From: Dehalococcoidia bacterium
GTDB taxonomy: Bacteria > Chloroflexota > Dehalococcoidia > Lucifugimonadales > UBA3495
DNA length: 64,000 bases
NCBI GenBank assembly: GCA_965218875.1
Contig: CBDCMJ010000001.1
Location: 2,840 to 66,839 of the forward strand
Direction of reading: 5' to 3'
Shown here: piece by piece, positions 1 through 64,000 of the stretch
Layout: every line of letters starts with the position of its first letter
Numbering within the stretch: position 1 is the stretch's first letter
Notes under the pieces: model-generated
The model's input: the letters and a program-made list of their open reading frames with translations, nothing else
Told to the model about the DNA's origin: nothing
The model's database searches: none
Program-made: the position numbers and the translations under genes

Positions 1-23
1 TCCGAATCACCCGGCCCAACCAG

Positions 24-46
24 AGCCTGCCCCCGCGTAGGCGGGG
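24..46 (+). repeat. 23-nt hairpin micro-insertion AGCCTGCCCCCGCGTAGGCGGGG, located 3' of CCAG
   Basis: It interrupts ..RPNQ|VWAADITY.. of the IS3 ORF. Stem CCCCGC/GCGGGG, loop GTAG. It shares its AGCCTGCCCC arm with the copies at 236-258 and 487-511. Confidence 0.7.
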
Positions 47-235
47 GTATGGGCCGCCGACATCACCTACCTGCCCATGGCCCGCGGTTTCCTCTACTTG
101 GTGGCAGTCATGGACTGGCACAGCCGGTACGTGTTGTCCTGGCGGCTGTCCAATACTCTGGAGGCCGGCTTTTGCGCCGAGGCGCTGGAGGAGGCCCTGG
201 GCCAGGGCCAGCCGGAGGTGTTCAACACCGACCAG

Positions 236-258
236 AGCCTGCCCCTGCGAAAGCAGGG
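236..258 (+). repeat. 23-nt hairpin micro-insertion AGCCTGCCCCTGCGAAAGCAGGG, located 3' of CCAG
   Basis: It interrupts ..FNTDQ|GSQFTS.. Stem CCCCTGC/GCAGGGG with a GAAA loop. It causes a +2 frame change. Confidence 0.7.
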
Positions 259-486
259 GGCAGCCAGTTCACCAGCCTGGAGTTCACCCAGGTCCTGCAG
301 GAGCAAGGGGTGAAGATCAGTATGGACGGGAAGGGGCGGTACCAAGACAATATCTTCGTGGAGCGGCTGTGGCGGACAGTGAAGTACGAGGAGGTGTACC
401 TGAAAGCCTACGCCAGCGTCCTGGAGGCCCAGAGGGGGCTGGAAGACTACTTCCGGTTCTACAACGGGCTCAGGCCCCATCAGGCC

Positions 487-511
487 CCCCGGTCGTGGCC
501 GGGGGCAGGCT
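487..511 (-). repeat. 25-nt hairpin micro-insertion (minus strand AGCCTGCCCCCGGCCACGACCGGGG), located 3' of CCAG
   Basis: It interrupts ..RPHQA|LGYRTPAEVF.. It has the same conserved arm in the opposite orientation. Stem CCCCGG/CCGGGG. Confidence 0.7.
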
Positions 512-666
512 CTGGGCTACCGGACCCCGGCCGAGGTGTTCCATGGGGAGCAGGGGACTGTAGTAGGGGATTCTAATGAAAGGAGGGGTTCACCGGGAGA
601 GGGGATCGAATCACTGGCAGGAGAGCCGGGATTCTCACGTAACTCCGCCCTGATCCTGTCCAAATA

Positions 667-1675
667 ATGGGTTCCACCTCACCTGACCTGGAACTGGAGC
701 CAGTGACATCCGAAGATGAGGACTATGTCAGCGCTCCAGCTGACTATCAAATCTCGACCTACCCGGCAGACTTCACATTGGAAGTTTTGCACCAAAAGTG
801 GCTAACTAAGGAAATCATCATACCGGAGTTTCAACGCGACTTCGTTTGGAAACAAACGCAGGCAAGCAAACTGATTGAGTCCTTCTTGGTTGGGCTGCCA
901 GTGCCCCCCGTGTACGTTTACACTGAAAGGGAATCACAATACTTTCTTGTAATTGACGGCCAACAGCGCCTGAAGAGCATCTTTTACTTCTTTGAGGGCT
1001 ATTTTGGAGAGGAAGCACAAGGTCAAAGGCGGGTGTTCCACCTTACTGGGCTAAGTACGGACAGTCGTTTCAAAGAGAAGTCGTTCGCAGACCTTAATGA
1101 AGCGGACCAGAGGCGGCTCAAGAATGCCGTGCTTCGGTCCTTCGTTGTGCAACAACTTGATCCGGAAGACGACACGAGCATGTACCATATTTTTGAGCGT
1201 TTGAACACGGGGGGTACGCTACTTACCAACCAAGAGATTCGCAACTGCGTCTACGATGGCAAATTTACGAAGTCTCTTACAACGCTTAACCGAGTGCCAG
1301 AGTGGCGAAAAATTCTCGGGAAGAATGATCCGGACAGTCGACAGAAGGATATCGAACTACTAGTCCGTTTTCTCGCTATGCGGGACCTCTCCGCTTACCA
1401 GAAGCCGATGAAGGACTTCCTATCGACATTCATGCGGAAGAACAAGAATGCACCGGAAGAGGCACTGGAACGAAGTCGGATGGTCTTCCGAGACACTTGC
1501 AAGCAGCTCCTGAAATCACTGGGAGAGAAGCCCTTTCACATCCGCTCGGGTCTAAATGCCGCCGTCTATGACGCAGTCATGGTTGCTTTCTCAGAACACC
1601 TTGACGCGGTTCCATGCGACATCCAGCAACGGTACAAGCAACTTCTCGAGGATGATGACTTCATCGGCAATACTA
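667..1675 (+). CDS. DUF262 / ParB-like nuclease-domain protein (GmrSD N-terminal type); 3' end severed by IS630 insertion
   Basis: Motifs IPEFQRDFVW and VIDGQQRL (the DGQQR signature of DUF262). The annotated ATG at 667 overlaps the IS3 stop and end, so the true 5' end is uncertain. The reading frame continues exactly into 2912-2984 once the IS is removed. Confidence 0.8.
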
Positions 1676-2805
1676 AACCAAAGCCAAGGTGGGATGTGCA
1701 TTTGGCTGAGGTTGGCGATGGGTCTGGGAGTCTTGCAGTAGCCTTTCGGCCCTTGATTGCAGGACTGTACGGCAGCGGCGTCTGACCTCTTCTTTCCGGT
1801 TGGCCAGCGCGGCGAGGAAGTTCCCGACCCTTTCTTGCACCCGGGACTTGGTTCCCAGGCACAGGTTTCCGGTGGCTTCCTCTCTCGCCCAGCCCCAGAC
1901 CGCCTCATCGGCGTTGAAGTCCGGACTGTAACCCGGCAGGTTTATCAGCCTCAGGGCCAAGCCCGGCGTCCGCAGGTATTCCCGCACCGCCTCCCCGCGG
2001 TGTGCCGGGGCGTTGTCCCAGATCACGCCTAGCGGCCCGGAGTGCCTCTGCCGCAACCGGTCCAAGAAGGCAGCCGAGGTTCCGGAGTTGCTGTTTCCCT
2101 CCAGCTCCATCCACTCCACCTCCCCGGTCTCCAGACACACTGCCGAGTAGTAGCTGGCCTTCTCGCCATAGCGCGGGCTGCTGGAGTCCACCAAAGCCTG
2201 CCCTCCCCGCAGGACCCACTTGCCCCGCAGTTCGGCGTCCGCACGGAAGTGGGCCTCGTCGGCGAAGAATATCTTGGTCCCGGACCGTTGGGCCTCCTCC
2301 GACAGGGCGGCGTACTCCGCCACGAAAGCCTCCCGCTTGGCCTCATCCGCCTTGAGCAGGCGCTTCTTGGGATGCCTCAGGACGAATCCCAGCCGGTGCA
2401 GATAGTTCAAACAACTGCTGCGGCTCAACTCGATGCCGAACCGTTCCGAGACAAACTGCCGAACTCCCTTCCAATACCAGTTGGCCAGTTCGACGCCCAC
2501 CTGCTCCGGCAACTCCTGCACCGCTGCCCTCAAATCCGCCTGTTGCGTCTCGCCAAGGGCGGGGGGGAACCCCCGGTCTGCTCGAACATCAAGGCTGCAG
2601 GCCCTCCCTCGCCGAAGGCCGACGCCCATCGTCCGATGGTGTGTGGGTCCCGTTCCAGCGCCTCTGCCGTCGCTGCTGCCGTGCAGCCCTGTGCCAGCAG
2701 CAAGATGGCGTACCAGCGCTCCCGTTCCCTGGGCGTTGGCGCCAGAATCATCCGGCGGCGCAAGGCCTTGGCATCCATCTGCCATTGTTCCAGAAACTGG
2801 TCCAT
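1673..2805 (-). CDS. IS630-family transposase (HTH part and DDE part in two frames, joined at a C7 run)
   Basis: N-terminal frame MDQFLEQWQMDAKALRRRMILAPTPRERERWYAILLLAQG..FEQTGGSPP. The downstream frame continues ALGETQQADLRAAVQELPE..IFFADEAHF..VIWDNAPAHRG..PGYSPDFNADE. The switch lies at the homopolymer GGGGGGG, around 2566-2572 on the plus strand. It is either a -1 programmed frameshift or a 1-nt indel. Confidence 0.85.
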
Positions 2806-2911
2806 CTCTCTCACGCCCATCACCAACCTCACTCAACTCCCAAGACCAGCTAACCCAGTTCTCCCCACAAATTTACCCCATGACTCTGCGCATTTCACCT
2901 TGGCTTTGGTT
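1676..2911 (-). mobile_element. IS630-family insertion sequence, complete, flanked by a duplicated TA
   Basis: Terminal inverted repeats AACCAAAGCCAAGGTGGGATGTGCA (1676-) and TGCGCATTTCACCTTGGCTTTGGTT (-2911). TA is present at 1674-1675 and at 2912-2913. It encodes an IS630/Tc1-type DDE transposase. Confidence 0.9.
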
Positions 2912-2984
2912 TAGGTACGGAACTACGGACGTAGATACCGTGCAACAGCGTTTCGCGGTGGCCAAGTCGGTCCTGTTCAGCTAG
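2912..2984 (+). pseudogene. Displaced 3' terminal 23 codons of the DUF262 gene
   Basis: Removing 1676-2913 gives ..DDDFIGNT-RYGTTDVDTVQQRFAVAKSVLFS* in the same frame as 667-1675. Confidence 0.8.
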
Positions 2985-2991
2985 GAGTTCC

Positions 2992-3594
2992 ATGATGAAA
3001 CTGCCCCGTATCGACAGGGCCTTGGTAGATTGCGAAAACCACTTGCATTCCACCGCGTCTTTCAATACCGAGATCGAAAGCCTGCTTACCTATTCCTTGC
3101 TTGTGGTGATTTACGCAGAATTTGAACAAATGGTTAACGTCATAGTGCAAGAAAAGTGCAATTCTATAGAGGATGAGGCTCTGCGGGAACTTGCCAAGTC
3201 ATGCATAGGTAGTGTCAGCCGAATACAATCTAGCCAAATGGGAGATATGCTGGAACGGTTTGGGGCTGGCCGGAAGGCAGCTTTCAGGAATGAAATTACC
3301 GCTAACCAAGGTAGGCAGAGAGCCGAAACCTTCTACAACAACCTGATAACTAACCGCCATGATACTGCCCATTCCATCGGATCCAATCTTACCTTTGGGG
3401 AAGTCAAGCGGTACTACCAAGAAGGCCAGGACGATTGCAAAGTTGTTCGATTCGCGCCGTCGTCCTCGGAGATGGCAGGACTCCAAGGCTGGAACTGTGG
3501 ATTCCCGCTTTCGCGGGAAAGAGGGGTTGGGGCAGATTCCACTGGGTGGAAGGACTTTGCAGTCGTCCTGCCAAGAAGGCCATGTGGTGCTTGA
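2992..3594 (+). CDS. HEPN-superfamily protein (Rx4H motif), partner of the DUF262 gene
   Basis: NRHDTAH gives the R-x4-H HEPN signature near the C-terminal third. The protein is predicted helical and AT-richer, like the DUF262 gene. The tail after about 3440 switches to GC-rich sequence, so the true stop may lie earlier or the 3' end may be replaced. Confidence 0.6.
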   Translation: MMKLPRIDRALVDCENHLHSTASFNTEIESLLTYSLLVVIYAEFEQMVNVIVQEKCNSIEDEALRELAKSCIGSVSRIQSSQMGDMLERFGAGRKAAFRNEITANQGRQRAETFYNNLITNRHDTAHSIGSNLTFGEVKRYYQEGQDDCKVVRFAPSSSEMAGLQGWNCGFPLSRERGVGADSTGWKDFAVVLPRRPCGA

Positions 3595-3643
3595 CTTCTT
3601 CCGTCAAGCGCTGCTGGCTACCGGTACTGCCTGAGCCCTTGCC

Positions 3644-4996
3644 CTACCCCTCCAACCCATAGGCCTCATCCAGGATGTCCACAACGTGGCGGACTCGGGA
3701 TGGCCCCGTCGCATCTGCCATTTGTTGCAATCCGGTATCCAGTTGCGCCATGCAGCCGGGGTTGGCGGTTACAACCTCTTCGGCACCTGTAGCCCAGATG
3801 CTGCGAAGCTTCTTATCGAGTATCTTCCCGGACAGATCCGGCTGCACCATGGAGTAATATCCCGCGGAGCCGCAACACATGGCCGACTGCTCCATTTCCA
3901 CCAGTTCCACCCCGGGAATGGCCCGAAGCAGGGTCCGTGGGGCCGCCGTGATCCGCTGGGCATGGGCCAGGTGGCACGGGTCCTGGTAGGTCACCCTCCG
4001 CTCCAGCCGGGCCCGGGGCGGGTCCAGGGGTATCGAGGCCAGGAACTCCGTAATGTCCTGGGTCAACTCACCAAACCGCCGGGCCTTATCAGCGTATTCG
4101 GGATCGTGTTGCAACAGCTCGTCATACTCCTTCATGGTAGAACCGCATCCGGCAGAGGAGGTCACGATCCGGTCGACGCCAGCAGTGAGGAAAACATCAA
4201 TGTTCCGACGGGCCATCTGGCGGCTGTTCTCCAGGTCGCCACTGTGCAGGTTCAGCCCTCCGCAACAGCCTTGACCCAGCGGCACCACCACGTTGCAGCC
4301 GTTACGGGTGAGGACTCGCACCGTCGCATACATGGTACTGCCCTGCATCAACGGCATAACGCAGCCGGACAGCAGGCCGACGGTGTACGCCGGGCTTTCT
4401 CTCCCATCCTTCCTCGCCTGTGCCGGGAACCTTCTGGCACTGGGACCGAAGAACTTGCGGTCCATAACCGGCAGCTGGGACTCCATCTCAGCAAGGTGTG
4501 CCGGGAAGATGCGCAACAGGCCGGACTTACGGAGCAGCGATTGAATGCCGGACCGCTGGTAGGCCCGGAGGAGGCGACCGCCGAGGCGTAACCGCCCGGG
4601 GTGAGGCAGCGCAGACCGCAAGAACATGCGGCTGAGGCGCTTCAGGCTCTGACCCTGCTTGTCTTGCGACAAAACCTGGGCGCGGGTGTACTCCATTATA
4701 CGCCCGTAGGGGACTCCAGACGGGCATACTGCCTCGCAGGCCCGGCACTGGAGGCACATCTCCCAGTGGGATACCACCCGCTCGCTGATACCCAGCCTTC
4801 CTTCGTTGACCGCCTTCATCAGGGCGATGCGTCCCCGGGGCGACTCCATCTCGATGCCCAGCACCGAGTAGGTGGGACAGGCACTGAGGCAAAGGCCGCA
4901 ATGGACACAGCGGTAAAGGTCCGCCGCCGCCGGAGCGTCCACATCCCCAAAGCCAGGCTCCTGGTTGAACCTGATGGGGGCAGAGGGGTCGGGCAT
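3644..4996 (-). CDS. glcF: Glycolate oxidase iron-sulfur subunit
   Basis: Two 4Fe-4S motifs (CVHCGLCLSACP, CLQCRACEAVCP) followed by cysteine-rich CCG-type repeats. The start at MPDPS forms a TAATG overlap with the glcE stop. The longer ORF to 5131 was rejected. Confidence 0.85.
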   Translation of the reverse strand: MPDPSAPIRFNQEPGFGDVDAPAAADLYRCVHCGLCLSACPTYSVLGIEMESPRGRIALMKAVNEGRLGISERVVSHWEMCLQCRACEAVCPSGVPYGRIMEYTRAQVLSQDKQGQSLKRLSRMFLRSALPHPGRLRLGGRLLRAYQRSGIQSLLRKSGLLRIFPAHLAEMESQLPVMDRKFFGPSARRFPAQARKDGRESPAYTVGLLSGCVMPLMQGSTMYATVRVLTRNGCNVVVPLGQGCCGGLNLHSGDLENSRQMARRNIDVFLTAGVDRIVTSSAGCGSTMKEYDELLQHDPEYADKARRFGELTQDITEFLASIPLDPPRARLERRVTYQDPCHLAHAQRITAAPRTLLRAIPGVELVEMEQSAMCCGSAGYYSMVQPDLSGKILDKKLRSIWATGAEEVVTANPGCMAQLDTGLQQMADATGPSRVRHVVDILDEAYGLEG

Positions 4997-6393
4997 TACA
5001 ACCTCCCAACGAAACGCCCCGGGTTGAGGGTTCCCGATGGGTCGAATTTGTTCTTGATGCGGCGCATAATCTCCATTCCCTGGAAGGAATCGCCCCATAC
5101 GTCCAACTGTTGCTTGACTGGCAGAGGACACTGCTCCACTACGGCGGAACCTCCCAACCAGCCGGCCAATTCCCTGGCACGACGGACGGCATCCACCGCA
5201 GTTTCAGCTGCAAGGCCGGCTGCCACTCCCGACACCGGGAAATCATCGCCCCCACGCAACTTCCACAGCAAACGCATCTCCCCCCACCCGACATCGGCCA
5301 CAATACCCGGAGCCACCCCCAGCGAATCGTCCCCCCAGAAGGCCGTAGACGCCTGCGCCATCGCCGAGGGCGGCAGGTTGACTTTCAGAACCAGGTCGGG
5401 AGCGGTGTCAGGAGACCAACCCAGGTCAGTGAGGCTGCGGACCAGAGCGAGAGTCTCATCCTCACCCAATTGTTGTATTCGCCGGGCGGATGTGTCCTCC
5501 AGTTGTTGCCTGCCGCCTTCCATGCTCCTTCGTACTCCGAGTGACCGTCCAAAATAGAATGCCAAAACCTGGGCCCCGGCGCCGGGGCCAGAGGGCTCGG
5601 CAGCCTCCCCTACCCCAGTTTGGGCGTTGCCCAGTATCCGGGCAATCGGGCCATTGATCACCTGGATGGCCTGCGGAGCGTGTACCTGTCCTCTAAGGGC
5701 GTTGGCTCCGGCCAGGGCCTTGCCCACCCCTGAGTATTCCGCAGCCAAGCATCCCCAGGCGGTAGGACGGGGAGCCAACTTGAAGGACGCCTCAACAATC
5801 ACGCCCAAGGTACCCAGGGAGCCGGTGTACAGCTTGTTCAGGTCGTAGCCGGTGACATTCTTGACCACGCGACCCCCGGCCTTGGTCTCCACCCCCTGGC
5901 TGCTGATTACGCCGATGCCGATGAGCCAGTCGCGGGGCAACCCGTAACTGGACCGCAGCGGCCCGCAGGTGTTGGCCGCCAAGACGCCCCCCACGGTCGC
6001 CCGGTGCGACAACGGGGCTTCCAGGGGCACTATCTTGGCCTCGGCAGCCAGCAGCTGTTGTAGTTGGGCCAGGGTAACGCCGGACTCTACCGTCACCGTA
6101 AGGTCGGCAGGCTGGAAGTCCAGCACTTGGTCCAGCCGGGTCAGATCCAGCAGTAAATCTACCCGGCGGGGCGGATTTCCCAGGGACAACTGGGTGCCAC
6201 CACCACAGGGAATTACGGCCAGCCCCTTCGACGACGCCCAGCGCAACACTTCGGCCACCTCATCCCGGCTGGCTGGCTGGACCGCCACCCGGGGCGTTGC
6301 GCCATCAACAGAGTACTGTGGCAGTCGTTGACCGTCTACTGCGGCATCCCTGCCCAGCAGGTCGGCCAGCTGTTGCTCAAGGGAAGGCGACAA
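4996..6393 (-). CDS. glcE: Glycolate oxidase FAD-binding subunit
   Basis: FAD-binding PCMH-type domain (VIPCGGGTQL..). It lies between glcD and glcF. Confidence 0.8.
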   Translation of the reverse strand: MSPSLEQQLADLLGRDAAVDGQRLPQYSVDGATPRVAVQPASRDEVAEVLRWASSKGLAVIPCGGGTQLSLGNPPRRVDLLLDLTRLDQVLDFQPADLTVTVESGVTLAQLQQLLAAEAKIVPLEAPLSHRATVGGVLAANTCGPLRSSYGLPRDWLIGIGVISSQGVETKAGGRVVKNVTGYDLNKLYTGSLGTLGVIVEASFKLAPRPTAWGCLAAEYSGVGKALAGANALRGQVHAPQAIQVINGPIARILGNAQTGVGEAAEPSGPGAGAQVLAFYFGRSLGVRRSMEGGRQQLEDTSARRIQQLGEDETLALVRSLTDLGWSPDTAPDLVLKVNLPPSAMAQASTAFWGDDSLGVAPGIVADVGWGEMRLLWKLRGGDDFPVSGVAAGLAAETAVDAVRRARELAGWLGGSAVVEQCPLPVKQQLDVWGDSFQGMEIMRRIKNKFDPSGTLNPGRFVGRL

Positions 6394-6404
6394 GAAGTTA
6401 GTCC

Positions 6405-7829
6405 TCAGATGTACATGCCCGGCGCGGGACGGTGGGCCGCCGGTTGGTGGGCCTCCCCATCGGGGAAAATCTTACCGGGGTTGATGCGGTTGGCCGGTGC
6501 GAAGGCGTCGCGCACCTGCTGCATCGCCGCCATGTCCTCATCACTGTACACCAGAGGCATGAAGTGTTTCTTTTCCAGACCGATACCATGCTCGCCGCTT
6601 AGAGTTCCCCCCATCGCCACGCAATACTCCATCAACTCGGCAGCCCCGGCCATTGCCCTTTCCGAAACGCCGGGCTCCCGTTCATCAAAGAGCATACAGG
6701 GATGCAGGTTTCCGTCCCCGGCATGGAACACGTTGGCGATGATGATGCCGTACTTCTCACTGACTTCGCTGACCTTTCGCAGCACCTGGGTCAGCCGGGT
6801 ACGGGGCACCACTCCATCGACCAGGAAGTAGTTGGGGGCGATGGCTCCAAAAGCTCCGAAGGCGGTCTTACGTCCTACCCATAGCTTTTCTCGCTCCTGC
6901 TCGTCTTCCGCCACCCTTACGTCCGTAGCTCCCGTATCCCACAGGGCGCTCTCCACCTCGCGGCTCAGTTCTTCCACCTCGCCCCTGAGCCCTTCCAGTT
7001 CGATCAGAAGCACCGCGCCCGCGTCCTCCGGGTATCCGGCGTCCATGACACTCTGAACGGCGCGAATGGTCTGGGCGTCGATCATCTCCAGGGCCGCTGG
7101 CAGAATGCCGTGCCCAATGACCGCCGATACCGCGGTGCAGGCCGAATCAATATCCGGGAAGACGCCCAGAAAGGTCCTGACCGTTTCCGGCACCGGCAGC
7201 AGCCGTACCATAATCTTGGTGGCAAGCCCGAAGGTCCCTTCGGAACCGACGAAGACTCCCCGCAGGTCGTACCCCGGCACTTCCCTGACCATGCTGCCCA
7301 ATTGGACCATTGAACCGTCTTCCAAAACCACCTCCATACCCAGCACGTGGTTGGTGGTGGTGCCATAAGCCAGGCAGTGGGGCCCGCCCGCGTTCTCGGC
7401 AATGTTGCCCCCGAGGCTGCAAGCCCGCTGACTGGAAGGGTCGGGAGCGTAGCGCATACCCAGCTTTCGGACATGGGTATCCAGATCCAGATTTATGACG
7501 CCCGGCTCCACCGTGGCGATCCGGTTTTCGGTGTCGACTTCCAGAATGCGATTCATCCGGGTCATGGAAATCTGGATGCCCTCGGGCGGCGTGATGGCCC
7601 CTCCGCTGAGGCCGGTTCCCGAACCCCGGCCTACCACGGGAATGCCCTCGGCGTAGGCCAGGGCCATGACCTGCGCCACCTCCGCGCCGGATGCGGGCAA
7701 GACCACTGCTCGGGGCATGGAACGGTCGACCGACCCGTCGTACTCGTAGACCAACAAGTCCTCGGGGTGGAACACCACGTTACCCTCGCCGACGACGGCC
7801 TGTAGCTGTTGCAAAAGAGGCTGATCCAC
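6405..7829 (-). CDS. glcD: Glycolate oxidase subunit GlcD (FAD-linked oxidase)
   Basis: FAD-linked oxidase N- and C-terminal domains (VVGRGSGTGLSGGA.., HAGDGNLHP, GTLSGEHGIG). Confidence 0.85.
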   Translation of the reverse strand: MDQPLLQQLQAVVGEGNVVFHPEDLLVYEYDGSVDRSMPRAVVLPASGAEVAQVMALAYAEGIPVVGRGSGTGLSGGAITPPEGIQISMTRMNRILEVDTENRIATVEPGVINLDLDTHVRKLGMRYAPDPSSQRACSLGGNIAENAGGPHCLAYGTTTNHVLGMEVVLEDGSMVQLGSMVREVPGYDLRGVFVGSEGTFGLATKIMVRLLPVPETVRTFLGVFPDIDSACTAVSAVIGHGILPAALEMIDAQTIRAVQSVMDAGYPEDAGAVLLIELEGLRGEVEELSREVESALWDTGATDVRVAEDEQEREKLWVGRKTAFGAFGAIAPNYFLVDGVVPRTRLTQVLRKVSEVSEKYGIIIANVFHAGDGNLHPCMLFDEREPGVSERAMAGAAELMEYCVAMGGTLSGEHGIGLEKKHFMPLVYSDEDMAAMQQVRDAFAPANRINPGKIFPDGEAHQPAAHRPAPGMYI

Positions 7830-8028
7830 GCTTTCTCCCGGGCCACCTACTGGCTTCGATAATAGACCAAAGGCTGGGTCAAGGCAAGAAAGAACGGACT
7901 TAACTGCACTACTCAGTTATCGACCCCTGGCTGCTCCACGCCAACACCACCCACACCGGCGAGCGCGCTACAATAGAGGGGTACTCGGCACGAGGAAACG
8001 TCCGGGTCGGATTCCTGAGGAGGCCACA

Positions 8029-8295
8029 ATGAGACCCTACGATTGGTACGCCCGGGCCAAGGCCCGGCTGGAGCAATTTCTTCCCGGGCTCGACCCAGAC
8101 TTGGAGGTCGACATAGACACTACCAACGTCACTCCGGATGACGACAGCGGGGTATACAACACCTTTGTCCTGGTCTTTTATCACGCATCCAACGAAAACC
8201 TTCACTGGACCATGGAGATTCGTATGGACGAAGATTACATCGAGCGTGAACTGGAGGAAATTGTGACCCGGATTTACTTCGAGCGGGTGGAGTAG
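8029..8295 (+). CDS. Small hypothetical protein (88 aa)
   Basis: GAGGAGG lies 6 nt upstream of the ATG. The composition is balanced and acidic. It was preferred over the overlapping minus-strand ORF 7909-8205. Confidence 0.5.
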   Translation: MRPYDWYARAKARLEQFLPGLDPDLEVDIDTTNVTPDDDSGVYNTFVLVFYHASNENLHWTMEIRMDEDYIERELEEIVTRIYFERVE

Positions 8296-8359
8296 CTTGC
8301 GGTGCCCTGGACATGGAGACCGTCATGAGCGCCCGGACACAGGAATTAGGAGCGGATGG

Positions 8360-8968
8360 CTATGCCGCTGGAGTTACGAGGTCTTCGTTGGAACCGGCGA
8401 TGTAAGGACCCAGAAGGGGTTCCAAACGAATGCGGAGTTCCGCCAATTGATCTTCGATATCCCGGCCGTCTTCAGCTAGTACTTCGATCTCAAAGATTTG
8501 CCCGATGTCTTCCACCATATCCAGGTTGAAGACGATATTCTCCTTACGCCAGTGTTCACGTTGCTTGCGAACAATGGCCCGAATCCCGAGGGCGGTATCC
8601 AACATCTCTTTGACTTGAAGGTCGTTTACTTCCCAGATTTGGAAGTGACTTGTTCGGGTGCCCGTCTCCTGTCGGTCATAGTAGTAAATGATGCGCCTTT
8701 CCCCATTCTCGACACGCAACTTGAGTCGCCGGGGTTCCTCTTCGGCTCCCAAGGTCGGTAGGTGGTAGAAGAAGTCCACCTGTTCCTTTACTCCAATTAA
8801 GACTGCTCCGAGATCGCGTAGAAGCTGACGTACTGGGACGAAATCCGGGCAATAGGCCTTAATCTCCCGGCTCAGATGAATATTCACCTTAATGACTCCC
8901 GCAGTGGTCAGTTTCTCACTAAGAATGTCATTTCGGGCCGGGAGAATGCAAGCCGGGGTATTTGCCAA
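8360..8968 (-). CDS. CYTH-domain protein / class IV (CyaB-like) adenylate cyclase family
   Basis: CYTH-like beta-barrel pattern: ..NIHLSREIKAY.., LKLRVENG.., IYYYDRQ, IVRKQREHWR, FNLDMVEDIGQFEIEV. The start codon is uncertain. Confidence 0.6.
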   Translation of the reverse strand: MANTPACILPARNDILSEKLTTAGVIKVNIHLSREIKAYCPDFVPVRQLLRDLGAVLIGVKEQVDFFYHLPTLGAEEEPRRLKLRVENGERRIIYYYDRQETGTRTSHFQIWEVNDLQVKEMLDTALGIRAIVRKQREHWRKENIVFNLDMVEDIGQIFEIEVLAEDGRDIEDQLAELRIRLEPLLGPYIAGSNEDLVTPAA

Positions 8969-9278
8969 CCCAAGCCTGTTTCAGGGAATTCGCCGAATGA
9001 ACGGCTTGGTAACCCGTATTGAGGGCTCCTTACTCCCTGCAATAGTCTGACTTGCACTCCCCACGGGCGGATGTGTTCATCTAGCCCTGTTGGCCAAGGA
9101 CGCCGCAGAAGGGACCTACACACTTGGTTGGTGGCTGGAGAAAGACCGGCCTCCGAGGTTGTCCGGGAAGAAGGAAGATACTGTCGGCCGTTGTGCTGTT
9201 CTACGCTCGGCCCATTGGCCTGGAAACTTGGGGAGGAATTTTCACGGAAATCCACGCAGTCCTGCTACGTACCGTCTA

Positions 9279-9423
9279 AACCAATACCAAGGTGGGATGT
9301 GCATTTCGGGATCTTGAATACGACCGAAAGGACTCCACGGCTCCTCATATCACCTTCAGCCCCAACTGGGTCGCCACCGACAGTGTGGTCTAGCAATATG
9401 TACATTTCACCTTGGCTTTAGTT
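9279..9423 (+). mobile_element. Non-autonomous MITE derived from the IS630 element at 1676-2911, flanked by TA
   Basis: Ends AACCAATACCAAGGTGGGATGTGCATTT and ACATTTCACCTTGGCTTTAGTT match the IS630 inverted repeats. TA is present at 9277-9278 and 9424-9425. It is about 145 bp with no transposase. Confidence 0.8.
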
Positions 9424-9993
9424 TAGGTTTGAAGGTATCCGGCATCTCCGACGTGTCTCTTATCCGGGGTGTAAGGGCTCCAAGCAAGCGGACTCCTTGG
9501 CTCTCGCTGCTCCGGAAGCCGCCTTTCCATAATGCAGTCCCCGGCTAGGGAAGTTCGGCCACATCCGACCGGCTGCTGCCCACATCCCAGCTCAAAAACC
9601 GGGAGGGCATGGTTGACGTGGACGCCGCAGTTACCGGCTAGCCAGCCAACGCACACCTTATAGACCGCTTATAGACCGCCCCAGACGCCTATGGAAGACC
9701 CTAGCCGACCCAGGGGCTCGTAACGTCGGACAAGGGGAATCTCCTCCCTTTCGTGGGAGCTTCGTAGCCTGTGGTCGCCACCGTATACCTGCAATCCTGG
9801 TGCCCGGACAAATGGAACTGACACGCCCGACGCGTTGGACCCGCCAGGCACTGTCAGCAGATTTTCGCCAAACCTGGATGCCCGAGAGCATTATCACCTG
9901 GCAACGGTTTTTCCTATCTTCTTGAACCGCAACGGCCTAGGCAGAAGCCTTCCTCTAAGCTATGACTTTTCCCTATGCGCAAGGGAAATGCCC

Positions 9994-10022
9994 TTGCTAC
10001 ACCGCCGGAGCATTGATATAAT
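9994..10022 (+). promoter_or_regulatory. Sigma70-type promoter for tRNA-Ile
   Basis: TTGCTA (9994-9999), a 17-bp spacer, then TATAAT (10017-10022). It lies about 17 nt upstream of the tRNA 5' end. Confidence 0.6.
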
Positions 10023-10038
10023 CAACCGCGTCATGCTT

Positions 10039-10115
10039 GGGCCTGTAGCTCAGGTGGTTAGAGCGCGGTCCTGATAAGACCGAGGTCGTTGGTTCGAGTC
10101 CATCCAGGCCCACCA
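10039..10115 (+). tRNA. tRNA-Ile (anticodon GAT), CCA encoded
   Basis: Hand-folded cloverleaf. Acceptor GGGCCTG/CAGGCCC, D stem GCTC/GAGC, anticodon stem CGGTC/GACCG with loop CTGATAA, T arm GTTGG-TTCGAGT-CCATC. The T stem has one U.U mismatch. Confidence 0.9.
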
Positions 10116-11692
10116 TGCGTTACTGTAGACAGAACCGGGGCGCTCAGGGCGATTTCCTGAGCGTCCCTGCCTTTTATCGGGCTGTCCTTCGGTGTGGGAA
10201 TGGTGTAGCGGATGGTGGCTTTGCCGGGGACCACGCCGATCTCCTTGACGAATGACCGGATGAAGGCCCTGGTCTCGGTCAACTCGCTCTCCATCAGGAA
10301 GTTGCTCATCTCCTTCACGTAGGCGGCGATAGTCTCCTCGTCGCCCAATCCCTGCATCCGCACGGCCAGGATGGCCCTTGCTTCATCGGCGGCAATCTCC
10401 AGCCTCTCCTGCCGTTCCTTATGCTCCCGGATGCGGGGCAGGATGTCATTGATCTCCAGGTCGGTGGTCTCCACCGCCTGCCAAAGCCGGTCCAACCGCC
10501 GGCGTATCTCGTTCAGCTCCTCATCAACGGCCTCCGCCTTCTCCCGCTGCTCCTTGATCACGCTGTCCAGTTCTTCGTTGACCAGCTTGACCAGTTCCCG
10601 GATGTTGCTCTCGGTGAGGATGTTCTCCCGTATCGAGTCGATGATCATCCGCTCGAACCGCTTGGAGTTGAGCCTGGGAGTGTCGCAGGCACCCTGCCCC
10701 CGCTTCAGGAGGGAGTGGCAGACGTAGTAGGTGAACTGGCCGCTCTTGGCCTCGTGGGCGGTGAGGGCCTTGTCACAGGTCTCGCACCTGACTATTCCGC
10801 TGAGCAGGTAGGGGCTGGCGGCGCGGCGGGGATGTATCTTGGCCGGGGCTTTGGAGCCAAGGATGGCGGACACCCGCTCGAATTCGTCTCGTGAGACGAT
10901 GGCGGGGAAAGCGTTGTCCACCCGCACCGGCGGCACGTTATCCTTGGCGCGGCTGCCCCATATCAACGTTCCGGTGTAGGTCTCGTTGGTGAGAATCCGG
11001 TGGATGGTGGTCTTGGTCCAGCGGCTCCCCTGGGGGCTGGCGATGCCCTCCCTGTTCAGGGTCTTGGTGATGTCCAGGGTGCTGGTCCCGAGAAGGGCCA
11101 TCTGGAAGATGCGGCGCACCACGCCGTCGGCGGGCGGATCAAGCTCCAGCTTGGGGCGCTTCTTGGCTCCGTCCTGAACCGGCACCTTCCGGTAGCCGTA
11201 GGGGGAATAGGTGGAAATCCAGAAGCCACGGGAGGCGGCCTCCCGCATTCCCCGCAAAACCTCCTGGGCAAGATTTTCCGAGTAAAATTCGTCCAGGCTC
11301 TCGATGATGGCCTCCATCAGCTTGCCGGTGGGGGAGTCGTCGGCGTGCTCGGTGATGGAGGTTACCCTGATGCCCCGCTTGCGGAGCATGGACTTGAAGG
11401 CCACGGCGTGCTCCCGCTTGCGGGTGAAGCGCGAGAATTTCCAGACAAGGATTTCCTGGAAAGGGGAGTCGGACAGACTGGCCTCGTCCAGCATCCGGCG
11501 GAACTGGGGCCGGTCTGCGATGCGGCCGCTCTCGGCCTCGTCGATGTACTCGCGGGCGACTACATAGCCGTTCTTTTCGGCGTAGTCCCGGAGCGCCCGA
11601 AGCTGGGCGGCGACGGAGAGGTCCACGTCCTGGCGGTCGCTGGAAACCCGGGCGTACAGGGCAGCCGGGGTCAGGTCATATCGTTCATTCAT
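10058..11692 (-). CDS. Large serine recombinase (ICE integrase); 3' end overlaps tRNA-Ile
   Basis: N-terminal resolvase catalytic domain (ALYARVSSDRQD..), recombinase domain, zinc-ribbon cysteines (CETC..C..C) and a coiled-coil. The last 19 codons (..GGPGWTRTNDLGLIRTAL*) are the reverse complement of the tRNA 3' half. Confidence 0.9.
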   Translation of the reverse strand: MNERYDLTPAALYARVSSDRQDVDLSVAAQLRALRDYAEKNGYVVAREYIDEAESGRIADRPQFRRMLDEASLSDSPFQEILVWKFSRFTRKREHAVAFKSMLRKRGIRVTSITEHADDSPTGKLMEAIIESLDEFYSENLAQEVLRGMREAASRGFWISTYSPYGYRKVPVQDGAKKRPKLELDPPADGVVRRIFQMALLGTSTLDITKTLNREGIASPQGSRWTKTTIHRILTNETYTGTLIWGSRAKDNVPPVRVDNAFPAIVSRDEFERVSAILGSKAPAKIHPRRAASPYLLSGIVRCETCDKALTAHEAKSGQFTYYVCHSLLKRGQGACDTPRLNSKRFERMIIDSIRENILTESNIRELVKLVNEELDSVIKEQREKAEAVDEELNEIRRRLDRLWQAVETTDLEINDILPRIREHKERQERLEIAADEARAILAVRMQGLGDEETIAAYVKEMSNFLMESELTETRAFIRSFVKEIGVVPGKATIRYTIPTPKDSPIKGRDAQEIALSAPVLSTVTHGGPGWTRTNDLGLIRTAL

Positions 11693-11912
11693 TAGCTCCT
11701 CCTTCGGTCACTTCCTGGGTTGTATGGCGGGAGCGCAGCCGTTCCAGTCGTTCCCGCCGGCGCAACTCCCTTTCTTCCATGTACAGGCGGAGAGCCTCCC
11801 GCACCAGCTCGCTCATGTTGCGGCCCTCCTCGCGCATCACGGCCTGAACCTGCTCCGCCATTTCGGGCGGCAGGGAGAACGTGATGGTCCTGGAAATCCT
11901 GCGTGGGGGCAT
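11685..11912 (-). CDS. Ribbon-helix-helix (CopG-like) protein
   Basis: TITFSLPPEMAEQVQAVMREEGRNMSELVREALRLYM is a typical RHH fold signature. It overlaps the recombinase start. Confidence 0.7.
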   Translation of the reverse strand: MPPRRISRTITFSLPPEMAEQVQAVMREEGRNMSELVREALRLYMEERELRRRERLERLRSRHTTQEVTEGGANE

Positions 11913-11982
11913 CGTCTCTCTTTTTGCTTGAGTGTGTATTAGGTTGTCTTACTATCCATCATCGGACTTCCGGCCTTCTCTG

Positions 11983-12921
11983 TCAAGAAGCCGCCGTCGC
12001 CAGGCGCCTGCGGGCGTGAGGGTTCCGACAATGCCAATCAGCTCTGCCGAGCTGCGGGGCCAGCACTGCCCGGTCGCCGTAGGGCACGGCGACGACCCCC
12101 ACCTTGGCCACCCGCCCCTTCCACAATACGGGCTTGGCGGCTATGGCGATACCGTCCTCCTCGGCGTACTCCGGCCTTCCGCTCCGGACCGCCTGCTCGG
12201 CCAGGGAGCCGGAGGGCAAGTCCTTGCCGGGACGGGGAACGCCGCTCCGCCAACCGCAGAACAGGGGGGAACCCGGTGGACCAAAACCCGCCGTCCGTTT
12301 CACCACCGCGGCCCTGAATGACTCCGGATTGACCGGGTCGGGCCAGCCCGACGGGTCTCCCTTATCTTTGCACTCGTACAGCAGCGCAACCAGGGGCTGC
12401 CGGCGCATCACCTCGGCCAGACGCATCGCAACCGAGGCGTAGGAGCACTGGAACACCCCCTGGAGGACCACCACGTCCAGCCCACTGACCAGGGCGTAGG
12501 CGGTGAACGTGTCTCGCGGCATCAACACCGCCGCCGCGAAACGGTCGGCCTCCCGGCACACGCGGCGCTCCGGCGGGTCATCGGAGTACAGGGCGAACAG
12601 GGTCTCGTGAATGATCTCGTAAGCCTCATGGAGCACGGTGTGGGCCTTGGCCCCTTCCCACAGGTCCTCCCGGTAGTAGATGTCGTACTGGCCCCTGGGG
12701 GCCCCGAAGTGGACCCCCTTCAACCCGTCCAGGGGTCTGCCCGACACGGTGCCGAAACCGGCGTCCCGTAGCAGGACGGCCAGTTCCACGACGGTGGGGC
12801 GAGCGGAAAGGTGAAAGAATTCTGTGAAAGCGGCGGCCAGCCGCTCGGGCTCCAGTCTCTCCCGGAACAGTTCGTCGTCCAGCAACTTGTGGCAGAAGTC
12901 GTCCAGGGTCACAGTCATCAC
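11983..12921 (-). CDS. ImmA/IrrE-family (COG2856-like) domain protein with a non-canonical metal motif
   Basis: HTVLHEAYEIIHE..EREADRFAAAVLMP parallels the ImmA pattern HELGH..EANxFAxxLLMP, but the second His is replaced (HEAYE..H). It is translationally coupled to the upstream XRE gene. Confidence 0.6.
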   Translation of the reverse strand: MMTVTLDDFCHKLLDDELFRERLEPERLAAAFTEFFHLSARPTVVELAVLLRDAGFGTVSGRPLDGLKGVHFGAPRGQYDIYYREDLWEGAKAHTVLHEAYEIIHETLFALYSDDPPERRVCREADRFAAAVLMPRDTFTAYALVSGLDVVVLQGVFQCSYASVAMRLAEVMRRQPLVALLYECKDKGDPSGWPDPVNPESFRAAVVKRTAGFGPPGSPLFCGWRSGVPRPGKDLPSGSLAEQAVRSGRPEYAEEDGIAIAAKPVLWKGRVAKVGVVAVPYGDRAVLAPQLGRADWHCRNPHARRRLATAAS

Positions 12922-13325
12922 TCCAGCAGCGTTTTGTTGGTGAAACGCTCGTACATCTCCACGATGAACCGCTTGGCGTTGAGAGACAGGGGACCGTCGG
13001 GCCGGGTGCCCACCCGGAAGGCGGGGTCGGACAGCACGTACTGGTAGGCCCGTTCCACCTCCAGGGCCTCGTCGGAGTGGAGGCCCGACTGGCCCAGGTG
13101 CCCGGCCTGCCGGATCAAATCCTCGGCGTCCACGTTGTAGGCGAAGGCCAGTTTGCGCAGCAGGTTGGCGCCGGGCGGGCGCTCTCCCCTTTCGATCTTG
13201 GAGAGATAGGAACTGGACACCCCGGTAAGCCGGTTCACGTCCCGCAGGCTGAGGCCGCCCCTGAGACGCCGCAGCAACGGCCCCAGGTTCTCACCCCGTT
13301 GCTGTTGTTCGTCAAGCTCTTCCAT
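12918..13325 (-). CDS. XRE-family HTH repressor-like protein
   Basis: LRRLRGGLSLRDVNRLTGVSSSYLSKIERGERPP is an XRE HTH. The gene order XRE-ImmA-RHH-integrase is typical of ICE and prophage control modules. Confidence 0.8.
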   Translation of the reverse strand: MEELDEQQQRGENLGPLLRRLRGGLSLRDVNRLTGVSSSYLSKIERGERPPGANLLRKLAFAYNVDAEDLIRQAGHLGQSGLHSDEALEVERAYQYVLSDPAFRVGTRPDGPLSLNAKRFIVEMYERFTNKTLLE

Positions 13326-13601
13326 GACTCACCCCCATCCCCGCGAAAGCTGCCTTATCGCTCCGCGCCCCTGCCGGTAACATTCCTGCTCCATTATAGC
13401 TTCTTTGTTGCTACATTATGGCTACAAATGAGCAAGCACTTTGGTTACTGCTTGCTGTATAGACGCCTTTTCCATTGATGAGCACGACTGCTGATTGCTA
13501 CACTTCCTTCGTCAGAACAACTGTCCTACTGGCAGAGTATACAACCAGGCGCGGCGAAGCGCCACCGGCGGCAAACGCCGGGTTTTCGGAAGGTCCATCT
13601 T
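13326..13601. promoter_or_regulatory. Divergent control region (AT-rich) between the two XRE operons
   Basis: GCTACA recurs at 13410, 13421 and 13497. An inverted repeat AGCAAGCA/TGCTTGCT lies at 13431-13456. On the minus strand, TATAAT lies at 13393-13398. On the plus strand, TTGATG (13475) is followed by 18 nt and then TACACT (13499). Confidence 0.45.
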
Positions 13602-13802
13602 TTGAGCAAGAAGCAACGGCTCACCCCGGAACAGAACGAGATAAGGCTGCGGGGCTTGCGCATCCTGGCCCGCATGATCGCCCGCGCCCACCTGGACGCC
13701 GCGGCGGAGGCTGCGGCGGAGAGGCAGGGTGAGGAATCGGACGGCGCTGATGTTCCCGGCCAGGGGGACGGCCCGCACAAGGACGGCGAGTATGTCGGGT
13801 AA
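13602..13802 (+). CDS. Small hypothetical protein (TTG start), first gene of the rightward operon
   Basis: LTPEQNEIRLRGLRILARMIARAHL is a helical segment. The stop overlaps the ATG of the next gene. Confidence 0.35.
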   Translation: MSKKQRLTPEQNEIRLRGLRILARMIARAHLDAAAEAAAERQGEESDGADVPGQGDGPHKDGEYVG

Positions 13803-14034
13803 GAGACCCCTGGTGAGGGCGCGGTTGAACGCCGTGGCGTTCTGGGACCTGCTCCACCGGCTGAACATGACCAAGAACGAACTGGCCGACCTGACCGGGC
13901 TGGCCACCGGCTACCTGTCCCAGCTCCTCAACGGGAAACGCTATCCCTCCGCTGCCACGCGGCGGCGTTTGCAGGATGCGCTGGGCGTCGGTTTCGACGA
14001 TCTGTTCATCATGGAAGAATGCGATGGGGAATAG
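13792..14034 (+). CDS. XRE-family HTH protein
   Basis: MTKNELADLTGLATGYLSQLLNGKRYPSAATRRRLQDAL. It is homologous to 51906-52160 in ICE copy B. Confidence 0.75.
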   Translation: MSGKRPLVRARLNAVAFWDLLHRLNMTKNELADLTGLATGYLSQLLNGKRYPSAATRRRLQDALGVGFDDLFIMEECDGE

Positions 14035-14335
14035 AAGACCCGTGCCGCCCCAGCTGTTCTTCGGCGCTTCGCTTTTGCCCGAGGACTTCCCGGCGCGGCT
14101 GGACCGGCTGAAGGCGGCCAGCGGCCTCTCCTGGGACGGCATGGCGGCCTGCCTCGGGGTGGACCCACGGCAGTTGCAGCGCTGGCGGCACGACACCGCG
14201 CCCTGCGGGGACGCCTTGTTCGGCATCTTCCGCCTGGGGGCCAGGGTACCGGGCGGCTTGTACCTGCTGCTGCCCGACGACCTGTCCCCGCTTGGGAAGA
14301 GCGGCGGCGTCCAGGGGCGACTGGAAGATCTCTAA
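14024..14335 (+). CDS. HTH paralog 1 (PEDFPxRL..GLSW..WR family)
   Basis: LPEDFPARLDRLKAASGLSWDGMAACLGVDPRQLQRWRHDTAP..LGARVPGG. It shares its pattern with the next two ORFs. Confidence 0.6.
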   Translation: MGNRRPVPPQLFFGASLLPEDFPARLDRLKAASGLSWDGMAACLGVDPRQLQRWRHDTAPCGDALFGIFRLGARVPGGLYLLLPDDLSPLGKSGGVQGRLEDL

Positions 14336-14369
14336 ACCAAATCTCAAATACCAAGGAGGAAACGTGGTC

Positions 14370-14645
14370 ATGGAAGCATCAGTATCGAAGCGACGGAACA
14401 ACGGGGTGGACCTGCCGGAGGACTTCCCGGAGCGGTTGGAGAAATTCCGTGAGGTGTCCGGCCTGTCCTGGGGGGAGTTGGCGGGGTGCCTCAGGGTGGA
14501 CCACGAGCGGGTGAAGAGCTTGCGGAGGGGCGCACTGCCCGGGGACTCGATGATGCCGAACCTCATGCAGCTTGCCCAGCGGGTGCCTGGCGGAATGGAG
14601 GCCCTGTTCCCCAACGTGGTGAATACTCTCGGAACCGGGGAGTAG
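14370..14645 (+). CDS. HTH paralog 2
   Basis: An AAGGAGGAAA ribosome-binding site is present. LPEDFPERLEKFREVSGLSWGELAGCLRVDHERVKSLRRGALP..LAQRVPGG. Confidence 0.65.
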   Translation: MEASVSKRRNNGVDLPEDFPERLEKFREVSGLSWGELAGCLRVDHERVKSLRRGALPGDSMMPNLMQLAQRVPGGMEALFPNVVNTLGTGE

Positions 14646-14649
14646 GGCA

Positions 14650-14967
14650 TTGGGTCGCCAGCGGCGAATACACCAGCCGGTGTACTACGAATTTCCCGAG
14701 GACTTCCCCCAAAGGCTGGAGCGGTTCAGGGAAGAGACCGGGCTGACCTGGAATGCCCTGGCCCGCCGCCTCGGCGTCAACCCCCACCGGCTGAGGCAGT
14801 GGAGGAAAGGGACCGTCCCCGACTCCACCAACCTATTCATCCTCCTGACCCTGGCCGAAAGGCTGGGGCTCAGGGGGATTTTGATGTGGCCTGAAGTGGA
14901 TATGCCGGGAGGAGGGGTTGCACGGGACGCTCCTCCTCCTGGGCAGCAACCTCTGCCCCCGGTTTAG
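14650..14967 (+). CDS. HTH paralog 3 (TTG start)
   Basis: FPEDFPQRLERFREETGLTWNALARRLGVNPHRLRQWRKGTVP..LAERLG. Confidence 0.6.
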   Translation: MGRQRRIHQPVYYEFPEDFPQRLERFREETGLTWNALARRLGVNPHRLRQWRKGTVPDSTNLFILLTLAERLGLRGILMWPEVDMPGGGVARDAPPPGQQPLPPV

Positions 14968-15018
14968 GAGCGGGACTCCCGCCCAGCTGCCTGTCCAGTT
15001 TCCCGGTCCCGCCTCGCA

Positions 15019-16659
15019 TCAGGGAGTTTTTGCTTCCTGCCCTGCGGAAGTGGTCCAGACCTTTCCCAACGGCCCCAGCCTCTCAAGCGACGCCCTGCTG
15101 GACACCAGCAGCGGAACGTCAACTCTGGTCCGCTCCATCTCCTCCCGTGCCAACCGCTGAAAGTGGCTCGCGGCCAGGTCGTCGTCGAATACCAGCAGGA
15201 CAACGGGCTGCGAACCATGGTCGTCGGTGGGCCGGTGGGTTGAATAGTAGCGCAGGTAGGGAGCCAGGCGCGCCGCCATCGTGGTCGGCCGCACCGCCCG
15301 GCGCTCCCATTCCAGGAAGAAGCTCCAGGCGGCGCCGCCCCGCCGCAACACGCCGAAGGCGTCGGGGTGAATCGCCCGCAGCCGGTCGCCGTGCCGGAAG
15401 TGCCTTGATGCCCTATGGGGAGGGTCCAGTTGGAGGATCCCCCAGCCCAAGGAGCGGGCCTGCTCGGCCAGGGCGGCCATGAAACCGTGGACGGCGGCGG
15501 TGTGCTCGATGTTCCGTAGGAGCTGGCGGCTGCGCCTGCCCGAGACGTTGCGCCAGTCCAACGGTTTCCGGAGATCGTTGAGTGCGGCGCTCCAACGTTT
15601 CCTGGCCACGCCTACGGAGGCCCGGTCCCGGCGGGCCAGCAACGCCAGCCCCCGGTCAGTCAAAACCAACCTTTGGCCTTTGCAGGAGACCCGCTCAACC
15701 AGCCCGGCGTCAGCTACGGGCAACAGGACCTGGGACAGCCGCCCCTGGGAGACGCCCATCAACAACCGGAGGTGCCGCGGGGCAATCCAGGGCCAGTCGG
15801 AAACCAGGTCCAACGCCAGTTTCCCGGCGGGTCTCAGCAGGGCGGGCAACAGCCATTCCGGGGCGTTCTTATCGGTAAAGTCCGTACCGATGTCGCGGGG
15901 AAGAATCACCCGTAACGTCGGCTGCTCCGCTGGCAGCCCGCCACCCCCTTCCACGTGGCCCAAGGCCGCCTTCAGGTCCAAGTCGGCGTTGATTGAGGGA
16001 AGCCGCCAGATTGGACTGTCGGGGCTGCTCCAGGCCGCGTCCCGCTCCAGGGCCAGCAGAACCGGAAAGGGCACAACGGCCGCCAGGCGGCGGGCGTGCC
16101 GCAACCTGGTCTCGTCGGGCAACAGCAGTAGCACACCGCCGGGCGGCGGCCCCTCCCTGAGCCGCCAGATGCGCTTGGCGAAGCCGGTGCGGTCGGCGGT
16201 GAGTCCCTGCCTGATCAAGCCTATGGTGCGGCCGTCATTGAGCACGATACCGGCGTCCAGGGGCAGGCCCCGGTACCACCGGAACGAAGCGATTCCCTCC
16301 AGGGCGGCAATGGAAGACGTGAGTCGGTAGATCACGGCCACGGCGTCCAGCCGCTCCAAAAGGATGCGCCGCCACCGGGCGGATACCGGGTGGCGGCGCA
16401 AAATCTGTTCCAGGGTAATGCCCTCGACCTCGGCCAGGCGGCGCAACCCGGGGCCGGTGGGGAAGTAGCGGCGCGTCTGCCGCAGCAGGGCGGTGGCGTG
16501 GGGGAGGGACGCGACGAGGCCCTCGCGCTCCAGGGCGGCGACGGCGTTGTAGACCGAGCGGTCGGGTACGCCGGAGACGGCGGCCAGCTCCAGCCGGTCC
16601 AGGAAGGGCATGTCCGCCAGCCGCCGCAGGGTCTCCAGGTGAATCTCTCCGTTGCTCAT
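15019..16659 (-). CDS. Replication-relaxation family protein (wHTH repeats plus Replic_Relax-type C-terminus)
   Basis: C-terminal IHPDAFGVL..FFLEWERRAVRPTTMAARLAPYLRYY..VVLLVF matches the PDa..fvEvDrgT..Kl..Y pattern of replication-relaxation proteins. The N-terminus has MarR-like wHTH segments. Confidence 0.65.
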   Translation of the reverse strand: MSNGEIHLETLRRLADMPFLDRLELAAVSGVPDRSVYNAVAALEREGLVASLPHATALLRQTRRYFPTGPGLRRLAEVEGITLEQILRRHPVSARWRRILLERLDAVAVIYRLTSSIAALEGIASFRWYRGLPLDAGIVLNDGRTIGLIRQGLTADRTGFAKRIWRLREGPPPGGVLLLLPDETRLRHARRLAAVVPFPVLLALERDAAWSSPDSPIWRLPSINADLDLKAALGHVEGGGGLPAEQPTLRVILPRDIGTDFTDKNAPEWLLPALLRPAGKLALDLVSDWPWIAPRHLRLLMGVSQGRLSQVLLPVADAGLVERVSCKGQRLVLTDRGLALLARRDRASVGVARKRWSAALNDLRKPLDWRNVSGRRSRQLLRNIEHTAAVHGFMAALAEQARSLGWGILQLDPPHRASRHFRHGDRLRAIHPDAFGVLRRGGAAWSFFLEWERRAVRPTTMAARLAPYLRYYSTHRPTDDHGSQPVVLLVFDDDLAASHFQRLAREEMERTRVDVPLLVSSRASLERLGPLGKVWTTSAGQEAKTP

Positions 16660-19238
16660 CAGGCGTCACCTCCGGAACCACTCCCCGGCGGGTTGGGGTT
16701 GCGGGTTCGCGTCCGGTGCTGCCCGCCGGTCTGGTCCGTGGCCGGAGGCTGCGCCGGTGGGGAACCATTGGCGTTCTGCCGCTCCGCCAGGAGCCTGCGG
16801 TACTCGCTCACCCTCTGCTCCCCCTCGGCGTTGCCGGCCGCGATCTGGCCGGCGCTGGTGGTGTAGCCACGGGAGGCGTTGCGAACGGCCTCGGCCACCT
16901 CGGGGTCGCCCGGCTCCGGCTTGCGGACCATCATCGAGTAGGCGGGCAGACGCTCCGTCCCCACGGTGGCCCGCACGTAGCACTGATGGACCGGCAATGA
17001 CGTGATGTCGTCCTCGGTCACCCGGTCCTTGCCCAGCTCCCACACCAGCCGGCGGGCGTCGTTACCGGCCACCTGGAACACCGCCAGGCAGCCCAGGTTG
17101 GCCAGGATGGTGTCCTGCATGGTGCGGGAGAGGTCGTCCAGCTTGGCCAGGCTCTGCGTCGCCAGGATGAAACTGGCGCCGTACTTGCCCAGCTCGCTGA
17201 GCATGGACTCGTAATCGACGCCGGGCATGGACTGCATCTCGTCCACGACCACCAGGGCGCCCCGCCGCCGGTGCAGGGGCAGGCTCTCCTGCTCCCGGAT
17301 CACCGAGTCCACCAGGTTGAGCAGGGACGCTCCCACCAGGGCGGCCACGTCCCTGCCCGCCGTCCCCTGGGCGGTGGACACCAGCAGCACGCCGCCCTCC
17401 AGGATGGTCTCCCGCAGGTCGATGGTGGAGCGGGACTGGCCCAGAATGGAGCGGGCGCGCTTGGAGGAGGCGTAGTAGGCCAGGCGGGTCTGCACCGGGG
17501 CCAATGCCTCGGCCCGGTACTGGCGGTGCCAGCCGCCGAAGTCCCGCTCCCACCACTCCATGATGTAGGGGTCGGAGACCTTCGCCAGCACCTCGCCCCG
17601 GAACTTGCCGTCGGAGAGGAGCTTCAGCCCGTCCAGGATGGTGTGCTGGTCGCCGGCGTCGGTGGAAGGGTGGGCGTTGGCCTCGTGCAGGGTCTTGACG
17701 GTGTGCTCCAGGATGGACTGCATCCGTGGACCCCACTGTTCCCACAGGCCCCGCGCCACCCGCACCACCGAGTCGGCGGTGCGGTCCCTATCGGCGAAGA
17801 TGCGGGTGTCCAGCAGGTTGATGCCCGGCGCGCCCTGTTCGTCGGCCAGGTCGATGAGCCTCACTTTGTCGACGATGGACCCGGGGACGTGCTCCAGCAG
17901 CCCGGCCACCAGGTCGGCATGGGGGTCGACGACGATGATGGCGTCGCCGTCCCGGCCCGCCGCCTTCTCCCTGAGCTTGTGGACGACGATGTGGTGCATC
18001 AGGGTGGACTTGCCCATGCGGGTGCGGGCCACGTAGAGATGGTGACGGCGCAGCAGGTCCTCGGGGAAGCGAATCTCCCGGGTCTGCCCGCCGGTGGTGT
18101 CGCCCACCAGCGCGCCCTCGGCAGTGCCCCGGACCGGGGGCAGCAGGGACCTGGAGCCGGAGCGTTCCACCAACGGAGTCTCGTCACGCTCGCCGGGCGG
18201 GTGCCACAGCGTGGCCGCCTCTCGCACCCCCAGGATGCTGCGCTTGCCGAACAGACCCGGCCCGGCGGGGTGCAGGTTGTCCGTGGGAACCAGGGGTTGT
18301 ACGTCGCCGACCTTGAACCTGGCCCCGGCGGGATGATCGAAATGGCGGTAGGCGGCGGCCACCCCTTCCAGCAGTTCCTCGGCCCGCTGGATGCGGCCCC
18401 GTTCCGGCAGGACTGCCACCACCTGCAACTCGGCGTCGAAGGCGATGCGGGAGACCTTCTCCCGTATCAGGATGGGGTCGTAGACCCGGCTGCGGGCCTG
18501 CTTCCAGCGCCACCAGCCCCAGCCCGCCACGGTCAGGCCCAGGACGGAGCCCGCGCCCAGGAGCGACGCCTTGAGGAACTCGCCGTCCTGTACCCACAGG
18601 TAGCCCTTCAGGGCGGCCAGCGCCCCCGCGCCCAGCACGGCCATGGTGACGCCGTCCAGCTGCAGGGGCTTGGTCTGGTAGGTGTAGGAGGGATCGGGCC
18701 GCTGCTGGCCCGGGTTCTTGAAGGCCTTCTGCTGGTGAGCCTGGGACCAGTCGGGACCCAGGGAGCGCAGCAGCAGGCGGGAGACCAGCCGCTCGCCGGG
18801 CCGCAGGTCGCCGAGCGCGCCCAGGAGGGCAATGAGCGGATCGGAGCCGGCGTCCAGCAGGTCGTCGTCCCGGAAGGTGCGCAGGGGGACGAACTCCGGC
18901 CCGCCGGAGCGCAGAGTCAGGCCCCAGGCCTGCTCCCCCGGGTCCAGCCGCAACGGGTCGTCCCCGGGCGGTACCTCGCGGATGCGGGCCTGGGGGTAGT
19001 GGGCGGCCAGCTGTCCCTGGACCACCTGCCGGTCCAGGCAGCGGGCCATCAGGGTGACGCCGCTGGCGTCACCGGCCAGCTCCAGGGAGAAGGGTTCGGG
19101 GACGGCGATGGACTGGAGCAGGTTCTCCACGCCCAGCAGGGTCCGCTCGCCGGTGCGCGGCGGCGTCACCGCCAAAAGGGCCGGAGGACGACGGTTCCGG
19201 GCGTCGCCGAAGATGATTTTCTTCACGTTGATATTCAT
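16659..19238 (-). CDS. Type IV coupling protein (VirD4/TraD/TcpA-like ATPase)
   Basis: N-terminal TM region, Walker A ARTRMGKSTLM, Walker B ALVVVDEMQS. It sits next to VirB4. Confidence 0.75.
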   Translation of the reverse strand: MNINVKKIIFGDARNRRPPALLAVTPPRTGERTLLGVENLLQSIAVPEPFSLELAGDASGVTLMARCLDRQVVQGQLAAHYPQARIREVPPGDDPLRLDPGEQAWGLTLRSGGPEFVPLRTFRDDDLLDAGSDPLIALLGALGDLRPGERLVSRLLLRSLGPDWSQAHQQKAFKNPGQQRPDPSYTYQTKPLQLDGVTMAVLGAGALAALKGYLWVQDGEFLKASLLGAGSVLGLTVAGWGWWRWKQARSRVYDPILIREKVSRIAFDAELQVVAVLPERGRIQRAEELLEGVAAAYRHFDHPAGARFKVGDVQPLVPTDNLHPAGPGLFGKRSILGVREAATLWHPPGERDETPLVERSGSRSLLPPVRGTAEGALVGDTTGGQTREIRFPEDLLRRHHLYVARTRMGKSTLMHHIVVHKLREKAAGRDGDAIIVVDPHADLVAGLLEHVPGSIVDKVRLIDLADEQGAPGINLLDTRIFADRDRTADSVVRVARGLWEQWGPRMQSILEHTVKTLHEANAHPSTDAGDQHTILDGLKLLSDGKFRGEVLAKVSDPYIMEWWERDFGGWHRQYRAEALAPVQTRLAYYASSKRARSILGQSRSTIDLRETILEGGVLLVSTAQGTAGRDVAALVGASLLNLVDSVIREQESLPLHRRRGALVVVDEMQSMPGVDYESMLSELGKYGASFILATQSLAKLDDLSRTMQDTILANLGCLAVFQVAGNDARRLVWELGKDRVTEDDITSLPVHQCYVRATVGTERLPAYSMMVRKPEPGDPEVAEAVRNASRGYTTSAGQIAAGNAEGEQRVSEYRRLLAERQNANGSPPAQPPATDQTGGQHRTRTRNPNPPGSGSGGDA

Positions 19239-19273
19239 ACTGGATGCCTCTCTTTACGGGATTTGTTTGCGGA

Positions 19274-21526
19274 CTAATGACGCGGCCCCGGCCGCCACTC
19301 GATTACCTCGGTCTCTTCGGGGGTGGCCTCGATGCGGATGGGGAAGCGGTTGCCCCTTGCCAGCAGCAGCCCGTCTCCCCGAGGACAGGACAGGAGCCAG
19401 CGTTGCAGCTCCACCGGCAGGTCGAAGGCTTCGCCCACGGTGCTGATGGCGGCGGCGTCCTGCTGCAACAGCAGCTTGAAGGCGGCGTTCTGGAGCAGCG
19501 CCCTGCCGGAGTGGCCGGTGATGGCGCGCGACGAGTCCTCGGAGAGCAGGTCCTGCACGTCCTGGGTGATGAACTGCAACCCCAGCCGGTGCTTGCGGGC
19601 GCGCTTGGCCATGCTGACCATGAATGCCGCCCCTTCGGGGTGCTGCATGATGCTCCACACCTCGTCCACCACCAGCAGGCGGGGCCGGGGGTCTTGGGCG
19701 GCGGCGGCCCATACCGTCTCGGTGCAGACCATCGCGGCGGCGGGACGCAGTTCCGGTTCCAGCAGGTGCAGGTCGAAGACGGTGACCAGGGCCTCGTGGG
19801 TCAGCAGGTCGTCGCCCTCGTCGGAGAGCAGGTGGCGCAGGCTACCGGTGGCGAAGGGCCGCAGCAGGTGGGCGATGTCGCCGCCCTCGGCTTCCAGGTA
19901 GGCGTAGAAGTCGCGGAATCCGGTGCGCTCCCTATGCTCGGCGTAGTAGCCCGCCAGGGCGTGATCCAAAGACGAGCGCCGCTCGGCGCTGAGCCGCTCC
20001 CCCACCATCACCTCGATGAGACGCCGCAGGCTGCCGATGCGCTGGAGCAGTTCCTCGCTGTCGCCCCGATCGATGACGAAGGGGTTCATGCCCTGCCCCG
20101 CGATTCCAGGGGACAGCACCCTCCCGCCGGCGGCGCGGGCCATGTCGGCGTACTCGCCCTCCGGGTCGATCACGTAGGCGCGCACGCCACGGCAGACGCC
20201 GCGCAGCACCCCCAGCTTGGTGGCGAAACTCTTGCCGCTGCCGGAACGGGCTAGGACGGCGGTGTTGGCATTCAGGTGGGTGCCGTCGAAGGGGTCGTAG
20301 ACGATGGGGGCGCAGGCCCGCAGGTCGATGCCGTAGAGAGTGCCGCTCCTGGTGTCCAGGTCCGGCGGCGAGAAGGGGAAGAGCCGCGCCAGCGACGACG
20401 TGTCCAGGGTCCGCCACACCGCCACGGCGTTGAGGCCCAGGGGCAGGGTGGACAGCAGGCCCTCGCGCTGCCGGAAGGCCAGGTTGTCCAGCTTGCCCAG
20501 GGTGGCGGCGAAGTGGGCGCGGGCCTTCTGGGTCAACTCCTTCAGCCCGTCGGCGTTGTCGGCGTGCAACGTCACCGACAGGGAGGCATGGAACAGCCGC
20601 TCCCGTCCCCGCTGTACTTCATCGCGCAAACGGCTCACGTCCTCCAGGGCGATCTCCGCCTCCGGCGACAGGCTGCGGCCCCGGTTCAGAGACAGGGATT
20701 GCGCCGACTCGAAGCGGACCTTCTGCCACTCCAGGGTGCGGGCGGCCTGCTCCGACGGAATGGCGCCCAGGTGGACCGACAGATCCATGGGCGCTCCGGC
20801 GGCCATCAGCCCCTGTAGGAAGCCCGGGGCCAGCAAGCGGGGCCACTTGCCCAGGTGCAGGGAGCGGGTCAGGTGGGCTCCGACGCGGATGTCGCGGCGG
20901 TTGATCTCCACCGCCAACTCTGTGTCTTCATCACGGTCAATGGGTGAACCCCCAAGGGCCGAGGCCAGCAGCAGGAGGCGCAGCGGTTCTCCTTTCAGGG
21001 GGAACACTCCCAGCCCGGCCCGGGCCAGCAGCCCACGCATCTCGTCGGCGCGGTTGTGTTCGCAGATGGCGTAGAAGCGCCGGTCCAGGATTCCCTCCCG
21101 GGATTCCAAGCCGGTCAGGAGCCGTCCCAGGGAGTCGGCGGCATCTCGGGTCTGCTGGGGCAGGTCCTCGGGCTGGGCTTGTTCAAGATTGGCCCGCAGG
21201 CTTTGAAACACCGGCGGGTGCTGGCGGACCAGCAGTTGCACCGGGAAGTCCAGGGCGTTCAACGAACCGGCGAAGGCCCCCAGCTTGGGCTCGTCCAGCT
21301 CCAACCCCATCACCTCCAGCACCCCCAGCTTCACCCCGTCCAGCCGCACCGGCCCGTCCTCTTCCAGGTGGGACAGCATGAAGAACAGGGACAGCGGGGG
21401 TGGCGGCTTGGGTTCCGCCGTCTCGGTGAGCTCGATGTCATTGGGTTGAATTTCCTCGGACGCTGCGGGATTTTCCTTCCTGCCGCGTCCGGCCAGCTTC
21501 TTCAGGTTGGGTAGTGTCGCTTTCAT
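19274..21526 (-). CDS. VirB4/TrbE-like conjugative ATPase (ICE copy A)
   Basis: Walker A ARSGSGKSF, Walker B RLLVVDEVWSIM, about 750 aa. It is the homolog of the partial ORF at 61942 onward. Confidence 0.85.
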   Translation of the reverse strand: MKATLPNLKKLAGRGRKENPAASEEIQPNDIELTETAEPKPPPPLSLFFMLSHLEEDGPVRLDGVKLGVLEVMGLELDEPKLGAFAGSLNALDFPVQLLVRQHPPVFQSLRANLEQAQPEDLPQQTRDAADSLGRLLTGLESREGILDRRFYAICEHNRADEMRGLLARAGLGVFPLKGEPLRLLLLASALGGSPIDRDEDTELAVEINRRDIRVGAHLTRSLHLGKWPRLLAPGFLQGLMAAGAPMDLSVHLGAIPSEQAARTLEWQKVRFESAQSLSLNRGRSLSPEAEIALEDVSRLRDEVQRGRERLFHASLSVTLHADNADGLKELTQKARAHFAATLGKLDNLAFRQREGLLSTLPLGLNAVAVWRTLDTSSLARLFPFSPPDLDTRSGTLYGIDLRACAPIVYDPFDGTHLNANTAVLARSGSGKSFATKLGVLRGVCRGVRAYVIDPEGEYADMARAAGGRVLSPGIAGQGMNPFVIDRGDSEELLQRIGSLRRLIEVMVGERLSAERRSSLDHALAGYYAEHRERTGFRDFYAYLEAEGGDIAHLLRPFATGSLRHLLSDEGDDLLTHEALVTVFDLHLLEPELRPAAAMVCTETVWAAAAQDPRPRLLVVDEVWSIMQHPEGAAFMVSMAKRARKHRLGLQFITQDVQDLLSEDSSRAITGHSGRALLQNAAFKLLLQQDAAAISTVGEAFDLPVELQRWLLSCPRGDGLLLARGNRFPIRIEATPEETEVIEWRPGPRH

Positions 21527-21547
21527 CGGTGAATCTCCTTTTTTCTT

Positions 21548-21895
21548 CTATGGGCCGGGCAGGACTTCGATGATCCGGCTGTTGAGCGCGGCGGCGATGC
21601 CCTTGGCCAGCAGCACCACCACCAGCCCGACCACGGCCATGATTACGGCGTTCCTGGCTTTTCCCCGCCCAGAACCTTCTCCCTCGGCGCCCTCGGCCAT
21701 CAGGACGAACCCCGCCCAGACGATGGCGAAGAAGCACAGGCCCACCCCGGCGTAGGCCATGCCGGTCAGCACCACGTCGAAGGCGGCCAGCATCCTTGCC
21801 TTCTCGTCCGGCGCGGCGGCGGCCACGGAGGCCAGCGCCGCACCGGAGGCGAGCAGGGTCTTTGCCACGCGCCCTACCACGGCCACCAGTCCCAC
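21548..21895 (-). CDS. Small integral membrane protein, T4SS-associated (GTG start)
   Basis: It aligns with 61576-61920 (..MLAAFD.VLTGMA.AGVGLC.FAIVWAGFVLMAEGAEGEG.GRGKARNAVIMAVVGLVVVLLAK). It overlaps the stop of the upstream ORF, as in copy B. Confidence 0.6.
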   Translation of the reverse strand: MGLVAVVGRVAKTLLASGAALASVAAAAPDEKARMLAAFDVVLTGMAYAGVGLCFFAIVWAGFVLMAEGAEGEGSGRGKARNAVIMAVVGLVVVLLAKGIAAALNSRIIEVLPGP

Positions 21896-23493
21896 CAGTT
21901 GGAATCGCCCACCGGCGTCTGCTCCGCCCTGGGCGGCGGGGGTGTGGGCGGTGGAACGTGCAGGGCCTCGTATGGGTCGTCGGCCCCCACGCCCAGAGCC
22001 TGCCCCGCACTTGATGCGGGGGCCGGGGCCAGGGGCGCCGTCTCCGGCCTGGTCCGGGTGACCGGAGCGCGCTGGGTCTCGACGGCCCGCACGTGCTCCG
22101 GGTGGTGGACGTAGATACGGACGGTCCTGGTCACCGAGGAACCCTCGCCGCAGGACAGGCTCACCCGCCGGGTATACACGTCGGTTCGGGCCGGGTGGTG
22201 GGTGGTCTGCAACATCGGAGGCAGCGGCACGTTCAGCGTCGCCGTAAGGTCCGCCGTGATTTCCAGGTTGTGGACCGCCTTCCTGTTGGCGACGGGCAGC
22301 CGGAACCGGGTCTCGCCGCCCGCGACGAAGGACACGCTGGCCCGGTGGCTTCCGGCGGCGACGTCGACCCTGCCAGCGATTCGGGTGACGCTGGCGTCCA
22401 GCAGGGCGGGGACGTTCTGGCTGAAGTGGCCGCCGTACACCGGCAGGTCCACCTCCTGGCGGGTCTCGGCGATACACTCCGAGGCGATGACGCCGGAGAT
22501 GCTGCCCGGCGTCCACTCCAGGGAGGTCAGCTCCAGGTCGCACAGCCCGCCGTCGGCCTGGGGCAGGGGGTAGGGTATCTGGCCGCTCTTCAGGGTCACC
22601 GCTCCGGACCGGCCCAGGGCGTCCAACCAGGAGAAGGTGAAGGACGGCGACGGGCCGTTCAGGGTCAGGTTGTAGCTCTTGCTCTGGCCCGCCGTCAGGC
22701 TGGTGTTGGCCCCCATCTTCAGGGTCCGGCCCGACCTGCCGCCGAAGACCCGCACCTTCAGGTCCAGGTCGTGGGCCGCCCGCAGGGTGACGGCGGCGGT
22801 GTCGCCGGAGACGGCGAGACGTTCGATGAAGATGCGCCGTCCCGGCACCGGCTCCGGCGGGACGAAGTAGATCTCGTCCAGCCGCCAGCCCGGGTCCTCG
22901 TCGGGGTCGTCGGCCAGGACGGCGCTGGGCAGCAGGACCACCGCCAGCAGGCCCAGCGCCGCCACCGCCAGGAAGCGGTTCCAGGGTTTCTTGCCCTTGG
23001 ATTCATGCTGGCTGGGGTTGGGGCCGTTGCCGCCGTCCCGGTTGCGGCGTTTGCCGAACCAGCTGTGGGGACGGAACGGTGCTCTCCCCTTCTTGCGGGC
23101 AGCCCTGACCCCCCGGCTCAAGCCGGAGGCGGCTTTCTTGGCCAGCAGCCGCAGCGGGTCGGGCCTGGCCTCCGGCGGGGCGGGCGGCTCGCTCTTGGTC
23201 ATTTCCAGCGGGGACCCGGCGTAGCGCCTGGCCCCCAGGTTGAACTTCAGCAGGTCGGCGGCCACCAGGGGCAGCCCCCGGCCTCCCACCTTGCCCACGG
23301 TCAGGGCAATTCCCACGACGCCGATCAGCACGCCAACCGCCAGGCGCACCGCCATCGGGCCGAAGGGCAGGTAGTGGAAGGCTCCGTAGGACACGGCGCA
23401 CACCGCCACCACCGCCACTATCTGGGGAAAGGTGAACCACAGCAGCACTTTATCCTCGGCCTGCACGTGGGTTGGGACTTCATGCTCTCTCAT
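21874..23493 (-). CDS. PrgI/VirB3-like N-terminal membrane domain protein with a large extracellular region
   Basis: MREHEVPTHVQAEDKVLLWFTFPQIVAVV is the PrgI-family start pattern. It has two to three TM segments followed by about 350 aa of beta-rich region. It is paired with 59975-61594. Confidence 0.65.
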   Translation of the reverse strand: MREHEVPTHVQAEDKVLLWFTFPQIVAVVAVCAVSYGAFHYLPFGPMAVRLAVGVLIGVVGIALTVGKVGGRGLPLVAADLLKFNLGARRYAGSPLEMTKSEPPAPPEARPDPLRLLAKKAASGLSRGVRAARKKGRAPFRPHSWFGKRRNRDGGNGPNPSQHESKGKKPWNRFLAVAALGLLAVVLLPSAVLADDPDEDPGWRLDEIYFVPPEPVPGRRIFIERLAVSGDTAAVTLRAAHDLDLKVRVFGGRSGRTLKMGANTSLTAGQSKSYNLTLNGPSPSFTFSWLDALGRSGAVTLKSGQIPYPLPQADGGLCDLELTSLEWTPGSISGVIASECIAETRQEVDLPVYGGHFSQNVPALLDASVTRIAGRVDVAAGSHRASVSFVAGGETRFRLPVANRKAVHNLEITADLTATLNVPLPPMLQTTHHPARTDVYTRRVSLSCGEGSSVTRTVRIYVHHPEHVRAVETQRAPVTRTRPETAPLAPAPASSAGQALGVGADDPYEALHVPPPTPPPPRAEQTPVGDSNWWDWWPW

Positions 23494-23506
23494 TCCATCC
23501 CTCCTT

Positions 23507-23779
23507 CTAGCTGTCGGTCGGGTCGGGCACGGTGGGGTCCACCGGGTTGCCCACCACGGCGTTCATCACCAGCTCAACGACGCCATAAGCGACGAGGGCC
23601 AGCACGATGCCGGCCAGGGCGGTCATCATGGCCGCCTTGCCCCGCTCCATCTGGTTGGGCGCTCCGGAGGCGGTGAGGTACATGTAGGCGCCGTAGATGA
23701 AATAGCCCACGCCGACGACGCCCACCAAACCCAGCAGGATGCCCACCAGGTTCGATATGGTCTGTGTCAGGTCGTCCAT
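23507..23779 (-). CDS. TrbC/VirB2-like pilin-type small membrane protein
   Basis: 90 aa with two hydrophobic helices flanking YMYLTASGAPNQMERGKAAM. It is nearly identical to 59668-59964. Confidence 0.6.
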   Translation of the reverse strand: MDDLTQTISNLVGILLGLVGVVGVGYFIYGAYMYLTASGAPNQMERGKAAMMTALAGIVLALVAYGVVELVMNAVVGNPVDPTVPDPTDS

Positions 23780-23931
23780 ACGGTTTTTCTCCTTTCAAAT
23801 TGGATTGCCCGATATGTGAATTGCGTTGCTGTGGTCGGCCCCAATCTGCTACTGGCACATGTCTCCACCTCCCGGGCGGTTCCGGCGCGAAACCTGTCCG
23901 CGCCGGTGGTTGTCGTCGTTCCGGTTGCTGG

Positions 23932-24912
23932 CTACGGCCCCTGGCTGCGGGGCGTCGGGCCGCTTTGGGCCGGGGAAGTGGAGTTCTGGGCCGCCGAGTT
24001 CACCGCTCCGGCGGCCGTGGTGGCGGCGGCGCTGGCTGCGCCGGTCGCCGCTGACGCGGCGGCAACTCCCGCCGGTCCTCCGGCAGCTCCACCGGCCAAC
24101 ATCCCCAGGGCGCGGCCAGAACGCACCACCGAGCCGGGCAGGGACATCCCGAAGTAGAGGGTGTGCAGCCAGGCGTCGAAGGTCCCGTGATGCCCCAGCA
24201 TCGAGGGCACCCGGCCCGCCAGGTACATGAAGGCGATGGCCATCAGCAGCTTCCACACCAGGTCCTCCGACGGCTCGAAAGCGGCGATGGCGGCGAAGTC
24301 CTCCAGAAAGGCGAAGGCCAGGGCCACGGCGATGAGCTGGATTGCCTGCTGGAACACCGTGGTCATGAACAGCCGGAGCCAGTGCTTTCCCCAACCGGCG
24401 GTGTGGGGCAGAATCCACAGCCCCAGGGCGATGGGCGCCAGGCAGAGCAGGATGTCAATCAGGGCCAGGCGCAGGATCATCTGCACCAGCAGGTAGAGGA
24501 CGAAGAAGCCGAAGACCAGGTAGAGCAGGGCGATGAACACCGCCAGGCCGGTGTTGGCGGTCTCGACGGCGGTCAGCAGCGGCTCCAGGGGAGCCCGCAG
24601 CAGGGCGCCGGGGGTCACGTCCAGGGAGACGGCGATGAACTGGGAGACGGCGTGGGCCACGTCGATGACCAGGGCGCACCACCAGAGGGACGACGCGGCG
24701 GCGGTGAGTCCCAGGACCAGCCGGGGCACCATCTCCCGCCAGCCCGACTGGTGGTGGCCCAGGTGCTCCTGGACGATGAAGCTCAGCCCCATCCAGCCCA
24801 GGATCACCGCCAAAGCGCCGGAGGTGATGGCCCAGACCACCATCCACGCCTGCTGGATGAAGGGATGCAGGTAGGTGAGTTCAGGAGGAGTTCCGGTGAG
24901 GATGTCCGTCAT
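23932..24912 (-). CDS. VirB6/TrbL-like polytopic membrane protein
   Basis: It has six or more hydrophobic segments and an Ala/Gly-rich tail. By eye it is about 97 percent identical to 58542-59522. Confidence 0.65.
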   Translation of the reverse strand: MTDILTGTPPELTYLHPFIQQAWMVVWAITSGALAVILGWMGLSFIVQEHLGHHQSGWREMVPRLVLGLTAAASSLWWCALVIDVAHAVSQFIAVSLDVTPGALLRAPLEPLLTAVETANTGLAVFIALLYLVFGFFVLYLLVQMILRLALIDILLCLAPIALGLWILPHTAGWGKHWLRLFMTTVFQQAIQLIAVALAFAFLEDFAAIAAFEPSEDLVWKLLMAIAFMYLAGRVPSMLGHHGTFDAWLHTLYFGMSLPGSVVRSGRALGMLAGGAAGGPAGVAAASAATGAASAAATTAAGAVNSAAQNSTSPAQSGPTPRSQGP

Positions 24913-24918
24913 ACGTCC

Positions 24919-25542
24919 CTACCCTCCCCGGCACTCGTCGAGGTCGCTGGCCGACACCTTCTGCACCACGCCGCACAGGGTCCCGTGGACTCCCTGGATG
25001 ACCCACTTGGCGGCGGCCCGGGCCCAGCGGTCGGGGTCGAGAGCGCCCAGCACCCGGTCCCACAACCCGTTGGGCTGGTGGACGGGAATCAGGGCGTGGA
25101 AGACGTGGTGGTCGCCGCCCCCGGTGCGCGGAACGGCCAGCACCAGGAGATATGCCTGCTCGGGGTGAAGCTCGGGCTGCTCGTCCAGGGCCGGGTACTC
25201 GAAGGTGTACTCCCAGCCTTCGGAGAGGTGCTTTTCGCCGCCCTGGACCCGGTAGGTATTGGTGAGCCAGTCGCCGGTGTCGGGGTGGCGGATGGAGTAG
25301 AACAGGACATCGGTCTTCCGGCTGAGGATGGGGCGGGCCACGAAGTCGCCCTCCTTCTTCCGCTCCACCATCTGCCGGTCCCGGTTGACCAGGGTGACGG
25401 AGTCGGTGTCGGGGGGCGGCGGGGACTGGGCCAGTGCCAGCCCAGAAGCAGGGATGGCAACGAGGGCCGTAAAGAGCAAAGCCCCTGCCAGGAGAATCAG
25501 GCGGCGGGCTTTGCCGGACCTGGGGATGAATCGGCGGAACAT
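24919..25542 (-). CDS. Secreted protein of the T4SS operon (signal peptide)
   Basis: MFRRFIPRSGKARRLILLAGALLFTALVAIPASGLALA is a signal peptide. It is the homolog of 57915-58535. Confidence 0.6.
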   Translation of the reverse strand: MFRRFIPRSGKARRLILLAGALLFTALVAIPASGLALAQSPPPPDTDSVTLVNRDRQMVERKKEGDFVARPILSRKTDVLFYSIRHPDTGDWLTNTYRVQGGEKHLSEGWEYTFEYPALDEQPELHPEQAYLLVLAVPRTGGGDHHVFHALIPVHQPNGLWDRVLGALDPDRWARAAAKWVIQGVHGTLCGVVQKVSASDLDECRGG

Positions 25543-25948
25543 GGTGGCCTCCTCGTCGGTGATGGGGACGTTTTGTCCCGCCGTCGAGTCTGACCACGCG
25601 GGGTGGGCTTACCAATGGCTTGTGAGGGGGGACTGTACGGAGGCCCCCCTCACGGGGCATCAACTTTCCGGGGCGCGGTGTGATGTTATGGGGGTGTACA
25701 GGGATTGGCAGGCAGCGACGCGAGTCCACGGTGGCCGGTTCATTCGGGAAACCGGCGGATTAGCTGCATTTCCGTTGCATTACAGCAAGCACTTGGGTAT
25801 TAGGGCTGGTTGCCAGGTTTCCGGCATCGCCCCCCTACAGGAATTGCAACCCTGTGGCCTGCTGGAGCGTTGTTGTCGTGCAAGCGCCCTGTGTCGAAAC
25901 CGCAACTTTGCGCCGGTGGTCATACCGCTGGCGCCGGGAGGTACGGAC

Positions 25949-26803
25949 ATGGAACGGAGCCGGAACGTGGAGGACCTGCACCACCTGCGTCTGATGGCGT
26001 TGCTGCACGAGCTGGTGCGGGAGCGGGACTTGAAGGGCGCGGCGGAGGCCCTGGGCCTGGACCCCAGGACGCTCAGCGCCAGCATGGACCGGGGGGCGTT
26101 GTCGGGGCTGGCCCAGGTGGCCCTGGAGCGGTGGCTGTTGGCCGAGGGGGACCGGGAGGCTGCCCAGGCCCGCGACGAGGTGCGGGAGCTGGCGGGGCGC
26201 GTGGACGGCGTTGAGCAGCGGGTTGACGGGCTGGCGGACGAGGTGGGCAAGGCAGTGGGGGAAGTCCAGCGGGTTGCCGAGGAAGCTGGCGGGAATGGCG
26301 CCGGGGATCGGGCGAGAGAATTGCAGCGGTTGGAGCGGCGGATGGACCGGCTGGAGTCAGCAGGCGGGGTTGGCGCCGGACGGGCCGGTGGGCCGCAGGC
26401 GACCGGAGCGGGGCGACGCCCGGCTCTGACAGGGATTGCGGCGTCCGCGCGGCGTTACCCCGACCTGGTTACCCGCGATGCCGACGCTGACGACGAGGAG
26501 GTCTTCGGCGACGCCTGGCCCTTGGTTGACGAATGGCGCGGCTTGTGGAAAGGCCACCCCGACCGGGTCAGGGGCCTGCGCTGGCTTGACACCGAGGCGC
26601 GCATCTTGGAGCTGGAGTTGGCGATGCTGGAGGAGCACGGCCTGACCCTGCCGCCGGAGACGGAGCCGCTGCGGGGGCTGGAGCGGAACGCCCAGCTGGG
26701 CTGGCGGCAGAAAGCACTGGCCGACACTCGCCGGAAGTTAGCCCGGCGGAGGGCGCTGCGCCGGCTTAGGCGGTTGCTCACCCTTGGGCTGTGGCGGCGG
26801 TAG
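25949..26803 (+). CDS. ICE-conserved regulator-like protein (N-terminal HTH-like segment, coiled-coil, conserved C-terminal domain)
   Basis: ..LKGAAEALGLDPRTLSASM.. and the C-terminal RRYPDLV..WPLVDEWRGLW..ILELELAMLEEHGLTLPPETEPLRGLERN are shared with 56667-57518. Confidence 0.55.
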   Translation: MERSRNVEDLHHLRLMALLHELVRERDLKGAAEALGLDPRTLSASMDRGALSGLAQVALERWLLAEGDREAAQARDEVRELAGRVDGVEQRVDGLADEVGKAVGEVQRVAEEAGGNGAGDRARELQRLERRMDRLESAGGVGAGRAGGPQATGAGRRPALTGIAASARRYPDLVTRDADADDEEVFGDAWPLVDEWRGLWKGHPDRVRGLRWLDTEARILELELAMLEEHGLTLPPETEPLRGLERNAQLGWRQKALADTRRKLARRRALRRLRRLLTLGLWRR

Positions 26804-27871
26804 CCGGCGCCGGCGCCGGGGTGAATCTCGGTGGTGCTTCATTGCCGCACCATTGCGGCTTCTTTGTTGCTTCATCTGGGCTGCTCACCGGCAAGTGATT
26901 GGGTTGACGATGCCAGATTTCGCCGAAAACCCCTTGCCGGAGGCTTTGCCGGGACCGGATACTAATTGGCGTTGTCAGGCTTTTTCCAGCGTTTCCCGCC
27001 CTAGAAACCTGGAGGGTCCCGTCCCTGGACCCGGGATCGGACGCATAGGATCGAGCATAGCTCTCCGAACGTCCGCCCATGTTGGACTGGCCGCATAGAG
27101 TTGAGCCTAGCTCCTCGAACGGTCGCCCACGAGGGAATTGCTGATGGGCTGGCGTGATTGAACGTCTCTCCCGAAGCAGGTAGACCCAACTCATCGAAGT
27201 GCAGGTGCGCTTCACCCGGAACACCAACCCAACGGCGTAACCCCTGACCCACGGACTGAACATCAAGGAGGTGGCAACCGGACAACAACGGCGTCCCGGA
27301 ATCCCTTTCCACGGTGGTACTCCAACCCCAAGGCCCATTCTAGTTTGCAAGGAGGTGGCAACCGGAGTAACAACGGCGTCCCGGAATCCCATTCCACGGC
27401 GGACCCCGAACCCACGGCAATCCCACTGACAGGAGGTGTCAGCTAGACCCAGCACGGTTTCTCCGGCGTCCCTTACCCCTTCGGCATCACCGGCGGAGCG
27501 GCTGACCTGCTTCGTCATCCCCACAATGCGGTTGGAGCGTGGATAACGCACCGGCCGCTTCAACACGACTGCGGCGTAGCTACTGAACAAGGGTAGCGGC
27601 ACCGCAGATTCAGCGCGCTCCGGTCGGCCAGCGGCGACAGACCGGACGCTTATCGTTCCAGTTCCAGCGCAGACTCCGTTGACCGGACTGCGTTCCTCTT
27701 GATTTCCCCTCACTTAGCAGCATCCCAGGCATAAGACCCTGGCCGGGCTGCGTCCTTCTCCAACCCCCAACCTGCGTTCTCCGTTGCGGTGTCTGACCCA
27801 GGGCGGAGTGCGTCCGGCGCCGGGCGTTGACCCTGTTTCCCAACGACGTTCGCAAACATAAGGAGGTGCTT
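26804..27871 (+). other. Conserved non-coding, repeat- and hairpin-rich region (candidate oriT, ssDNA promoter or structured RNA), ICE copy A
   Basis: It is homologous to 54224-55495 in inverse orientation, with indels that break every reading frame. It contains a 65-nt block identical in both copies (26972-27036) and 51/52-nt direct repeats (27264-27314, 27348-27399). The hairpin at 27569-27607 carries a compensatory change. Confidence 0.6.
27264..27399 (+). repeat. Two 51/52-nt direct repeats, 84 nt apart, each starting CAAGGAGGTGGCAACCGGA
   Basis: CAAGGAGGTGGCAACCGGA(C/GT)AACAACGGCGTCCCGGAATCCC(T/A)TTCCACGG occurs at 27264-27314 and 27348-27399. Neither has a plausible start codon or ORF after the SD-like AAGGAGGTG. 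Confidence 0.7.
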
Positions 27872-28177
27872 ATGCGCATCAGGGACAGACTCGTTCAAAT
27901 CAAAGCCGTCGCGGTGGCGGTTGGCAGCTTCATCAGCCGGCACAAGCGGGCGTCGATTGCGGTTGGCGTAGCGTTGCTCATCGCCGGGCCGCTGCTCACG
28001 GGGACCGGCGGCGAGACCTTTTTCCTCAACCTGGTGGGCCTCGGCATCGTCGCCCTCGTCGTCCGGCGGATTGTGCGGGCCAACGAGAGGCGGCAGGCGG
28101 CGCAGGCCCGGCAGGCCAATTGCCGGTGCCGGTGTCATAGGCAGCAGCAAACTCAGCAACAAGGAGGCACTCCATGA
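27872..28177 (+). CDS. Small membrane protein (ICE-conserved)
   Basis: An AAGGAGGTG ribosome-binding site is present. MRIRDRLVQIKAVAVAVGSFISRHKRASIAVGVALLIAGPLL parallels MRITERLNQLKTTAVAVGGFIGGHRRLFIAVAAVLLIGGPL at 54044-54223. Confidence 0.6.
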   Translation: MRIRDRLVQIKAVAVAVGSFISRHKRASIAVGVALLIAGPLLTGTGGETFFLNLVGLGIVALVVRRIVRANERRQAAQARQANCRCRCHRQQQTQQQGGTP

Positions 28178-28644
28178 CCACGATTACCCTGGATTTCCCT
28201 GCTTCTACAGGCAGTCTCGAAGAACTGGTGGACCGGCTCCTGGCGGCCCTGTTCTCTCCCGATTCAGAGCAACTGGACCCGGCGCCCACTCGCAACCTGG
28301 TCAAGACGGTCCACGAGGCCCGGCGGTTGCGGCAGTCCGGCGACCTGGACGGCGCTCTGGCGGCGATGGCCGATGTTGACGACTCCAGCGCCACAGACAG
28401 CCAACTCCGGTGGCTCTACGCCGAGTGGCTGGACGTGGCCCGTCGCCGGTTCGCTGGGGACAACGCGGCGCTCTACAGCCCCGGCACCGGCAGGGCGGCA
28501 GTGCTGGTGCCACAGGACGAGGACGGCGCCACACTGGAAGTCGCGGCGGTCCTGGGGATGCGCTGGCCGGTGGGCAAGACGGTCTCCAGGCGCAGCCTGC
28601 GGGGTCTGAATCCGCTGGCGAAAGGGGGCGCGTCATGGTCGTAG
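28174..28644 (+). CDS. Hypothetical protein
   Basis: An ATGA overlap with the upstream gene indicates translational coupling. The composition looks coding. I recognise no motif. Confidence 0.45.
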   Translation: MTTITLDFPASTGSLEELVDRLLAALFSPDSEQLDPAPTRNLVKTVHEARRLRQSGDLDGALAAMADVDDSSATDSQLRWLYAEWLDVARRRFAGDNAALYSPGTGRAAVLVPQDEDGATLEVAAVLGMRWPVGKTVSRRSLRGLNPLAKGGASWS

Positions 28645-29688
28645 CCAACGCCACGGTGGACATCGCGGAACTCAAGGCCCGCCACCCCCTGGGCGACGCG
28701 GTGGAGGCCGCCGGTGTCGTTCTGCGGGGCAAGGGCCGGGTCAGGCAGGGCGTCTGCCCCTTTCACGAGGAAGCCGAGGGCAGCTTCACGGTGTACGCCG
28801 ACACGGAAAAGTTCTACTGCTTCGGTTGCGGGTCCCGGCGGCGACGTGCTGGACTTCGTGCAACGGATGGAGGGCCTGAGCCTGCCCGAGGCGATACGGC
28901 GGCTGGACGGCGGTTCCCCGCCGGTTACGGCCGCTGCGGTTCGTCCGGCGGCAGCTCGTCAACCCGCTGCGCCTGCGATTCCTCCCCGCGATCCGGCGCT
29001 GCTGACGGCGGCGGTACGTTTCTACACCGGCCAATTGCGGCGCAACATCAGGGCCAGAGAGTACCTGGCCTCGCGGGGCATTGGCCTGGAAGCTGCCGCA
29101 AGGCTGGGCCTGGGCTACGCACCGGGGCGCGGCCTGCGGGCTTATCTGGAATCTGCCGGATACGGCGAAGACCGGATACGCGCCTCGGGGCTGTTCCTGG
29201 AACGGGGCGCAGAGCGGTTCGCTGGAATGATTGCCGTCCCCGACATCGCCTCGGGCCGGGTGGGCTGGCTCACCGGGCGGGCGGTTGATGCGGGCGCAAC
29301 GCCCCGCTTCCAGGCGGTGCCCGGCCCCAAACCGGTGCTGGGGTTGGCCCGTATCGGCCCGGCGCCCCCCTTCGCAATCCTGGCCGAAGGGGTCTTCGAC
29401 TACCTGACGCTGGCGGCCTGGGGCTACCCCGCCTGCGCCGCCCTGGGCACCCAGGGGCTGGACAAGGTGGCGGCGGCGCTCCGGGGCTGCCCAAGAGTCT
29501 TCCTGGCCTTCGACAACGACGGCGCCGGTGTGGCTGCCGCCGAGGGTCTCTGGGGACTGCTGGGCCGCCGCGCCGCCGTGGTCAACATGCCCCAGGGCAT
29601 CGCCGACGTGGGCGAACTGGCGACGCTGCGCCACGGTCAACTCATCTTCCGCCGACTGCTGGCAAGGGCGGCGCACAACGCCCGCTAG
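28635..29688 (+). pseudogene. DnaG-like primase (CHC2 zinc finger plus Toprim) with a +1 frameshift near 28832
   Basis: CPFHEEAEGSFTVYADTEKFYCFGCG lies in one frame and GGDVLDFVQRMEGLSLPEAIRRL.. plus the Toprim-like ..AILAEGVFDYL..FLAFDNDGAG in the next. An extra C in TCCCGGCGGC accounts for the shift. Confidence 0.75.
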
Positions 29689-29895
29689 TCCACTCCCTCT
29701 CCCCCAACCCTCTCCTCTACCGGCCCGCCTTCCCCGGCGGGCCTTCGCGTTTTCAACCACTCTCCTACTGATCCCCTTGGGCTACACCTGCCCATCTCCC
29801 GACGGGGCCTCCCGCCCCGCCGACGGCTTCCAGTGCCGGAAGCCGCACGAACGCCCATCACCCACGGAATTACAACTTCTGCAAGGAGATACGTC

Positions 29896-30777
29896 ATGTC
29901 CAACGAGAACGGCAACGGCAACCACCGCAACGGCGCGAACAACAACGGGCACCAGCGCAACGGCCAGGTCAACGGCAGCGCGAACAGCCACCAGAACGGC
30001 AACGCCAACCACGACATCCCCGCCAACGGCGTGTCCAAGAACGGCAGCAACAACGGCAACGGGCACCAGCCCGCCGACTCCATTCCCGCCCACGACCTCC
30101 TCTGGGACTCCCTGCCCGCCAGCGTCACCGAGAAGCTGGCCCGGCCCCTGGACGCCAGCCTGGTCTCCCAGCGCAGGGGCCGGGGCAACCGGAGTTTCAG
30201 CTACGTCGAGGGCCGCACCGCCATCGACCAGGCCAACCGCATCTTCGGGTTCGGCGGCTGGGGCCACGAGGTGGTGGGCGACGTGCTGCTCAGGGAGCTG
30301 GACCAGGTGAACACCCAGACCGGCGAGGTCAAGCGCATCCGGGCCTACTCCGCCACGGTGAAGGTCACCGTCCCCGGCGCGCCGCCCCGCACCGACGTGG
30401 GTTTCCAGCCGGTCTCCGACGAGACCGCCGAGGGGCATGAGACTGCGTTCAAGGGCGCGGTCACGGACGCTCTCAAGCGGGCGCTCAGGACCTTCGGCGC
30501 CCAGTTCGGCAACGCGCTCTACGGCGACGTGGCAGGCCAGCCCGCCGGCGGCGCCGGCGACACGCTGGCCCCGGCCCTGCGCAAGACCCTGCTGGACCTG
30601 GGGGTCAGCCAGGGCTTCGACGAGGAGAGGGTGCGCCAAGCGGTGCGGGGGCAGACGGGCAAAGACCTGGACGAGCTGCCCGCCTCGGAGCTCACGCCCC
30701 TGGTGGAGCGGGCCGCCCGTAAGGTGCAGCAGCGGCAGGATGCGGAGGCGGGTCAGAACAGCGGCGCCGAACAGTAG
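29896..30777 (+). CDS. Rad52/Rad22-type single-strand annealing protein
   Basis: RSFSYVEGRTAIDQANRIFGFGGWGHEV..KRIRAYSATVKV..GHETAFKGAVTDALKRALRTFG is the Rad52/22 core. The N-terminus is a low-complexity NG-rich segment. An AAGGAG ribosome-binding site is present. Confidence 0.75.
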   Translation: MSNENGNGNHRNGANNNGHQRNGQVNGSANSHQNGNANHDIPANGVSKNGSNNGNGHQPADSIPAHDLLWDSLPASVTEKLARPLDASLVSQRRGRGNRSFSYVEGRTAIDQANRIFGFGGWGHEVVGDVLLRELDQVNTQTGEVKRIRAYSATVKVTVPGAPPRTDVGFQPVSDETAEGHETAFKGAVTDALKRALRTFGAQFGNALYGDVAGQPAGGAGDTLAPALRKTLLDLGVSQGFDEERVRQAVRGQTGKDLDELPASELTPLVERAARKVQQRQDAEAGQNSGAEQ

Positions 30778-30883
30778 ACCTTCCGGCTAACTGGCAACCA
30801 ACCAGGCAATGGGGCCGTTCCCTGACAACAGGGGCGGCCCCGCTTCTCATCTACCGGACCAAACAACACAAGGAGGAAACGAC

Positions 30884-31204
30884 ATGACCGGAACCAGGAT
30901 GCACACCCCCTGGGGCTACCCCCAGGACATCGAGGAACTGGCCGAAGGGGTCTGGCGGGTCTCCACCGCCGGCCACGGCGGGTTGAAGCTGAGCCGGGAG
31001 CGGTGGAAGGAACTGCCCGACTTGGTCAGGGACTCCTTCCTCAACCCGACCTACGCGGAAGAGGACTGCGAGGAACCCATCGCCAGGACGCTGCTGGGCA
31101 TCGGCGACGAAAGGGAGCGGGAGTTCGCCATCAGGGTGGCGAACTGCTTCCAGCGGTACGCACCGGCGCTGCCCTACCTGCAAGAACAGAGAGGTGCGAA
31201 ATGA
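30884..31204 (+). CDS. Small conserved ICE/plasmid protein (HTPWG..STAGHGG motif, DUF7007-like)
   Basis: MHTPWGYPQDIEELAEGVWRVSTAGHGGLKLSRERW. An AAGGAGGAAA ribosome-binding site is present. Confidence 0.5.
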   Translation: MTGTRMHTPWGYPQDIEELAEGVWRVSTAGHGGLKLSRERWKELPDLVRDSFLNPTYAEEDCEEPIARTLLGIGDEREREFAIRVANCFQRYAPALPYLQEQRGAK

Positions 31205-31602
31205 CCAACGTTACGACCCGCCCCAGGCCCCGCAGCCTGCCCAGCGTTACGACCAAGCTGGCAACGGAACTGGGCAACCTCTACGTAACCGTCTGCCTGG
31301 ACGAGGACGGAAACCCCTTCGAGGTCTTCGGCTCTCTCGGCAAGGCCGGAAGCCTCCAGCACGGGGTCACGGAGCTCGCCTGCCGCCTGGTCTCCCTGCA
31401 CCTGCGGCGGGGCACTCCCATCGACGAAATCGTGGACCAGTGCCAGGGCATCAGCGAAATGCAGCCCTGGCCCAACGTGATGGAGGACGGCAGCACGGTG
31501 TACGTGCGCGGCCTCGGCGACGGCATCGCCCTCATCCTGCGGGGCCACCTGGAAGCACGGGACGAGGTGGAAATGGCAGACCTCAAGCTGGCCGCCGACT
31601 GA
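31201..31602 (+). CDS. TSCPD-like domain protein (resembles the class II ribonucleotide reductase C-terminal domain)
   Basis: LGNLYVTVCLDEDGNPFEVFGSLGKAGSLQHGVTELACRLVSLHLRRGTPIDEIVDQCQGI. It shares an ATGA overlap with the upstream gene. Confidence 0.45.
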   Translation: MTNVTTRPRPRSLPSVTTKLATELGNLYVTVCLDEDGNPFEVFGSLGKAGSLQHGVTELACRLVSLHLRRGTPIDEIVDQCQGISEMQPWPNVMEDGSTVYVRGLGDGIALILRGHLEARDEVEMADLKLAAD

Positions 31603-31701
31603 CCGCCGAACCCGACCTGCCAAGGCGCACGGGGCCGTCTCCCACGGGGAGCGGCCCCGCTCTCATTTACCCAACACAGACATGACGGAGGAAGGACAAC
31701 C

Positions 31702-32760
31702 ATGACGACGACCATTGACAGCAAGACGGACGTCTACTCGCGGCCCAACGCCCGCTTCGGCGAGGACGGGACCCTGGAGATCCGGGCCTCGGCGGTGGGC
31801 AACTGCCGCCGCGCCCTCTGGTACGAGGCCAACCAGTACCCGGTCACCAACGCGCGCACCGAGGAGTCCCTGACCGTCCTGGAGGCGGGCAACGCCCTGG
31901 AGCCGGTGGTGCTCCGGGCCATGCGGCGGGCCGGTTGGGAGATTGACGCCACTGACCGGGACAACCCTGAAATGATGTCCCTGCGCCTCGGCCCGACGCT
32001 GGTGGTCACGGGCCACGTGGACGCCACCGGCGTCGTCCCCATCTTCGGCGATGAACCCAGCGTCATCGAGATCAAGACCCGGGGGCCGGAAGCCTACAAG
32101 CGGTGGTGGAAGTTGGGCGCGGAGCGCAGCCACCCGGAGTCGGTGGCCCAGGCCGCCTTCTACTCCTACGGGACCTTCGGCGAGGCGCGGGACGTGGTGA
32201 TTGCCACCATGGACACCGGCTCCAGGCAGTGGGATTTCGAGGTGATTCCGGCGGAGCGGGTCGCCACCGCCTTCCACCGGGCCTGCGAGCGGCTGGGGAC
32301 CATCGGCGCCCACCGCCTGCTGCACGGGCGGGACTCGCAGGCCCTGCCGGAGCGGGACTTCACCGCCGACGACTGGCAGTGCCAACGCTGCCCCTTCCTG
32401 AACACCTGCCTGCCGGGGTCGGCGGCGGTCGAGGAGCCGGAGGACGAACCCGCCGCGGATACGGAGCCGGTGACCGACGACGAGGCGCAGGCGGCGCTGC
32501 GGGAGTACGAGAACGCCCAGGAGATGCTGAAGGCCATCGAAGAGGACAAGCAGTGGGCCTTGGGTATGCTGCGGGGCTGGCTCAAGCAGCAGGGCAAGGA
32601 CAAGGCCAAGCTGGAGGGCCGGGAGAAGACCCGCACCGTGGGGATGGTCAAGTCCACCCGCTACAACGTCGATCACAAGAGGCTGAACGCGCTGCTGGAG
32701 CCGGAAAACAGGGCGACCATCGTCACCGAGAACGTCTCCGAGTACCTGCGGGTCAGCTAG
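31702..32760 (+). CDS. PD-(D/E)XK nuclease (YqaJ/Cas4-like exonuclease)
   Basis: ..GHVDATGV..SVIEIKTRG gives the D..ExK motif. The CQRCPFLNTC cysteine cluster follows, then an acidic linker. It is adjacent to the annealase and SSB genes. Confidence 0.6.
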   Translation: MTTTIDSKTDVYSRPNARFGEDGTLEIRASAVGNCRRALWYEANQYPVTNARTEESLTVLEAGNALEPVVLRAMRRAGWEIDATDRDNPEMMSLRLGPTLVVTGHVDATGVVPIFGDEPSVIEIKTRGPEAYKRWWKLGAERSHPESVAQAAFYSYGTFGEARDVVIATMDTGSRQWDFEVIPAERVATAFHRACERLGTIGAHRLLHGRDSQALPERDFTADDWQCQRCPFLNTCLPGSAAVEEPEDEPAADTEPVTDDEAQAALREYENAQEMLKAIEEDKQWALGMLRGWLKQQGKDKAKLEGREKTRTVGMVKSTRYNVDHKRLNALLEPENRATIVTENVSEYLRVS

Positions 32761-32874
32761 GACAACCCTGACGCTCCCCTGCGGAGCGCAAACGGGGCCG
32801 CTCTCCAATACCGGAAGGCGGCCCCGCTATTCATTCGGGAAACTATCAATCACACCTGACACGGAGGAACGATC

Positions 32875-33342
32875 ATGGCGAAGAGCATCAACAAGGTGGA
32901 ACTGCTGGGCCGTGTGGGCGCGGACCCTGAGATGAAGTACACGGCGTCCGGCATCGCCGTCACCCAGCTGCGCCTGGCCACCGACCGGGTGCGCAAGGGC
33001 GGCGAGTCCGAGACCGACTGGCACAGCATCGTGGTGTGGGACAAGCTCGCCGAAGCCTGCGCCAACTACGTGGAGAAGGGCCAGCGGCTCTACGTCGCGG
33101 GCCGCCTGGCGCAGAACTCCTGGACCGGCGACGACGGGCAGCGGCGCTACCGCACCGAGATCCACGCCCAGGAGGTGGTGTTCCTGGACTCCGCCCGCAA
33201 CGGCGGCGGCGGCAACCACTCCGGCAACGGCTCTGCCAACGGGGTCAACGCCGGCGCCAACCACCAGGCCAACGCCGGAAACGCCAACGGAATCGACACT
33301 GGCGGTGGTTACCAGCCCGGCGACGAGGACTCTCCCTTCTGA
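32875..33342 (+). CDS. ssb: Single-stranded DNA-binding protein
   Basis: INKVELLGRVGADPEMKYTASGIAVTQLRLATDR..WHSIVVWDKLAE..YVAGRLAQNSW, a Gly/Asn-rich linker, and an acidic tip DEDSPF. Confidence 0.9.
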   Translation: MAKSINKVELLGRVGADPEMKYTASGIAVTQLRLATDRVRKGGESETDWHSIVVWDKLAEACANYVEKGQRLYVAGRLAQNSWTGDDGQRRYRTEIHAQEVVFLDSARNGGGGNHSGNGSANGVNAGANHQANAGNANGIDTGGGYQPGDEDSPF

Positions 33343-33448
33343 CCGGACATCCGAACACCGACGCCCTCCCAAAGGCGCACGACGGGGCCACTCCCAATCA
33401 CGGGAGCGGCCCCGCTTCCGTTTCCAGACGAATCCGAAGGAGTCAACC

Positions 33449-34009
33449 ATGCCCCGCAAGAAGCAAGCCAAGCAAGAGGAAATGCCCCTGTCCATCCCCG
33501 GACCCGCCGCTCCCGCCACCCCTGAGGGCCAGGCCGTGCTGGAAGCCCTGCGCTCCAACTTGGCCCTGCTGGGGGAGCTGGCGGCCCGCTACGACGTGGC
33601 CTTCCAGACGGAGCGCCCCGCCGACAGGCCGCAGATCAACTGTCCCCAGGATGTCCACACCCTGCTGGCCCCGGAGATGGGCGCCCTGGCCCAGGAGCAG
33701 CTCAGGGTGCTGCTGCTCAACACCCGCAACCAGGTGATGGGCCAGCGGGTCGTCTACCAGGGCAACGTCAACAGCTCTATCGTCCGGCCCGCCGAGGTGC
33801 TGCGCGCCGCCGTCATCGAGTCGGCGCCCAGCATCATCATCGCCCACAACCATCCCAGCGGCGATCCGACGCCCAGTCCCGAGGACGTGTCCATCACCCG
33901 CGACCTGGTCCAGGGCGGAAAGCTGCTGGGCATCGACCTGCTGGACCACGTCGTCATCGGCGGCGACCGGTGGGTCAGCCTCAAGGAACGGAAGCTGATG
34001 GACGACTAG
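33449..34009 (+). CDS. radC: RadC-like JAB/MPN domain protein
   Basis: HNHPSGDPTPSPEDVSITRDLVQGGKLLGIDLLDHVVIG is the JAMM signature. Confidence 0.85.
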   Translation: MPRKKQAKQEEMPLSIPGPAAPATPEGQAVLEALRSNLALLGELAARYDVAFQTERPADRPQINCPQDVHTLLAPEMGALAQEQLRVLLLNTRNQVMGQRVVYQGNVNSSIVRPAEVLRAAVIESAPSIIIAHNHPSGDPTPSPEDVSITRDLVQGGKLLGIDLLDHVVIGGDRWVSLKERKLMDD

Positions 34010-34105
34010 CCGTCGCTTCCACAGAGACCGGCGGAGCGGCGCCGGTCCTCACGGGGGAAAGCACTCCCCCGCTCCCTGCCCATTCACACCTACAGGAGGC
34101 AACCC

Positions 34106-34780
34106 ATGATTCCCACGCAACCCGTCCAGAGCGGCGAGGGCCTCTACACCATCAGCGCCGGAGGCTACTCGGCAACCGCCGACGCCTTCGCCCGCGACCC
34201 GGACACCGGCGGCCTCTGGTTCCTCTCCATGGTGGGGCCGCAGACCGCCCTCAAGGCCATCTGGGCCTCCCTGCTCAAGCAGCCCCCGGACACCGCCTAC
34301 ATCATCAAGGGCGTGGAGGGCATGGCCCTCTCCGGCGGCTACCAGCGGTGCCAGGTCCCCCATCACACCGTCGGCACCTGGACCACACGCATCGCGCGGC
34401 TGCCCGCCAGCCGGGGCTGGCACGCATTGGTCTACACGCGCCTGGCCGAGTTTTCTTTCGAGCGGGACGACTTCTTGCTGCTGGCCCAGGAACAGGCCGA
34501 CGCCCCAACGCTGCACCACCGCTTCCTGGACCGGCGCAGCCCCCTGCCCCTGCACCGCTCCTGGCGGGACTGGCTCTGGCGGCGGGGACTGGACACCGGC
34601 GAGACCGTCCCCCTGGAGTCCGCCGGGCTGCTGGCCTACACCTGCAATCCCAAGGGGGAGGAACTCAAGGCCGACCTGTCGGCGGCGGTTGCGGCGGGGA
34701 CGCTGACCCTCAACCCCGACGGCGGCGATCACAACGATGACACCAATGACACCAATAAGGAGGAAGACAGCGATGGATAG
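34106..34780 (+). CDS. Hypothetical protein (224 aa)
   Basis: The ORF has coding-like composition and an acidic, low-complexity tail. I recognise no motif. Confidence 0.45.
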   Translation: MIPTQPVQSGEGLYTISAGGYSATADAFARDPDTGGLWFLSMVGPQTALKAIWASLLKQPPDTAYIIKGVEGMALSGGYQRCQVPHHTVGTWTTRIARLPASRGWHALVYTRLAEFSFERDDFLLLAQEQADAPTLHHRFLDRRSPLPLHRSWRDWLWRRGLDTGETVPLESAGLLAYTCNPKGEELKADLSAAVAAGTLTLNPDGGDHNDDTNDTNKEEDSDG

Positions 34781-35183
34781 GACGCTGAACCCGGTGAAGC
34801 GGGGCAACAAGCGCCGCCGCGCCCGCAACTGGAAGGCCTGGCAGCTCTTCTCCCCGGACGGCGACAGGTGCCGCTTCTGCGAGCATGACCACACGACCCA
34901 CCTGACAAGCTCAGGGCAGCCCCATTTCTACCAGCCCGCCGCCGAGGAGGACTGGCGGAACTCCAACGAGAAGCTCTACCGCCACGAGCTGGAGGACGGT
35001 TCCGAGGTGCTGGTCAAGCGCGTCACCGTCGCCAGCCGCGCCGAGCTGCTCACCGCCTTCTGCACCGCCTGCGCCGCCGACAAGGACACCTCGCAAGTGC
35101 TCTGCTTCCAGCGGAATCTGGCCAAGGGCGAGGTGGTGGGCCTGAAACACCACGTCAACGGCAACCACAACGACGGGAGGTAG
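34773..35183 (+). CDS. Hypothetical Cys/His-containing protein
   Basis: An AGGAGGAAG ribosome-binding site is present. It has a basic N-terminus and the pairs CRFCEHDH and C..C. Confidence 0.4.
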   Translation: MDRTLNPVKRGNKRRRARNWKAWQLFSPDGDRCRFCEHDHTTHLTSSGQPHFYQPAAEEDWRNSNEKLYRHELEDGSEVLVKRVTVASRAELLTAFCTACAADKDTSQVLCFQRNLAKGEVVGLKHHVNGNHNDGR

Positions 35184-35187
35184 CATC

Positions 35188-35457
35188 ATGGCCGGCAAGC
35201 AGACCCTGTACTTTCCCTGCCCCGGCTGCGGGGCGCGGTTCGCCCAGGTGGAGGAGACCGACGAGGACATCCACGCCGGGGAGACCTACCACTGCACCGA
35301 GTGCGGCGCGGCGGTGGTCTTCGTGGCCCTGAACATGGAGATGCTGGCCGACCCCGCCGTCATCCGGTGGGGCTGCCACTTCTGCAAGCCTGGTCCCTGC
35401 CGGTTGGCTCCGTCCAGCAGCGGGGCCGATGATTCACCCGACGCCGATACCAATTAG
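35188..35457 (+). CDS. Small zinc-ribbon protein
   Basis: CPGCGARF..YHCTECGAAV gives two CxxC pairs. Confidence 0.45.
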   Translation: MAGKQTLYFPCPGCGARFAQVEETDEDIHAGETYHCTECGAAVVFVALNMEMLADPAVIRWGCHFCKPGPCRLAPSSSGADDSPDADTN

Positions 35458-35471
35458 AAAGGAGGACCGAC

Positions 35472-36506
35472 ATGAGACTGGCTGCACAGGCAAAAGGCGG
35501 GTTTTACCCCACGCCTCCCCGGGTGGTTGACCTGGTTGCCCAACTGCTCTACGGGGCCAGGGGCCGCGCCCGCAGCGTGGACACCCTGCGCATCCTGGAC
35601 CCCTGCTGCGGAGCCGGGGACGCCCTGGCCCAGTTCGCCGACCTGCTGCGCGACCGCGGCACCGTCCCCGTGGAGGCCTGCGGGGTGGAACTGCATAGGG
35701 AGAGGGCGGAGCAGGCCGCCCACGTCCTGGACCGCGCCCTGGCCTGCGACCTCTTCGCCACTTCGATTGCCAACAACGCCTTCGGCGTGCTGCTCTTGAA
35801 CCCTCCCTATGATTGGGACAAAGAAGACAAGCGGGTGGAGCACGCCTTCCTCACGCACACCACGCGCTACCTGACCGACGGCGGGCTGCTGCTGTTCATC
35901 GTGCCGAAGCAGCGCCTCGCCGTCTCCGCCCGCTACCTCTCGTCCCACTACCGGGACCTGCGCTGCTGGGCCTTCCCCAACCCGGAGCGGGAGGTGTTCG
36001 ACCAAGTAATCCTGGTGGGCCGGCGCAAGGGCGAACCCAGCCCCGACCCCTACGCCGAGGAGCAGGTGCGGGAATGGGCCTTCGGAGAGCCGGAGGAGTT
36101 CTCGTACCGTCCCTATCCGGTCTACGACCCGCCGGTGGTTCCCGCCGGCGACATCCTCTTTGCCACCCGCACCGTGGACCCGCTGGCGGCAGTGGCCGAA
36201 GCCAGGAAGGCCGGGCTGTGGGCCAGCCAGGAGGTCAGGGACGCCCTCTGGCCCGCCCAGGACCAGCGCACCCGCCCGTTGATGCCGCTCCGCCGGGGCC
36301 ACATGGCCATGCTGGTGGCGGCGGGTTTCCTCGACAACCTGGTGCTGGAGGCCGACGGCCGGCGCATCCTGGTCAAGGGCCGGACGACGAAGGAGATGGT
36401 GCTGGCCGAGGAGACCGAGAACACCGAGGTCTACCGGGAGCGGCTCCGGACCACCGTGGTCGCCCTGGACCTGGACGGCGGGGAGATCACCGACATCGCC
36501 GCCTAG
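35472..36506 (+). CDS. N6-adenine DNA methyltransferase (orphan, DUF6094-like N-terminus)
   Basis: MRLAAQAKGGFYPTP.., SAM motif LDPCCGAGDAL, catalytic LLLNPPYD. Confidence 0.75.
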   Translation: MRLAAQAKGGFYPTPPRVVDLVAQLLYGARGRARSVDTLRILDPCCGAGDALAQFADLLRDRGTVPVEACGVELHRERAEQAAHVLDRALACDLFATSIANNAFGVLLLNPPYDWDKEDKRVEHAFLTHTTRYLTDGGLLLFIVPKQRLAVSARYLSSHYRDLRCWAFPNPEREVFDQVILVGRRKGEPSPDPYAEEQVREWAFGEPEEFSYRPYPVYDPPVVPAGDILFATRTVDPLAAVAEARKAGLWASQEVRDALWPAQDQRTRPLMPLRRGHMAMLVAAGFLDNLVLEADGRRILVKGRTTKEMVLAEETENTEVYRERLRTTVVALDLDGGEITDIAA

Positions 36507-36640
36507 CTCTCCGCAACGACAACTACCCCGACGGCTGCAACGCCAGCCGCATCACGAAGGCCCCGCCGGTCTCATTCACCGGCGGGGCCTCGCTTTTTCT
36601 CCCTACACCCCACGCAACTTTCCCAACCAGGAGAATACCA

Positions 36641-38524
36641 ATGAACCTATCAGGATTCATCGACCAGTTCAAGGAAGCCATCGCCAAGAGGGTGGTGGAG
36701 TCCTACCCGCCCCTGTACCGGCCCTCGGAAACCCCGGTCAAGCTGCCCAAGCTGCTGCGCACCCCGATGGGCGGCCAGGAGGACGCCATCAAGGGCACGG
36801 CCCTCTCCCTCCAGGCCCATAGGGGCACCACCGTGGTGGGCGAAATGGGAACGGGCAAGACCTTCATCGGCGCCGCCGCCGCCCACGCCGCCGGTTTCTC
36901 GCGGGTCTTGATTCTCTGCCCGCCGCATTTGACCCGAAAGTGGAAGCGGGAGGTGGAGGATACGGTGCCCGGCGCTCGCGCCGCCATCGTCGCCTCCATC
37001 ACCGACCTGGAACGGCTCAGGCTGTCCGTGGGTCCCGCTCCCCTCTTCGCCATCATGTCCCGGGAAAGGGCCAAGCTGTCCTACCGCTGGCAGCCCGCCG
37101 TGGTCCAGCGCTGGGCCGCCGCCGGGGGCCGGCTGGTGCGGGACGAGCAGACCGGGGAACCCTTCCAGGTGCCCTGCTGCCCCCGCTGCTACGCCCAGGT
37201 GGTGGACAAGGACGGCGTGCCCCTGACCAACGAGGAGTTGTCCCGCAAGCGTCGCAACTGCGACCTGTGCAGGTCCGCCCTCTGGCAGGCCGACGGCTCA
37301 GGCCCCAGGCGCTACCCACTGGCCGACTACGTGAAGCACCGGATGAAGGGCTTCTTCGACCTGCTGATTGGCGACGAGGTCCATGAGTACAAGGGCCGTG
37401 GCTCCGCCCAGGGCATCGCCGCCGGGGTGCTGGCCGACTCCTGCGGCAAGTCCCTCACCCTTACCGGAACGCTGACCGGCGGCTACTCCTCGACGCTCTT
37501 CCACCTGCTGTACCGCTTCTCGCCGGACATACGGGCCGAGTTCGAGCGGTCCGAGGAAGGGCGCTGGATTCAGCGCTACGGTTTCCTGGAGCAGACGGTG
37601 CGCCACGAAGGCGACGGCAACTCCTTCGAGGACGGGCGCAACAGCCGCCGCAAGGGATACCGCAAGACGGTGCGGGAAAGGCCCGGCCTGGCGCCCTCGG
37701 CCCTCTTCCACCTGATAGGCAACAGCGTGTTCCTGCGCCTCTCCGACGTGGCCTCGGGGCTGCCGTCCTACGAGGAGCAGGTGCTGCTGTCGGGCATGGA
37801 CCGGGAGACGGACTTCACCGGCTTCTCCCAGCGCAAGGCCTACGACCTGGTGTTCGACACCCTGCGGCAGGCCCTGGCCGAAGCGTTGGCCAAGGGTTCC
37901 AAGCGGCTGCTGGCGACCTACCTGCAAACCCTGCTGGCCTACCCCGACGGCTGCACCCGGGGCGAGACGGTCTTCGATCCCCAGACCGGCAACGTGTTGG
38001 TGCAGATGCCGCCTTTGTCCGAGGACAAACTCTATCCGAAGGAGCAGGCGCTGGTGGACCTGGTGGCGGCGGAGAGGCTGGCGGGACGCAAAGTGCTGGT
38101 CTACGCCACCCACACCGGAACGCGGGACATCACCGAACGGATGGAGCAATTCCTGACCCGGCACGGCTTCCGGGTGGCGGTGCTCAAGGCGGACTCGGTG
38201 GCCCCGGACCGGCGGGAGTCCTGGGTGGAGGAACGGGTCAAGCAGGGGGTGGACGTGGTCATCTGCCATCCCCGCCTGGTGCAGACCGGCCTGGACCTGA
38301 TCGACTTCCCGACCCTCTGTTGGTTCGAGACCGAGTTCTTCGTCTTCCAATCGACACAACAAAGTACGGTTCTCGTGGGTAGTCGACTTGGATGCAACTG
38401 GGGTTCAATAGGTGCAGCAAGCTGTGGAAGCTACGAACCTCCCATCCTCGGTGGACCGAAGAACATTTCTGCCGACCGCCCCTACGGGTCCAAGCCTTCT
38501 CAGGTGGGCCTATTTCGACGGTAG
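36641..38524 (+). pseudogene. SNF2/DEAD-like helicase, C-terminally truncated near 38340
   Basis: Motif I GEMGTGKTF, motif II DEVHEYKG, C-terminal lobe KVLVYATHTG..QTGLDL. The homology-like sequence and high GC stop after ..LCWFETEF. The remaining ORF (FVFQSTQQ..) is AT-rich and has no motif VI. Confidence 0.7.
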
Positions 38525-38686
38525 AGAGGACCGTCTTCAAGATGTGGCTGTGGTCTCTGTAGACCCATAGTGTAATTCATAGCCGGTCGGCCTGTCCGCA
38601 CCTGTGTGAGGCCATTTCTCATTGTCTCGCACTTCCGCAAAATGGTAGAATTGCAGTGTAGGAAGACGCCTATGAAAGGGGGACGT

Positions 38687-38986
38687 ATGAGAGACGCAGA
38701 CATCCCCGCATCCAGGCCGATCGCGCCAACCCTGCCGTTAGAAGAGACCGCCCGCCTGGGCGACGAGATATACGAGCGAGACATCCGGCCCCAGGTCGAG
38801 GCCGACCACCACGGGGAGGTCGTCGCTATAGACCTGGACAGTGGGGACTATGCCATCGCCGACACCGCCCTTGCCGCAGCGGATGCCCTGCGAGAACGGT
38901 GTCCCGCCCCTGATGTTTGGGTAGTGAGGGTTGGGTATCCGACGCTGCGCACCTTCGGGGGCAGCTCCCTGCGGAGGACTGGATGA
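38687..38986 (+). CDS. Small protein partnered with the retropepsin-like protease
   Basis: It shares an ATGA overlap with the downstream gene. The choice of start among the ATGs at 38672 and 38687 is uncertain. Confidence 0.45.
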   Translation: MRDADIPASRPIAPTLPLEETARLGDEIYERDIRPQVEADHHGEVVAIDLDSGDYAIADTALAAADALRERCPAPDVWVVRVGYPTLRTFGGSSLRRTG

Positions 38987-39354
38987 TAGAGGGCTTCGTG
39001 AACGCCAATCGCGAAGCCATCGTTCCCCTGTCACTCCGCGGCCCGGACGGACAGACGCGGGAAGTGAACGCCGTGATAGACACCGGCTACAGCGGCGCTT
39101 TGACCCTGCCGCCTGCGTTGGTCGCGGAGTTGGAGTTGCCCTACGTGTTCAGCAGCAAGGCTACGTTGGCTGACGATACAGAAGTGGGCTTCCGCGTACA
39201 CCGCGTCACCACGCTCTGGGACAGTGGGCCGCGACACATCGAGGCCGATGCCGTAGGCAGCACCCCGCTGGTGGGTATGCTGCTTCTGGACAGCCACAAC
39301 CTGGACATCGAAGTCGTGGATGGCGGCAGCGTCGTCATACAGGCCAGAGAGTAG
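38983..39354 (+). CDS. Retropepsin-like (clan AA) aspartyl protease, about 123 aa
   Basis: VIDTGYSGALTLP carries the DTG active-site motif. The size and the ..PLVGMLLL.. flap-like region fit bacterial and archaeal mini retropepsins. Confidence 0.65.
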   Translation: MIEGFVNANREAIVPLSLRGPDGQTREVNAVIDTGYSGALTLPPALVAELELPYVFSSKATLADDTEVGFRVHRVTTLWDSGPRHIEADAVGSTPLVGMLLLDSHNLDIEVVDGGSVVIQARE

Positions 39355-39384
39355 CGACAGCGCTCCCGAATCGACGCGTCCGCT

Positions 39385-41823
39385 TCAAGGCTTCTCCGCC
39401 CCCGCTCCCTCCTCCTCTCGCGTCTCCCCCTTCGCCATCCGGTAGCCCACGCGAAGCTCGGTGAAGATGTAGGTAGGGTTGGCGGCGGCGTCGCCCAGCT
39501 GGCGGCGGATGACGTTGATTGAGGTTCGCAAGGGCCGCACGTCGGCGTCGCCGTCCGTGCCCCAGACCCGCCTCAGCAGGTGCTCGTAGGTCACCACCCG
39601 GCCGGCGTTCACCGAGAGTTCGACGAGCAGACGGTACTGGATTGCAGCCAGGTTTATCGGCTTGCCTGCAAGCGTCACGAGGCGCTCGGCGTAGTTGATT
39701 GTCAGGTCCCCCAGGACATAGGGCACTTGCGGCTCGGACATAGTGCGTCTGCGAAGCGACGCCCCGATGCGGGCCACAAGCTCGGTCGGCGAGAAGGGTT
39801 TGACGACGTAGTCGTCCGCTCCCATCTGGAAGGCCCTGGCGATGAGCCGGTCCTGGCCGTAAGCGGACACGAATATTACCGGCACGTCTCTCGCGGCCAC
39901 GATGTCCTTCATCAGGTCGATCCCGTCGACTCCCGGCAGCATCAGGTCGAGGAGGACCAGATGGGGCCTTTCCTCTTCCATGAGGCGCAGCCCATCTTCC
40001 GGGTCACTGGTTGCGATCACCGTGTAGCCCGCCTCGATCAGGGCGTCCCGGATGTACCTGAGCGCCTGCAGGTCGTCGTCCACCACCAGAATGCGAACCT
40101 GTTCCCGCACCGACCTGCGTGAAGGTCTCGTGGAGAGCTGAGGGGATGGGGCCGGGGAGACGTATCCTGAGGCTTCCACCGTCGGAAGGGTGAAAGTAAA
40201 GGTGGCGCCCAGTCCCGGACCTTCGCTCTCGACCCATATCCGTCCCCCGTGCGCCTCGACTATCCCCTTGCAGACCGCGAGGCCGAGCCCGGTGTCTCCT
40301 CCCTGCTCCTCGCTCTCCAACCGGGAGAACTTCCGAAACAGGTGCGGCAGGCTCTCGGCGGGAATGCCCCTGCCGTCGTCGGAGACCGACACCGAGACAT
40401 GGAGGTCGCCGGGGCCGGCGCTCACCCTTATGGTGGACGACTCCGGTGAGTGCCTGGCCGCGTTGGTCAGCAGGTTGTCCAGCACCTGGACGATGCGCGA
40501 TCTGTCGGCCATAACCCAGGGCAGGTCGGACGGGATCTCGACGCGGAGGTTGTGACTGTTCCCGCCGATGCGGAAGTTTCTACCGGCCTCGCCTGTCAGG
40601 GCCGCGAGGTCCGTGGGCTCCGGAGCGACCGGAAGGTTTCCCGTATCTATGCGAGCAACGTCGAGGAGATCTGCGATCAGCGCGCTCATCCGGTCACTCT
40701 GCTCGAAGATGATCCTATGAAACTGGTGCACTTCGGCCGGGTTCATTTTCGAGGACCTGTCCAGCAGCGTGGAGACCGAACCCCTGACCGTGGCCAGGGG
40801 GGTGCGCAGCTCGTGGCTCACCATGGCCAGGAACTCGGCCCGCATCCGCTCGACCTCCTCTATCTCAGTCATGTCCTGGAGGGTCACGATCAAGTTCTCG
40901 ACTCCGTCGGCATCCGAGGGGGTGGGCGTGGCGTTCATCACCGCGCTGATGCTCCGCCCGTCAGGAGCCTTTAGGACAACCTCCTCGGCGCGGACAGTCT
41001 TTCCGGCGCTGAAGTCCTGGGCCATTGGCAACTCCCCAAGGAAGACCTCCTGTCCTTCGCCACGTTGGACTTTCACCGTCTTGAGGAATTGGTCTGGTTG
41101 GATGTCGGATTCCCTCAGGCTATCGAGCATTCGCACCGCCTCCCGGTTGAACGACAACGGGTCGCCAGTCCTCCCATCAAGTACGGCGACACCCACAGGA
41201 CATATGCCCATAAGCGATTCCAGATCGATTTTGACCCGCCGCACAAGCCGGCGCTTAAGTGCGTCGGACACTAGCGGCGCAGCCTGGGATGCCGCCGACT
41301 CGATGATGGCCTCGTCCTCTTGAGAGAACTTGCCGCCACGCTCCTTTGTGGCTAGGAAAAAGCTTCCGACCTGCGATCCGCCATGGCGGATCGGCGTCAC
41401 CATGAGGGTTTCATACGGCGGAGGGTCTCCCGTATGTCCGAGCGACCTGCTGTAGCTCGCCAGGTCGTCAAGCCTCAGCGTTTCTTGCACGCGGCTGAGC
41501 TGCAGGAGCAAGTCCTCCGCCTGGACCATGTCCCCACCACCGTACCTTTGCTCAGGGGTGAGGCCGTGAGAGAAAAACTCCACCGGCTGGCCGGATTCGT
41601 CGATGGTCGCAATTCCCCCATATCTGGCCTCCACCAGCGCGCAGGCTCTGGCAAGCTCCCCCTCCAACATTGAGTCTTGTCCGATGCCTCCGGTTCTCCC
41701 AACGCCGGCCTCGCTCAGCTGGGACAGCCGTTCCCGCAGGGCCTGGATCTCTCGCAGCAGTTCGTCTTCTCGGTCCACTCTCAAACCTCCATCGGGCAGG
41801 AGATGGCCAGCACTCCCGTCCAT
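39385..41823 (-). CDS. Fused sensor histidine kinase and OmpR-type response regulator (GAF/PAS-HisKA-HATPase-REC-winged helix)
   Basis: H-box FLAMVSHELRTPL. HATPase motifs NLLTNAARHSP, DDGRGIP, GLGLAVCKG. REC segment ILVVDDD..LLDLMLPGVDG..KPF. C-terminal OmpR-type wHTH ..LLRRVWG..LRVGYRM. Confidence 0.85.
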   Translation of the reverse strand: MDGSAGHLLPDGGLRVDREDELLREIQALRERLSQLSEAGVGRTGGIGQDSMLEGELARACALVEARYGGIATIDESGQPVEFFSHGLTPEQRYGGGDMVQAEDLLLQLSRVQETLRLDDLASYSRSLGHTGDPPPYETLMVTPIRHGGSQVGSFFLATKERGGKFSQEDEAIIESAASQAAPLVSDALKRRLVRRVKIDLESLMGICPVGVAVLDGRTGDPLSFNREAVRMLDSLRESDIQPDQFLKTVKVQRGEGQEVFLGELPMAQDFSAGKTVRAEEVVLKAPDGRSISAVMNATPTPSDADGVENLIVTLQDMTEIEEVERMRAEFLAMVSHELRTPLATVRGSVSTLLDRSSKMNPAEVHQFHRIIFEQSDRMSALIADLLDVARIDTGNLPVAPEPTDLAALTGEAGRNFRIGGNSHNLRVEIPSDLPWVMADRSRIVQVLDNLLTNAARHSPESSTIRVSAGPGDLHVSVSVSDDGRGIPAESLPHLFRKFSRLESEEQGGDTGLGLAVCKGIVEAHGGRIWVESEGPGLGATFTFTLPTVEASGYVSPAPSPQLSTRPSRRSVREQVRILVVDDDLQALRYIRDALIEAGYTVIATSDPEDGLRLMEEERPHLVLLDLMLPGVDGIDLMKDIVAARDVPVIFVSAYGQDRLIARAFQMGADDYVVKPFSPTELVARIGASLRRRTMSEPQVPYVLGDLTINYAERLVTLAGKPINLAAIQYRLLVELSVNAGRVVTYEHLLRRVWGTDGDADVRPLRTSINVIRRQLGDAAANPTYIFTELRVGYRMAKGETREEEGAGAEKP

Positions 41824-41866
41824 CTCGCCCTGCAGAATGGGACCCGGATTGCGGGCAAACCGGAGT

Positions 41867-41938
41867 GATTATACTCAGATTATATAAACATTACAAGAAT
41901 CAGTCGAAATTCCCACAATTCCTTACGGCCAGATTACA
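41867..41938 (+). promoter_or_regulatory. GATTATA direct repeats in the divergent intergenic region
   Basis: GATTATA occurs at 41867 and 41878 (11-nt phasing), and GATTACA at 41932. The surrounding stretch is AT-rich and lies between the kinase/regulator gene and the giant ORF. Confidence 0.35.
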
Positions 41939-42063
41939 CCGGCCTTGTACAATGCAGTGACGATAGAAGACCTGTACTGGGAGAGGACAACATCAACTGG
42001 CAGGCCATGGCCATTCGGCTCGGTCGAGAATGCCTGGTTCGCCTTATAGGAGACCCATCTGAA

Positions 42064-45000
42064 ATGAAGGTCATCAACATGGCGCGAAAATACCTGCCCC
42101 TGCCCCCCCCCCCCCGACTTTTGCCCTTCGGAATCGCCGGTTGGCTGGCGTGGGGCATCGCCCGTTCGGCATTGCGAGGTTCGCGGGTGAGCGCGCCCAT
42201 ACGTCAGGTGCCGGCGTTGGTCCTCACGGCGGCGCTGCTTCTGGCCGCCATCGCCGCACTGCCGGCGCTGCCCCTGCAGGCGCAGACGCCAGCGGCTGAA
42301 CTCAGCGGGCTGAGCCTGAGTTCCGGCACACTGCGTCCCACGTTCGCCGCCGCTACTACGGAGTACCGGGCTGCGGTCAACTACAGCGTCAACCGGATCA
42401 CCGTGACCGCCACGGCAGCGATCGGCGTCACGGTGGAATACCTGGACGCTACGGACATCGCTCTGGACGACGCTGACATCAATGCCACCGGGTTCCAGGT
42501 GGACCTCGCAGTTGGCGAGACAGCGTTCAAGGCCAAGGTCACCAGCGGCACTGATACCGAGACTTACACGGTGACCGTCGAGCGGGACTCGGCGCACATC
42601 TTCGGCTGGACCCCGAGCAGGGACATCAATGCACTGGAGGCTGCGGGCAACGCAAGCCCCCAGGGCATATGGTCCGAGGGGACCACTATGTGGGTGGCCG
42701 ACGATGACGACGACAAGCTCTACGCCTACACGCTAGCGACCGACGCCCGCGATGCAACCAGGGACATCAGCCTGCACAGCGACAACGGCGACCCGCAGGG
42801 CATCTGGTCCGACGAGACAACCATATGGGTGGCCGATGATGACGACGACAAACTCTACGCCTACGCGTTGAGCGGCGGAGCACGCGACGCGAGCAAGGAA
42901 TTCAGCCTGCACGCCGACAACGGCGATCCGGCCGGCATCTGGTCCGACGGGATGACCATCTGGGTTGCCGAAAGCAGCGGCTCTCCCCGTAAGGTCTTCG
43001 CCTACACATTGAGTGGCGGCGCGAACGACACTGACAAGGAGTTCGTATCCAACTGGATCCCGGTTGGCATCTGGTCCCACGGGACGACCATGTGGGTGGT
43101 CAACGACGTCGGCGTCAATGTGGGGCTTCGTGTCGAAGCCTACACGATCGATCTGAATACCGACGGAACAGCGGGCCCCAACCACGGCCATCGGGACACC
43201 GACAAGCTCTTCGGGCTGCGCTCCACGCGCGGGACCACCCCGATGGGCATCTGGTCGGATGGCAAGGGCGCCGTGTGGATAACGGCCCCGGACGGCCCCA
43301 AGGTCGAGTCCTACCACATGTTGCCGTTCTCCGCTGGCAGCACCACACTGAGCACTCTGACCATCACCGATGGGACGAGCGACTCAGCGCTACGCCCAGC
43401 GTTCGCCTCGACCACGCTGAGCTACCGCACGTCGGTCACTGACGACGTCAACCGGGTGACTGTCAGCGCGACTCCCAGCGACAGCACGGCCACATTGGCC
43501 TACCTGGATGCGAACGGCGAAGCGCTGGAGGATGCCGACTCCAACACTACCGGGTTCCAGGTGGATGTGGGCGTGGGGACGACGGGGATTCAGGTCCTGG
43601 TTACGACGCACGATGGATTTGCGTTTATCCACAGGGTCGTTGTGGAGCGTGACTCAGGCCGGCCGGGCGGCTGGACGCCAACCAATGACCTGTACGACCT
43701 GGATCCCATAGCCGTCAACTATCCCGCAGGCATCTGGTCTGACGGGACCACGATGTGGCTGACGAACCATAGCAAATCGACAGTCTTTGCCTACACGCTG
43801 GCAACCAGCTTGCGCGACACATCGAAGGAATTCTCTCTGCATACCGACAACGACGATCCATGGGGATTGTGGTCCGATGGAACAACGATCTGGGTTGTCG
43901 ACAAAACGGACAAGAAAGTCTACGCCTATACACTGGACACAGGCGCACGGGATGCAACACAGGACATCGACCTGGACTCCACCATCGATGAAGCCCGGGG
44001 CATCTGGTCCGATGAGACGACAGTGTGGATTGCCGACCGTTTTGGCACCCAGCTCTACGCTTACACGCTATCCACTGGCGCACGGGACACCACCAAGGAG
44101 TTCGCTCTGGCAGCGAACTCCGAAATAACGGGTATTTGGTCGGATGGAACCATCCTGTGGGTGGCGGACCGTCTCGCCGACACACTATATGCCTACCAGT
44201 TGGCCGATGGCGCCCGCGACCTGGCCAGAGACATCGAATTGGTCCTACCTTCTCCAGAGGGCGTTTGGGGACGGGGGAGCACGATATGGGTAGCTGATGC
44301 CGGCTTTGCCTTTTATGGACTTTCAACAGCGTTGCACCGGGTCACCTCTTACCGGTTGCCCCCCTCGTCCCCGAACGATATCACACTCAGCAGCCTGAGC
44401 CTGTCGCCCTCTCCACTGGTGCCTTCCTTCACTGCGAACCTTCGCCCGGCATTCTCTTTCGCTCGCGTTGCCTACCGGGTCGCTGTTCCGAACCGGGCCG
44501 GCCGGGTGACCGTCAACGCTGCAGCAAGCAACAGCGCAACGACGGTGGCCTACCAGGATGCAAACGGAGACGTGCTGGAGGACGCCGACTCCAACGCTTC
44601 GGGTTTCCAGGTGGATGTGGCCATGGGGGAGACGTCGATCAGTATCAGGCTTGCCTCCGGTGGTACGGCGCTCACCTACACCGTGGTTGTGGAGCGTGAT
44701 TCGGCCGCGCTCTACGGCTGGACCCCGACCAGTGACCTCAACGACCTTCTACAGGACAACCCAGCCCTCGCTGGCGATAGGATCAGAGGTGTATGGGCTG
44801 ACGAAACGACAATCTATGTGATTGGTCATTTCGAGCCGATGGTTTTCGCCTACACACGGGCCGACGGTTCACGCGATGAGAGCAAGGACATCACGACCAA
44901 TCAGGGTTCGCTCGCAGGCGGTTTGGACGACGGCGGCAAAGCGGGCATCTGGTCGGATGGGATGACGATGTGGGTGCTGAACTACGTCTATGGCGAGGAC

Positions 45001-48000
45001 ATGAACGGGGTGGACGATCCTAATGGCTCCGGCAAGTTGTTCGCCTACACACTGAGCGACGGCGCGCGCGACACTACTAAGGAGATCCCCCTCAATTTGA
45101 CTAGTTATGATGGTGCGAGGGGCATCTGGTCGAACGGGACCACCATTTGGGTATCGGACTGGATAGACGCCAAGTTGTTCGCCTACACCCTGGCCACAGG
45201 CGCGCGCGTGCCAGCCAGCGACATTACCCTGCACCACTTGAACGACAGCGCCCAGGGCATCTGGTCCGACGGGACCACCATCTGGGTTGCCCAATGGAAT
45301 TCCCACAGGGTTTACGCCTACACACTGGCCACTGGCGCATACGACCCCGACAGGGGATTCGACCTAGCGCCAGGCAACCGTTACCCACGTGACATGTGGT
45401 CTGACAGGGCGACGCTATTCGTGCCAGACCATTTTCAGAAGGTTTTCTCCTACAACATGCCGCCCTCCAGCAACGCCCGGCTGCGCGAGCTGGAGTTGAC
45501 CGGGATCGTGCTGGATCCAATGTTCGACGGCGGCATATTCAGCTACGGCACCACCTCCGTCGCCACCAGCCAGACGGAGGTAACGGCGGTTCCCAGCGAT
45601 CCCGACGCTACCTATGTGGTCAAGTTGAACGGGGTCGAGGACGACGACGGCACGGTGGACTTCGAGGGGTGCGGTGACGTCGTCTCGGTGGAGGTTACGG
45701 CGGCGGACGGGATGACGACGCAGACCTACACGGTGACCATCCCGGCGCATGCCACCGACGTCCCTGACCTGTCGGCCGACGCCCAGACGCTGGGAGAGGT
45801 GGACATCGGAGGGAAAGCGTGCAGCCAGATTGACCACACTCACGATGTTGACTGGTTCGCGGTGGATCTGGTTGCGGGGAGCACTTACGTCATCGACCTC
45901 GAGGGAAAGGCCACTAACGCCGGCACCCTGTTCGATCCGATACTGAGCGGCGTGTATGTCACGCCGAAGGGGGGCACAGAGCAGATCATCGGCAGTCCTC
46001 GCGGCATCCGGGATGACAACGACGGTGAGGGCAACAACAGCCGCCTGATGTTCTACGTCGTGGAATCGGGCAGGTACTATATCGCCGTACGGGGTTTCAG
46101 CCTCCATACCGGCACCTACGTGTTGAGTGTGAATCAAAGAACCCTCGACGACCTGAGGCCCATCGTTTACCCCAACGACCCGAGCTATGACCGCCCCAAC
46201 GTCCCAGCAGTCGGCGAACCCCAAGACCAATCGGGCCACCCGTTGATCCTGCTGCGTGCGGCGCCGGCCCCGGACCCGGGACCCCTGGGTTCGGATATGC
46301 CCGAGGACACGACCACCACCGCGACGGTGATCGTGAACGGAGTGAACAACGACGACCCCGGTGATGACGGACGCTACCACGGGCAGATCGACCACCACTA
46401 CGACCGGGACTGGGTCCGGGTGTGGCTGAGGTCCGGGAGGGCCTACGTGATCCACATGCTGGGCGCTGGGAACGCTTGGAGCGAGGATGAGAACAGTTGG
46501 CGCCTGACCTTGGAGGGGCCGCAGATTGGAGGGGTTTTCCTCGTTGACCGGGTCGCCGGAGACCCCTATCCCTACGGTCTGCCTGGAACCGACGGGGAAC
46601 CCACCAACGACGAGTGGGGGGCCGGACCGCAGTCGGCGGCCTACTTCACGGCCACTGAGACCGGCTGGCACTACATCCAGGCTCAGGGCCAGTCCGTCGT
46701 ACAAACCGGCACCTATGCGGTGCACGTGTTCAACCTCGCGAACCCATGGGGCGGCCCATCCCCCGCGCCAACGTCGGCCCAGAGCACCGGGGAGACCCCC
46801 GGGCGGCCCAAGGGTCTGACTGGTACCGTGGCACACGACGCCGTGGCCCTGACCTGGGATGATCCCGAGGACGCCAGCATCACTGGTTATCAGATACTGA
46901 GGTTGGACCGGGATGTGCATGGTGTGGGGAACTTCCAGGTCCACGTGGAGGACACGGGGAGCGCGACGGCGGCGTATGTTGACCGGGAGGTTGAGCCGGA
47001 GACTCGCTACATCTACCGGATCAAGGCGCGCAACGCGGTGGGGCTGAGCGCGCGCAGCAAATACTTCAATGCCAACACGCCGCCGGCGCCGGATGCGGAG
47101 CCCAACACCCCGGCCACGGGAGCGCCGTCCATTACGGGCACCGCCGTGGTGGGTGGGACGCTGACGGCCGATGTCTCGGGGATAGAGGACGCCGACGGGC
47201 TGAGCGGCGCGGTGTACAGCTACCAATGGATGATCAGCTTGGAAACGGCGAGCGCCGACATACCGGGGGCGACGGGAGCCACCTACAGCCCGGTGGCCTC
47301 CGACGAGGGATTGGCCATCAGTGTGCGAGTCAGCTTCACGGACGACGCGGGCAACGCGGAGAGTCTGACCAGCGCGGAGACGGAGCCGGTGGGCTATGCG
47401 GTGCAGGCGCAAGTGGCGAACACCCCGGCCACGGGAGCGCCGACGATCGGCGGCAACCCGCGGGTGGGCGAAGCGCTGAGGGCGTCTACATCCGGCATCG
47501 CCGACCAAGACGGATTGAGCAACGCAGTTTACCAATACCAGTGGCTGGCTGACGACACCGAAATCGCCGGAGCCACCGCCGCGGCCTACACCCTGGTAGA
47601 TGACGACGCGGGCAAGGCCATCAAGGTGCAGGTGTCCTTCACGGACGACGCGGGCAACGAGGAGAGTCTGACCAGCGCGGCCACGGTAGCGGTGGAGGCC
47701 CGGCCCAACACTCCGGCCACCGGCGCGCCCACCATCAGCGGGATCGCCCAAGTGGGCGAGACGCTGACGGCGAACACATCAGGGGTCGCCGACGCGGACG
47801 GGCTTAGCAACGTCCAGTACGAGTACCAGTGGCTTGCGGACGACTCCGACATCTCGGGAGCGACCAACGCCACCTACACCCTGACCGATAGCGAAGAAAG
47901 CAAGGCCATTACGGTGCAGGTGAGCTTCACCGACGACGCCGATAACGAGGAGACGCTGACCAGCGCGGCAACGGACGCGGTGGCCGGTGCGCAACCCACG

Positions 48001-50640
48001 GAGCCGCCCGCCAAGCCCAGGAATCTCTCCGCCACGGCGTCGCACGACTCGGTGACCCTCACCTGGGACGACCCCGGCGACGACTCCATCACCGGCTACG
48101 TCATCCTGCGGCGCAACCGCGCGACCACCGACCCGGGCGAGTTCACCGAACTGGTGGCCGATACGGGCAGCGCCGCGACCACCTACACCGACCACAGCGT
48201 GTCGGCCGAAACTCTCTACACCTACCGGATCAAGGCCATCAACGGGCACGGGGTGAGCGAGCTCTCCCGCTGGGTGCGGGCCGACACCCCGGCGCCTCCC
48301 GTCCCCGCGCCGCCCACGGGCCTGACCGCCACGGCGTCCCACCACCAGGTGGTCCTCAGCTGGGACGACCCCCAGGACGACACCATCACCGGCTACGTCA
48401 TCCTGCGGCGCAACCGGTCGACCACCGCCCCGGGCGAGTTCACCGAATTGGTGGCTGATACGGGCAGCGCCGCGAACGCCTACACCGACGACAGCGTGTC
48501 GGCCGACACTTCCTACACCTACAAGATCAGGGCCATCAACGGGCACGGGGTGAGCGAGCTCTCCCGCTGGGCGCGGGCCGACACACCGGCTCCTTCCCCG
48601 GCGAACAGCCCGGCCACGGGAGCGCCGACCATCGCAGGAACGGTCCAGGTGGGCTCGACGCTGACGGCGGACACCTCCGGCATCGTCGACCAGGACGGGT
48701 TGACCAACGTTGCCTACAGCTACCAGTGGCTGGCCGACGATGCCGACATCGCCGGAGCGACGGACTCCAGCTACACCCCGACCGATGGCGACGAGGGCGC
48801 AATCATCAAGCTGCGGGTGAGCTTCACCGACGACGCCGGCAACGAGGAGACGCTGACCAGCGTGGCGACGGATACGGTGGAGGTCCGACCCAACAGCCCG
48901 GCCACGGGAGCGCCGACCATCGCAGGAACGGCGCAGGTGGGCGAGACCCTGACGGCGGACACGTCGGGCATCGTCGACCAGGACGGGTTGACCAACGTTG
49001 CCTACAGCTACCAGTGGCTGGCCGACGATGCCGACATCGCCGGAGCGACGGACTCCAGCTACACCCCGACCGATGGCGACGAGGGCGCAATCATCAAGCT
49101 GCGGGTGTCCTTCACCGACGACGCGGGCAACGAGGAGACGATGACCAGCGCGGCGACGGAGCCGGTCGGCTTCGCGGTCCAGCAACAGATCGTGAACACG
49201 CCCGCCACTGGCCAACCCACCATCTCTGGCATGGCGCAGGTGGGCGAGACGCTGACGGCGGACACGTCGGGCATCTCCGACGTCGACGGGCTGAGCAGCG
49301 CTTCCTACAGCTATCAGTGGCTGGCCGACGACGCTGCAATTACCGGCGCCACCGCGACGACCTACACCCTGACCGACAGCGAACAAGGCAAGACCGTCAA
49401 GGTGCGGGTGTCCTTCACGGACGACGCCGGCAACGAGGAGACGCTGACCAGCGTGGCGACGGATACGGTGGAGGCCCGACCCAACAGCCCGGCCACGGGA
49501 GCGCCGACCATCGCAGGAACGGCGCAGGTGGGCGAGACCCTGACGGCGGACACGTCGGGCATCGTCGACCAGGACGGGTTGACCAACGTTGCCTACAGCT
49601 ACCAGTGGCTGGCCGACGATGCCGACATCGCCGGAGCGACGGACTCCAGCTACACCCCGACCGATGGCGACGAGGGCGCAATCATCAAGGTGCGGGTGTC
49701 CTTCACGGACGACGCCGGCAACGAGGAGACGCTGACCAGCGTGGCGACGGATACGGTGGAGGCCCGACCCAACAGCCCGGCCACGGGAGCGCCGACCATC
49801 GCAGGAACGGCGCAGGTGGGCGAGACCCTGACGGCGGACACGTCGGGCATCGCCGACGGTGACGGGTTGACCAACGCTGCCTACAGCTACCAGTGGCTGG
49901 CCGACGATGCCGACATCGCCGGAGCGACGGACTCCAGCTACACCCCGACCGATGGCGACGAGGGCGCAATCATCAAGCTGCGGGTGTCCTTCACCGACGA
50001 CGCCGGCAACGAGGAGACGCTGACCAGCGCGGCAACGGATACGGTGGAGGCCCGACCCAACAGCCCGGCCACCGGCCAGCCGACCATTGTAGGAACGGAG
50101 CAGGTGGGCGAGACGCTGACGGCGGACACCTCCGGCATCGCCGACCAGGACAGGCTGAGCAGCGTTTCCTACAGCTATCAGTGGCTGGCCGACGACGCTG
50201 CAATTACCGGCGCCACCGCGACGACCTACACCCTGACCGACAGCGAACAAGGCAAGACCGTCAAGGTGCGGGTGTCCTTCACGGACGATGCCGGCAATGA
50301 TGAGAGTCTGACCAGCGCAGCCACCGGTACGGTGGAGGCGCGACCCAACAGTCCGGCCACCGGCGCGCCCGTCATTGTGGGCACGGCCCGGGTGGGCGAG
50401 ACGCTGACGGCGGACACCTCGGGCATCGCCGACGCTGACGGGTTGAGCAGCGCGGTCTACCACTACCAGTGGATCGTTAGCGACGGCGGCGCTGACCTCG
50501 TGGTCCCGGGCGCGAAGGCGTCGACCTACACTGTGCTCGCGATCGACCGGATGCTCGTCATCAAGGTGAGGGTCCACGTCACTGATGACCGCGGGCACGT
50601 GGAGACGCTAACCAGCGCGCCGACCGCGGTGGTCCGCTGA
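42064..50640 (+). CDS. Giant secreted/surface repeat protein (about 2,860 aa)
   Basis: It has a signal-like segment VPALVLTAALLLAAIAALPALPLQAQT and 4 cadherin-like beta-sandwich-type modules. Three blocks of five GIWSDGTT(I/M)WVAD..KLYAYTL repeats follow, then two PPC-like modules (DVDWFAV.., DRDWVRV..). It also has 3 Fn3 modules and ten 96-aa PNSPATGAPTI.G..VGETLTADTSGI.D.DGL repeats. The start is uncertain: ATG 42064, ATG 42079 or GTG around 42187. Confidence 0.85.
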   Translation: MKVINMARKYLPLPPPPRLLPFGIAGWLAWGIARSALRGSRVSAPIRQVPALVLTAALLLAAIAALPALPLQAQTPAAELSGLSLSSGTLRPTFAAATTEYRAAVNYSVNRITVTATAAIGVTVEYLDATDIALDDADINATGFQVDLAVGETAFKAKVTSGTDTETYTVTVERDSAHIFGWTPSRDINALEAAGNASPQGIWSEGTTMWVADDDDDKLYAYTLATDARDATRDISLHSDNGDPQGIWSDETTIWVADDDDDKLYAYALSGGARDASKEFSLHADNGDPAGIWSDGMTIWVAESSGSPRKVFAYTLSGGANDTDKEFVSNWIPVGIWSHGTTMWVVNDVGVNVGLRVEAYTIDLNTDGTAGPNHGHRDTDKLFGLRSTRGTTPMGIWSDGKGAVWITAPDGPKVESYHMLPFSAGSTTLSTLTITDGTSDSALRPAFASTTLSYRTSVTDDVNRVTVSATPSDSTATLAYLDANGEALEDADSNTTGFQVDVGVGTTGIQVLVTTHDGFAFIHRVVVERDSGRPGGWTPTNDLYDLDPIAVNYPAGIWSDGTTMWLTNHSKSTVFAYTLATSLRDTSKEFSLHTDNDDPWGLWSDGTTIWVVDKTDKKVYAYTLDTGARDATQDIDLDSTIDEARGIWSDETTVWIADRFGTQLYAYTLSTGARDTTKEFALAANSEITGIWSDGTILWVADRLADTLYAYQLADGARDLARDIELVLPSPEGVWGRGSTIWVADAGFAFYGLSTALHRVTSYRLPPSSPNDITLSSLSLSPSPLVPSFTANLRPAFSFARVAYRVAVPNRAGRVTVNAAASNSATTVAYQDANGDVLEDADSNASGFQVDVAMGETSISIRLASGGTALTYTVVVERDSAALYGWTPTSDLNDLLQDNPALAGDRIRGVWADETTIYVIGHFEPMVFAYTRADGSRDESKDITTNQGSLAGGLDDGGKAGIWSDGMTMWVLNYVYGEDMNGVDDPNGSGKLFAYTLSDGARDTTKEIPLNLTSYDGARGIWSNGTTIWVSDWIDAKLFAYTLATGARVPASDITLHHLNDSAQGIWSDGTTIWVAQWNSHRVYAYTLATGAYDPDRGFDLAPGNRYPRDMWSDRATLFVPDHFQKVFSYNMPPSSNARLRELELTGIVLDPMFDGGIFSYGTTSVATSQTEVTAVPSDPDATYVVKLNGVEDDDGTVDFEGCGDVVSVEVTAADGMTTQTYTVTIPAHATDVPDLSADAQTLGEVDIGGKACSQIDHTHDVDWFAVDLVAGSTYVIDLEGKATNAGTLFDPILSGVYVTPKGGTEQIIGSPRGIRDDNDGEGNNSRLMFYVVESGRYYIAVRGFSLHTGTYVLSVNQRTLDDLRPIVYPNDPSYDRPNVPAVGEPQDQSGHPLILLRAAPAPDPGPLGSDMPEDTTTTATVIVNGVNNDDPGDDGRYHGQIDHHYDRDWVRVWLRSGRAYVIHMLGAGNAWSEDENSWRLTLEGPQIGGVFLVDRVAGDPYPYGLPGTDGEPTNDEWGAGPQSAAYFTATETGWHYIQAQGQSVVQTGTYAVHVFNLANPWGGPSPAPTSAQSTGETPGRPKGLTGTVAHDAVALTWDDPEDASITGYQILRLDRDVHGVGNFQVHVEDTGSATAAYVDREVEPETRYIYRIKARNAVGLSARSKYFNANTPPAPDAEPNTPATGAPSITGTAVVGGTLTADVSGIEDADGLSGAVYSYQWMISLETASADIPGATGATYSPVASDEGLAISVRVSFTDDAGNAESLTSAETEPVGYAVQAQVANTPATGAPTIGGNPRVGEALRASTSGIADQDGLSNAVYQYQWLADDTEIAGATAAAYTLVDDDAGKAIKVQVSFTDDAGNEESLTSAATVAVEARPNTPATGAPTISGIAQVGETLTANTSGVADADGLSNVQYEYQWLADDSDISGATNATYTLTDSEESKAITVQVSFTDDADNEETLTSAATDAVAGAQPTEPPAKPRNLSATASHDSVTLTWDDPGDDSITGYVILRRNRATTDPGEFTELVADTGSAATTYTDHSVSAETLYTYRIKAINGHGVSELSRWVRADTPAPPVPAPPTGLTATASHHQVVLSWDDPQDDTITGYVILRRNRSTTAPGEFTELVADTGSAANAYTDDSVSADTSYTYKIRAINGHGVSELSRWARADTPAPSPANSPATGAPTIAGTVQVGSTLTADTSGIVDQDGLTNVAYSYQWLADDADIAGATDSSYTPTDGDEGAIIKLRVSFTDDAGNEETLTSVATDTVEVRPNSPATGAPTIAGTAQVGETLTADTSGIVDQDGLTNVAYSYQWLADDADIAGATDSSYTPTDGDEGAIIKLRVSFTDDAGNEETMTSAATEPVGFAVQQQIVNTPATGQPTISGMAQVGETLTADTSGISDVDGLSSASYSYQWLADDAAITGATATTYTLTDSEQGKTVKVRVSFTDDAGNEETLTSVATDTVEARPNSPATGAPTIAGTAQVGETLTADTSGIVDQDGLTNVAYSYQWLADDADIAGATDSSYTPTDGDEGAIIKVRVSFTDDAGNEETLTSVATDTVEARPNSPATGAPTIAGTAQVGETLTADTSGIADGDGLTNAAYSYQWLADDADIAGATDSSYTPTDGDEGAIIKLRVSFTDDAGNEETLTSAATDTVEARPNSPATGQPTIVGTEQVGETLTADTSGIADQDRLSSVSYSYQWLADDAAITGATATTYTLTDSEQGKTVKVRVSFTDDAGNDESLTSAATGTVEARPNSPATGAPVIVGTARVGETLTADTSGIADADGLSSAVYHYQWIVSDGGADLVVPGAKASTYTVLAIDRMLVIKVRVHVTDDRGHVETLTSAPTAVVR
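42103..42115 (+). repeat. C13 homopolymer tract
   Basis: There are 13 consecutive C. They encode PPPP in the 42007/42064 frame, upstream of the signal-peptide-like segment. Confidence 0.95.
48597..50637 (+). repeat. Tandem 288-bp (96-codon) coding repeats, seven units, several nearly identical
   Basis: The unit ..PNSPATGAPTIAGTAQVGETLTADTSGIVDQDGLTNVAYSYQWLADDADIAGATDSSYTPTDGDEGAIIK.RVSFTDDAGNEETLTSVATDTVEAR recurs almost verbatim. Three more diverged units lie at about 47098-47990. Confidence 0.9.
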
Positions 50641-50653
50641 GCGCAGCCGACAG

Positions 50654-50682
50654 GGAGGCCGCTGTCCTAGGCAGCGGCCTCC
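50654..50682 (+). terminator. Strong hairpin downstream of the giant ORF
   Basis: GGAGGCCGCTG-TCCTAGG-CAGCGGCCTCC forms an 11-bp stem. No U tract follows. Confidence 0.4.
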
Positions 50683-50762
50683 GCCCGCGGCGACGCTGAG
50701 GGGGCCTTCCCAACACGCCGGCGACCCAGCCGCCGGTTCAGTCGCGCGAGAGGAGATGACGC

Positions 50763-51661
50763 ATGACGAAAGCGGGCCAAGCGACGCCCGCCCGGCCCGT
50801 CCTGGCCGACAATGCCGACATCTCAGGGGCCACCGCAACGGCCTACACCCTGGCGGACGCCGACGAGGGCGCTGCAGTCAAGGTGCCGTTGTCCTTCACC
50901 GACGACGCCGGCAACGAGGAGGAGTTGACCAGCGCGGCCACCATCGCAGTGGAGGCCCGGCCCAACAGCCCGGCCACCGGTCAGCCCACCATCTCCGGCA
51001 CGGCCCGGGTTGGCGAGACGCTGACGGCGGATGCCTCCGGCATCGCCGACGATGACGGGTTGAACCAAGCGTCCTACAGCTACCAGTGGCTGGCCGACGA
51101 TGCCGACATCGCCGGGGCCACCGCCACGGCCTACACGCTGGTGGACGCCGACGAGGGCGCTACCATCAAGGTACGGGTATCCTTCACCGACGACGCGGAC
51201 CACGAGGAGTCGCTGACCAGCGCGGCCACCGTGTCGGTGGCGGCGGCGGAATCCGCCGAACCGCCCGCGCCGCCCACGGGCCTGACCGCTGCGGCGTCCC
51301 ACGACCAAGTGGTCCTCAGCTGGTACGACCCCCAGGACGACGGCATCACCGGCTACGTGATCCTGCGGCGCAACCGGGCGACCACCGACCCGGGCGAGTT
51401 CACAGAACTGGTGGCGGACACGGGCAGCGCCGCCACCACCTACACCGACCACGGCGTGGCGGCCGACGCTTCCTACACCTACCGGATCAAGGCCATCAAC
51501 GAGCATGGGACGAGCGAGCGGTCCCGCTGGGTGCACATCGACACTCCGGCGGCCCCGTAGCCGGTGGCCACGACTGCGCCGCCGAGGGAGCCATCTGCAC
51601 CAGAGACGGCAGGATTCTGTCCAACCGGCTGGAGGAGTTCACCGCCGCTGGGCCGGGTTAA
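50763..51661 (+). pseudogene. Fragmentary paralog of the giant protein (starts mid-repeat; C-terminal tail is in another frame)
   Basis: An AGGAG ribosome-binding site and ATG are followed by ..LADNADISGATATAYTL.., which is the middle of a 96-aa unit. One full unit and an Fn3 module follow. The stop is at 51558-51560, but ..AGGHDCAAEGAICTRDGRILSNRLEEFTAAGPG* continues in a shifted frame to 51661. Confidence 0.6.
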
Positions 51662-51905
51662 TAGACCTGCCATCGCCCGTAGCTCAGCTCCCAGGGTCCC
51701 AGGGCAACGGAAGAGCCCGCCCGCATGGCAGAGGGGCTCGGGTGAAACGAAAAGGGGTCCGCATACTCAGACTGGCAGGGCCGCCGTCCAATTCCCGCTA
51801 TGAAGGTCCGACGTTGTAGCGGTCGAGGGATCCGCGCCGATGCCGAATCACCCGTGCTCCCGGCGGCAGAAAGAGCGGAACCTGACAGGAGAGGAAGCAG
51901 GCGAA

Positions 51906-52160
51906 ATGAGACGGAAGCGTCCCTCGCGGTCCAGAGTGAAGCTCAACCCCGTCGCCGTGTGGGAACTGCTGGACCAACTGGGCATAACCCAAAAGGAGTT
52001 GGCCCGGCGCAGCGGGATTTCCGCGGGATACCTCTCCCAACTGATTCGCGGGGAGCGCAGTCCCTCGGTGCGCACCCAGCGACGCTTGCAGCAGGCCCTG
52101 GGCGTGAGCGACTGGGACCGGCTGTTCTTCATGGAACCCATTGAACCCGCCGGTGAGTAA
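51906..52160 (+). CDS. XRE-family HTH protein (ICE copy B)
   Basis: ITQKELARRSGISAGYLSQLIRGERSPSVRTQRRLQQAL. It is homologous to 13792-14034. Confidence 0.75.
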   Translation: MRRKRPSRSRVKLNPVAVWELLDQLGITQKELARRSGISAGYLSQLIRGERSPSVRTQRRLQQALGVSDWDRLFFMEPIEPAGE

Positions 52161-52294
52161 CGGCCGGTCCACCGGGACGCGGCGGCCCTGCCGGCCAACT
52201 CTTGCGGTGCACCCGCGCCGGTCAATCCCCTCCGCAAGGCCCGGATACGGGCCTTGACCTGCTGAAATGTGAAAAGGCCGCAAACATGGAACGG

Positions 52295-52329
52295 AGAGAG
52301 GGGACACCGCATCGTGCGGCGTCCCCTCT
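52295..52329. terminator. Extended hairpin between convergent genes
   Basis: GAGAGGGGAC-ACCGCATCGTGCGGC-GTCCCCTCTC forms a 10-bp outer stem with an inner 5-bp stem CCGCA/TGCGG. Confidence 0.45.
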
Positions 52330-52566
52330 CGAATTGTCGCACCGGTCCACCAGCCCTCGCCCACCAACTCCGCCTCCCGTTCCTGTTCCGAGTTTAGCGC
52401 CCACTCGACGATGGACCGGTACGGAGAATTGGGCCTGGCGTTCCGTGTGGAGCCGCGCCGGTTCCCCGGCCAGAACTATCCAGACCGTCGGCGCGGTGTC
52501 TCATATCCGGTAGAGAGAAAGGCTGTAGGCGTTTCACCCTTGCCCGCTGTCCCTTCCTGGCCTCGC

Positions 52567-53859
52567 TCAGACGCCGGTCCGGTCCTCCCTGGGACCGTTG
52601 CCGTCCGGCTCCGGCTTGGTCAGCATGGCGCCGTAGCCCCGCTCGTCCACCAGGTGGGTCACGGACACCCGGCCCCGGCTGTCGTACCCCGCGCGGTAGG
52701 CGTACTCAACCTCGGCGCCCCAGGGCACCCGGCCGCCGATGCGCACGGTGCCGCCGCCAGGGTTGTTACCACCGGCCCCCGGCCCACCGGCGCCGCGCAC
52801 CACCACGCCGTTGCGCCCGCCCTTCTTCCAGGCCATCACCTTGACCTCGGCGGGCACCACCAGCTCCGCCGCCGAGGGCCGGAACAACACCCCGTGCAGC
52901 TTCCTCAGAACCTCCCCCGACGGGTTTCGCTGGCCGTTCATGATCTGGGAGAGATGACCGGAGCTGATGCCGGCCAGCCGGGCCGTCTCGTTCTGGCTCA
53001 GCTCGTGAGCATCCATCCGGTCCCACAGGGCGCGCGGATCGACGGTGGGAGGCTGGGCGGGTTCAATCCTGGCGGGCGCGTCCAGCGCCTCCTCCACCCG
53101 CGCCTGGACCGCCGGGCTCATGCTCCTTTCGCCCCGGGACACCTGGGTCATGTAGCCGCGAGACACCCCCACGTGTTCCGCCAGACCCTTGAGGCTCATG
53201 CCCTGCTCGCGGGCCCGCTCCCGGATGTAGCTGCTCTGACCCCTCCCTTTCACCCTGCCGTCCTGCCGGTTGGCGCACTGGGCAGGCCCGACTTTCACCG
53301 GACCGCCCAGCACCGATTCGACCCGCGTCTGGACGGCCGGGCTCATGTTCTTCCGGCCCCGCGCCACCTCCGACATGTAGCCGACCGACACCCCCACCCG
53401 CTGGGCCAGTTCCTTCTGGCTCAGGCCCAACTCCCGGGCCCGCTCCCGGATGCAGGTGCTCTCTCCCTGGATCAGGCCGCCCCGGCGGTAGACGATCCCC
53501 TGGCCGGGCACCTCGCCCAGGACCGCCGTGGCCCTCTCCCGCAGCAGGGGAGTCCAGGGCCGGCGCCCGCTGGCCACCGAGGACAGGTAGCCGTAGTTCA
53601 CGCCCATCTTCACCGCCAGTTCCTTCAGGTTGAGGCCGTGCCGCCGGGCGGCAGCCCGAAGCTCGCTCTCGGGCTTGCCCCTGGTCCGTCCCTGTCCCGC
53701 CGCCCCGGCCTGCGTTCCCTGGATGTTCCCCGCACCGGCTGCGGCGTTCTCGTTGCCGTCGAACCTGGTTATGGAATGGGTGATTACCTCGGTGGTGTGG
53801 ATGTTGGTAGTCGTCTTCATGTCGTTTCCTCCAAAACGCAGAAAGCGGGGCCGGCCCAA
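52567..53859 (-). CDS. Protein with four tandem XRE-type HTH domains plus a C-terminal domain
   Basis: There are four repeats of ..L(S/N)(Q/L)KELA..(M/V)GVS.GY(L/M)S.V(A/S)RG.R..SP.. The C-terminal roughly 120 aa is beta-rich and unassigned. Confidence 0.7.
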   Translation of the reverse strand: MGRPRFLRFGGNDMKTTTNIHTTEVITHSITRFDGNENAAAGAGNIQGTQAGAAGQGRTRGKPESELRAAARRHGLNLKELAVKMGVNYGYLSSVASGRRPWTPLLRERATAVLGEVPGQGIVYRRGGLIQGESTCIRERARELGLSQKELAQRVGVSVGYMSEVARGRKNMSPAVQTRVESVLGGPVKVGPAQCANRQDGRVKGRGQSSYIRERAREQGMSLKGLAEHVGVSRGYMTQVSRGERSMSPAVQARVEEALDAPARIEPAQPPTVDPRALWDRMDAHELSQNETARLAGISSGHLSQIMNGQRNPSGEVLRKLHGVLFRPSAAELVVPAEVKVMAWKKGGRNGVVVRGAGGPGAGGNNPGGGTVRIGGRVPWGAEVEYAYRAGYDSRGRVSVTHLVDERGYGAMLTKPEPDGNGPREDRTGV

Positions 53860-54043
53860 AGGGACCGACCCCGCTCGTCTGTAAGCACTAGATTTTCAGT
53901 TGCCGGTGGCGGCTCAACCGACCGCCTTGATTTCCGCCGCGCCACCCCAGGGGGCGACGGGCTTGTGATTCCTGCTACTTATTCAGTTGTTGTTCCAACC
54001 TCCTGTAAGGGGATGGGAATTCAGGGTTCATCGTGTTGGTGGA

Positions 54044-54223
54044 TTACCTCCTTTCGGTTATGGATTGGCTGCTGGTTCGTGCCTTTCCCGTTGCTGGTGG
54101 CAGCGGCCCACCGATGAGCAGTACCGCCGCCACGGCGATAAACAGGCGCCTGTGCCCGCCGATGAAACCGCCGACAGCGACCGCTGTAGTCTTGAGTTGG
54201 TTGAGCCGTTCCGTGATGCGCAT
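54044..54223 (-). CDS. Small membrane protein (short homolog of 27872-28177)
   Basis: MRITERLNQLKTTAVAVGGFIGGHRRLFIAVAAVLLIGGPL. Confidence 0.5.
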   Translation of the reverse strand: MRITERLNQLKTTAVAVGGFIGGHRRLFIAVAAVLLIGGPLPPATGKARTSSQSITERR

Positions 54224-55495
54224 ACGCAGGTCTCCGGTCTTGCTTATGACGTTGGGGAACGGGTTGCCGCCCGGCGCCGGACGCACTCCGCCCACGGTGA
54301 GACGCGCAACGGAGAGCGCAGGAAGGCAGGGTGAGGGTTGGAGCAAGACGCAGCTCGGGAACGCGAACCCTGGAGACTGCTATGAGGGAGAGTTGGAGAG
54401 GGACGAAGCTGGAGATATGGCTTTACCCCCGGCGGCGGACGCACTACGCCCTGATCTGGCATTGGCATGGAAGCCGATGGGGGCTGGAGAATGGCGCAGT
54501 TCGCACAGGGTCGGTTCGCGAGGACGCGAAACCCGGGAAGCTGCTACGAGGGGGAATAGGAGGGGGAATTGGAGAGGAACGCAGTCCGGCCAGTGGCTAC
54601 GTCGTCAGCCACCGCACCGGGGAAACTGCGCTGCAACGGTAAGCGTCCGGTCTGCTATTGCGGTGCGACCGGAGCAAGAGGAAGCTGCGGTGCCGCTGCC
54701 TGGGTCCAGCAGCTACGCCGCAGTCGCGGGGAAGCAGCCGGAGCTTGATGTCCGTTGCAACCGCAGAGTGCAGAGAGTGCGAAGCAGGTTCAGCCGCTCC
54801 GCAGTGAAACCGAAGAGTAAGGGTCGAGGGTCCTGGGTCGCCAGTCAGAGTCTGGGGTCACCTCCTGTCAGTGGGACTGCCGTGAGTTCAGGGTCTGCCG
54901 TCAAAAGGGATTCCCGGGTTGCCGTCTTGTGTCTGTCTGCCACCTCCGTGATTCTGGTCCTTGTTGTGGGGATGCCGCGCCGTGGGTAGGGACCTGGTGA
55001 AGCGCACCGTGCACTTCCGTAGTAAGGGATGCTGTGCCGTGGTTAGGGATACCTGGTGATGCGCCGCCGTGCGCCTCGATGGGATAAGGATACCGTGCCT
55101 TGGTTAGGGATGCCGGGTGAAGCGCACCGTGCGCCTCGGAAATATCCCTCGCGGACGCCCATCGGGAGAGCAAGGCTCAATCCTTCTGAGTCAATCCGGC
55201 TGGGGCGGGCCGTTCGGAGAGCAGGGCTCAATCCTATGCGGCCAGTCCCGGGTCCAGGGACGGGACCCTCCAGGTTTCTAGGGCGGGAAACGCTGGAAAA
55301 AGCCTGACAACGCAATCTAGTATCCGGCACCTGTCGGGGATGCGGCAAGGGTTTTACCGTCCCGGCGCCGAAAGTGTTCACAGAAATCTAAGTGCCAGAT
55401 CCAGGCGCCGGCGCCGACACATCGCCCGGTGCTAGAATGACCGGGCTGCGCCAGGCAAAGCGCAGCGACCACAACCATTAACCAGAGAACGAGGA
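54224..55495 (-). other. Conserved non-coding, repeat- and hairpin-rich region, ICE copy B
   Basis: It is the inverse homolog of 26804-27871. It contains the identical 65-nt block (55246-55310), the hairpin 54685-54723, and three 57-61-nt tandem units (54980-55139) that carry GCGCAC-N-GTGCGC-type palindromes. Confidence 0.6.
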
Positions 55496-56626
55496 ATGCC
55501 AAGGCCAACACCACACCAACAAGCAATCTCCATCATCGAAAGACTGGCCGCTGACAACCTGGGCGGGTCTCTCGAAGCCACGGCGAACTGCAACCAGTGC
55601 TCCGAGGAGCTGACCATCAACCTGGTGAAAAGCGTCGCCGGAATCCACCGGGACAAGCGGGTCGGAACCGTGCAGCCTGACCTCGCCTTGCTCGACGCCG
55701 AGGAAGAACCTGTCAGATTCATCGAGGTCGTGGACAGCCACGCGCCCGAGAGCAACGTCCACGAGTACGCCCTGGCCCACGGCATCGAGATAGTTGAGAT
55801 ACATCTCCGGGCGGGGAGGGAGTTCACCGGCAGGAGAAGGAACAAGGCCCTGGACGCCTCCCTGACGGTCAAGGCGAGACTGCGGGAACTAGCCGAGGGA
55901 CGGATTCGGATCGACGCCCACAACCTGCTGTGCCGGAAGCCGCCCTGCCAGGAGTGCGGAACGCCCCTGCCGCTGCGGACGGTCGCCATCAGGACCACCG
56001 ACTGCTGGCATTGCGGGCAGAACGTGAACGTGGCCGTGGGATACAAGGATGGTGACAGTCTCTGGCAGGACCTGTTCACAACCGAGGAGATGGAGTTCGC
56101 CCGGGAGAACGGCGTGACCCTGGAGCGAAGGTTCAGCGCCACCGCCGGGGAGAAATACCTGGCGAACATCTGCACCGGCTGCGACCAGATGCAAGGGAAC
56201 TGGTTTCTGTACGTGGACCCCTTCCACGACAGGTTCAATCTCTTCAGAACCGAGCGGCAGGAATACGGACCCTGCGACAAGTGCGCCACCCGCTACTGCA
56301 TGACCCACGGTGAATATCTCGACTACAGAGACACCGGCCAGTGCCCCGCCTGCCTGGAGGAAGCCGAGAGGGTCATGTGCGCCAACAACCCGGACCGGGA
56401 GTGCTTCTACCCAGACCGCTGCCAGCAGGACCGGTGCTACTTCGTCAACCGGGAACAGCAGCGGCTCCAAGCCCAGCAGGAGTGGGAGCGGCAGCACCAA
56501 GAGTGGGAACGGGAACAGCAGGGGCTTCGGAAGCAACAGCAGGAAAAGAACCGGCTGGAACACGAGCAACGACAACAGGAATGGGCGGAACTCAACGAGT
56601 GGTTCCGCAGACAGAGGGGTCAGTAA
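55496..56626 (+). CDS. CoiA-like/PD-(D/E)XK-like nuclease-fold N-terminus, multiple zinc ribbons and a Q/E/R-rich coiled-coil tail (present only in ICE copy B)
   Basis: VQPDLALLDAEEEPVRFIEVVDSH..HGIEIVEIHL resembles the CoiA/restriction-endonuclease-like core. There are at least five CxxC pairs (CNQC, CQEC, CWHC, CTGC, CDKC, CPAC). The tail is QQRLQAQQEWERQHQEWEREQQ... Confidence 0.5.
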   Translation: MPRPTPHQQAISIIERLAADNLGGSLEATANCNQCSEELTINLVKSVAGIHRDKRVGTVQPDLALLDAEEEPVRFIEVVDSHAPESNVHEYALAHGIEIVEIHLRAGREFTGRRRNKALDASLTVKARLRELAEGRIRIDAHNLLCRKPPCQECGTPLPLRTVAIRTTDCWHCGQNVNVAVGYKDGDSLWQDLFTTEEMEFARENGVTLERRFSATAGEKYLANICTGCDQMQGNWFLYVDPFHDRFNLFRTERQEYGPCDKCATRYCMTHGEYLDYRDTGQCPACLEEAERVMCANNPDRECFYPDRCQQDRCYFVNREQQRLQAQQEWERQHQEWEREQQGLRKQQQEKNRLEHEQRQQEWAELNEWFRRQRGQ

Positions 56627-56666
56627 GCCAAGCCAGCGCCGCCCTCCACGCCGGCACCGCCGCCGC

Positions 56667-57518
56667 CTAATTCCGCCACAGCCCCAGGGTCAGCACCCGC
56701 CGCGCCCAGCGCACCCGCACCAGCCCGGCCCGCTGGCACCTGACCTTCGCCAGCTCCCGCACCCGCCAGTTCAGTTGCTCGTTGCGGTCCAGGCCCCGCA
56801 GCGGCGCCGTCTCCGGCGGCAGCGTCAGCCCGTGCTCCTCCAGCATCGCCACCTCCAGCTCCAGAATCCGCGCCCGCCGCGACGCCCACGCCAACCCCCT
56901 GCCCCGGGGCGAGTGTCCCACCCACAGCTTGCGCCACTCGTCGATCAACTCCCAGGCCTCGCCGTAGACATCCTCGTCGTCGTCGGCAGGCTCCCTCATA
57001 ACCAGGTCGGGGTAACGCCTGGCAGCCCCGGCCCGCACCGTCCCGGCGCCGCCTGACCCCGCCTCCGGCGCCGCGCCGCGCCGTCCTCCCAGCCGCCGCT
57101 CCAACCGCTGCATCTCCTGGGCGAACTCCCGCCGCAGCGAATCCGCCACTGGACCGGCAAAATCCCCGCCGTTGCCGTTGTTGCTGCCCGCCGCCGACAC
57201 CAGCGCCCACTCTCCCGCCAGCTCGGCCACCCGTTCCTCCAACGCCCTGACCGTCTCCCGGTCCTCCTCCATCGCGGCGACGGCCCGCTGCAACAGCATC
57301 CGCTCCAACGCCTCCGCCAGGCGCTCCGACATCCGACCGGCCCCCTCGCTGCGCCACATGGTCTTGCGGTCTATGCCCAGCTCCTCCGCCGCCTTCGCCT
57401 GCCCCAGGTCTTTCACCAGGTCGTTCAACAACGCCCGCAGCCGCAGCTCCCGCAGGCTCTCGATGCTGGGGGTGCCATCCCCCGGCCATCCCGGTCGCAT
57501 CATCCTTGCCACCTCCAT
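56667..57518 (-). CDS. ICE-conserved regulator-like protein (copy B)
   Basis: It is the homolog of 25949-26803, and the start was chosen by alignment (MEVARMM..). It shares the C-terminal RRYPDLV..ILELEVAMLEEHGLTLPPETAPLRGLDRN. Confidence 0.55.
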   Translation of the reverse strand: MEVARMMRPGWPGDGTPSIESLRELRLRALLNDLVKDLGQAKAAEELGIDRKTMWRSEGAGRMSERLAEALERMLLQRAVAAMEEDRETVRALEERVAELAGEWALVSAAGSNNGNGGDFAGPVADSLRREFAQEMQRLERRLGGRRGAAPEAGSGGAGTVRAGAARRYPDLVMREPADDDEDVYGEAWELIDEWRKLWVGHSPRGRGLAWASRRARILELEVAMLEEHGLTLPPETAPLRGLDRNEQLNWRVRELAKVRCQRAGLVRVRWARRVLTLGLWRN

Positions 57519-57784
57519 GCTCGTGTTCCACAAGGAACATTTCCTGTAGGGGCGTGGAACATCGCCGCCGCCAGCGCCATGTTCCACCTGGAACAATCCG
57601 TAGCTGGCCCTGCCCCATGGCCCTGGAACCGGCCCTTCCCGCCAAGTGTTCACAACTTCCGCCCCGAACCCCCCGAAATACCCCCATTTCAGCTACGAAA
57701 CCGCCTTCATGCCCCATCCTGCCCAAAGTCCAAATCCCTGTACACGTCTATAACACCACGGTTGGGGCGTCGGGCGTCAGGTCT

Positions 57785-57835
57785 TATAGGGTGGTTCACG
57801 CGTGAACCAGGGGTTCATGGATGAACCACCCTATA
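57785..57835. promoter_or_regulatory. 51-nt nested palindrome upstream of the copy-B T4SS operon
   Basis: TATAGGGTGGTTCA-CGCG-TGAACC-AGG-GGTTCA-TGGA-TGAACCACCCTATA. It lies about 80 nt upstream of the ATG at 57915. Confidence 0.6.
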
Positions 57836-57914
57836 GGGGGTTGGAGTCGGGGCGGGCGGTCTCCACACTGGCTTGGCGAACATCGGTTCGCAATCCAAAC
57901 CGGAGGAGGCCGCC

Positions 57915-58535
57915 ATGTTCCGCAGATTCATCCCCAGGTCCGGCAAGGCCCGCCGCCTGATTCTCCTGGCGGGGGCCTTGCTGCTCACGGGCCTTTGCGC
58001 CGTCCCCATGAGCGGCGTCGCCCTGGCCCAGTCCCCGCCCCCCGACAGCGACACCGTCACCCTGGTCAACCGCGACCGGCAGATGGTGGAGCGGAAGAAG
58101 GAGGGCGATTTCGTGGCCCGCCCCGTCTTCAGCCGCCAGACCGATGTCCTCTTCTACGCCGTCCGCCATCCCGACACCGGCGACTGGCTCACCAGCACCT
58201 ACCGGGTCAGGGGCGGCGAGAAACACCTCTCCGAGGGCTGGGAGTACACCTTCGAGTACCCCGCCCTGGACGAGCAGCCCGAGCTCCACCCGGAACAGGC
58301 ATATCTCCTGGTGCTGGCCGTGCCCCGCACCGGCGGCGGCGACCACCACGTCTTCCACGCCCTGATTCCCGTCCACCAGCCCAACGGGTTGTGGGACAAG
58401 GTGCTGGGGGCCCTCGACCCCGACCGCTGGGCCCGGGCCGCCGCCAAGTGGGTCATCCAGGGTGTACACGGAACCCTGTGCGGCGTGGTGCAGAAGATTT
58501 CGGCCAGCGACCTCGACGAGTGCCGGGGAGGGTAG
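57915..58535 (+). CDS. Secreted T4SS-operon protein (copy B)
   Basis: It starts MFRRFIPRSGKARRLILLAGALLL.. and is the homolog of 24919-25542. Confidence 0.6.
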   Translation: MFRRFIPRSGKARRLILLAGALLLTGLCAVPMSGVALAQSPPPDSDTVTLVNRDRQMVERKKEGDFVARPVFSRQTDVLFYAVRHPDTGDWLTSTYRVRGGEKHLSEGWEYTFEYPALDEQPELHPEQAYLLVLAVPRTGGGDHHVFHALIPVHQPNGLWDKVLGALDPDRWARAAAKWVIQGVHGTLCGVVQKISASDLDECRGG

Positions 58536-58541
58536 GGATTT

Positions 58542-59522
58542 ATGAGCGACATCCTCACCGGAACTCCCCCGGACCTGACCTACCTGCATCCCTTCATCCA
58601 GCAGGCCTGGATGGTGGTGTGGGCCGTCACCTCCGGCGCCCTGGCGGTGATCCTGGGCTGGATGGGGCTGAGCTTCATCGTCCAGGAGCACCTGGGCCAT
58701 CACCAGTCGGGCTGGCGGGAGATGGTGCCCCGGCTCGTCCTGGGCCTCACCGCCGCCGCCTCGTCCCTCTGGTGGTGCGCCCTGGTCATCGACGTGGCCC
58801 ACGCCGTCTCCCAGTTCATCGCCGTCTCCCTGGACGTAACCCCCGGCGCCCTGCTGCGCGCTCCCCTGGAGCCGCTGCTGACCGCCGTCGAGACCGCCAA
58901 CACCGGGCTGGCGGTGTTCATCGCCCTGCTCTACCTGGTCTTCGGCTTCTTCGTCCTCTACCTGCTGGTGCAGATGATCCTACGCCTGGCCCTCATCGAC
59001 ATCCTGCTCTGCCTGGCCCCCATCGCCCTGGGGCTGTGGATTCTGCCCCACACCGCCGGTTGGGGAAAGCACTGGCTGCGGCTGTTCATGACCACGGTGT
59101 TCCAGCAGGCGGTGCAGCTCATCGCCGTGGCCCTGGCCTTCGCCTTTCTCGAAGACTTCGCCGCCATCGCCGCCTTTGAGCCCTCGGAGGACCTGGTGTG
59201 GAAGCTGCTGATGGCCATCGCCTTCATGTACCTGGCGGGGCGTGTCCCCTCGATGCTGGGGCACCACGGGACCTTCGACGCCTGGCTGCACACCCTCTAC
59301 TTCGGGATGTCCCTGCCCGGTTCGATGGTGCGCTCCGGCCGCGCCCTGGGGATGTTGGCCGGTGGGGCCGCCGGAGGACCGGCAGGCGCGGCAGCCGCGT
59401 CAGCGGCGACCGGCGCGGCCAGCGCCGCGGCCACCACGGCCGCCGGAGCGGTGAACTCGGCGGCCCAGGGCTCCACCGCTCCCGCCCAGAGCGGCCCGAC
59501 GCCAAGGAGCCAGGGGCCGTAG
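58542..59522 (+). CDS. VirB6/TrbL-like polytopic membrane protein (copy B)
   Basis: It is near-identical to 23932-24912. Confidence 0.65.
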   Translation: MSDILTGTPPDLTYLHPFIQQAWMVVWAVTSGALAVILGWMGLSFIVQEHLGHHQSGWREMVPRLVLGLTAAASSLWWCALVIDVAHAVSQFIAVSLDVTPGALLRAPLEPLLTAVETANTGLAVFIALLYLVFGFFVLYLLVQMILRLALIDILLCLAPIALGLWILPHTAGWGKHWLRLFMTTVFQQAVQLIAVALAFAFLEDFAAIAAFEPSEDLVWKLLMAIAFMYLAGRVPSMLGHHGTFDAWLHTLYFGMSLPGSMVRSGRALGMLAGGAAGGPAGAAAASAATGAASAAATTAAGAVNSAAQGSTAPAQSGPTPRSQGP

Positions 59523-59667
59523 CCAACAACCAGACCGACGACAGCCACCGGCGCGGACAGGTTTCGCGCCGGAACCGCCCAGGAGGTGGAGCCATGTGCC
59601 AGTAGATGTAGACACGGACCGGGCAAAGAAATACAGCCAACCAACCCGATCTCAAGGAGATAGAGAA

Positions 59668-59964
59668 ATGTCAGACCTGACACAGACCATATCGAACCTG
59701 GTGGGCATCCTGCTGGGCTTGGTGGGCGTCGTAGGCGTGGGTTACTTCATATACGGCGCCTACATGTACCTGACCGCCAGCGGCGCGCCCAACCAGATGG
59801 AGCGCGGCAAGGCCGCCATGATGACCGCCCTGGCCGGCATCGTGCTGGCCCTCGTCGCTTATGGCGTCGTTGAGCTGGTGATGAACGCCGTCGTCGGCAA
59901 CCCGGTGGACCCCACCGTGCCCGACCCCACGACCCGCATCGACCCCGGTACCGGCCACGTTTAG
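59668..59964 (+). CDS. TrbC/VirB2-like pilin-type protein (copy B)
   Basis: An AAGGAG ribosome-binding site is present. MSDLTQTISNLVGILLGLVGVVGVGYFIYGAYMYLTASGAPNQMERGKAAM. Confidence 0.6.
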   Translation: MSDLTQTISNLVGILLGLVGVVGVGYFIYGAYMYLTASGAPNQMERGKAAMMTALAGIVLALVAYGVVELVMNAVVGNPVDPTVPDPTTRIDPGTGHV

Positions 59965-59974
59965 GAGGGATGGA

Positions 59975-61594
59975 ATGAGAGAGCATGAAGTCCCCACCCA
60001 CGTGCAGGCCGAGGACAAGGTGCTGCTGTGGTTCACCTTTCCCCAGATCGTGGCGGTGGTGGCGGTGTGCGCCGTGGCCTACGGCGCTTACCACTACCTC
60101 CCCTTCGGCCCTATGGCGGTCCGCCTCGCCGTTGGCGTGCTGATCGGCGTGGTGGGCATCGCCCTGACCGTGGGCAAGGTGGGAGGCCGGGGGCTGCCCC
60201 TGGTGGCCGCCGACCTCCTCAAGTTCAACCTGGGGGCCAGGCGCTACGCCGGGTCCCCGCTGGAAATGACCAGGAGCGAGCCCCCCGTCCCGGTGGAGGC
60301 CAAGCCCGACCCCCTGCGGCTGCTGGCCAAGAAAGCGGCGAGCGGTGTAGGACGGGCGGTGAACGCTGCCCGCAAGATGGGGCGTGCCCCCTTCCGTCCC
60401 CACAGCTGGTTCGGCAAACGCCGCCGTCCGAAGGATGGAAATAACCAGCAGTTCAAGCCGGAGGAGACCAAACACAAGAAGCCCTGGAACCGCTTCCTGG
60501 CGGTGGCGGCCCTGGGACTGCTGGCCGTTGTCCTGCTGCCATCAACAGCCCTGGCCGACGACCCCGACGACGAGGACCCGGGCTGGCGGCTGGAGGAAAT
60601 CTACTTCGTGCCGCCCGACCCGGTGCCGGGACGCCGCATTTTCATCGAGCGGCTGGCCGTCTCCGGCGACACCGCCGCCGTCACACTGCGGGCGGCCCAC
60701 GACCTGGACCTGAAGGTCAGGGTCTTCGGCGGCAGGCAGGGCCGGACCCTGAAGATGGGGGCCAACACCAGCCTGACGGCGGGCCAGGCCAAAAGCTACA
60801 ACCTGACCCTGAACGGCCCGTCGCCGTCCTTCACCTTCTCCTGGGTGGACACCCTGGGGAGGTCCGGGGCGGTGACCCTGAAGAGCGACCAGATTCCCTA
60901 CCCCCTGCCGTCAGCGGACGGCGGGCTGTGCGACCTGAAGCTGACCTCCCTGGAATGGACGCCGGGCAGCATCTCCGGCGTCATCGCCTCGGAGTGCATC
61001 AGTGAGACCCGGTACGAGGAACCCCTGCCGGTGTACGGCGGCCACTTCAGCCAGACGGTCCCCTCCCTGCTGGACGCCTCGGTCACCCGCATCGTGGGGA
61101 CGGTCAACATAGCTGCCGGAAGCCACCGGGCCAGCACGCCCTTCGTCGCCGGCGGCCAGACCCGTTTCACCCTTCCGGTCGCCAACCGCAAGGCCACCCA
61201 CGGGGTGGAAATCACGGCGGAGTTGACGGCGACGCTGAACCTGCCGCTGCCGCCCATGTTGCAGACCACACATCACCCGGCCCGGACCGACGTGTATACC
61301 CGGCGGGTGAGCCTGTCCTGCGGCGAGGGTTCCTCGGTGACCAGGACCGTCCGTATCTACGTCTACCACCCGGAGCACGTGCGGGCCGTGGAGGTCCAGC
61401 GCGCTCCGGTCAGCCGAACCCGCCCGGAGACGGTTCCCCTGGCCCCGGCCACCGTATCGAGTACGGGGCAGGCTCTGGGCATGGGGGCCGACGATCCCTA
61501 CCAGGCACTGCACGTTCCCCCGCCCACACCCCCGCCGCCGAAGGCGGAGCAGGCTCCCGTTGGCGATTCCAGCTGGTGGAGTTGGCCGTGGTAG
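59975..61594 (+). CDS. PrgI/VirB3-like membrane protein with a large extracellular region (copy B)
   Basis: It has the same 539-aa length and the same N-terminus as 21874-23493. Confidence 0.65.
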   Translation: MREHEVPTHVQAEDKVLLWFTFPQIVAVVAVCAVAYGAYHYLPFGPMAVRLAVGVLIGVVGIALTVGKVGGRGLPLVAADLLKFNLGARRYAGSPLEMTRSEPPVPVEAKPDPLRLLAKKAASGVGRAVNAARKMGRAPFRPHSWFGKRRRPKDGNNQQFKPEETKHKKPWNRFLAVAALGLLAVVLLPSTALADDPDDEDPGWRLEEIYFVPPDPVPGRRIFIERLAVSGDTAAVTLRAAHDLDLKVRVFGGRQGRTLKMGANTSLTAGQAKSYNLTLNGPSPSFTFSWVDTLGRSGAVTLKSDQIPYPLPSADGGLCDLKLTSLEWTPGSISGVIASECISETRYEEPLPVYGGHFSQTVPSLLDASVTRIVGTVNIAAGSHRASTPFVAGGQTRFTLPVANRKATHGVEITAELTATLNLPLPPMLQTTHHPARTDVYTRRVSLSCGEGSSVTRTVRIYVYHPEHVRAVEVQRAPVSRTRPETVPLAPATVSSTGQALGMGADDPYQALHVPPPTPPPPKAEQAPVGDSSWWSWPW

Positions 61595-61920
61595 GGCGCA
61601 TCGCAACCATCCTCCTCGCCTCCGGCGCGGCGCTGGCCTCCGTGGCCGCCGCCGCGCCGGACGAGAGGGACAAAATGCTGGCGGCCTTCGACGCGGTGCT
61701 GACGGGCATGGCCTTCGCCGGGGTGGGCCTCTGCCTCTTCGCCATCGTCTGGGCCGGGTTCGTGCTGATGGCCGAGGGCGCCGAAGGCGAAGGGCCTGGG
61801 CGGGGAAAAGCCAGGAACGCCGTGATCATGGCCGTCGTCGGCCTGGTGGTGGTACTCCTGGCCAAGGCCATCGCCCTCGCATTGAACAGCAGGCTCGGCC
61901 CGATCCTGCCCATCCCATAG
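61576..61920 (+). CDS. Small integral membrane protein (copy B, GTG start)
   Basis: It is the homolog of 21548-21895. Confidence 0.6.
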   Translation: MELAVVGRIATILLASGAALASVAAAAPDERDKMLAAFDAVLTGMAFAGVGLCLFAIVWAGFVLMAEGAEGEGPGRGKARNAVIMAVVGLVVVLLAKAIALALNSRLGPILPIP

Positions 61921-61941
61921 AACCGGAAAGGAGATTCAACG

Positions 61942-64000
61942 ATGAAAGCGACGCTACCCAACATCAGGAAACTCGCCGGGCGCGGCAGGACCGAAACGAT
62001 TGCCGACTCGGAAGCCACCAAACACACCCAAGAACCTGCGGAACCCAAGCCGCCGCCGCCCCTGTCCCTGTTCTTCATGCTGTCCCACCTGGAAGACGAC
62101 GGGCCGGTGCGGCTGGACGGGGTGAAGCTGGCGGTGTGCGAGGTGATGGGGCTGGAGCTGGACGAACCCAAGCTGGGAGCCTTCGCCGGTTCCCTCAACG
62201 CCCTGGACTTCCCGGTGCAACTGCTGGTGCGCCAGCACCCGCCGGTCCTGGCAACCCTGAGGAGCACCCTGGCCGACGCCCAGCCCGACGATTTGCCCCG
62301 GCAGACCCGCGACGCCGCCGACTCCCTGGGCAGGTTGCTGAGCGGCCTGGAGACCCGCGAGGGCATCCTGGACCGGCGCTTCTATGCCGTCTGCGAGCAC
62401 AACCGAATGGACGAGTTGCGCGGCCTGCTGGCCAGGGCCGGCCTGGGCGTGTTCCCCCTGAACGGCCAAGCCCTGCGGCTGTTGCTGCTGGCCTCGGCCC
62501 TGGGCGGCTCCCCCAACGACCGTGACGAGGAGGAAGAGCTTTCCGTCGAGGTCAACCGGCGGGACATCCGAATCGGAAACCACCTGACCCGCTCCCTGCA
62601 CCTGGGCAAGTGGCCCCGCAGCCTGGCCCCCGGATTCCTCCAGGGCCTGATGGCCGCCGGAGCGCCAATGGACTTGGCCGTCCACCTGGACGCCATCCCC
62701 TCGGACCAGGCGGCCCGCACCCTGGAGTGGCAGAAGGTCAGGTTCGAGTCGGCGCAGAGCTTGTCCCTGAACCGGGGCCGCAGCCTGTCACCCGAGGCGG
62801 AGATCGCCCTGGAGGACGTGAGCCGCCTCCGGGACGAGGTGCAAAGGGGCCGGGAGCGGCTGTTCCACGCCTCCCTGTCGGTGACGCTGCACGCCAGTGA
62901 CACCGACACCCTCAAGGACCTGACCCAGAAGGCCCGGGCCCACTTCGCCGCCACCCTGGGCAAGCTGGACAACCTGGCCTTCCGCCAGCGCGAGGGACTG
63001 CTGTCCACCCTGCCCCTGGCCCTGAACGCCGTGGCGGTCTGGCGGACGCTGGACACCTCCAGCCTGGCAAGGCTGTTTCCCTTCTCCCCGCCGGACCTGG
63101 ACACCAGGAGCGGCACCCTCTACGGCATCGACCTGCGGGCCTGCGCCCCCATAGTCTACGACCCCTTCGACGGGACCCACCTGAACGCCAACACCGCCGT
63201 CCTGGCCCGTTCCGGCAGCGGCAAGTCCTTCGCCACCAAGCTGGGATTGCTGCGCGGGGTGTGTAGGGGCGTGCGGGCCTACGTCATCGACCCCGAGGGC
63301 GAGTACGCAGACATGGCCCGCGCCGCCGGTGGCAGGGTCTTGTCGCCTGGAATCGCGGGCCAGGGCATGAACCCCTTCGTCATCGACCGGGGCGACAGCG
63401 AGGAACTGCTCCAGCGCATTGGCAGCCTGCGCCGGCTCATCGAGGTGATGGTGGGGGAGCGGCTCAGCGCCGAGCGACGGTCGTCTTTGGACCACGCCCT
63501 GGCGGGCTACTACGCCGAGCGCCGGGAGCGCACCGGATTCCGCGATTTCTACGCCTACCTGGAGGCCGAAGGCGGCGGCGATATCGCCCACCTGCTGCGG
63601 CCCTTCGCCACCGGCAGCCTGCGCCATCTCCTCTCCGACGAGGGCGACGACCTGCTGACCCACGAGGCCCTGGTCACCGTCTTTGACCTGCACCTGCTGG
63701 AGCCGGAGCTCAGACCGGCGGCGGCGATGGTCTGCACCGAGACGGTATGGGCGGCGGCAGCCCAGGACCCCCGCCCAAGGCTGCTGGTGGTGGACGAGGT
63801 GTGGAGCATCATGCAGCACCCGGAGGGCGCGGCCTTCATGGTCTCGATGGCGAAACGCGCCCGCAAGCACCGGCTGGGGTTGCAGTTCATCACCCAGGAC
63901 GTGCAGGACCTGCTCAGCGAGGACTCCTCCCGCACCATCACCGGACACTCGGGGAGGGCGCTATTGCAGAACGCCGCCTTCAAGTTGCTGCTCCAGCAGG
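61942..64000 (+). CDS. VirB4/TrbE-like ATPase (copy B), 3' end outside window
   Basis: A GGAAAGGAG ribosome-binding site is present. MKATLPNIRKLAGRGR.. is colinear with 19274-21526. Walker A ARSGSGKSF lies near 63200 and Walker B RLLVVDEVWSIM near 63790. The ORF is open to the window edge. Confidence 0.85.
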   Translation, partial: MKATLPNIRKLAGRGRTETIADSEATKHTQEPAEPKPPPPLSLFFMLSHLEDDGPVRLDGVKLAVCEVMGLELDEPKLGAFAGSLNALDFPVQLLVRQHPPVLATLRSTLADAQPDDLPRQTRDAADSLGRLLSGLETREGILDRRFYAVCEHNRMDELRGLLARAGLGVFPLNGQALRLLLLASALGGSPNDRDEEEELSVEVNRRDIRIGNHLTRSLHLGKWPRSLAPGFLQGLMAAGAPMDLAVHLDAIPSDQAARTLEWQKVRFESAQSLSLNRGRSLSPEAEIALEDVSRLRDEVQRGRERLFHASLSVTLHASDTDTLKDLTQKARAHFAATLGKLDNLAFRQREGLLSTLPLALNAVAVWRTLDTSSLARLFPFSPPDLDTRSGTLYGIDLRACAPIVYDPFDGTHLNANTAVLARSGSGKSFATKLGLLRGVCRGVRAYVIDPEGEYADMARAAGGRVLSPGIAGQGMNPFVIDRGDSEELLQRIGSLRRLIEVMVGERLSAERRSSLDHALAGYYAERRERTGFRDFYAYLEAEGGGDIAHLLRPFATGSLRHLLSDEGDDLLTHEALVTVFDLHLLEPELRPAAAMVCTETVWAAAAQDPRPRLLVVDEVWSIMQHPEGAAFMVSMAKRARKHRLGLQFITQDVQDLLSEDSSRTITGHSGRALLQNAAFKLLLQQ

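Follow-up and report, generated by a model that had tools for sequence, protein, structure and literature searches.

A 65-nt block that occurs twice in the window (the whole stretch of 64,000 nt that was analysed), each time at the very start of an ORF-free stretch of an integrative conjugative element (ICE), is well supported by comparative sequence analysis as the 5' domain of a structured RNA on the sense strand. It is carried by conjugative elements of Chloroflexota that form a large and hitherto undescribed family. The block is tentatively read, at somewhat less than even confidence, as a promoter-proximal, cis-acting elongation-control RNA that resembles the put RNA of phage HK022, and not as an oriT.

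The window (65.7% G+C) holds an ICE, recognised by GC3 frame analysis and Pfam searches from a tRNA-Ile, a serine recombinase, and Replic_Relax, TrwB/TraG-like, VirB4/TraC-like, T4SS_pilin and TrbL/VirB6 proteins (Table 1). The serine recombinase is a large one, the element also has an ImmA/IrrE plus XRE pair, and the Replic_Relax protein, coupling protein, VirB4, pilin and VirB6 are all encoded on the minus strand. A regulator gene is divergent from these T4SS genes; on its strand, the plus strand, it is followed by ~900 nt without a credible ORF, a gene for a small membrane protein, and an operon for primase, Rad52, a Cas4/RecE-like exonuclease, SSB, RadC and a methyltransferase. A second element, inverted and extending beyond the window, has an ORF-free stretch followed by a short ORF and then by the gene for a protein with several XRE-type HTH domains.

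Table 1. Features of the two elements, with positions in the window.
Feature	Position	Strand	Remarks
tRNA-Ile	10039-10112		only Rfam match passing gathering in the whole window
Replic_Relax gene	15019-16659	-	~10 kb from the block
Regulator gene, copy 1	25328..26803	+	HTH and coiled coil; conserved ~270-aa part is the 3' portion
Terminator-like hairpin	26844-26859	+	3' of the copy 1 regulator gene
-35-like hexamer TTGCCG, copy 1	26934..26939	+	
-10-like hexamer GATACT, copy 1	26958..26963	+	predicted start G26971, 7 nt downstream
Leader, copy 1	26971..27871	+	~900 nt, untranslated
Block, copy 1	26972..27036	+	5' tail (G)UUGUCAGGCUUUUU, hairpin P1, hairpin P2, GGGA
Hairpin P1	26985..27013	+	UCCAG-c-GUUUC / loop CCGCCCUA / GAAAC-CUGGA; 10 bp with one bulge
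Hairpin P2	27014..27032	+	GGGUCC / loop CGUCCCU / GGACCC; 6 bp; loop retains UCCC motif
Hairpin P3	27039..27074	+	GGACG..GGA-UC-GAGC-aua-GCUC-UCC..CGUCC; pair 72-103 CG22/AU5/GU4/UG2
Hairpin P4	27089..27124	+	repeats P3 architecture; pairs 153-169 and 154-168 swap GC/AU in 6-7 sequences
CAC-GAGGGA-AUU motif	27128..27139	+	conserved; possible pseudoknot partner of P2 loop (tentative)
First ORF past leader, copy 1	27872..28177	+	101-aa small membrane protein; SD AAGGAGGUG
Multi-HTH regulator gene (XRE x3-4)	52567..53832	-	SD GGAGG 53828-53832; ATG 53820
Strong intrinsic terminator	53833..53876	-	15-bp GC-rich stem, ~-31 kcal/mol, U-tract UUUCUGCGUUUU
Short ORF	54044-54223	-	59 aa; past the copy 2 leader
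Leader, copy 2	54224..55311	-	~1.09 kb, untranslated; C/G ratio up to 2.7
Block, copy 2	55246..55310	-	P1 55269-55297, P2 55250-55268; P3 next at 55208-55243
-10-like hexamer GATACT, copy 2	55319..55324	-	predicted start G55311
-35-like hexamer TTGCCG, copy 2	55343..55348	-	
Extra gene	55496-56626	+	between copy 2 regulator gene and promoter
Regulator gene, copy 2	56667..57653	-	48% identical to copy 1 regulator

As an earlier note on this DNA had claimed, the block at 26972-27036 matches 55246-55310, read as its reverse complement, at 65/65 positions; pairwise alignment of both regions lengthens the perfect run to 68 nt (26969-27036). None of 100 shuffles of the window gave any such match, and a run of 65 matches at 0.69 per base has, by our arithmetic, a probability of ~3e-11. 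In the pairwise alignment, identity between the copies is 0.30 at 26822-26921, 0.66 in the promoter stretch (26922-26971), 1.00 in the block, 0.69 at 27037-27136 and ~0.50 in the rest of the leader (27137-27871), and it is 0.48 in the small ORF past the leader; similarity sets in at the promoter, and the boundaries of the block coincide with the promoter and the hairpin ends. The same note had described two adjacent hairpins, which are present as P1 and P2, and regulators differing at about half their residues, which proved to share 48% amino-acid identity. It had named uniform identity over kilobases as the observation that would speak against a local constraint; the kilobase-scale similarity of the two elements (19459-25554 versus 64000-57903, 88%) stops ~1.4 kb short of the block.

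The identity might nonetheless have arisen by recent recombination or conversion over a short tract between co-resident elements and have no function of its own: both elements are in one genome, their T4SS modules are 88% identical, and the presence of at least 10 copies in one metagenome-assembled genome (MAG) would give opportunity for exchange. This explanation, to which we assign next to no probability, is excluded by comparative data: the sequence is near-invariant across ~22 species and in metagenomes, with a Tara Oceans scaffold among them; compensatory changes preserve the structure in more distant copies; and the boundaries fall at the promoter and the ends of hairpins.

A 35-nt core of the block is found exactly in 34 loci of ~22 Dehalococcoidia/Chloroflexota MAGs, each a different species, with at least 10 copies in a single genome, and the 30 nt of the block outside this search key are also almost invariant. 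Within the locus, conservation is highest in the block (mean pairwise column identity of 0.96-1.0, versus 0.3-0.5 in the flanking genes). All loci share a layout in which the regulator gene is followed by the block, by 0.6-1.3 kb, and by one of three gene sets: a small membrane protein with the primase/Rad52/SSB operon, a multi-HTH regulator, or a paralogue of the upstream regulator. For sampling free of the bias of the search key, 25 loci were chosen through the regulator protein only, comprising 19 metagenome loci (31-54% identity to the regulator alignment) and six ENA/Tara contigs, one of them from Tara Oceans, whose regulators belong to a more distant subfamily. With nhmmer and a covariance model, a homologue of the block was located just past the regulator gene in 6/6 contigs and in almost all 19 metagenome loci, at a distance of ~60-250 nt in most of these protein-sampled loci, and a local conversion tract therefore cannot explain the conservation. 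The cis-acting element under strong site-specific constraint that had been postulated from the window is supported by conservation across ~60 independent copies.

Comparison of the block with related elements and plasmids, as the earlier note had suggested, thus found homologues in MAGs of ~22 species and in metagenomes, and no plasmid match when the leader was compared with PLSDB by blastn. The block region had no blastn match in a set of 50,697 phage records that is expected to contain HK022-like lambdoid phages, and the anchored block pattern had none in IMG/VR viral contigs. Rfam 15 gave nothing relevant in the leader at E<=5, with only a chance snoRNA match on the other strand, and literature searches found no description of these Chloroflexota elements.

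Directly upstream of the block, all 54 distinct upstream regions have an nA(T/C)A(C/A)T hexamer that ends 6-7 nt (5 nt in one) before it, GATACT in 36 of them. A second hexamer, TTGnnn or TTCCCT, lies 17-18 bp upstream of it in 52 of the 54 distinct copies. The pair may be summarised as TTGCCR-N18-GATACT, with a spacer sequence that varies freely across copies, and in well-aligned copies the block invariably opens with a purine (G or A). These are the features of a predicted sigma-70-type promoter: both hexamers, 16-19 bp spacing, A2 and T6 in the -10 element, and a start 6-8 nt downstream. A generic promoter scan against the E. coli consensus misses the promoters of the window (8/12, with a threshold of 9/12), a negative that is overridden by the comparative conservation of the hexamers. 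From this conservation we infer promoter function, a start site and the existence of a transcript, of which the block would occupy approximately +1 to +65 according to the conserved geometry. The copy 1 regulator gene is closed by a terminator-like hairpin, which indicates that the leader has a promoter of its own.

RNAalifold and single-sequence folding predict hairpins P1, P2, P3 and P4, of which P1 and P2 abut within a unit of 65-68 nt. In the close family, P1 and P2 are unvarying except for C-to-U changes that retain G-U pairs. Across the alignment, 96% of P1 cells are paired, and P1 has the compensatory variants CCGAG/CUCGG and CCAGC/GCUGG in independently sampled relatives, as well as the G-U variant GUUUC/GAAAU, although its sequence is so invariant that few events carry its covariation support. 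Double changes affect 3/6 pairs of P2 (UA to CG; CG to GC, AU or UA), and independently sampled relatives have the variants GGGUUC/GAACCC, GGGCA/UGCCC and GUGC/GCAC. Among 41 distinct sequences, 93.1% of P1/P2 cells are paired, versus at most 56.5% after a one-column shift of the partner, in an alignment that was fitted by the covariance model and leans toward the modelled structure; five of the 16 P1/P2 pairs have double changes, and the observed covariation score was reached by 0/500 shuffles. P3 and P4 also covary, with CG/AU/GU/UG and GC/AU alternation. Cells that depart from Watson-Crick pairing are G-U rather than A-C by 20:3 in P1 and P2 and by 12:3 in P3 and P4 (32:6 in total), a bias that points to constraint on the single-stranded sense strand, not on a duplex protein site or on the complementary strand. 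Outside the stems, conservation is seen in the 5' tail (GUUGUCnGGCUUUU), in a GCC of the P1 loop and in the UCCC of the P2 loop.

The P2 loop (UCCCU) may tentatively form a pseudoknot with the downstream GAGGGA. This pairing is compensatory in L043 (UUCCUUC/GAAGGAA) and in L025 and L030 (CCCC/GGGG) and has two wobble cases, but single mismatches are present in L017, L020 and L021, and the homologous position of the motif is uncertain. A long-range pairing of UGUCAG in the 5' tail with an invariant CUGACA at ~+460 was rejected because the partner is present in only a subset of leaders. A leader peptide inside the block was also rejected, there being no conserved start codon and the TTG being missing in AGUUUC-type variants. 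A boxA-like reading of GGCUUUUU was considered.

An HTH and coiled-coil regulator gene is almost always immediately upstream of the block, and P1 is a near-perfect dyad of which the sequence as well as the pairing is nearly invariant. The block could accordingly be conceived mainly as a DNA operator, with the inverted repeat of P1 (CCAG-GTTTC N8 GAAAC-CTGG) serving as a roadblock or activator site for a dimer of the adjacent regulator or for the multi-HTH protein, and with hairpin potential as a by-product of dyad symmetry. Such a double-stranded site does not predict the 32:6 excess of G-U over A-C among single-arm changes, and P2, P3 and P4 change sequence freely while pairing is kept, so that an operator as the principal function is improbable. 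The invariance of P1 could also reflect a DNA-level site that overlaps the RNA, and overlapping DNA and RNA constraints would account for 65 invariant bases.

The regulator belongs to a family of more than 800 members that has no match in Pfam, NCBIfam, PHROGs or a PDB sequence search; its AlphaFold model has a pLDDT of 68, and Foldseek returns only a weak match to an XRE-type HTH. Across the family the regulator falls to ~35% identity while P1 stays almost fixed, which would be unusual for a co-evolving pair of protein and operator, and which suggests a partner other than the element's own regulator, such as a component of the host. No antiterminator-like protein (NusG/KOW, Q or ConAn1-like) was recognised among the ICE ORFs.

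The block is always oriented like the genes downstream of it, and several elements have more than one copy: a tandem second copy of the 5' domain lies 366 nt upstream in L001, L032 and L034; one copy precedes the regulator paralogue and another the multi-HTH gene in L009, L017 and L026; and L035 has a copy on each side of the regulator. The T4SS operon has no copy, an exhaustive covariance-model scan of the window having found only two, both ahead of non-T4SS genes. These arrangements bear on the possibility that the block is a site of single-stranded DNA transfer or replication, either an oriT hairpin with a nic site for Replic_Relax or an sso/ssi priming site for the primase. Like an oriT, the block is a non-coding, conserved inverted repeat between transfer and leading-region-type genes (the T4SS module on one side; primase, SSB, RadC and methyltransferase on the other), the primase gene is nearby in copy 1, and strand-specific tolerance of G-T in hairpins is expected for single-stranded DNA also. 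Unlike an oriT, it is coupled at a fixed distance to a conserved promoter of double-stranded type with a variable spacer, is present in two or three copies per element where one oriT per element is the rule, is always sense to the downstream genes, and is far from the Replic_Relax gene (~10 kb), with no adjacent relaxase gene. In elements of the copy 2 type it is followed by a regulator gene and not by a primase gene. In F-like leading regions the transferred strand is the template strand for early genes, and a site on the transferred strand is therefore expected on the strand opposite to the mRNA-sense strand that is constrained here. A transfer or priming site is thus very improbable. Among the options listed in the earlier note, a nic or relaxosome site is accordingly disfavoured by the multiple co-oriented copies, the distance from the Replic_Relax gene and the upstream conservation of double-stranded promoter type; the block is not itself a promoter, which lies just upstream; and a ribo-regulatory core fits best, with its conserved promoter at the 5' end and G-U-type covariation.

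The leaders of the family are 0.6-1.5 kb long, lack ORFs, form multiple hairpins and are richer in C (~0.35) than in G (~0.27). The leader has two long zones of weak folding with C/G of 1.3-2.7, a rut-like composition that is only suggestive as a sign of Rho sites. Small hairpins recur along it, a non-initiating GGAGGUGGCAACCG motif is conserved, and the distal domain has a long-range helix (CCGGCYGC...GCGCCGG) with G-U-type variation. In copy 1, low-structure zones with C in excess of G are at ~27150-27470 and ~27650-27760, and the distal domain is closed by a helix of 27551-27561 with 27802-27826.

In copy 2, a strong intrinsic terminator 1.47 kb past the predicted start abuts the Shine-Dalgarno sequence of the multi-HTH gene, in the order terminator, GGAGG, 7 nt, ATG 53820, and the same terminator is found at the same junction in L013, L026, L032, L033 and L034. 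Because there is no room for a promoter between the terminator and the multi-HTH gene, this gene would be expressed only via read-through of the terminator. The leader of copy 1 has only the rut-like zones, and the placement of promoter and terminator on either side of a leader thus characterises part of the family.

The same 5' domain might have another role as RNA, as a platform on which a protein or small RNA controls stability, processing or translation of the leader mRNA, or as the sensor of a conditional Rho-dependent attenuator. The evidence for an RNA (promoter, covariation and G-U bias) applies equally to such a role; the C-rich loops, in which UCCC is conserved, are reminiscent of loops that base-pair with sequences rich in G or similar to Shine-Dalgarno sites; and the leader has rut-like zones, the conserved non-initiating GGAGGUGGCAACCG motifs and, as a possible partner of the P2 loop, GAGGGA. 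However, the 5' end is ~14 nt of single strand and not a protective 5' stem, the domain is 0.6-1.5 kb from the translation starts that it would regulate, conservation is lacking for the pairing between the 5' tail and CUGACA, and the pseudoknot has its counter-examples. A role of this kind is judged unlikely, though it is to be taken seriously.

In the elongation-control mechanism that we tentatively prefer, transcription would proceed from the sigma-70-type promoter, with its start at or beside G26971 in copy 1 and G55311 in copy 2. The 5' domain of the RNA would consist of ~14 nt of single strand (GUUGUCnGGCUUUU) and two abutting hairpins, and the RNA would run on as an untranslated, C-rich, multi-hairpin leader of 0.6-1.5 kb ahead of regulatory or establishment genes. 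Like the put RNA of phage HK022, which binds the zinc-binding domain of the RNA polymerase beta' subunit, the double hairpin may act in cis on RNA polymerase during elongation. An antitermination function is proposed by this analogy: polymerase made resistant to termination would cross the long rut-like leader and the intrinsic terminator that precede the downstream gene. The partner of the block may be a slowly evolving host component, either RNA polymerase or an elongation factor.

To our knowledge, cis-acting RNAs that reprogram RNA polymerase are rare, and those that we know of (put, EAR, conAn2 and canT) are all from phages that infect Proteobacteria or from Firmicutes. It is conceivable, if rather doubtful, that the Chloroflexota RNA represents a new class of polymerase-modifying antiterminator RNA, in which a double hairpin at +1 and a structured leader of ~1 kb would license each of the stages of a regulatory cascade in a highly abundant, previously undescribed ICE lineage of sponge-associated and marine Chloroflexota. 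If so, it would extend put-like systems beyond the lambdoid phages for the first time, and it would be the first regulatory RNA to be reported from the conjugative elements of Chloroflexota. With ~60 natural variants, compensatory mutations and a clear terminator target, the mechanism could be tested directly in a new phylum. The covariance model provides a compact marker of sequence and structure by which this widespread ICE family of Chloroflexota symbionts may be found and delimited, and since some genomes have at least 10 copies, the sharing of identical leader domains could place co-resident elements under linked control.

As proposed here, the block and its leader work like known leader-RNA elongation controls, yet by sequence, position and partner proteins they are members of none; no relationship of the block to put, EAR or any Rfam family was detected by sequence or covariance model. 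The put RNA is a double hairpin of ~65 nt that acts in cis on RNA polymerase and causes read-through of intrinsic and Rho-dependent terminators (PMC8632103). The block shares with HK022 putL and putR its length (~65 nt), its two adjacent hairpins, its location shortly past promoters (those of early operons in HK022), its presence in more than one copy per element, and its position upstream of terminators (here the intrinsic terminator of copy 2 and of five relatives). It differs from put in having no detectable sequence similarity and no Rfam family, in residing in an ICE of Chloroflexota instead of an enterobacterial phage, and in starting at +1 with ~1 kb more of conserved structured leader to follow.

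The conAn2 RNA of pLS20-type conjugative plasmids is structured and cis-acting, and its antitermination requires stem-loops and a GC-rich stretch; it is widespread, although elements from different hosts share little of its sequence (PMC8191782). It spans 260-600 bp behind the conAn1 gene, where the conjugation (T4SS) operon starts, and its long range needs the ConAn1 protein (PMC8191782). In contrast, the Chloroflexota RNA heads regulatory and establishment operons while the T4SS operon has no copy, and no ConAn1-like protein was recognised among the ICE ORFs, as judged by recognisable antitermination domains. A 456-nt leader of pLS20 is reported to exert "zipper-type" attenuation (PMC13401043); it is likewise long, untranslated, located at the start of an operon in a conjugative element and reported to control elongation, but it differs in organism and in sequence. 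The canT element of Tn916 is an orientation-specific, cis-acting and processive antiterminator, probably an RNA, with several predicted stem-loops in 452 nt (PMC11658703). Whereas canT overcomes an insulating terminator after excision and has no defined, invariant 5' domain of 65 nt, and is set apart in sequence by the negative Rfam and BLAST results, it shares with the Chloroflexota RNA a cis-acting, ICE-borne character and a complex fold of multiple stem-loops.

The 5' domain, the 65-nt double-hairpin block predicted to begin a long untranslated leader, recurs within single elements: second, diverged copies were found in seven of the homologous loci compared (L001, L032, L034, L009, L017, L026 and L035). 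Where the copies precede different regulatory genes, the domain heads first a paralog of the helix-turn-helix and coiled-coil regulator and then a gene encoding several XRE-type helix-turn-helix domains (multi-HTH). Because the second copies stand either in tandem or before separate regulatory genes, a regulatory cascade is suggested. The leaders also contain tandem repeats, the number of units varying from one to three among elements, and every unit in the copy 1 leader carries a Shine-Dalgarno-like, non-initiating motif (AAGGAGGUGGCAACCGG).

Behind the copy 1 leader lies an operon that forms a phage-like module for recombination and establishment; it encodes a DnaG/Toprim primase, a Rad52-type annealase, a DUF7007 protein, a Cas4/RecE-like exonuclease, SSB, RadC and a DUF6094 methyltransferase. 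Of the two copies in the window, only copy 2 has the 376-aa gene, which has a homolog (81%) at the equivalent position in another locus, L003. The 2877-aa ORF, behind which the fibronectin-type-III protein is encoded, consists of tandem repeats (unit of approximately 290 nt, 70-89% identical) and may represent cargo or a host surface protein.

Coordinates of features in the window and in homologous loci (L handles; positions within each locus)
Feature	Location	Strand	Context
ICE copy 1 end	10039-13325		adjoining tRNA-Ile
Direct repeats, 72%	14076-14188 / 14413-14525		downstream of Replic_Relax gene
Tandem repeats	27264-27334 / 27348-27418; 54969-55138		within leaders
Operon	28714-36506		3' of copy 1 leader
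Hybrid GAF-histidine kinase-receiver-OmpR-type output protein	39385-41823	(-)	between the two elements
2877-aa ORF, then fibronectin-type-III protein	42007-51560		between the two elements
376-aa gene, no known family	55496-56626	(+)	between copy 2 regulator and leader promoter, opposite strand
Second 5' domain, tandem	L001 3569-3637(-); L032 3207-3275; L034 422-490		366 nt upstream of main copy
Second 5' domain	L009 4330-4393(-); L017 219-284(-); L026 3071-3138		own regulatory gene behind each copy
5' domain copies	L035 1048-1110 and 3378-3442
Loci from MAG CBDBDE01	L004, L005, L008, L009, L016, L017, L019, L024, L026		contigs 1-3

In the single Dehalococcoidia MAG CBDBDE01 the 35-nt core occurs exactly at no fewer than 10 sites, all of them in ICE-like surroundings, so many related elements being unusual for one genome. 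The family is perhaps not confined to sponge symbionts, since the same synteny (pilin-TrbL-x, regulator, RNA, small ORFs, primase) is kept in a Tara Oceans metagenome scaffold (L054) and on ENA contigs (L055-L059).

The 72% direct repeats mark a candidate location for the actual oriT. ICE copy 1 encodes, at its tRNA-Ile end, a large serine recombinase together with an ImmA/IrrE-type metalloprotease and XRE repressor pair, the latter constituting an induction module like that of ICEBs1.

Follow-up and report, generated by a model that had tools for sequence, protein, structure and literature searches.

A cytosine homopolymer upstream of a giant secreted-protein gene in a Dehalococcoidia bacterium is probably a contingency locus of the promoter or leader type

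The 64-kb stretch of Dehalococcoidia DNA analysed here (the window) contains a tract of thirteen cytosines, located in non-coding DNA 71 nt upstream of a gene encoding a giant secreted protein of 2817 amino acids (42187–50640, + strand). This tract (C13, 42103–42115 on the + strand; G13 when read in the direction of the divergent kinase gene) is probably a homopolymeric-tract contingency locus, of the promoter or leader type. Its non-coding position, and the recurrence of length-variable runs before genes of the same kind, suggest that it is probably an expression switch and not a frameshift switch. In the mechanism proposed here, slipped-strand mispairing would add or remove cytosines in the slippage-prone C13, the changed number would alter the geometry of promoter-proximal elements, and expression of the giant gene would rise or fall, at transcription or at the mRNA leader, without a frameshift. 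We estimate the probability that tract length modulates expression of the giant gene at roughly 0.5. The tract belongs to a lineage-wide class of long G/C tracts that precede, by a few tens to about 200 nt, genes for large secreted proteins whose adhesion domains are eukaryote-like, and that differ in length between close relatives.

The C13 tract is genuine. The sequence reads exactly 13 C at 42103–42115, flanked by ...CCTGCCCCTG on the left and GACTTTTGCCC on the right (fuller context ...GAAAATACCTGCCCCTG-C13-GACTTTTGCCCTTCGGAATCG). A 768-nt Logan contig from the public sequencing run X1 spans 41962–42729 with zero differences, C13 included. As this run is independent, the tract is not an assembly artefact, an outcome against which the initial annotation of this DNA, the source of the count of thirteen, had cautioned. 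Homopolymers are error-prone, an Illumina contig at locus L042 opens with C50, and some sequencing runs are rich in poly-C/G words. An assembly or sequencing artefact is nevertheless extremely improbable, given the exact C13 with both flanks in the contig of an independent run and the tracts at orthologous positions in differently named MAGs, chromosome-level records and k-mer/NODE contigs, which were taken as long-read and short-read assemblies. The runs holding the window sequence are labelled sponge or host organism; the window strain is present in them at a depth of approximately 2–7x in Logan contigs, where its own tract is seen as C13 only.

The tract has two of the properties of homopolymeric contingency loci, an unusually long repeat and a promoter, leader or 5' coding position at a gene whose product is secreted or exposed at the surface. 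Every other homopolymer in the 64-kb window has at most 7 nt, the longest of them being one G7 and fourteen C6, and long runs are in excess among relatives as well; the gene that it precedes encodes a protein with a signal peptide. No Rfam match was found in or near the tract (whole window at the gathering threshold, 41750–42350 at E≤10), and an inverted-repeat search around it gave no sign of a repeat-bounded invertible segment.

Pfam domains and homologues support the giant gene. Its product comprises four cadherin-like beta-sandwich domains, propeller-like GIWSDGTTxWV repeats, a PPC domain and three fn3 domains, followed by a C-terminal array of more than 12 Ig-like repeats of approximately 95 amino acids each. 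An exact-sequence look-up of the protein, with several choices of start, returned no record. The GTG at 42187 appears to be the best-supported start codon. It is preceded by a Shine-Dalgarno sequence, GAGG (42175–42178, + strand), 8 nt upstream, and it opens a putative signal peptide, MSAPIRQVPALVLTAALLLAAIAALPALPLQA|QT (42187–42282, + strand; n-h-c pattern, judged by eye), which is the signal-peptide-like segment that had been placed downstream of the tract. This segment aligns with the N-termini of the homologues P0005 (MKGPFTRGAFTALAALVALTLTAVPLQA|QT) and P0002 and of the L010 protein. With GTG 42187 as the start, the tract is untranslated and the 71 nt between tract and start codon (42116–42186, + strand) are leader or promoter-proximal DNA. 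This agrees with what the initial annotation had offered as its fallback.

Its first proposal had been that a change of one C would uncouple the ATGs at 42064 and 42079 from the reading frame. In such an intragenic switch, translation would start at one of these ATGs, the tract would encode PPPP in an N-terminal extension, and the frameshift would turn the protein off. We consider this highly improbable. The frame is open from 42007 to 50640 through the tract as assembled, with in-frame ATGs at 42007, 42064 and 42079. In L010 and L084, moreover, an upstream ORF with a GGAGG-ATG start reads into the tract, which is in frame but interrupted in L084 (GGGGAGGTGAGCG) and out of frame in L010 (G21). 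Against this, the two ATGs, although present and in frame as described, lie within a fragment of a mobile element that is missing from other alleles and are not part of a native gene. The stretch between tract and start has no protein-level similarity between the window and the closest homologue (L082/P0005), and a stop-free extension of 60 codons has a chance probability that we estimate at about 0.18 at this GC content. Neither this extension nor the minus-strand ORFs crossing the tract gave a Pfam match. In an X1 allele, 74 other nt replace the 51 nt at 42127–42177 with the Shine-Dalgarno sequence and start retained, and in an X1 allele with a different sequence left of the tract (...GATCGCCTA-C14-GACTTTTGCCC) both are as in the window. 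Finally, the usual arrangement among relatives has the tract before the Shine-Dalgarno sequence, only 23–40 nt from the start. Because the upstream ATGs belong to an insertion-sequence remnant, the extension is not conserved, and a good Shine-Dalgarno sequence and signal peptide are found at 42187, the tract is not placed within the translated frame after a genuine start, as an intragenic frameshift switch requires.

The mobile-element fragment occupies 42052–42102 (− strand), includes ATGs 42064 and 42079, and corresponds to the outermost ~50 bp of insertion sequences of one DDE (PF01609) family. Its tip faces the tract and adjoins it, minus the last ~4 nt (CTGA). The fragment matches, with 85–93% identity, a family present at a summed depth of more than 1000 in sponge metagenomes, always with other flanks; positions 13100–13146 of L056 match it at 85%. 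One member of the family ends in ...ACATACCCTTGTCAG, the inverted repeat of the complete insertion sequence at L079, and its tip is identical over 17 nt to the end of the L079 element plus the adjoining G's. The L079 elements are complete, 1.33 kb long, with inverted repeats of 17–21 nt and PF01609 DDE transposases (Pfam). The identity of the family tip with the L079 inverted repeat shows that 42052–42102 is a one-ended remnant of an insertion sequence and not native sequence. It has been filed as a remnant and not as an element, because a single end of ~50 bp is present in the window in place of terminal inverted repeats flanking a transposase gene. The family represented by 42055–42102 was also considered as a protein-coding fragment, on account of wobble-like differences. 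This was dropped in view of a frame-breaking indel in L056 and the identity of the tip with the L079 repeat. A tblastn search with the 23-aa peptide gave noise only. A metagenome scan with an 18-mer core of the repeated family yielded 120 matches, none of them family members, and is uninformative because the pattern is too short.

Long G/C runs before secreted-protein genes recur among relatives. The comparison covered 1.75 Mb, made up of 80 loci around relatives of the neighbouring kinase gene and four around giant-protein homologues. In these, counts of G/C runs drop geometrically by a factor of ~0.19 per added base up to length 7, beyond which a separate long tail is seen, with 7 runs of 9, 5 runs of 10 and 12 runs of 12–50. 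The decay predicts 0.02 runs of at least 12, compared with the 12 observed, and no A/T run exceeds 8. Related sponge Dehalococcoidia carry runs of C6 to C24, 23–199 nt upstream of large secreted proteins. In ten loci (L022, L028, L038, L040, L044, L046, L047, L056, L057 and L066) tracts in the poly-C orientation precede genes for signal-peptide proteins of 313–3122 amino acids at +23 to +199 nt. The distance to the start is +23 nt for the 1727-aa protein of L056, +32 nt for the 967-aa protein of L057, +35 nt in L022, +40 nt in L028 and +84 nt in L046, and about +190–199 nt in L038, L040, L044 (3122 aa) and L047. In a Pfam scan of five such proteins, that of L057 had no match and the other four carried fn3, cadherin or Calx-beta domains. 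All 11 long tracts located away from contig ends are 5' of genes for secreted or membrane proteins, and only one of them does not have its poly-C on the sense strand.

The closest homologue of the giant gene, L082 (78% amino acid identity), carries C10 on the same strand, 59 nt ahead of its ATG. A homologue with a tract at the same place thus exists, a point on which the initial annotation had made its idea depend; the homologues at L081 and L083 have no run. In the L010/L084 clade the tract module is located on the opposite strand relative to the gene, so that the sense strand of L010 carries poly-G. The orthologous spacers of L033 and L051 lack the tract-bearing segment of ~180–240 nt but still contain the kinase promoter and the proximal leader (~130 nt); the gap in L033 is bounded by TTCCGC microhomology. 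Its absence from L033 and L051 indicates that the tract is dispensable. This, the tractless state of most of the secreted-protein genes paired with a kinase gene, and the opposite orientation of the module in L010 and L084 weigh against an essential role.

Tract length is polymorphic, and the comparison among strains that had been recommended at the outset was made with the sequences available. Orthologous tracts with closely similar flanks differ in length: C12 and C14 in L044 and L047 (flanks 97% identical), 24 and 16 in L028 and L029 (94%), 10 and 13 in L040 and L041 (93–94%), and 6, 9 and 12 in L048, L038 and L044 (80–89%). The 17-mer immediately right of the window tract, GACTTTTGCCCTTCGGA (42116–42132, + strand), is conserved and accompanies tracts of other lengths at other loci and in other strains. 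Alleles with a right flank identical to that of the window have C14 (X1 rec6), C17 (X5 rec13, from another host) and C18 (X18 rec2, from a third host, where C18 is followed by the identical 17-mer), alongside C13 in the window. The contigs that share this right flank differ in their left flank as well as in length. In L010 the counterpart reads C21-GACTTTCGCGG. A search of the fetched loci gave no further copies of the 17-mer, and a metagenome scan with a 28-mer from the window leader gave 0 matches.

In X1, three 31-mer unitigs with one-base offsets have depths of 60, 34.5 and 12.5, which would fit an abundant allele set with at least 13, 14 and 15 C, as judged from the offsets and depths. 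For L010, the MAG has C21 and the four sequencing runs of one sample give contigs with C20, C21, C22 and C23; C20 is that of the main 3.5-kb contig in X18, and the tract interrupts the contigs of two runs. Part of this spread could stem from slippage in sequencing or in library PCR. Taken with the C10 of the closest homologue and the tracts of other relatives, the C20–C23 series lends comparative support to the original suggestion of a hypermutable, contingency-type tract at the gene for a surface or secreted protein.

Contacts between insertion sequences and G/C runs extend beyond the window. At L079, three tandem copies of the PF01609 element interrupt a gene for an N6_N4 DNA methylase precisely where it has a G run, in the layout G10 | IS | G7 CTTAGAGG | IS | GGG | IS variant | G8. 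When the two halves of the methylase gene are joined by G7, G10 or G13, the frame ...MDGVFVGG(G)EFRNEIIW... is restored. At L056, ~230 bp of an insertion-sequence end adjoins G8 upstream of the secreted-protein gene, and in X7 an insertion-sequence tip is followed directly by poly-C. Together with the remnant in the window, these contacts suggest that the family may have a target preference for G/C runs. To our knowledge, no such preference has been described for the IS4/IS5-type PF01609 family.

The same contacts could mean that the tract is a neutral by-product without a regulatory role, either the scar or target-site duplication of an insertion sequence that seeks G tracts or a run maintained by slippage in tolerant DNA. 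They would also fit the view that target duplication by insertion sequences has lengthened some of the tracts. Insertion-sequence ends adjoining the window tract and the L056 run, the copy lying between G10 and G7 and the split methylase gene at L079, and the X7 tip running into poly-C are all in keeping with such an origin, as are the orthologous spacers that lack the tract segment and still keep both genes. We regard this reading, the main rival, as somewhat unlikely, as most tracts have no insertion-sequence sequence beside them (the L022/L028, L044 and L040 groups, L057, L082 and the C14 allele of X1), and as uninterrupted tracts are kept at orthologous sites where flank identity is 70–97%. 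A neutral scar would also have to account for the position of 11 of 11 long tracts off contig ends before genes for secreted or membrane proteins, with their shared strand bias, and for the identical 17-nt flank beside tracts of differing length in symbionts of different hosts. An expression switch is the reading that we prefer.

The tract is located in the 409-bp spacer between the giant gene and a divergent gene encoding a hybrid histidine kinase/response regulator (39385–41778, − strand; GTG start at 41778 with GGAGG). The domain order is GAF-HisKA-HATPase-REC-Trans_reg_C, the last being an OmpR-type DNA-binding domain. The nearest relatives of this protein, 70–79% identical, are encoded in MAGs of sponge-associated Dehalococcoidia, a group to which the organism can thereby be assigned, and an exact-sequence look-up returned no record. 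Two overlapping sigma-70-like promoters of the kinase gene (41868–41907, − strand; TCGACT-17-TATAAT and TTGTAA-17-TATAAT) lie ~100 nt from its start and are conserved across loci, and TATAAT and TTGTGA are enriched at this position among 79 loci. Separated from the kinase start by 325 nt and from the giant gene by 71 nt, the tract has therefore been assigned to the side of the latter. A divergent secreted-protein gene is present at 45 of the 58 scorable kinase loci, orthologues and paralogues included, and only five of these 45 genes have a run of at least 8.

Scans for the sigma-70 consensus and for terminators found no promoter of the giant gene around the tract, and the same was the case for L028, L044, L057 and L082. 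In the L044 group, a box adjoining the tract, GTGACGATAT, resembles the repeated GTGAnnnTAT boxes of the kinase promoter; the consensus scans gave no −10 box there. We thus infer the step at which tract length would act, since the consensus scans gave no promoter for the secreted-protein genes, and likewise the effect of length on expression, from the sequence comparisons.

One candidate for that step is the RNA itself, where an unstructured poly-C leader would tune Rho loading, premature termination or translation according to its length. Action as RNA would fit both the strong bias of secreted-gene loci towards poly-C on the sense strand, which has a single exception, and the pyrimidine-rich flank that follows the tract; folding predicts that poly-C is unpaired in most leaders. 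Against it, L010 has poly-G on its sense strand, and in seven folded leaders poly-C did not pair consistently with the ribosome-binding site. Such action in the RNA is in our view quite improbable. Sequestration of the Shine-Dalgarno sequence by poly-C was considered separately and dropped, as the seven folded leaders had neither consistent pairing nor unusual stability. Our preferred reading, modulation of expression through tract length, leaves room for both transcription and the leader as the level of action.

A more far-reaching proposal is that sponge Dehalococcoidia share a lineage-wide switch system of four parts. A short, conserved TA-C(n)-GACTTT... module, in either orientation, would precede genes for giant eukaryote-like adhesion proteins, and these genes would have dedicated kinase/response-regulator hybrids as partners. 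Through slippage, the set of adhesins produced would change, and insertion sequences of a DDE family that seeks G/C runs would add to this by rewiring or lengthening the tracts. We consider a system of this extent distinctly unlikely.

Recognition between sponges and their symbionts is attributed to proteins whose adhesion domains are eukaryote-like. Homopolymeric contingency loci are well documented in host-adapted pathogens. Full-text searches of one literature collection found no report of them in sponge symbionts or Chloroflexota. If the tracts described here switch or grade expression, uncultured mutualists would share the stochastic surface-variation strategy of pathogens, and tract-length profiles in long-read metagenomes would be a direct read-out of surface variation. 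That an insertion-sequence family seems to target G/C runs is a further point, which can be tested separately.

Several known systems resemble parts of the locus. The remnant at 42052–42102 resembles the terminal inverted repeat region (CTGACARGGG...) of IS4/IS5-type DDE (PF01609) elements, which is complete in L079; unlike a complete element, the window keeps ~50 bp and has no transposase. Intragenic homopolymer frameshift switches are found in Neisseria pilC and in contingency genes of Helicobacter and Campylobacter, and the C-tract of Bordetella bvgS is another (PMC1891110). In these genes for surface or regulatory proteins, as here, the 5' end carries a long G/C run; the tract described here differs in being upstream of the best-supported start codon.

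Promoter homopolymers that set the level of an outer-surface protein are another parallel. Those of Neisseria meningitidis opc and porA were reportedly described by Sarkari et al. in 1994 and van der Ende et al. in 1995. There, the length of poly-C or poly-G in the promoter sets the amount of protein, and the poly-C described here is likewise upstream of its gene. The Neisseria tract is located at or between defined −35 and −10 hexamers, whereas the scans found no such hexamers here.

The C-stretch in the promoters of Bordetella fim2, fim3 and fimX is said to have been described by Willems et al. in 1990. As in B. pertussis and B. bronchiseptica, a long poly-C tract precedes, by some tens of nt, the start of a gene for a secreted surface structure and is polymorphic in length among strains. 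In the fim genes, C-stretches of up to C19 separate the activator region from the −10 box and control transcription (PMC1891110), and Bordetella tracts 21–80 nt from the start, a range that includes the 71 nt found here, were judged the likeliest to overlap promoters (Gogol et al. 2007, PMC1891110). Unlike in the fim genes, no −10 box emerged from consensus scans for the giant gene, the tract module occurs in either orientation, and the product is a giant, multi-domain, adhesin-like protein of an uncultured Chloroflexota symbiont and not a fimbrial subunit. The fim genes need a two-component response regulator, and here a kinase/response-regulator hybrid is encoded next to the giant gene, a link by position only. 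With this adjacent hybrid, Bordetella fim is the closest analogue of the proposed C13 switch.

In the public sponge/host sequencing runs X1–X5, the kinase-flank variant of higher abundance diverges from the window past position 42020, where it continues with TGTTGGCCGAGGGACATCGG..., and the depth of the giant adhesin gene is only ~0.1–0.7 of that of the kinase flank. Strains therefore differ in whether they carry the giant gene, or in what occupies 42020/42021. A contig of low depth from X1 carries C14-GACTTTTGCCC and retains the SD and start, with 42127–42177 (51 nt) swapped for 74 different nucleotides. This looks like a second allele of the leader, or a paralogue of it. The giant gene itself encodes near-identical C-terminal repeats of ~95 aa (window 47288–50640), and words from these repeats reach depths in the thousands in the sponge runs. 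In X1 and X3, contigs of depth ~20 connect 47965 directly with 50344, leaving out 2378 nt, which suggests alleles carrying fewer repeats.

Among the loci around kinase relatives (L001–L080), the orthologous kinase/secreted-gene spacers of L033 and L051 (both 9560–10010) lack a tract-bearing segment of ~180–240 nt that is present in L038, L044, L047 and L048; the junction in L033 shows a TTCCGC microhomology. G/C runs appear to be the target of the PF01609 insertion-sequence family found in L079. There, three tandem copies of a DDE insertion sequence (L079:2720–6755; 1.33 kb each, inverted repeats CTGACAAGGGTATGTAA and CTTAGAGGGGTAGGTA...) together interrupt an N6_N4 DNA methylase gene where a G run codes for Gly, and G runs flank each copy. 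A C50 run opens the MAG contig L042 (positions 1–50; SPAdes-style NODE name), 328 nt 5' of its kinase gene; it is either a poly-G/C artefact or a genuine tract at which the assembly broke off.

A strong GGAGG-ATG start opens an upstream ORF running into the tract in the clade of L010 (21402–21480) and L084 (4001–4070). The L084 tract is broken up (GGGGAGGTGAGCG) and its frame matches the adhesin ORF; the G21 of L010 is out of frame with the adhesin ORF and would be in frame as G19 or G22. A frameshift switch at the tract is conceivable in this clade. Many giant-protein homologues (loci L081–L084, proteins P0001–P0116), whose metagenome contigs have low coverage (3–6x according to the contig names), run into frameshifted tails, and consecutive ORFs replace the single giant gene. 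Both features could reflect homopolymer errors or real pseudogenes.

TTGTGA/TATAAT hexamers are common to the kinase promoters of L001–L080, ~40–230 nt 5' of each kinase start, together with direct repeats of GTGAnnnTAT or TGTAAG at spacings of ~11 and 22 nt. These repeats may be autoregulatory response-regulator boxes, and the L044 group has a box resembling them, GTGACGATAT, that immediately adjoins the tract. Elsewhere in the window, a tRNA-Ile gene (10039–10115) is followed by a block of raised GC content (0.66–0.70) encoding a TraG/TrwB-like coupling protein (16659–19238, minus strand), a Rad52/22-like recombinase (29833–30777, plus strand) and a ResIII helicase-like ORF (35813–38524, plus strand). 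The whole region, 10039–38524, looks like an integrated mobile island adjoining the kinase-adhesin pair.
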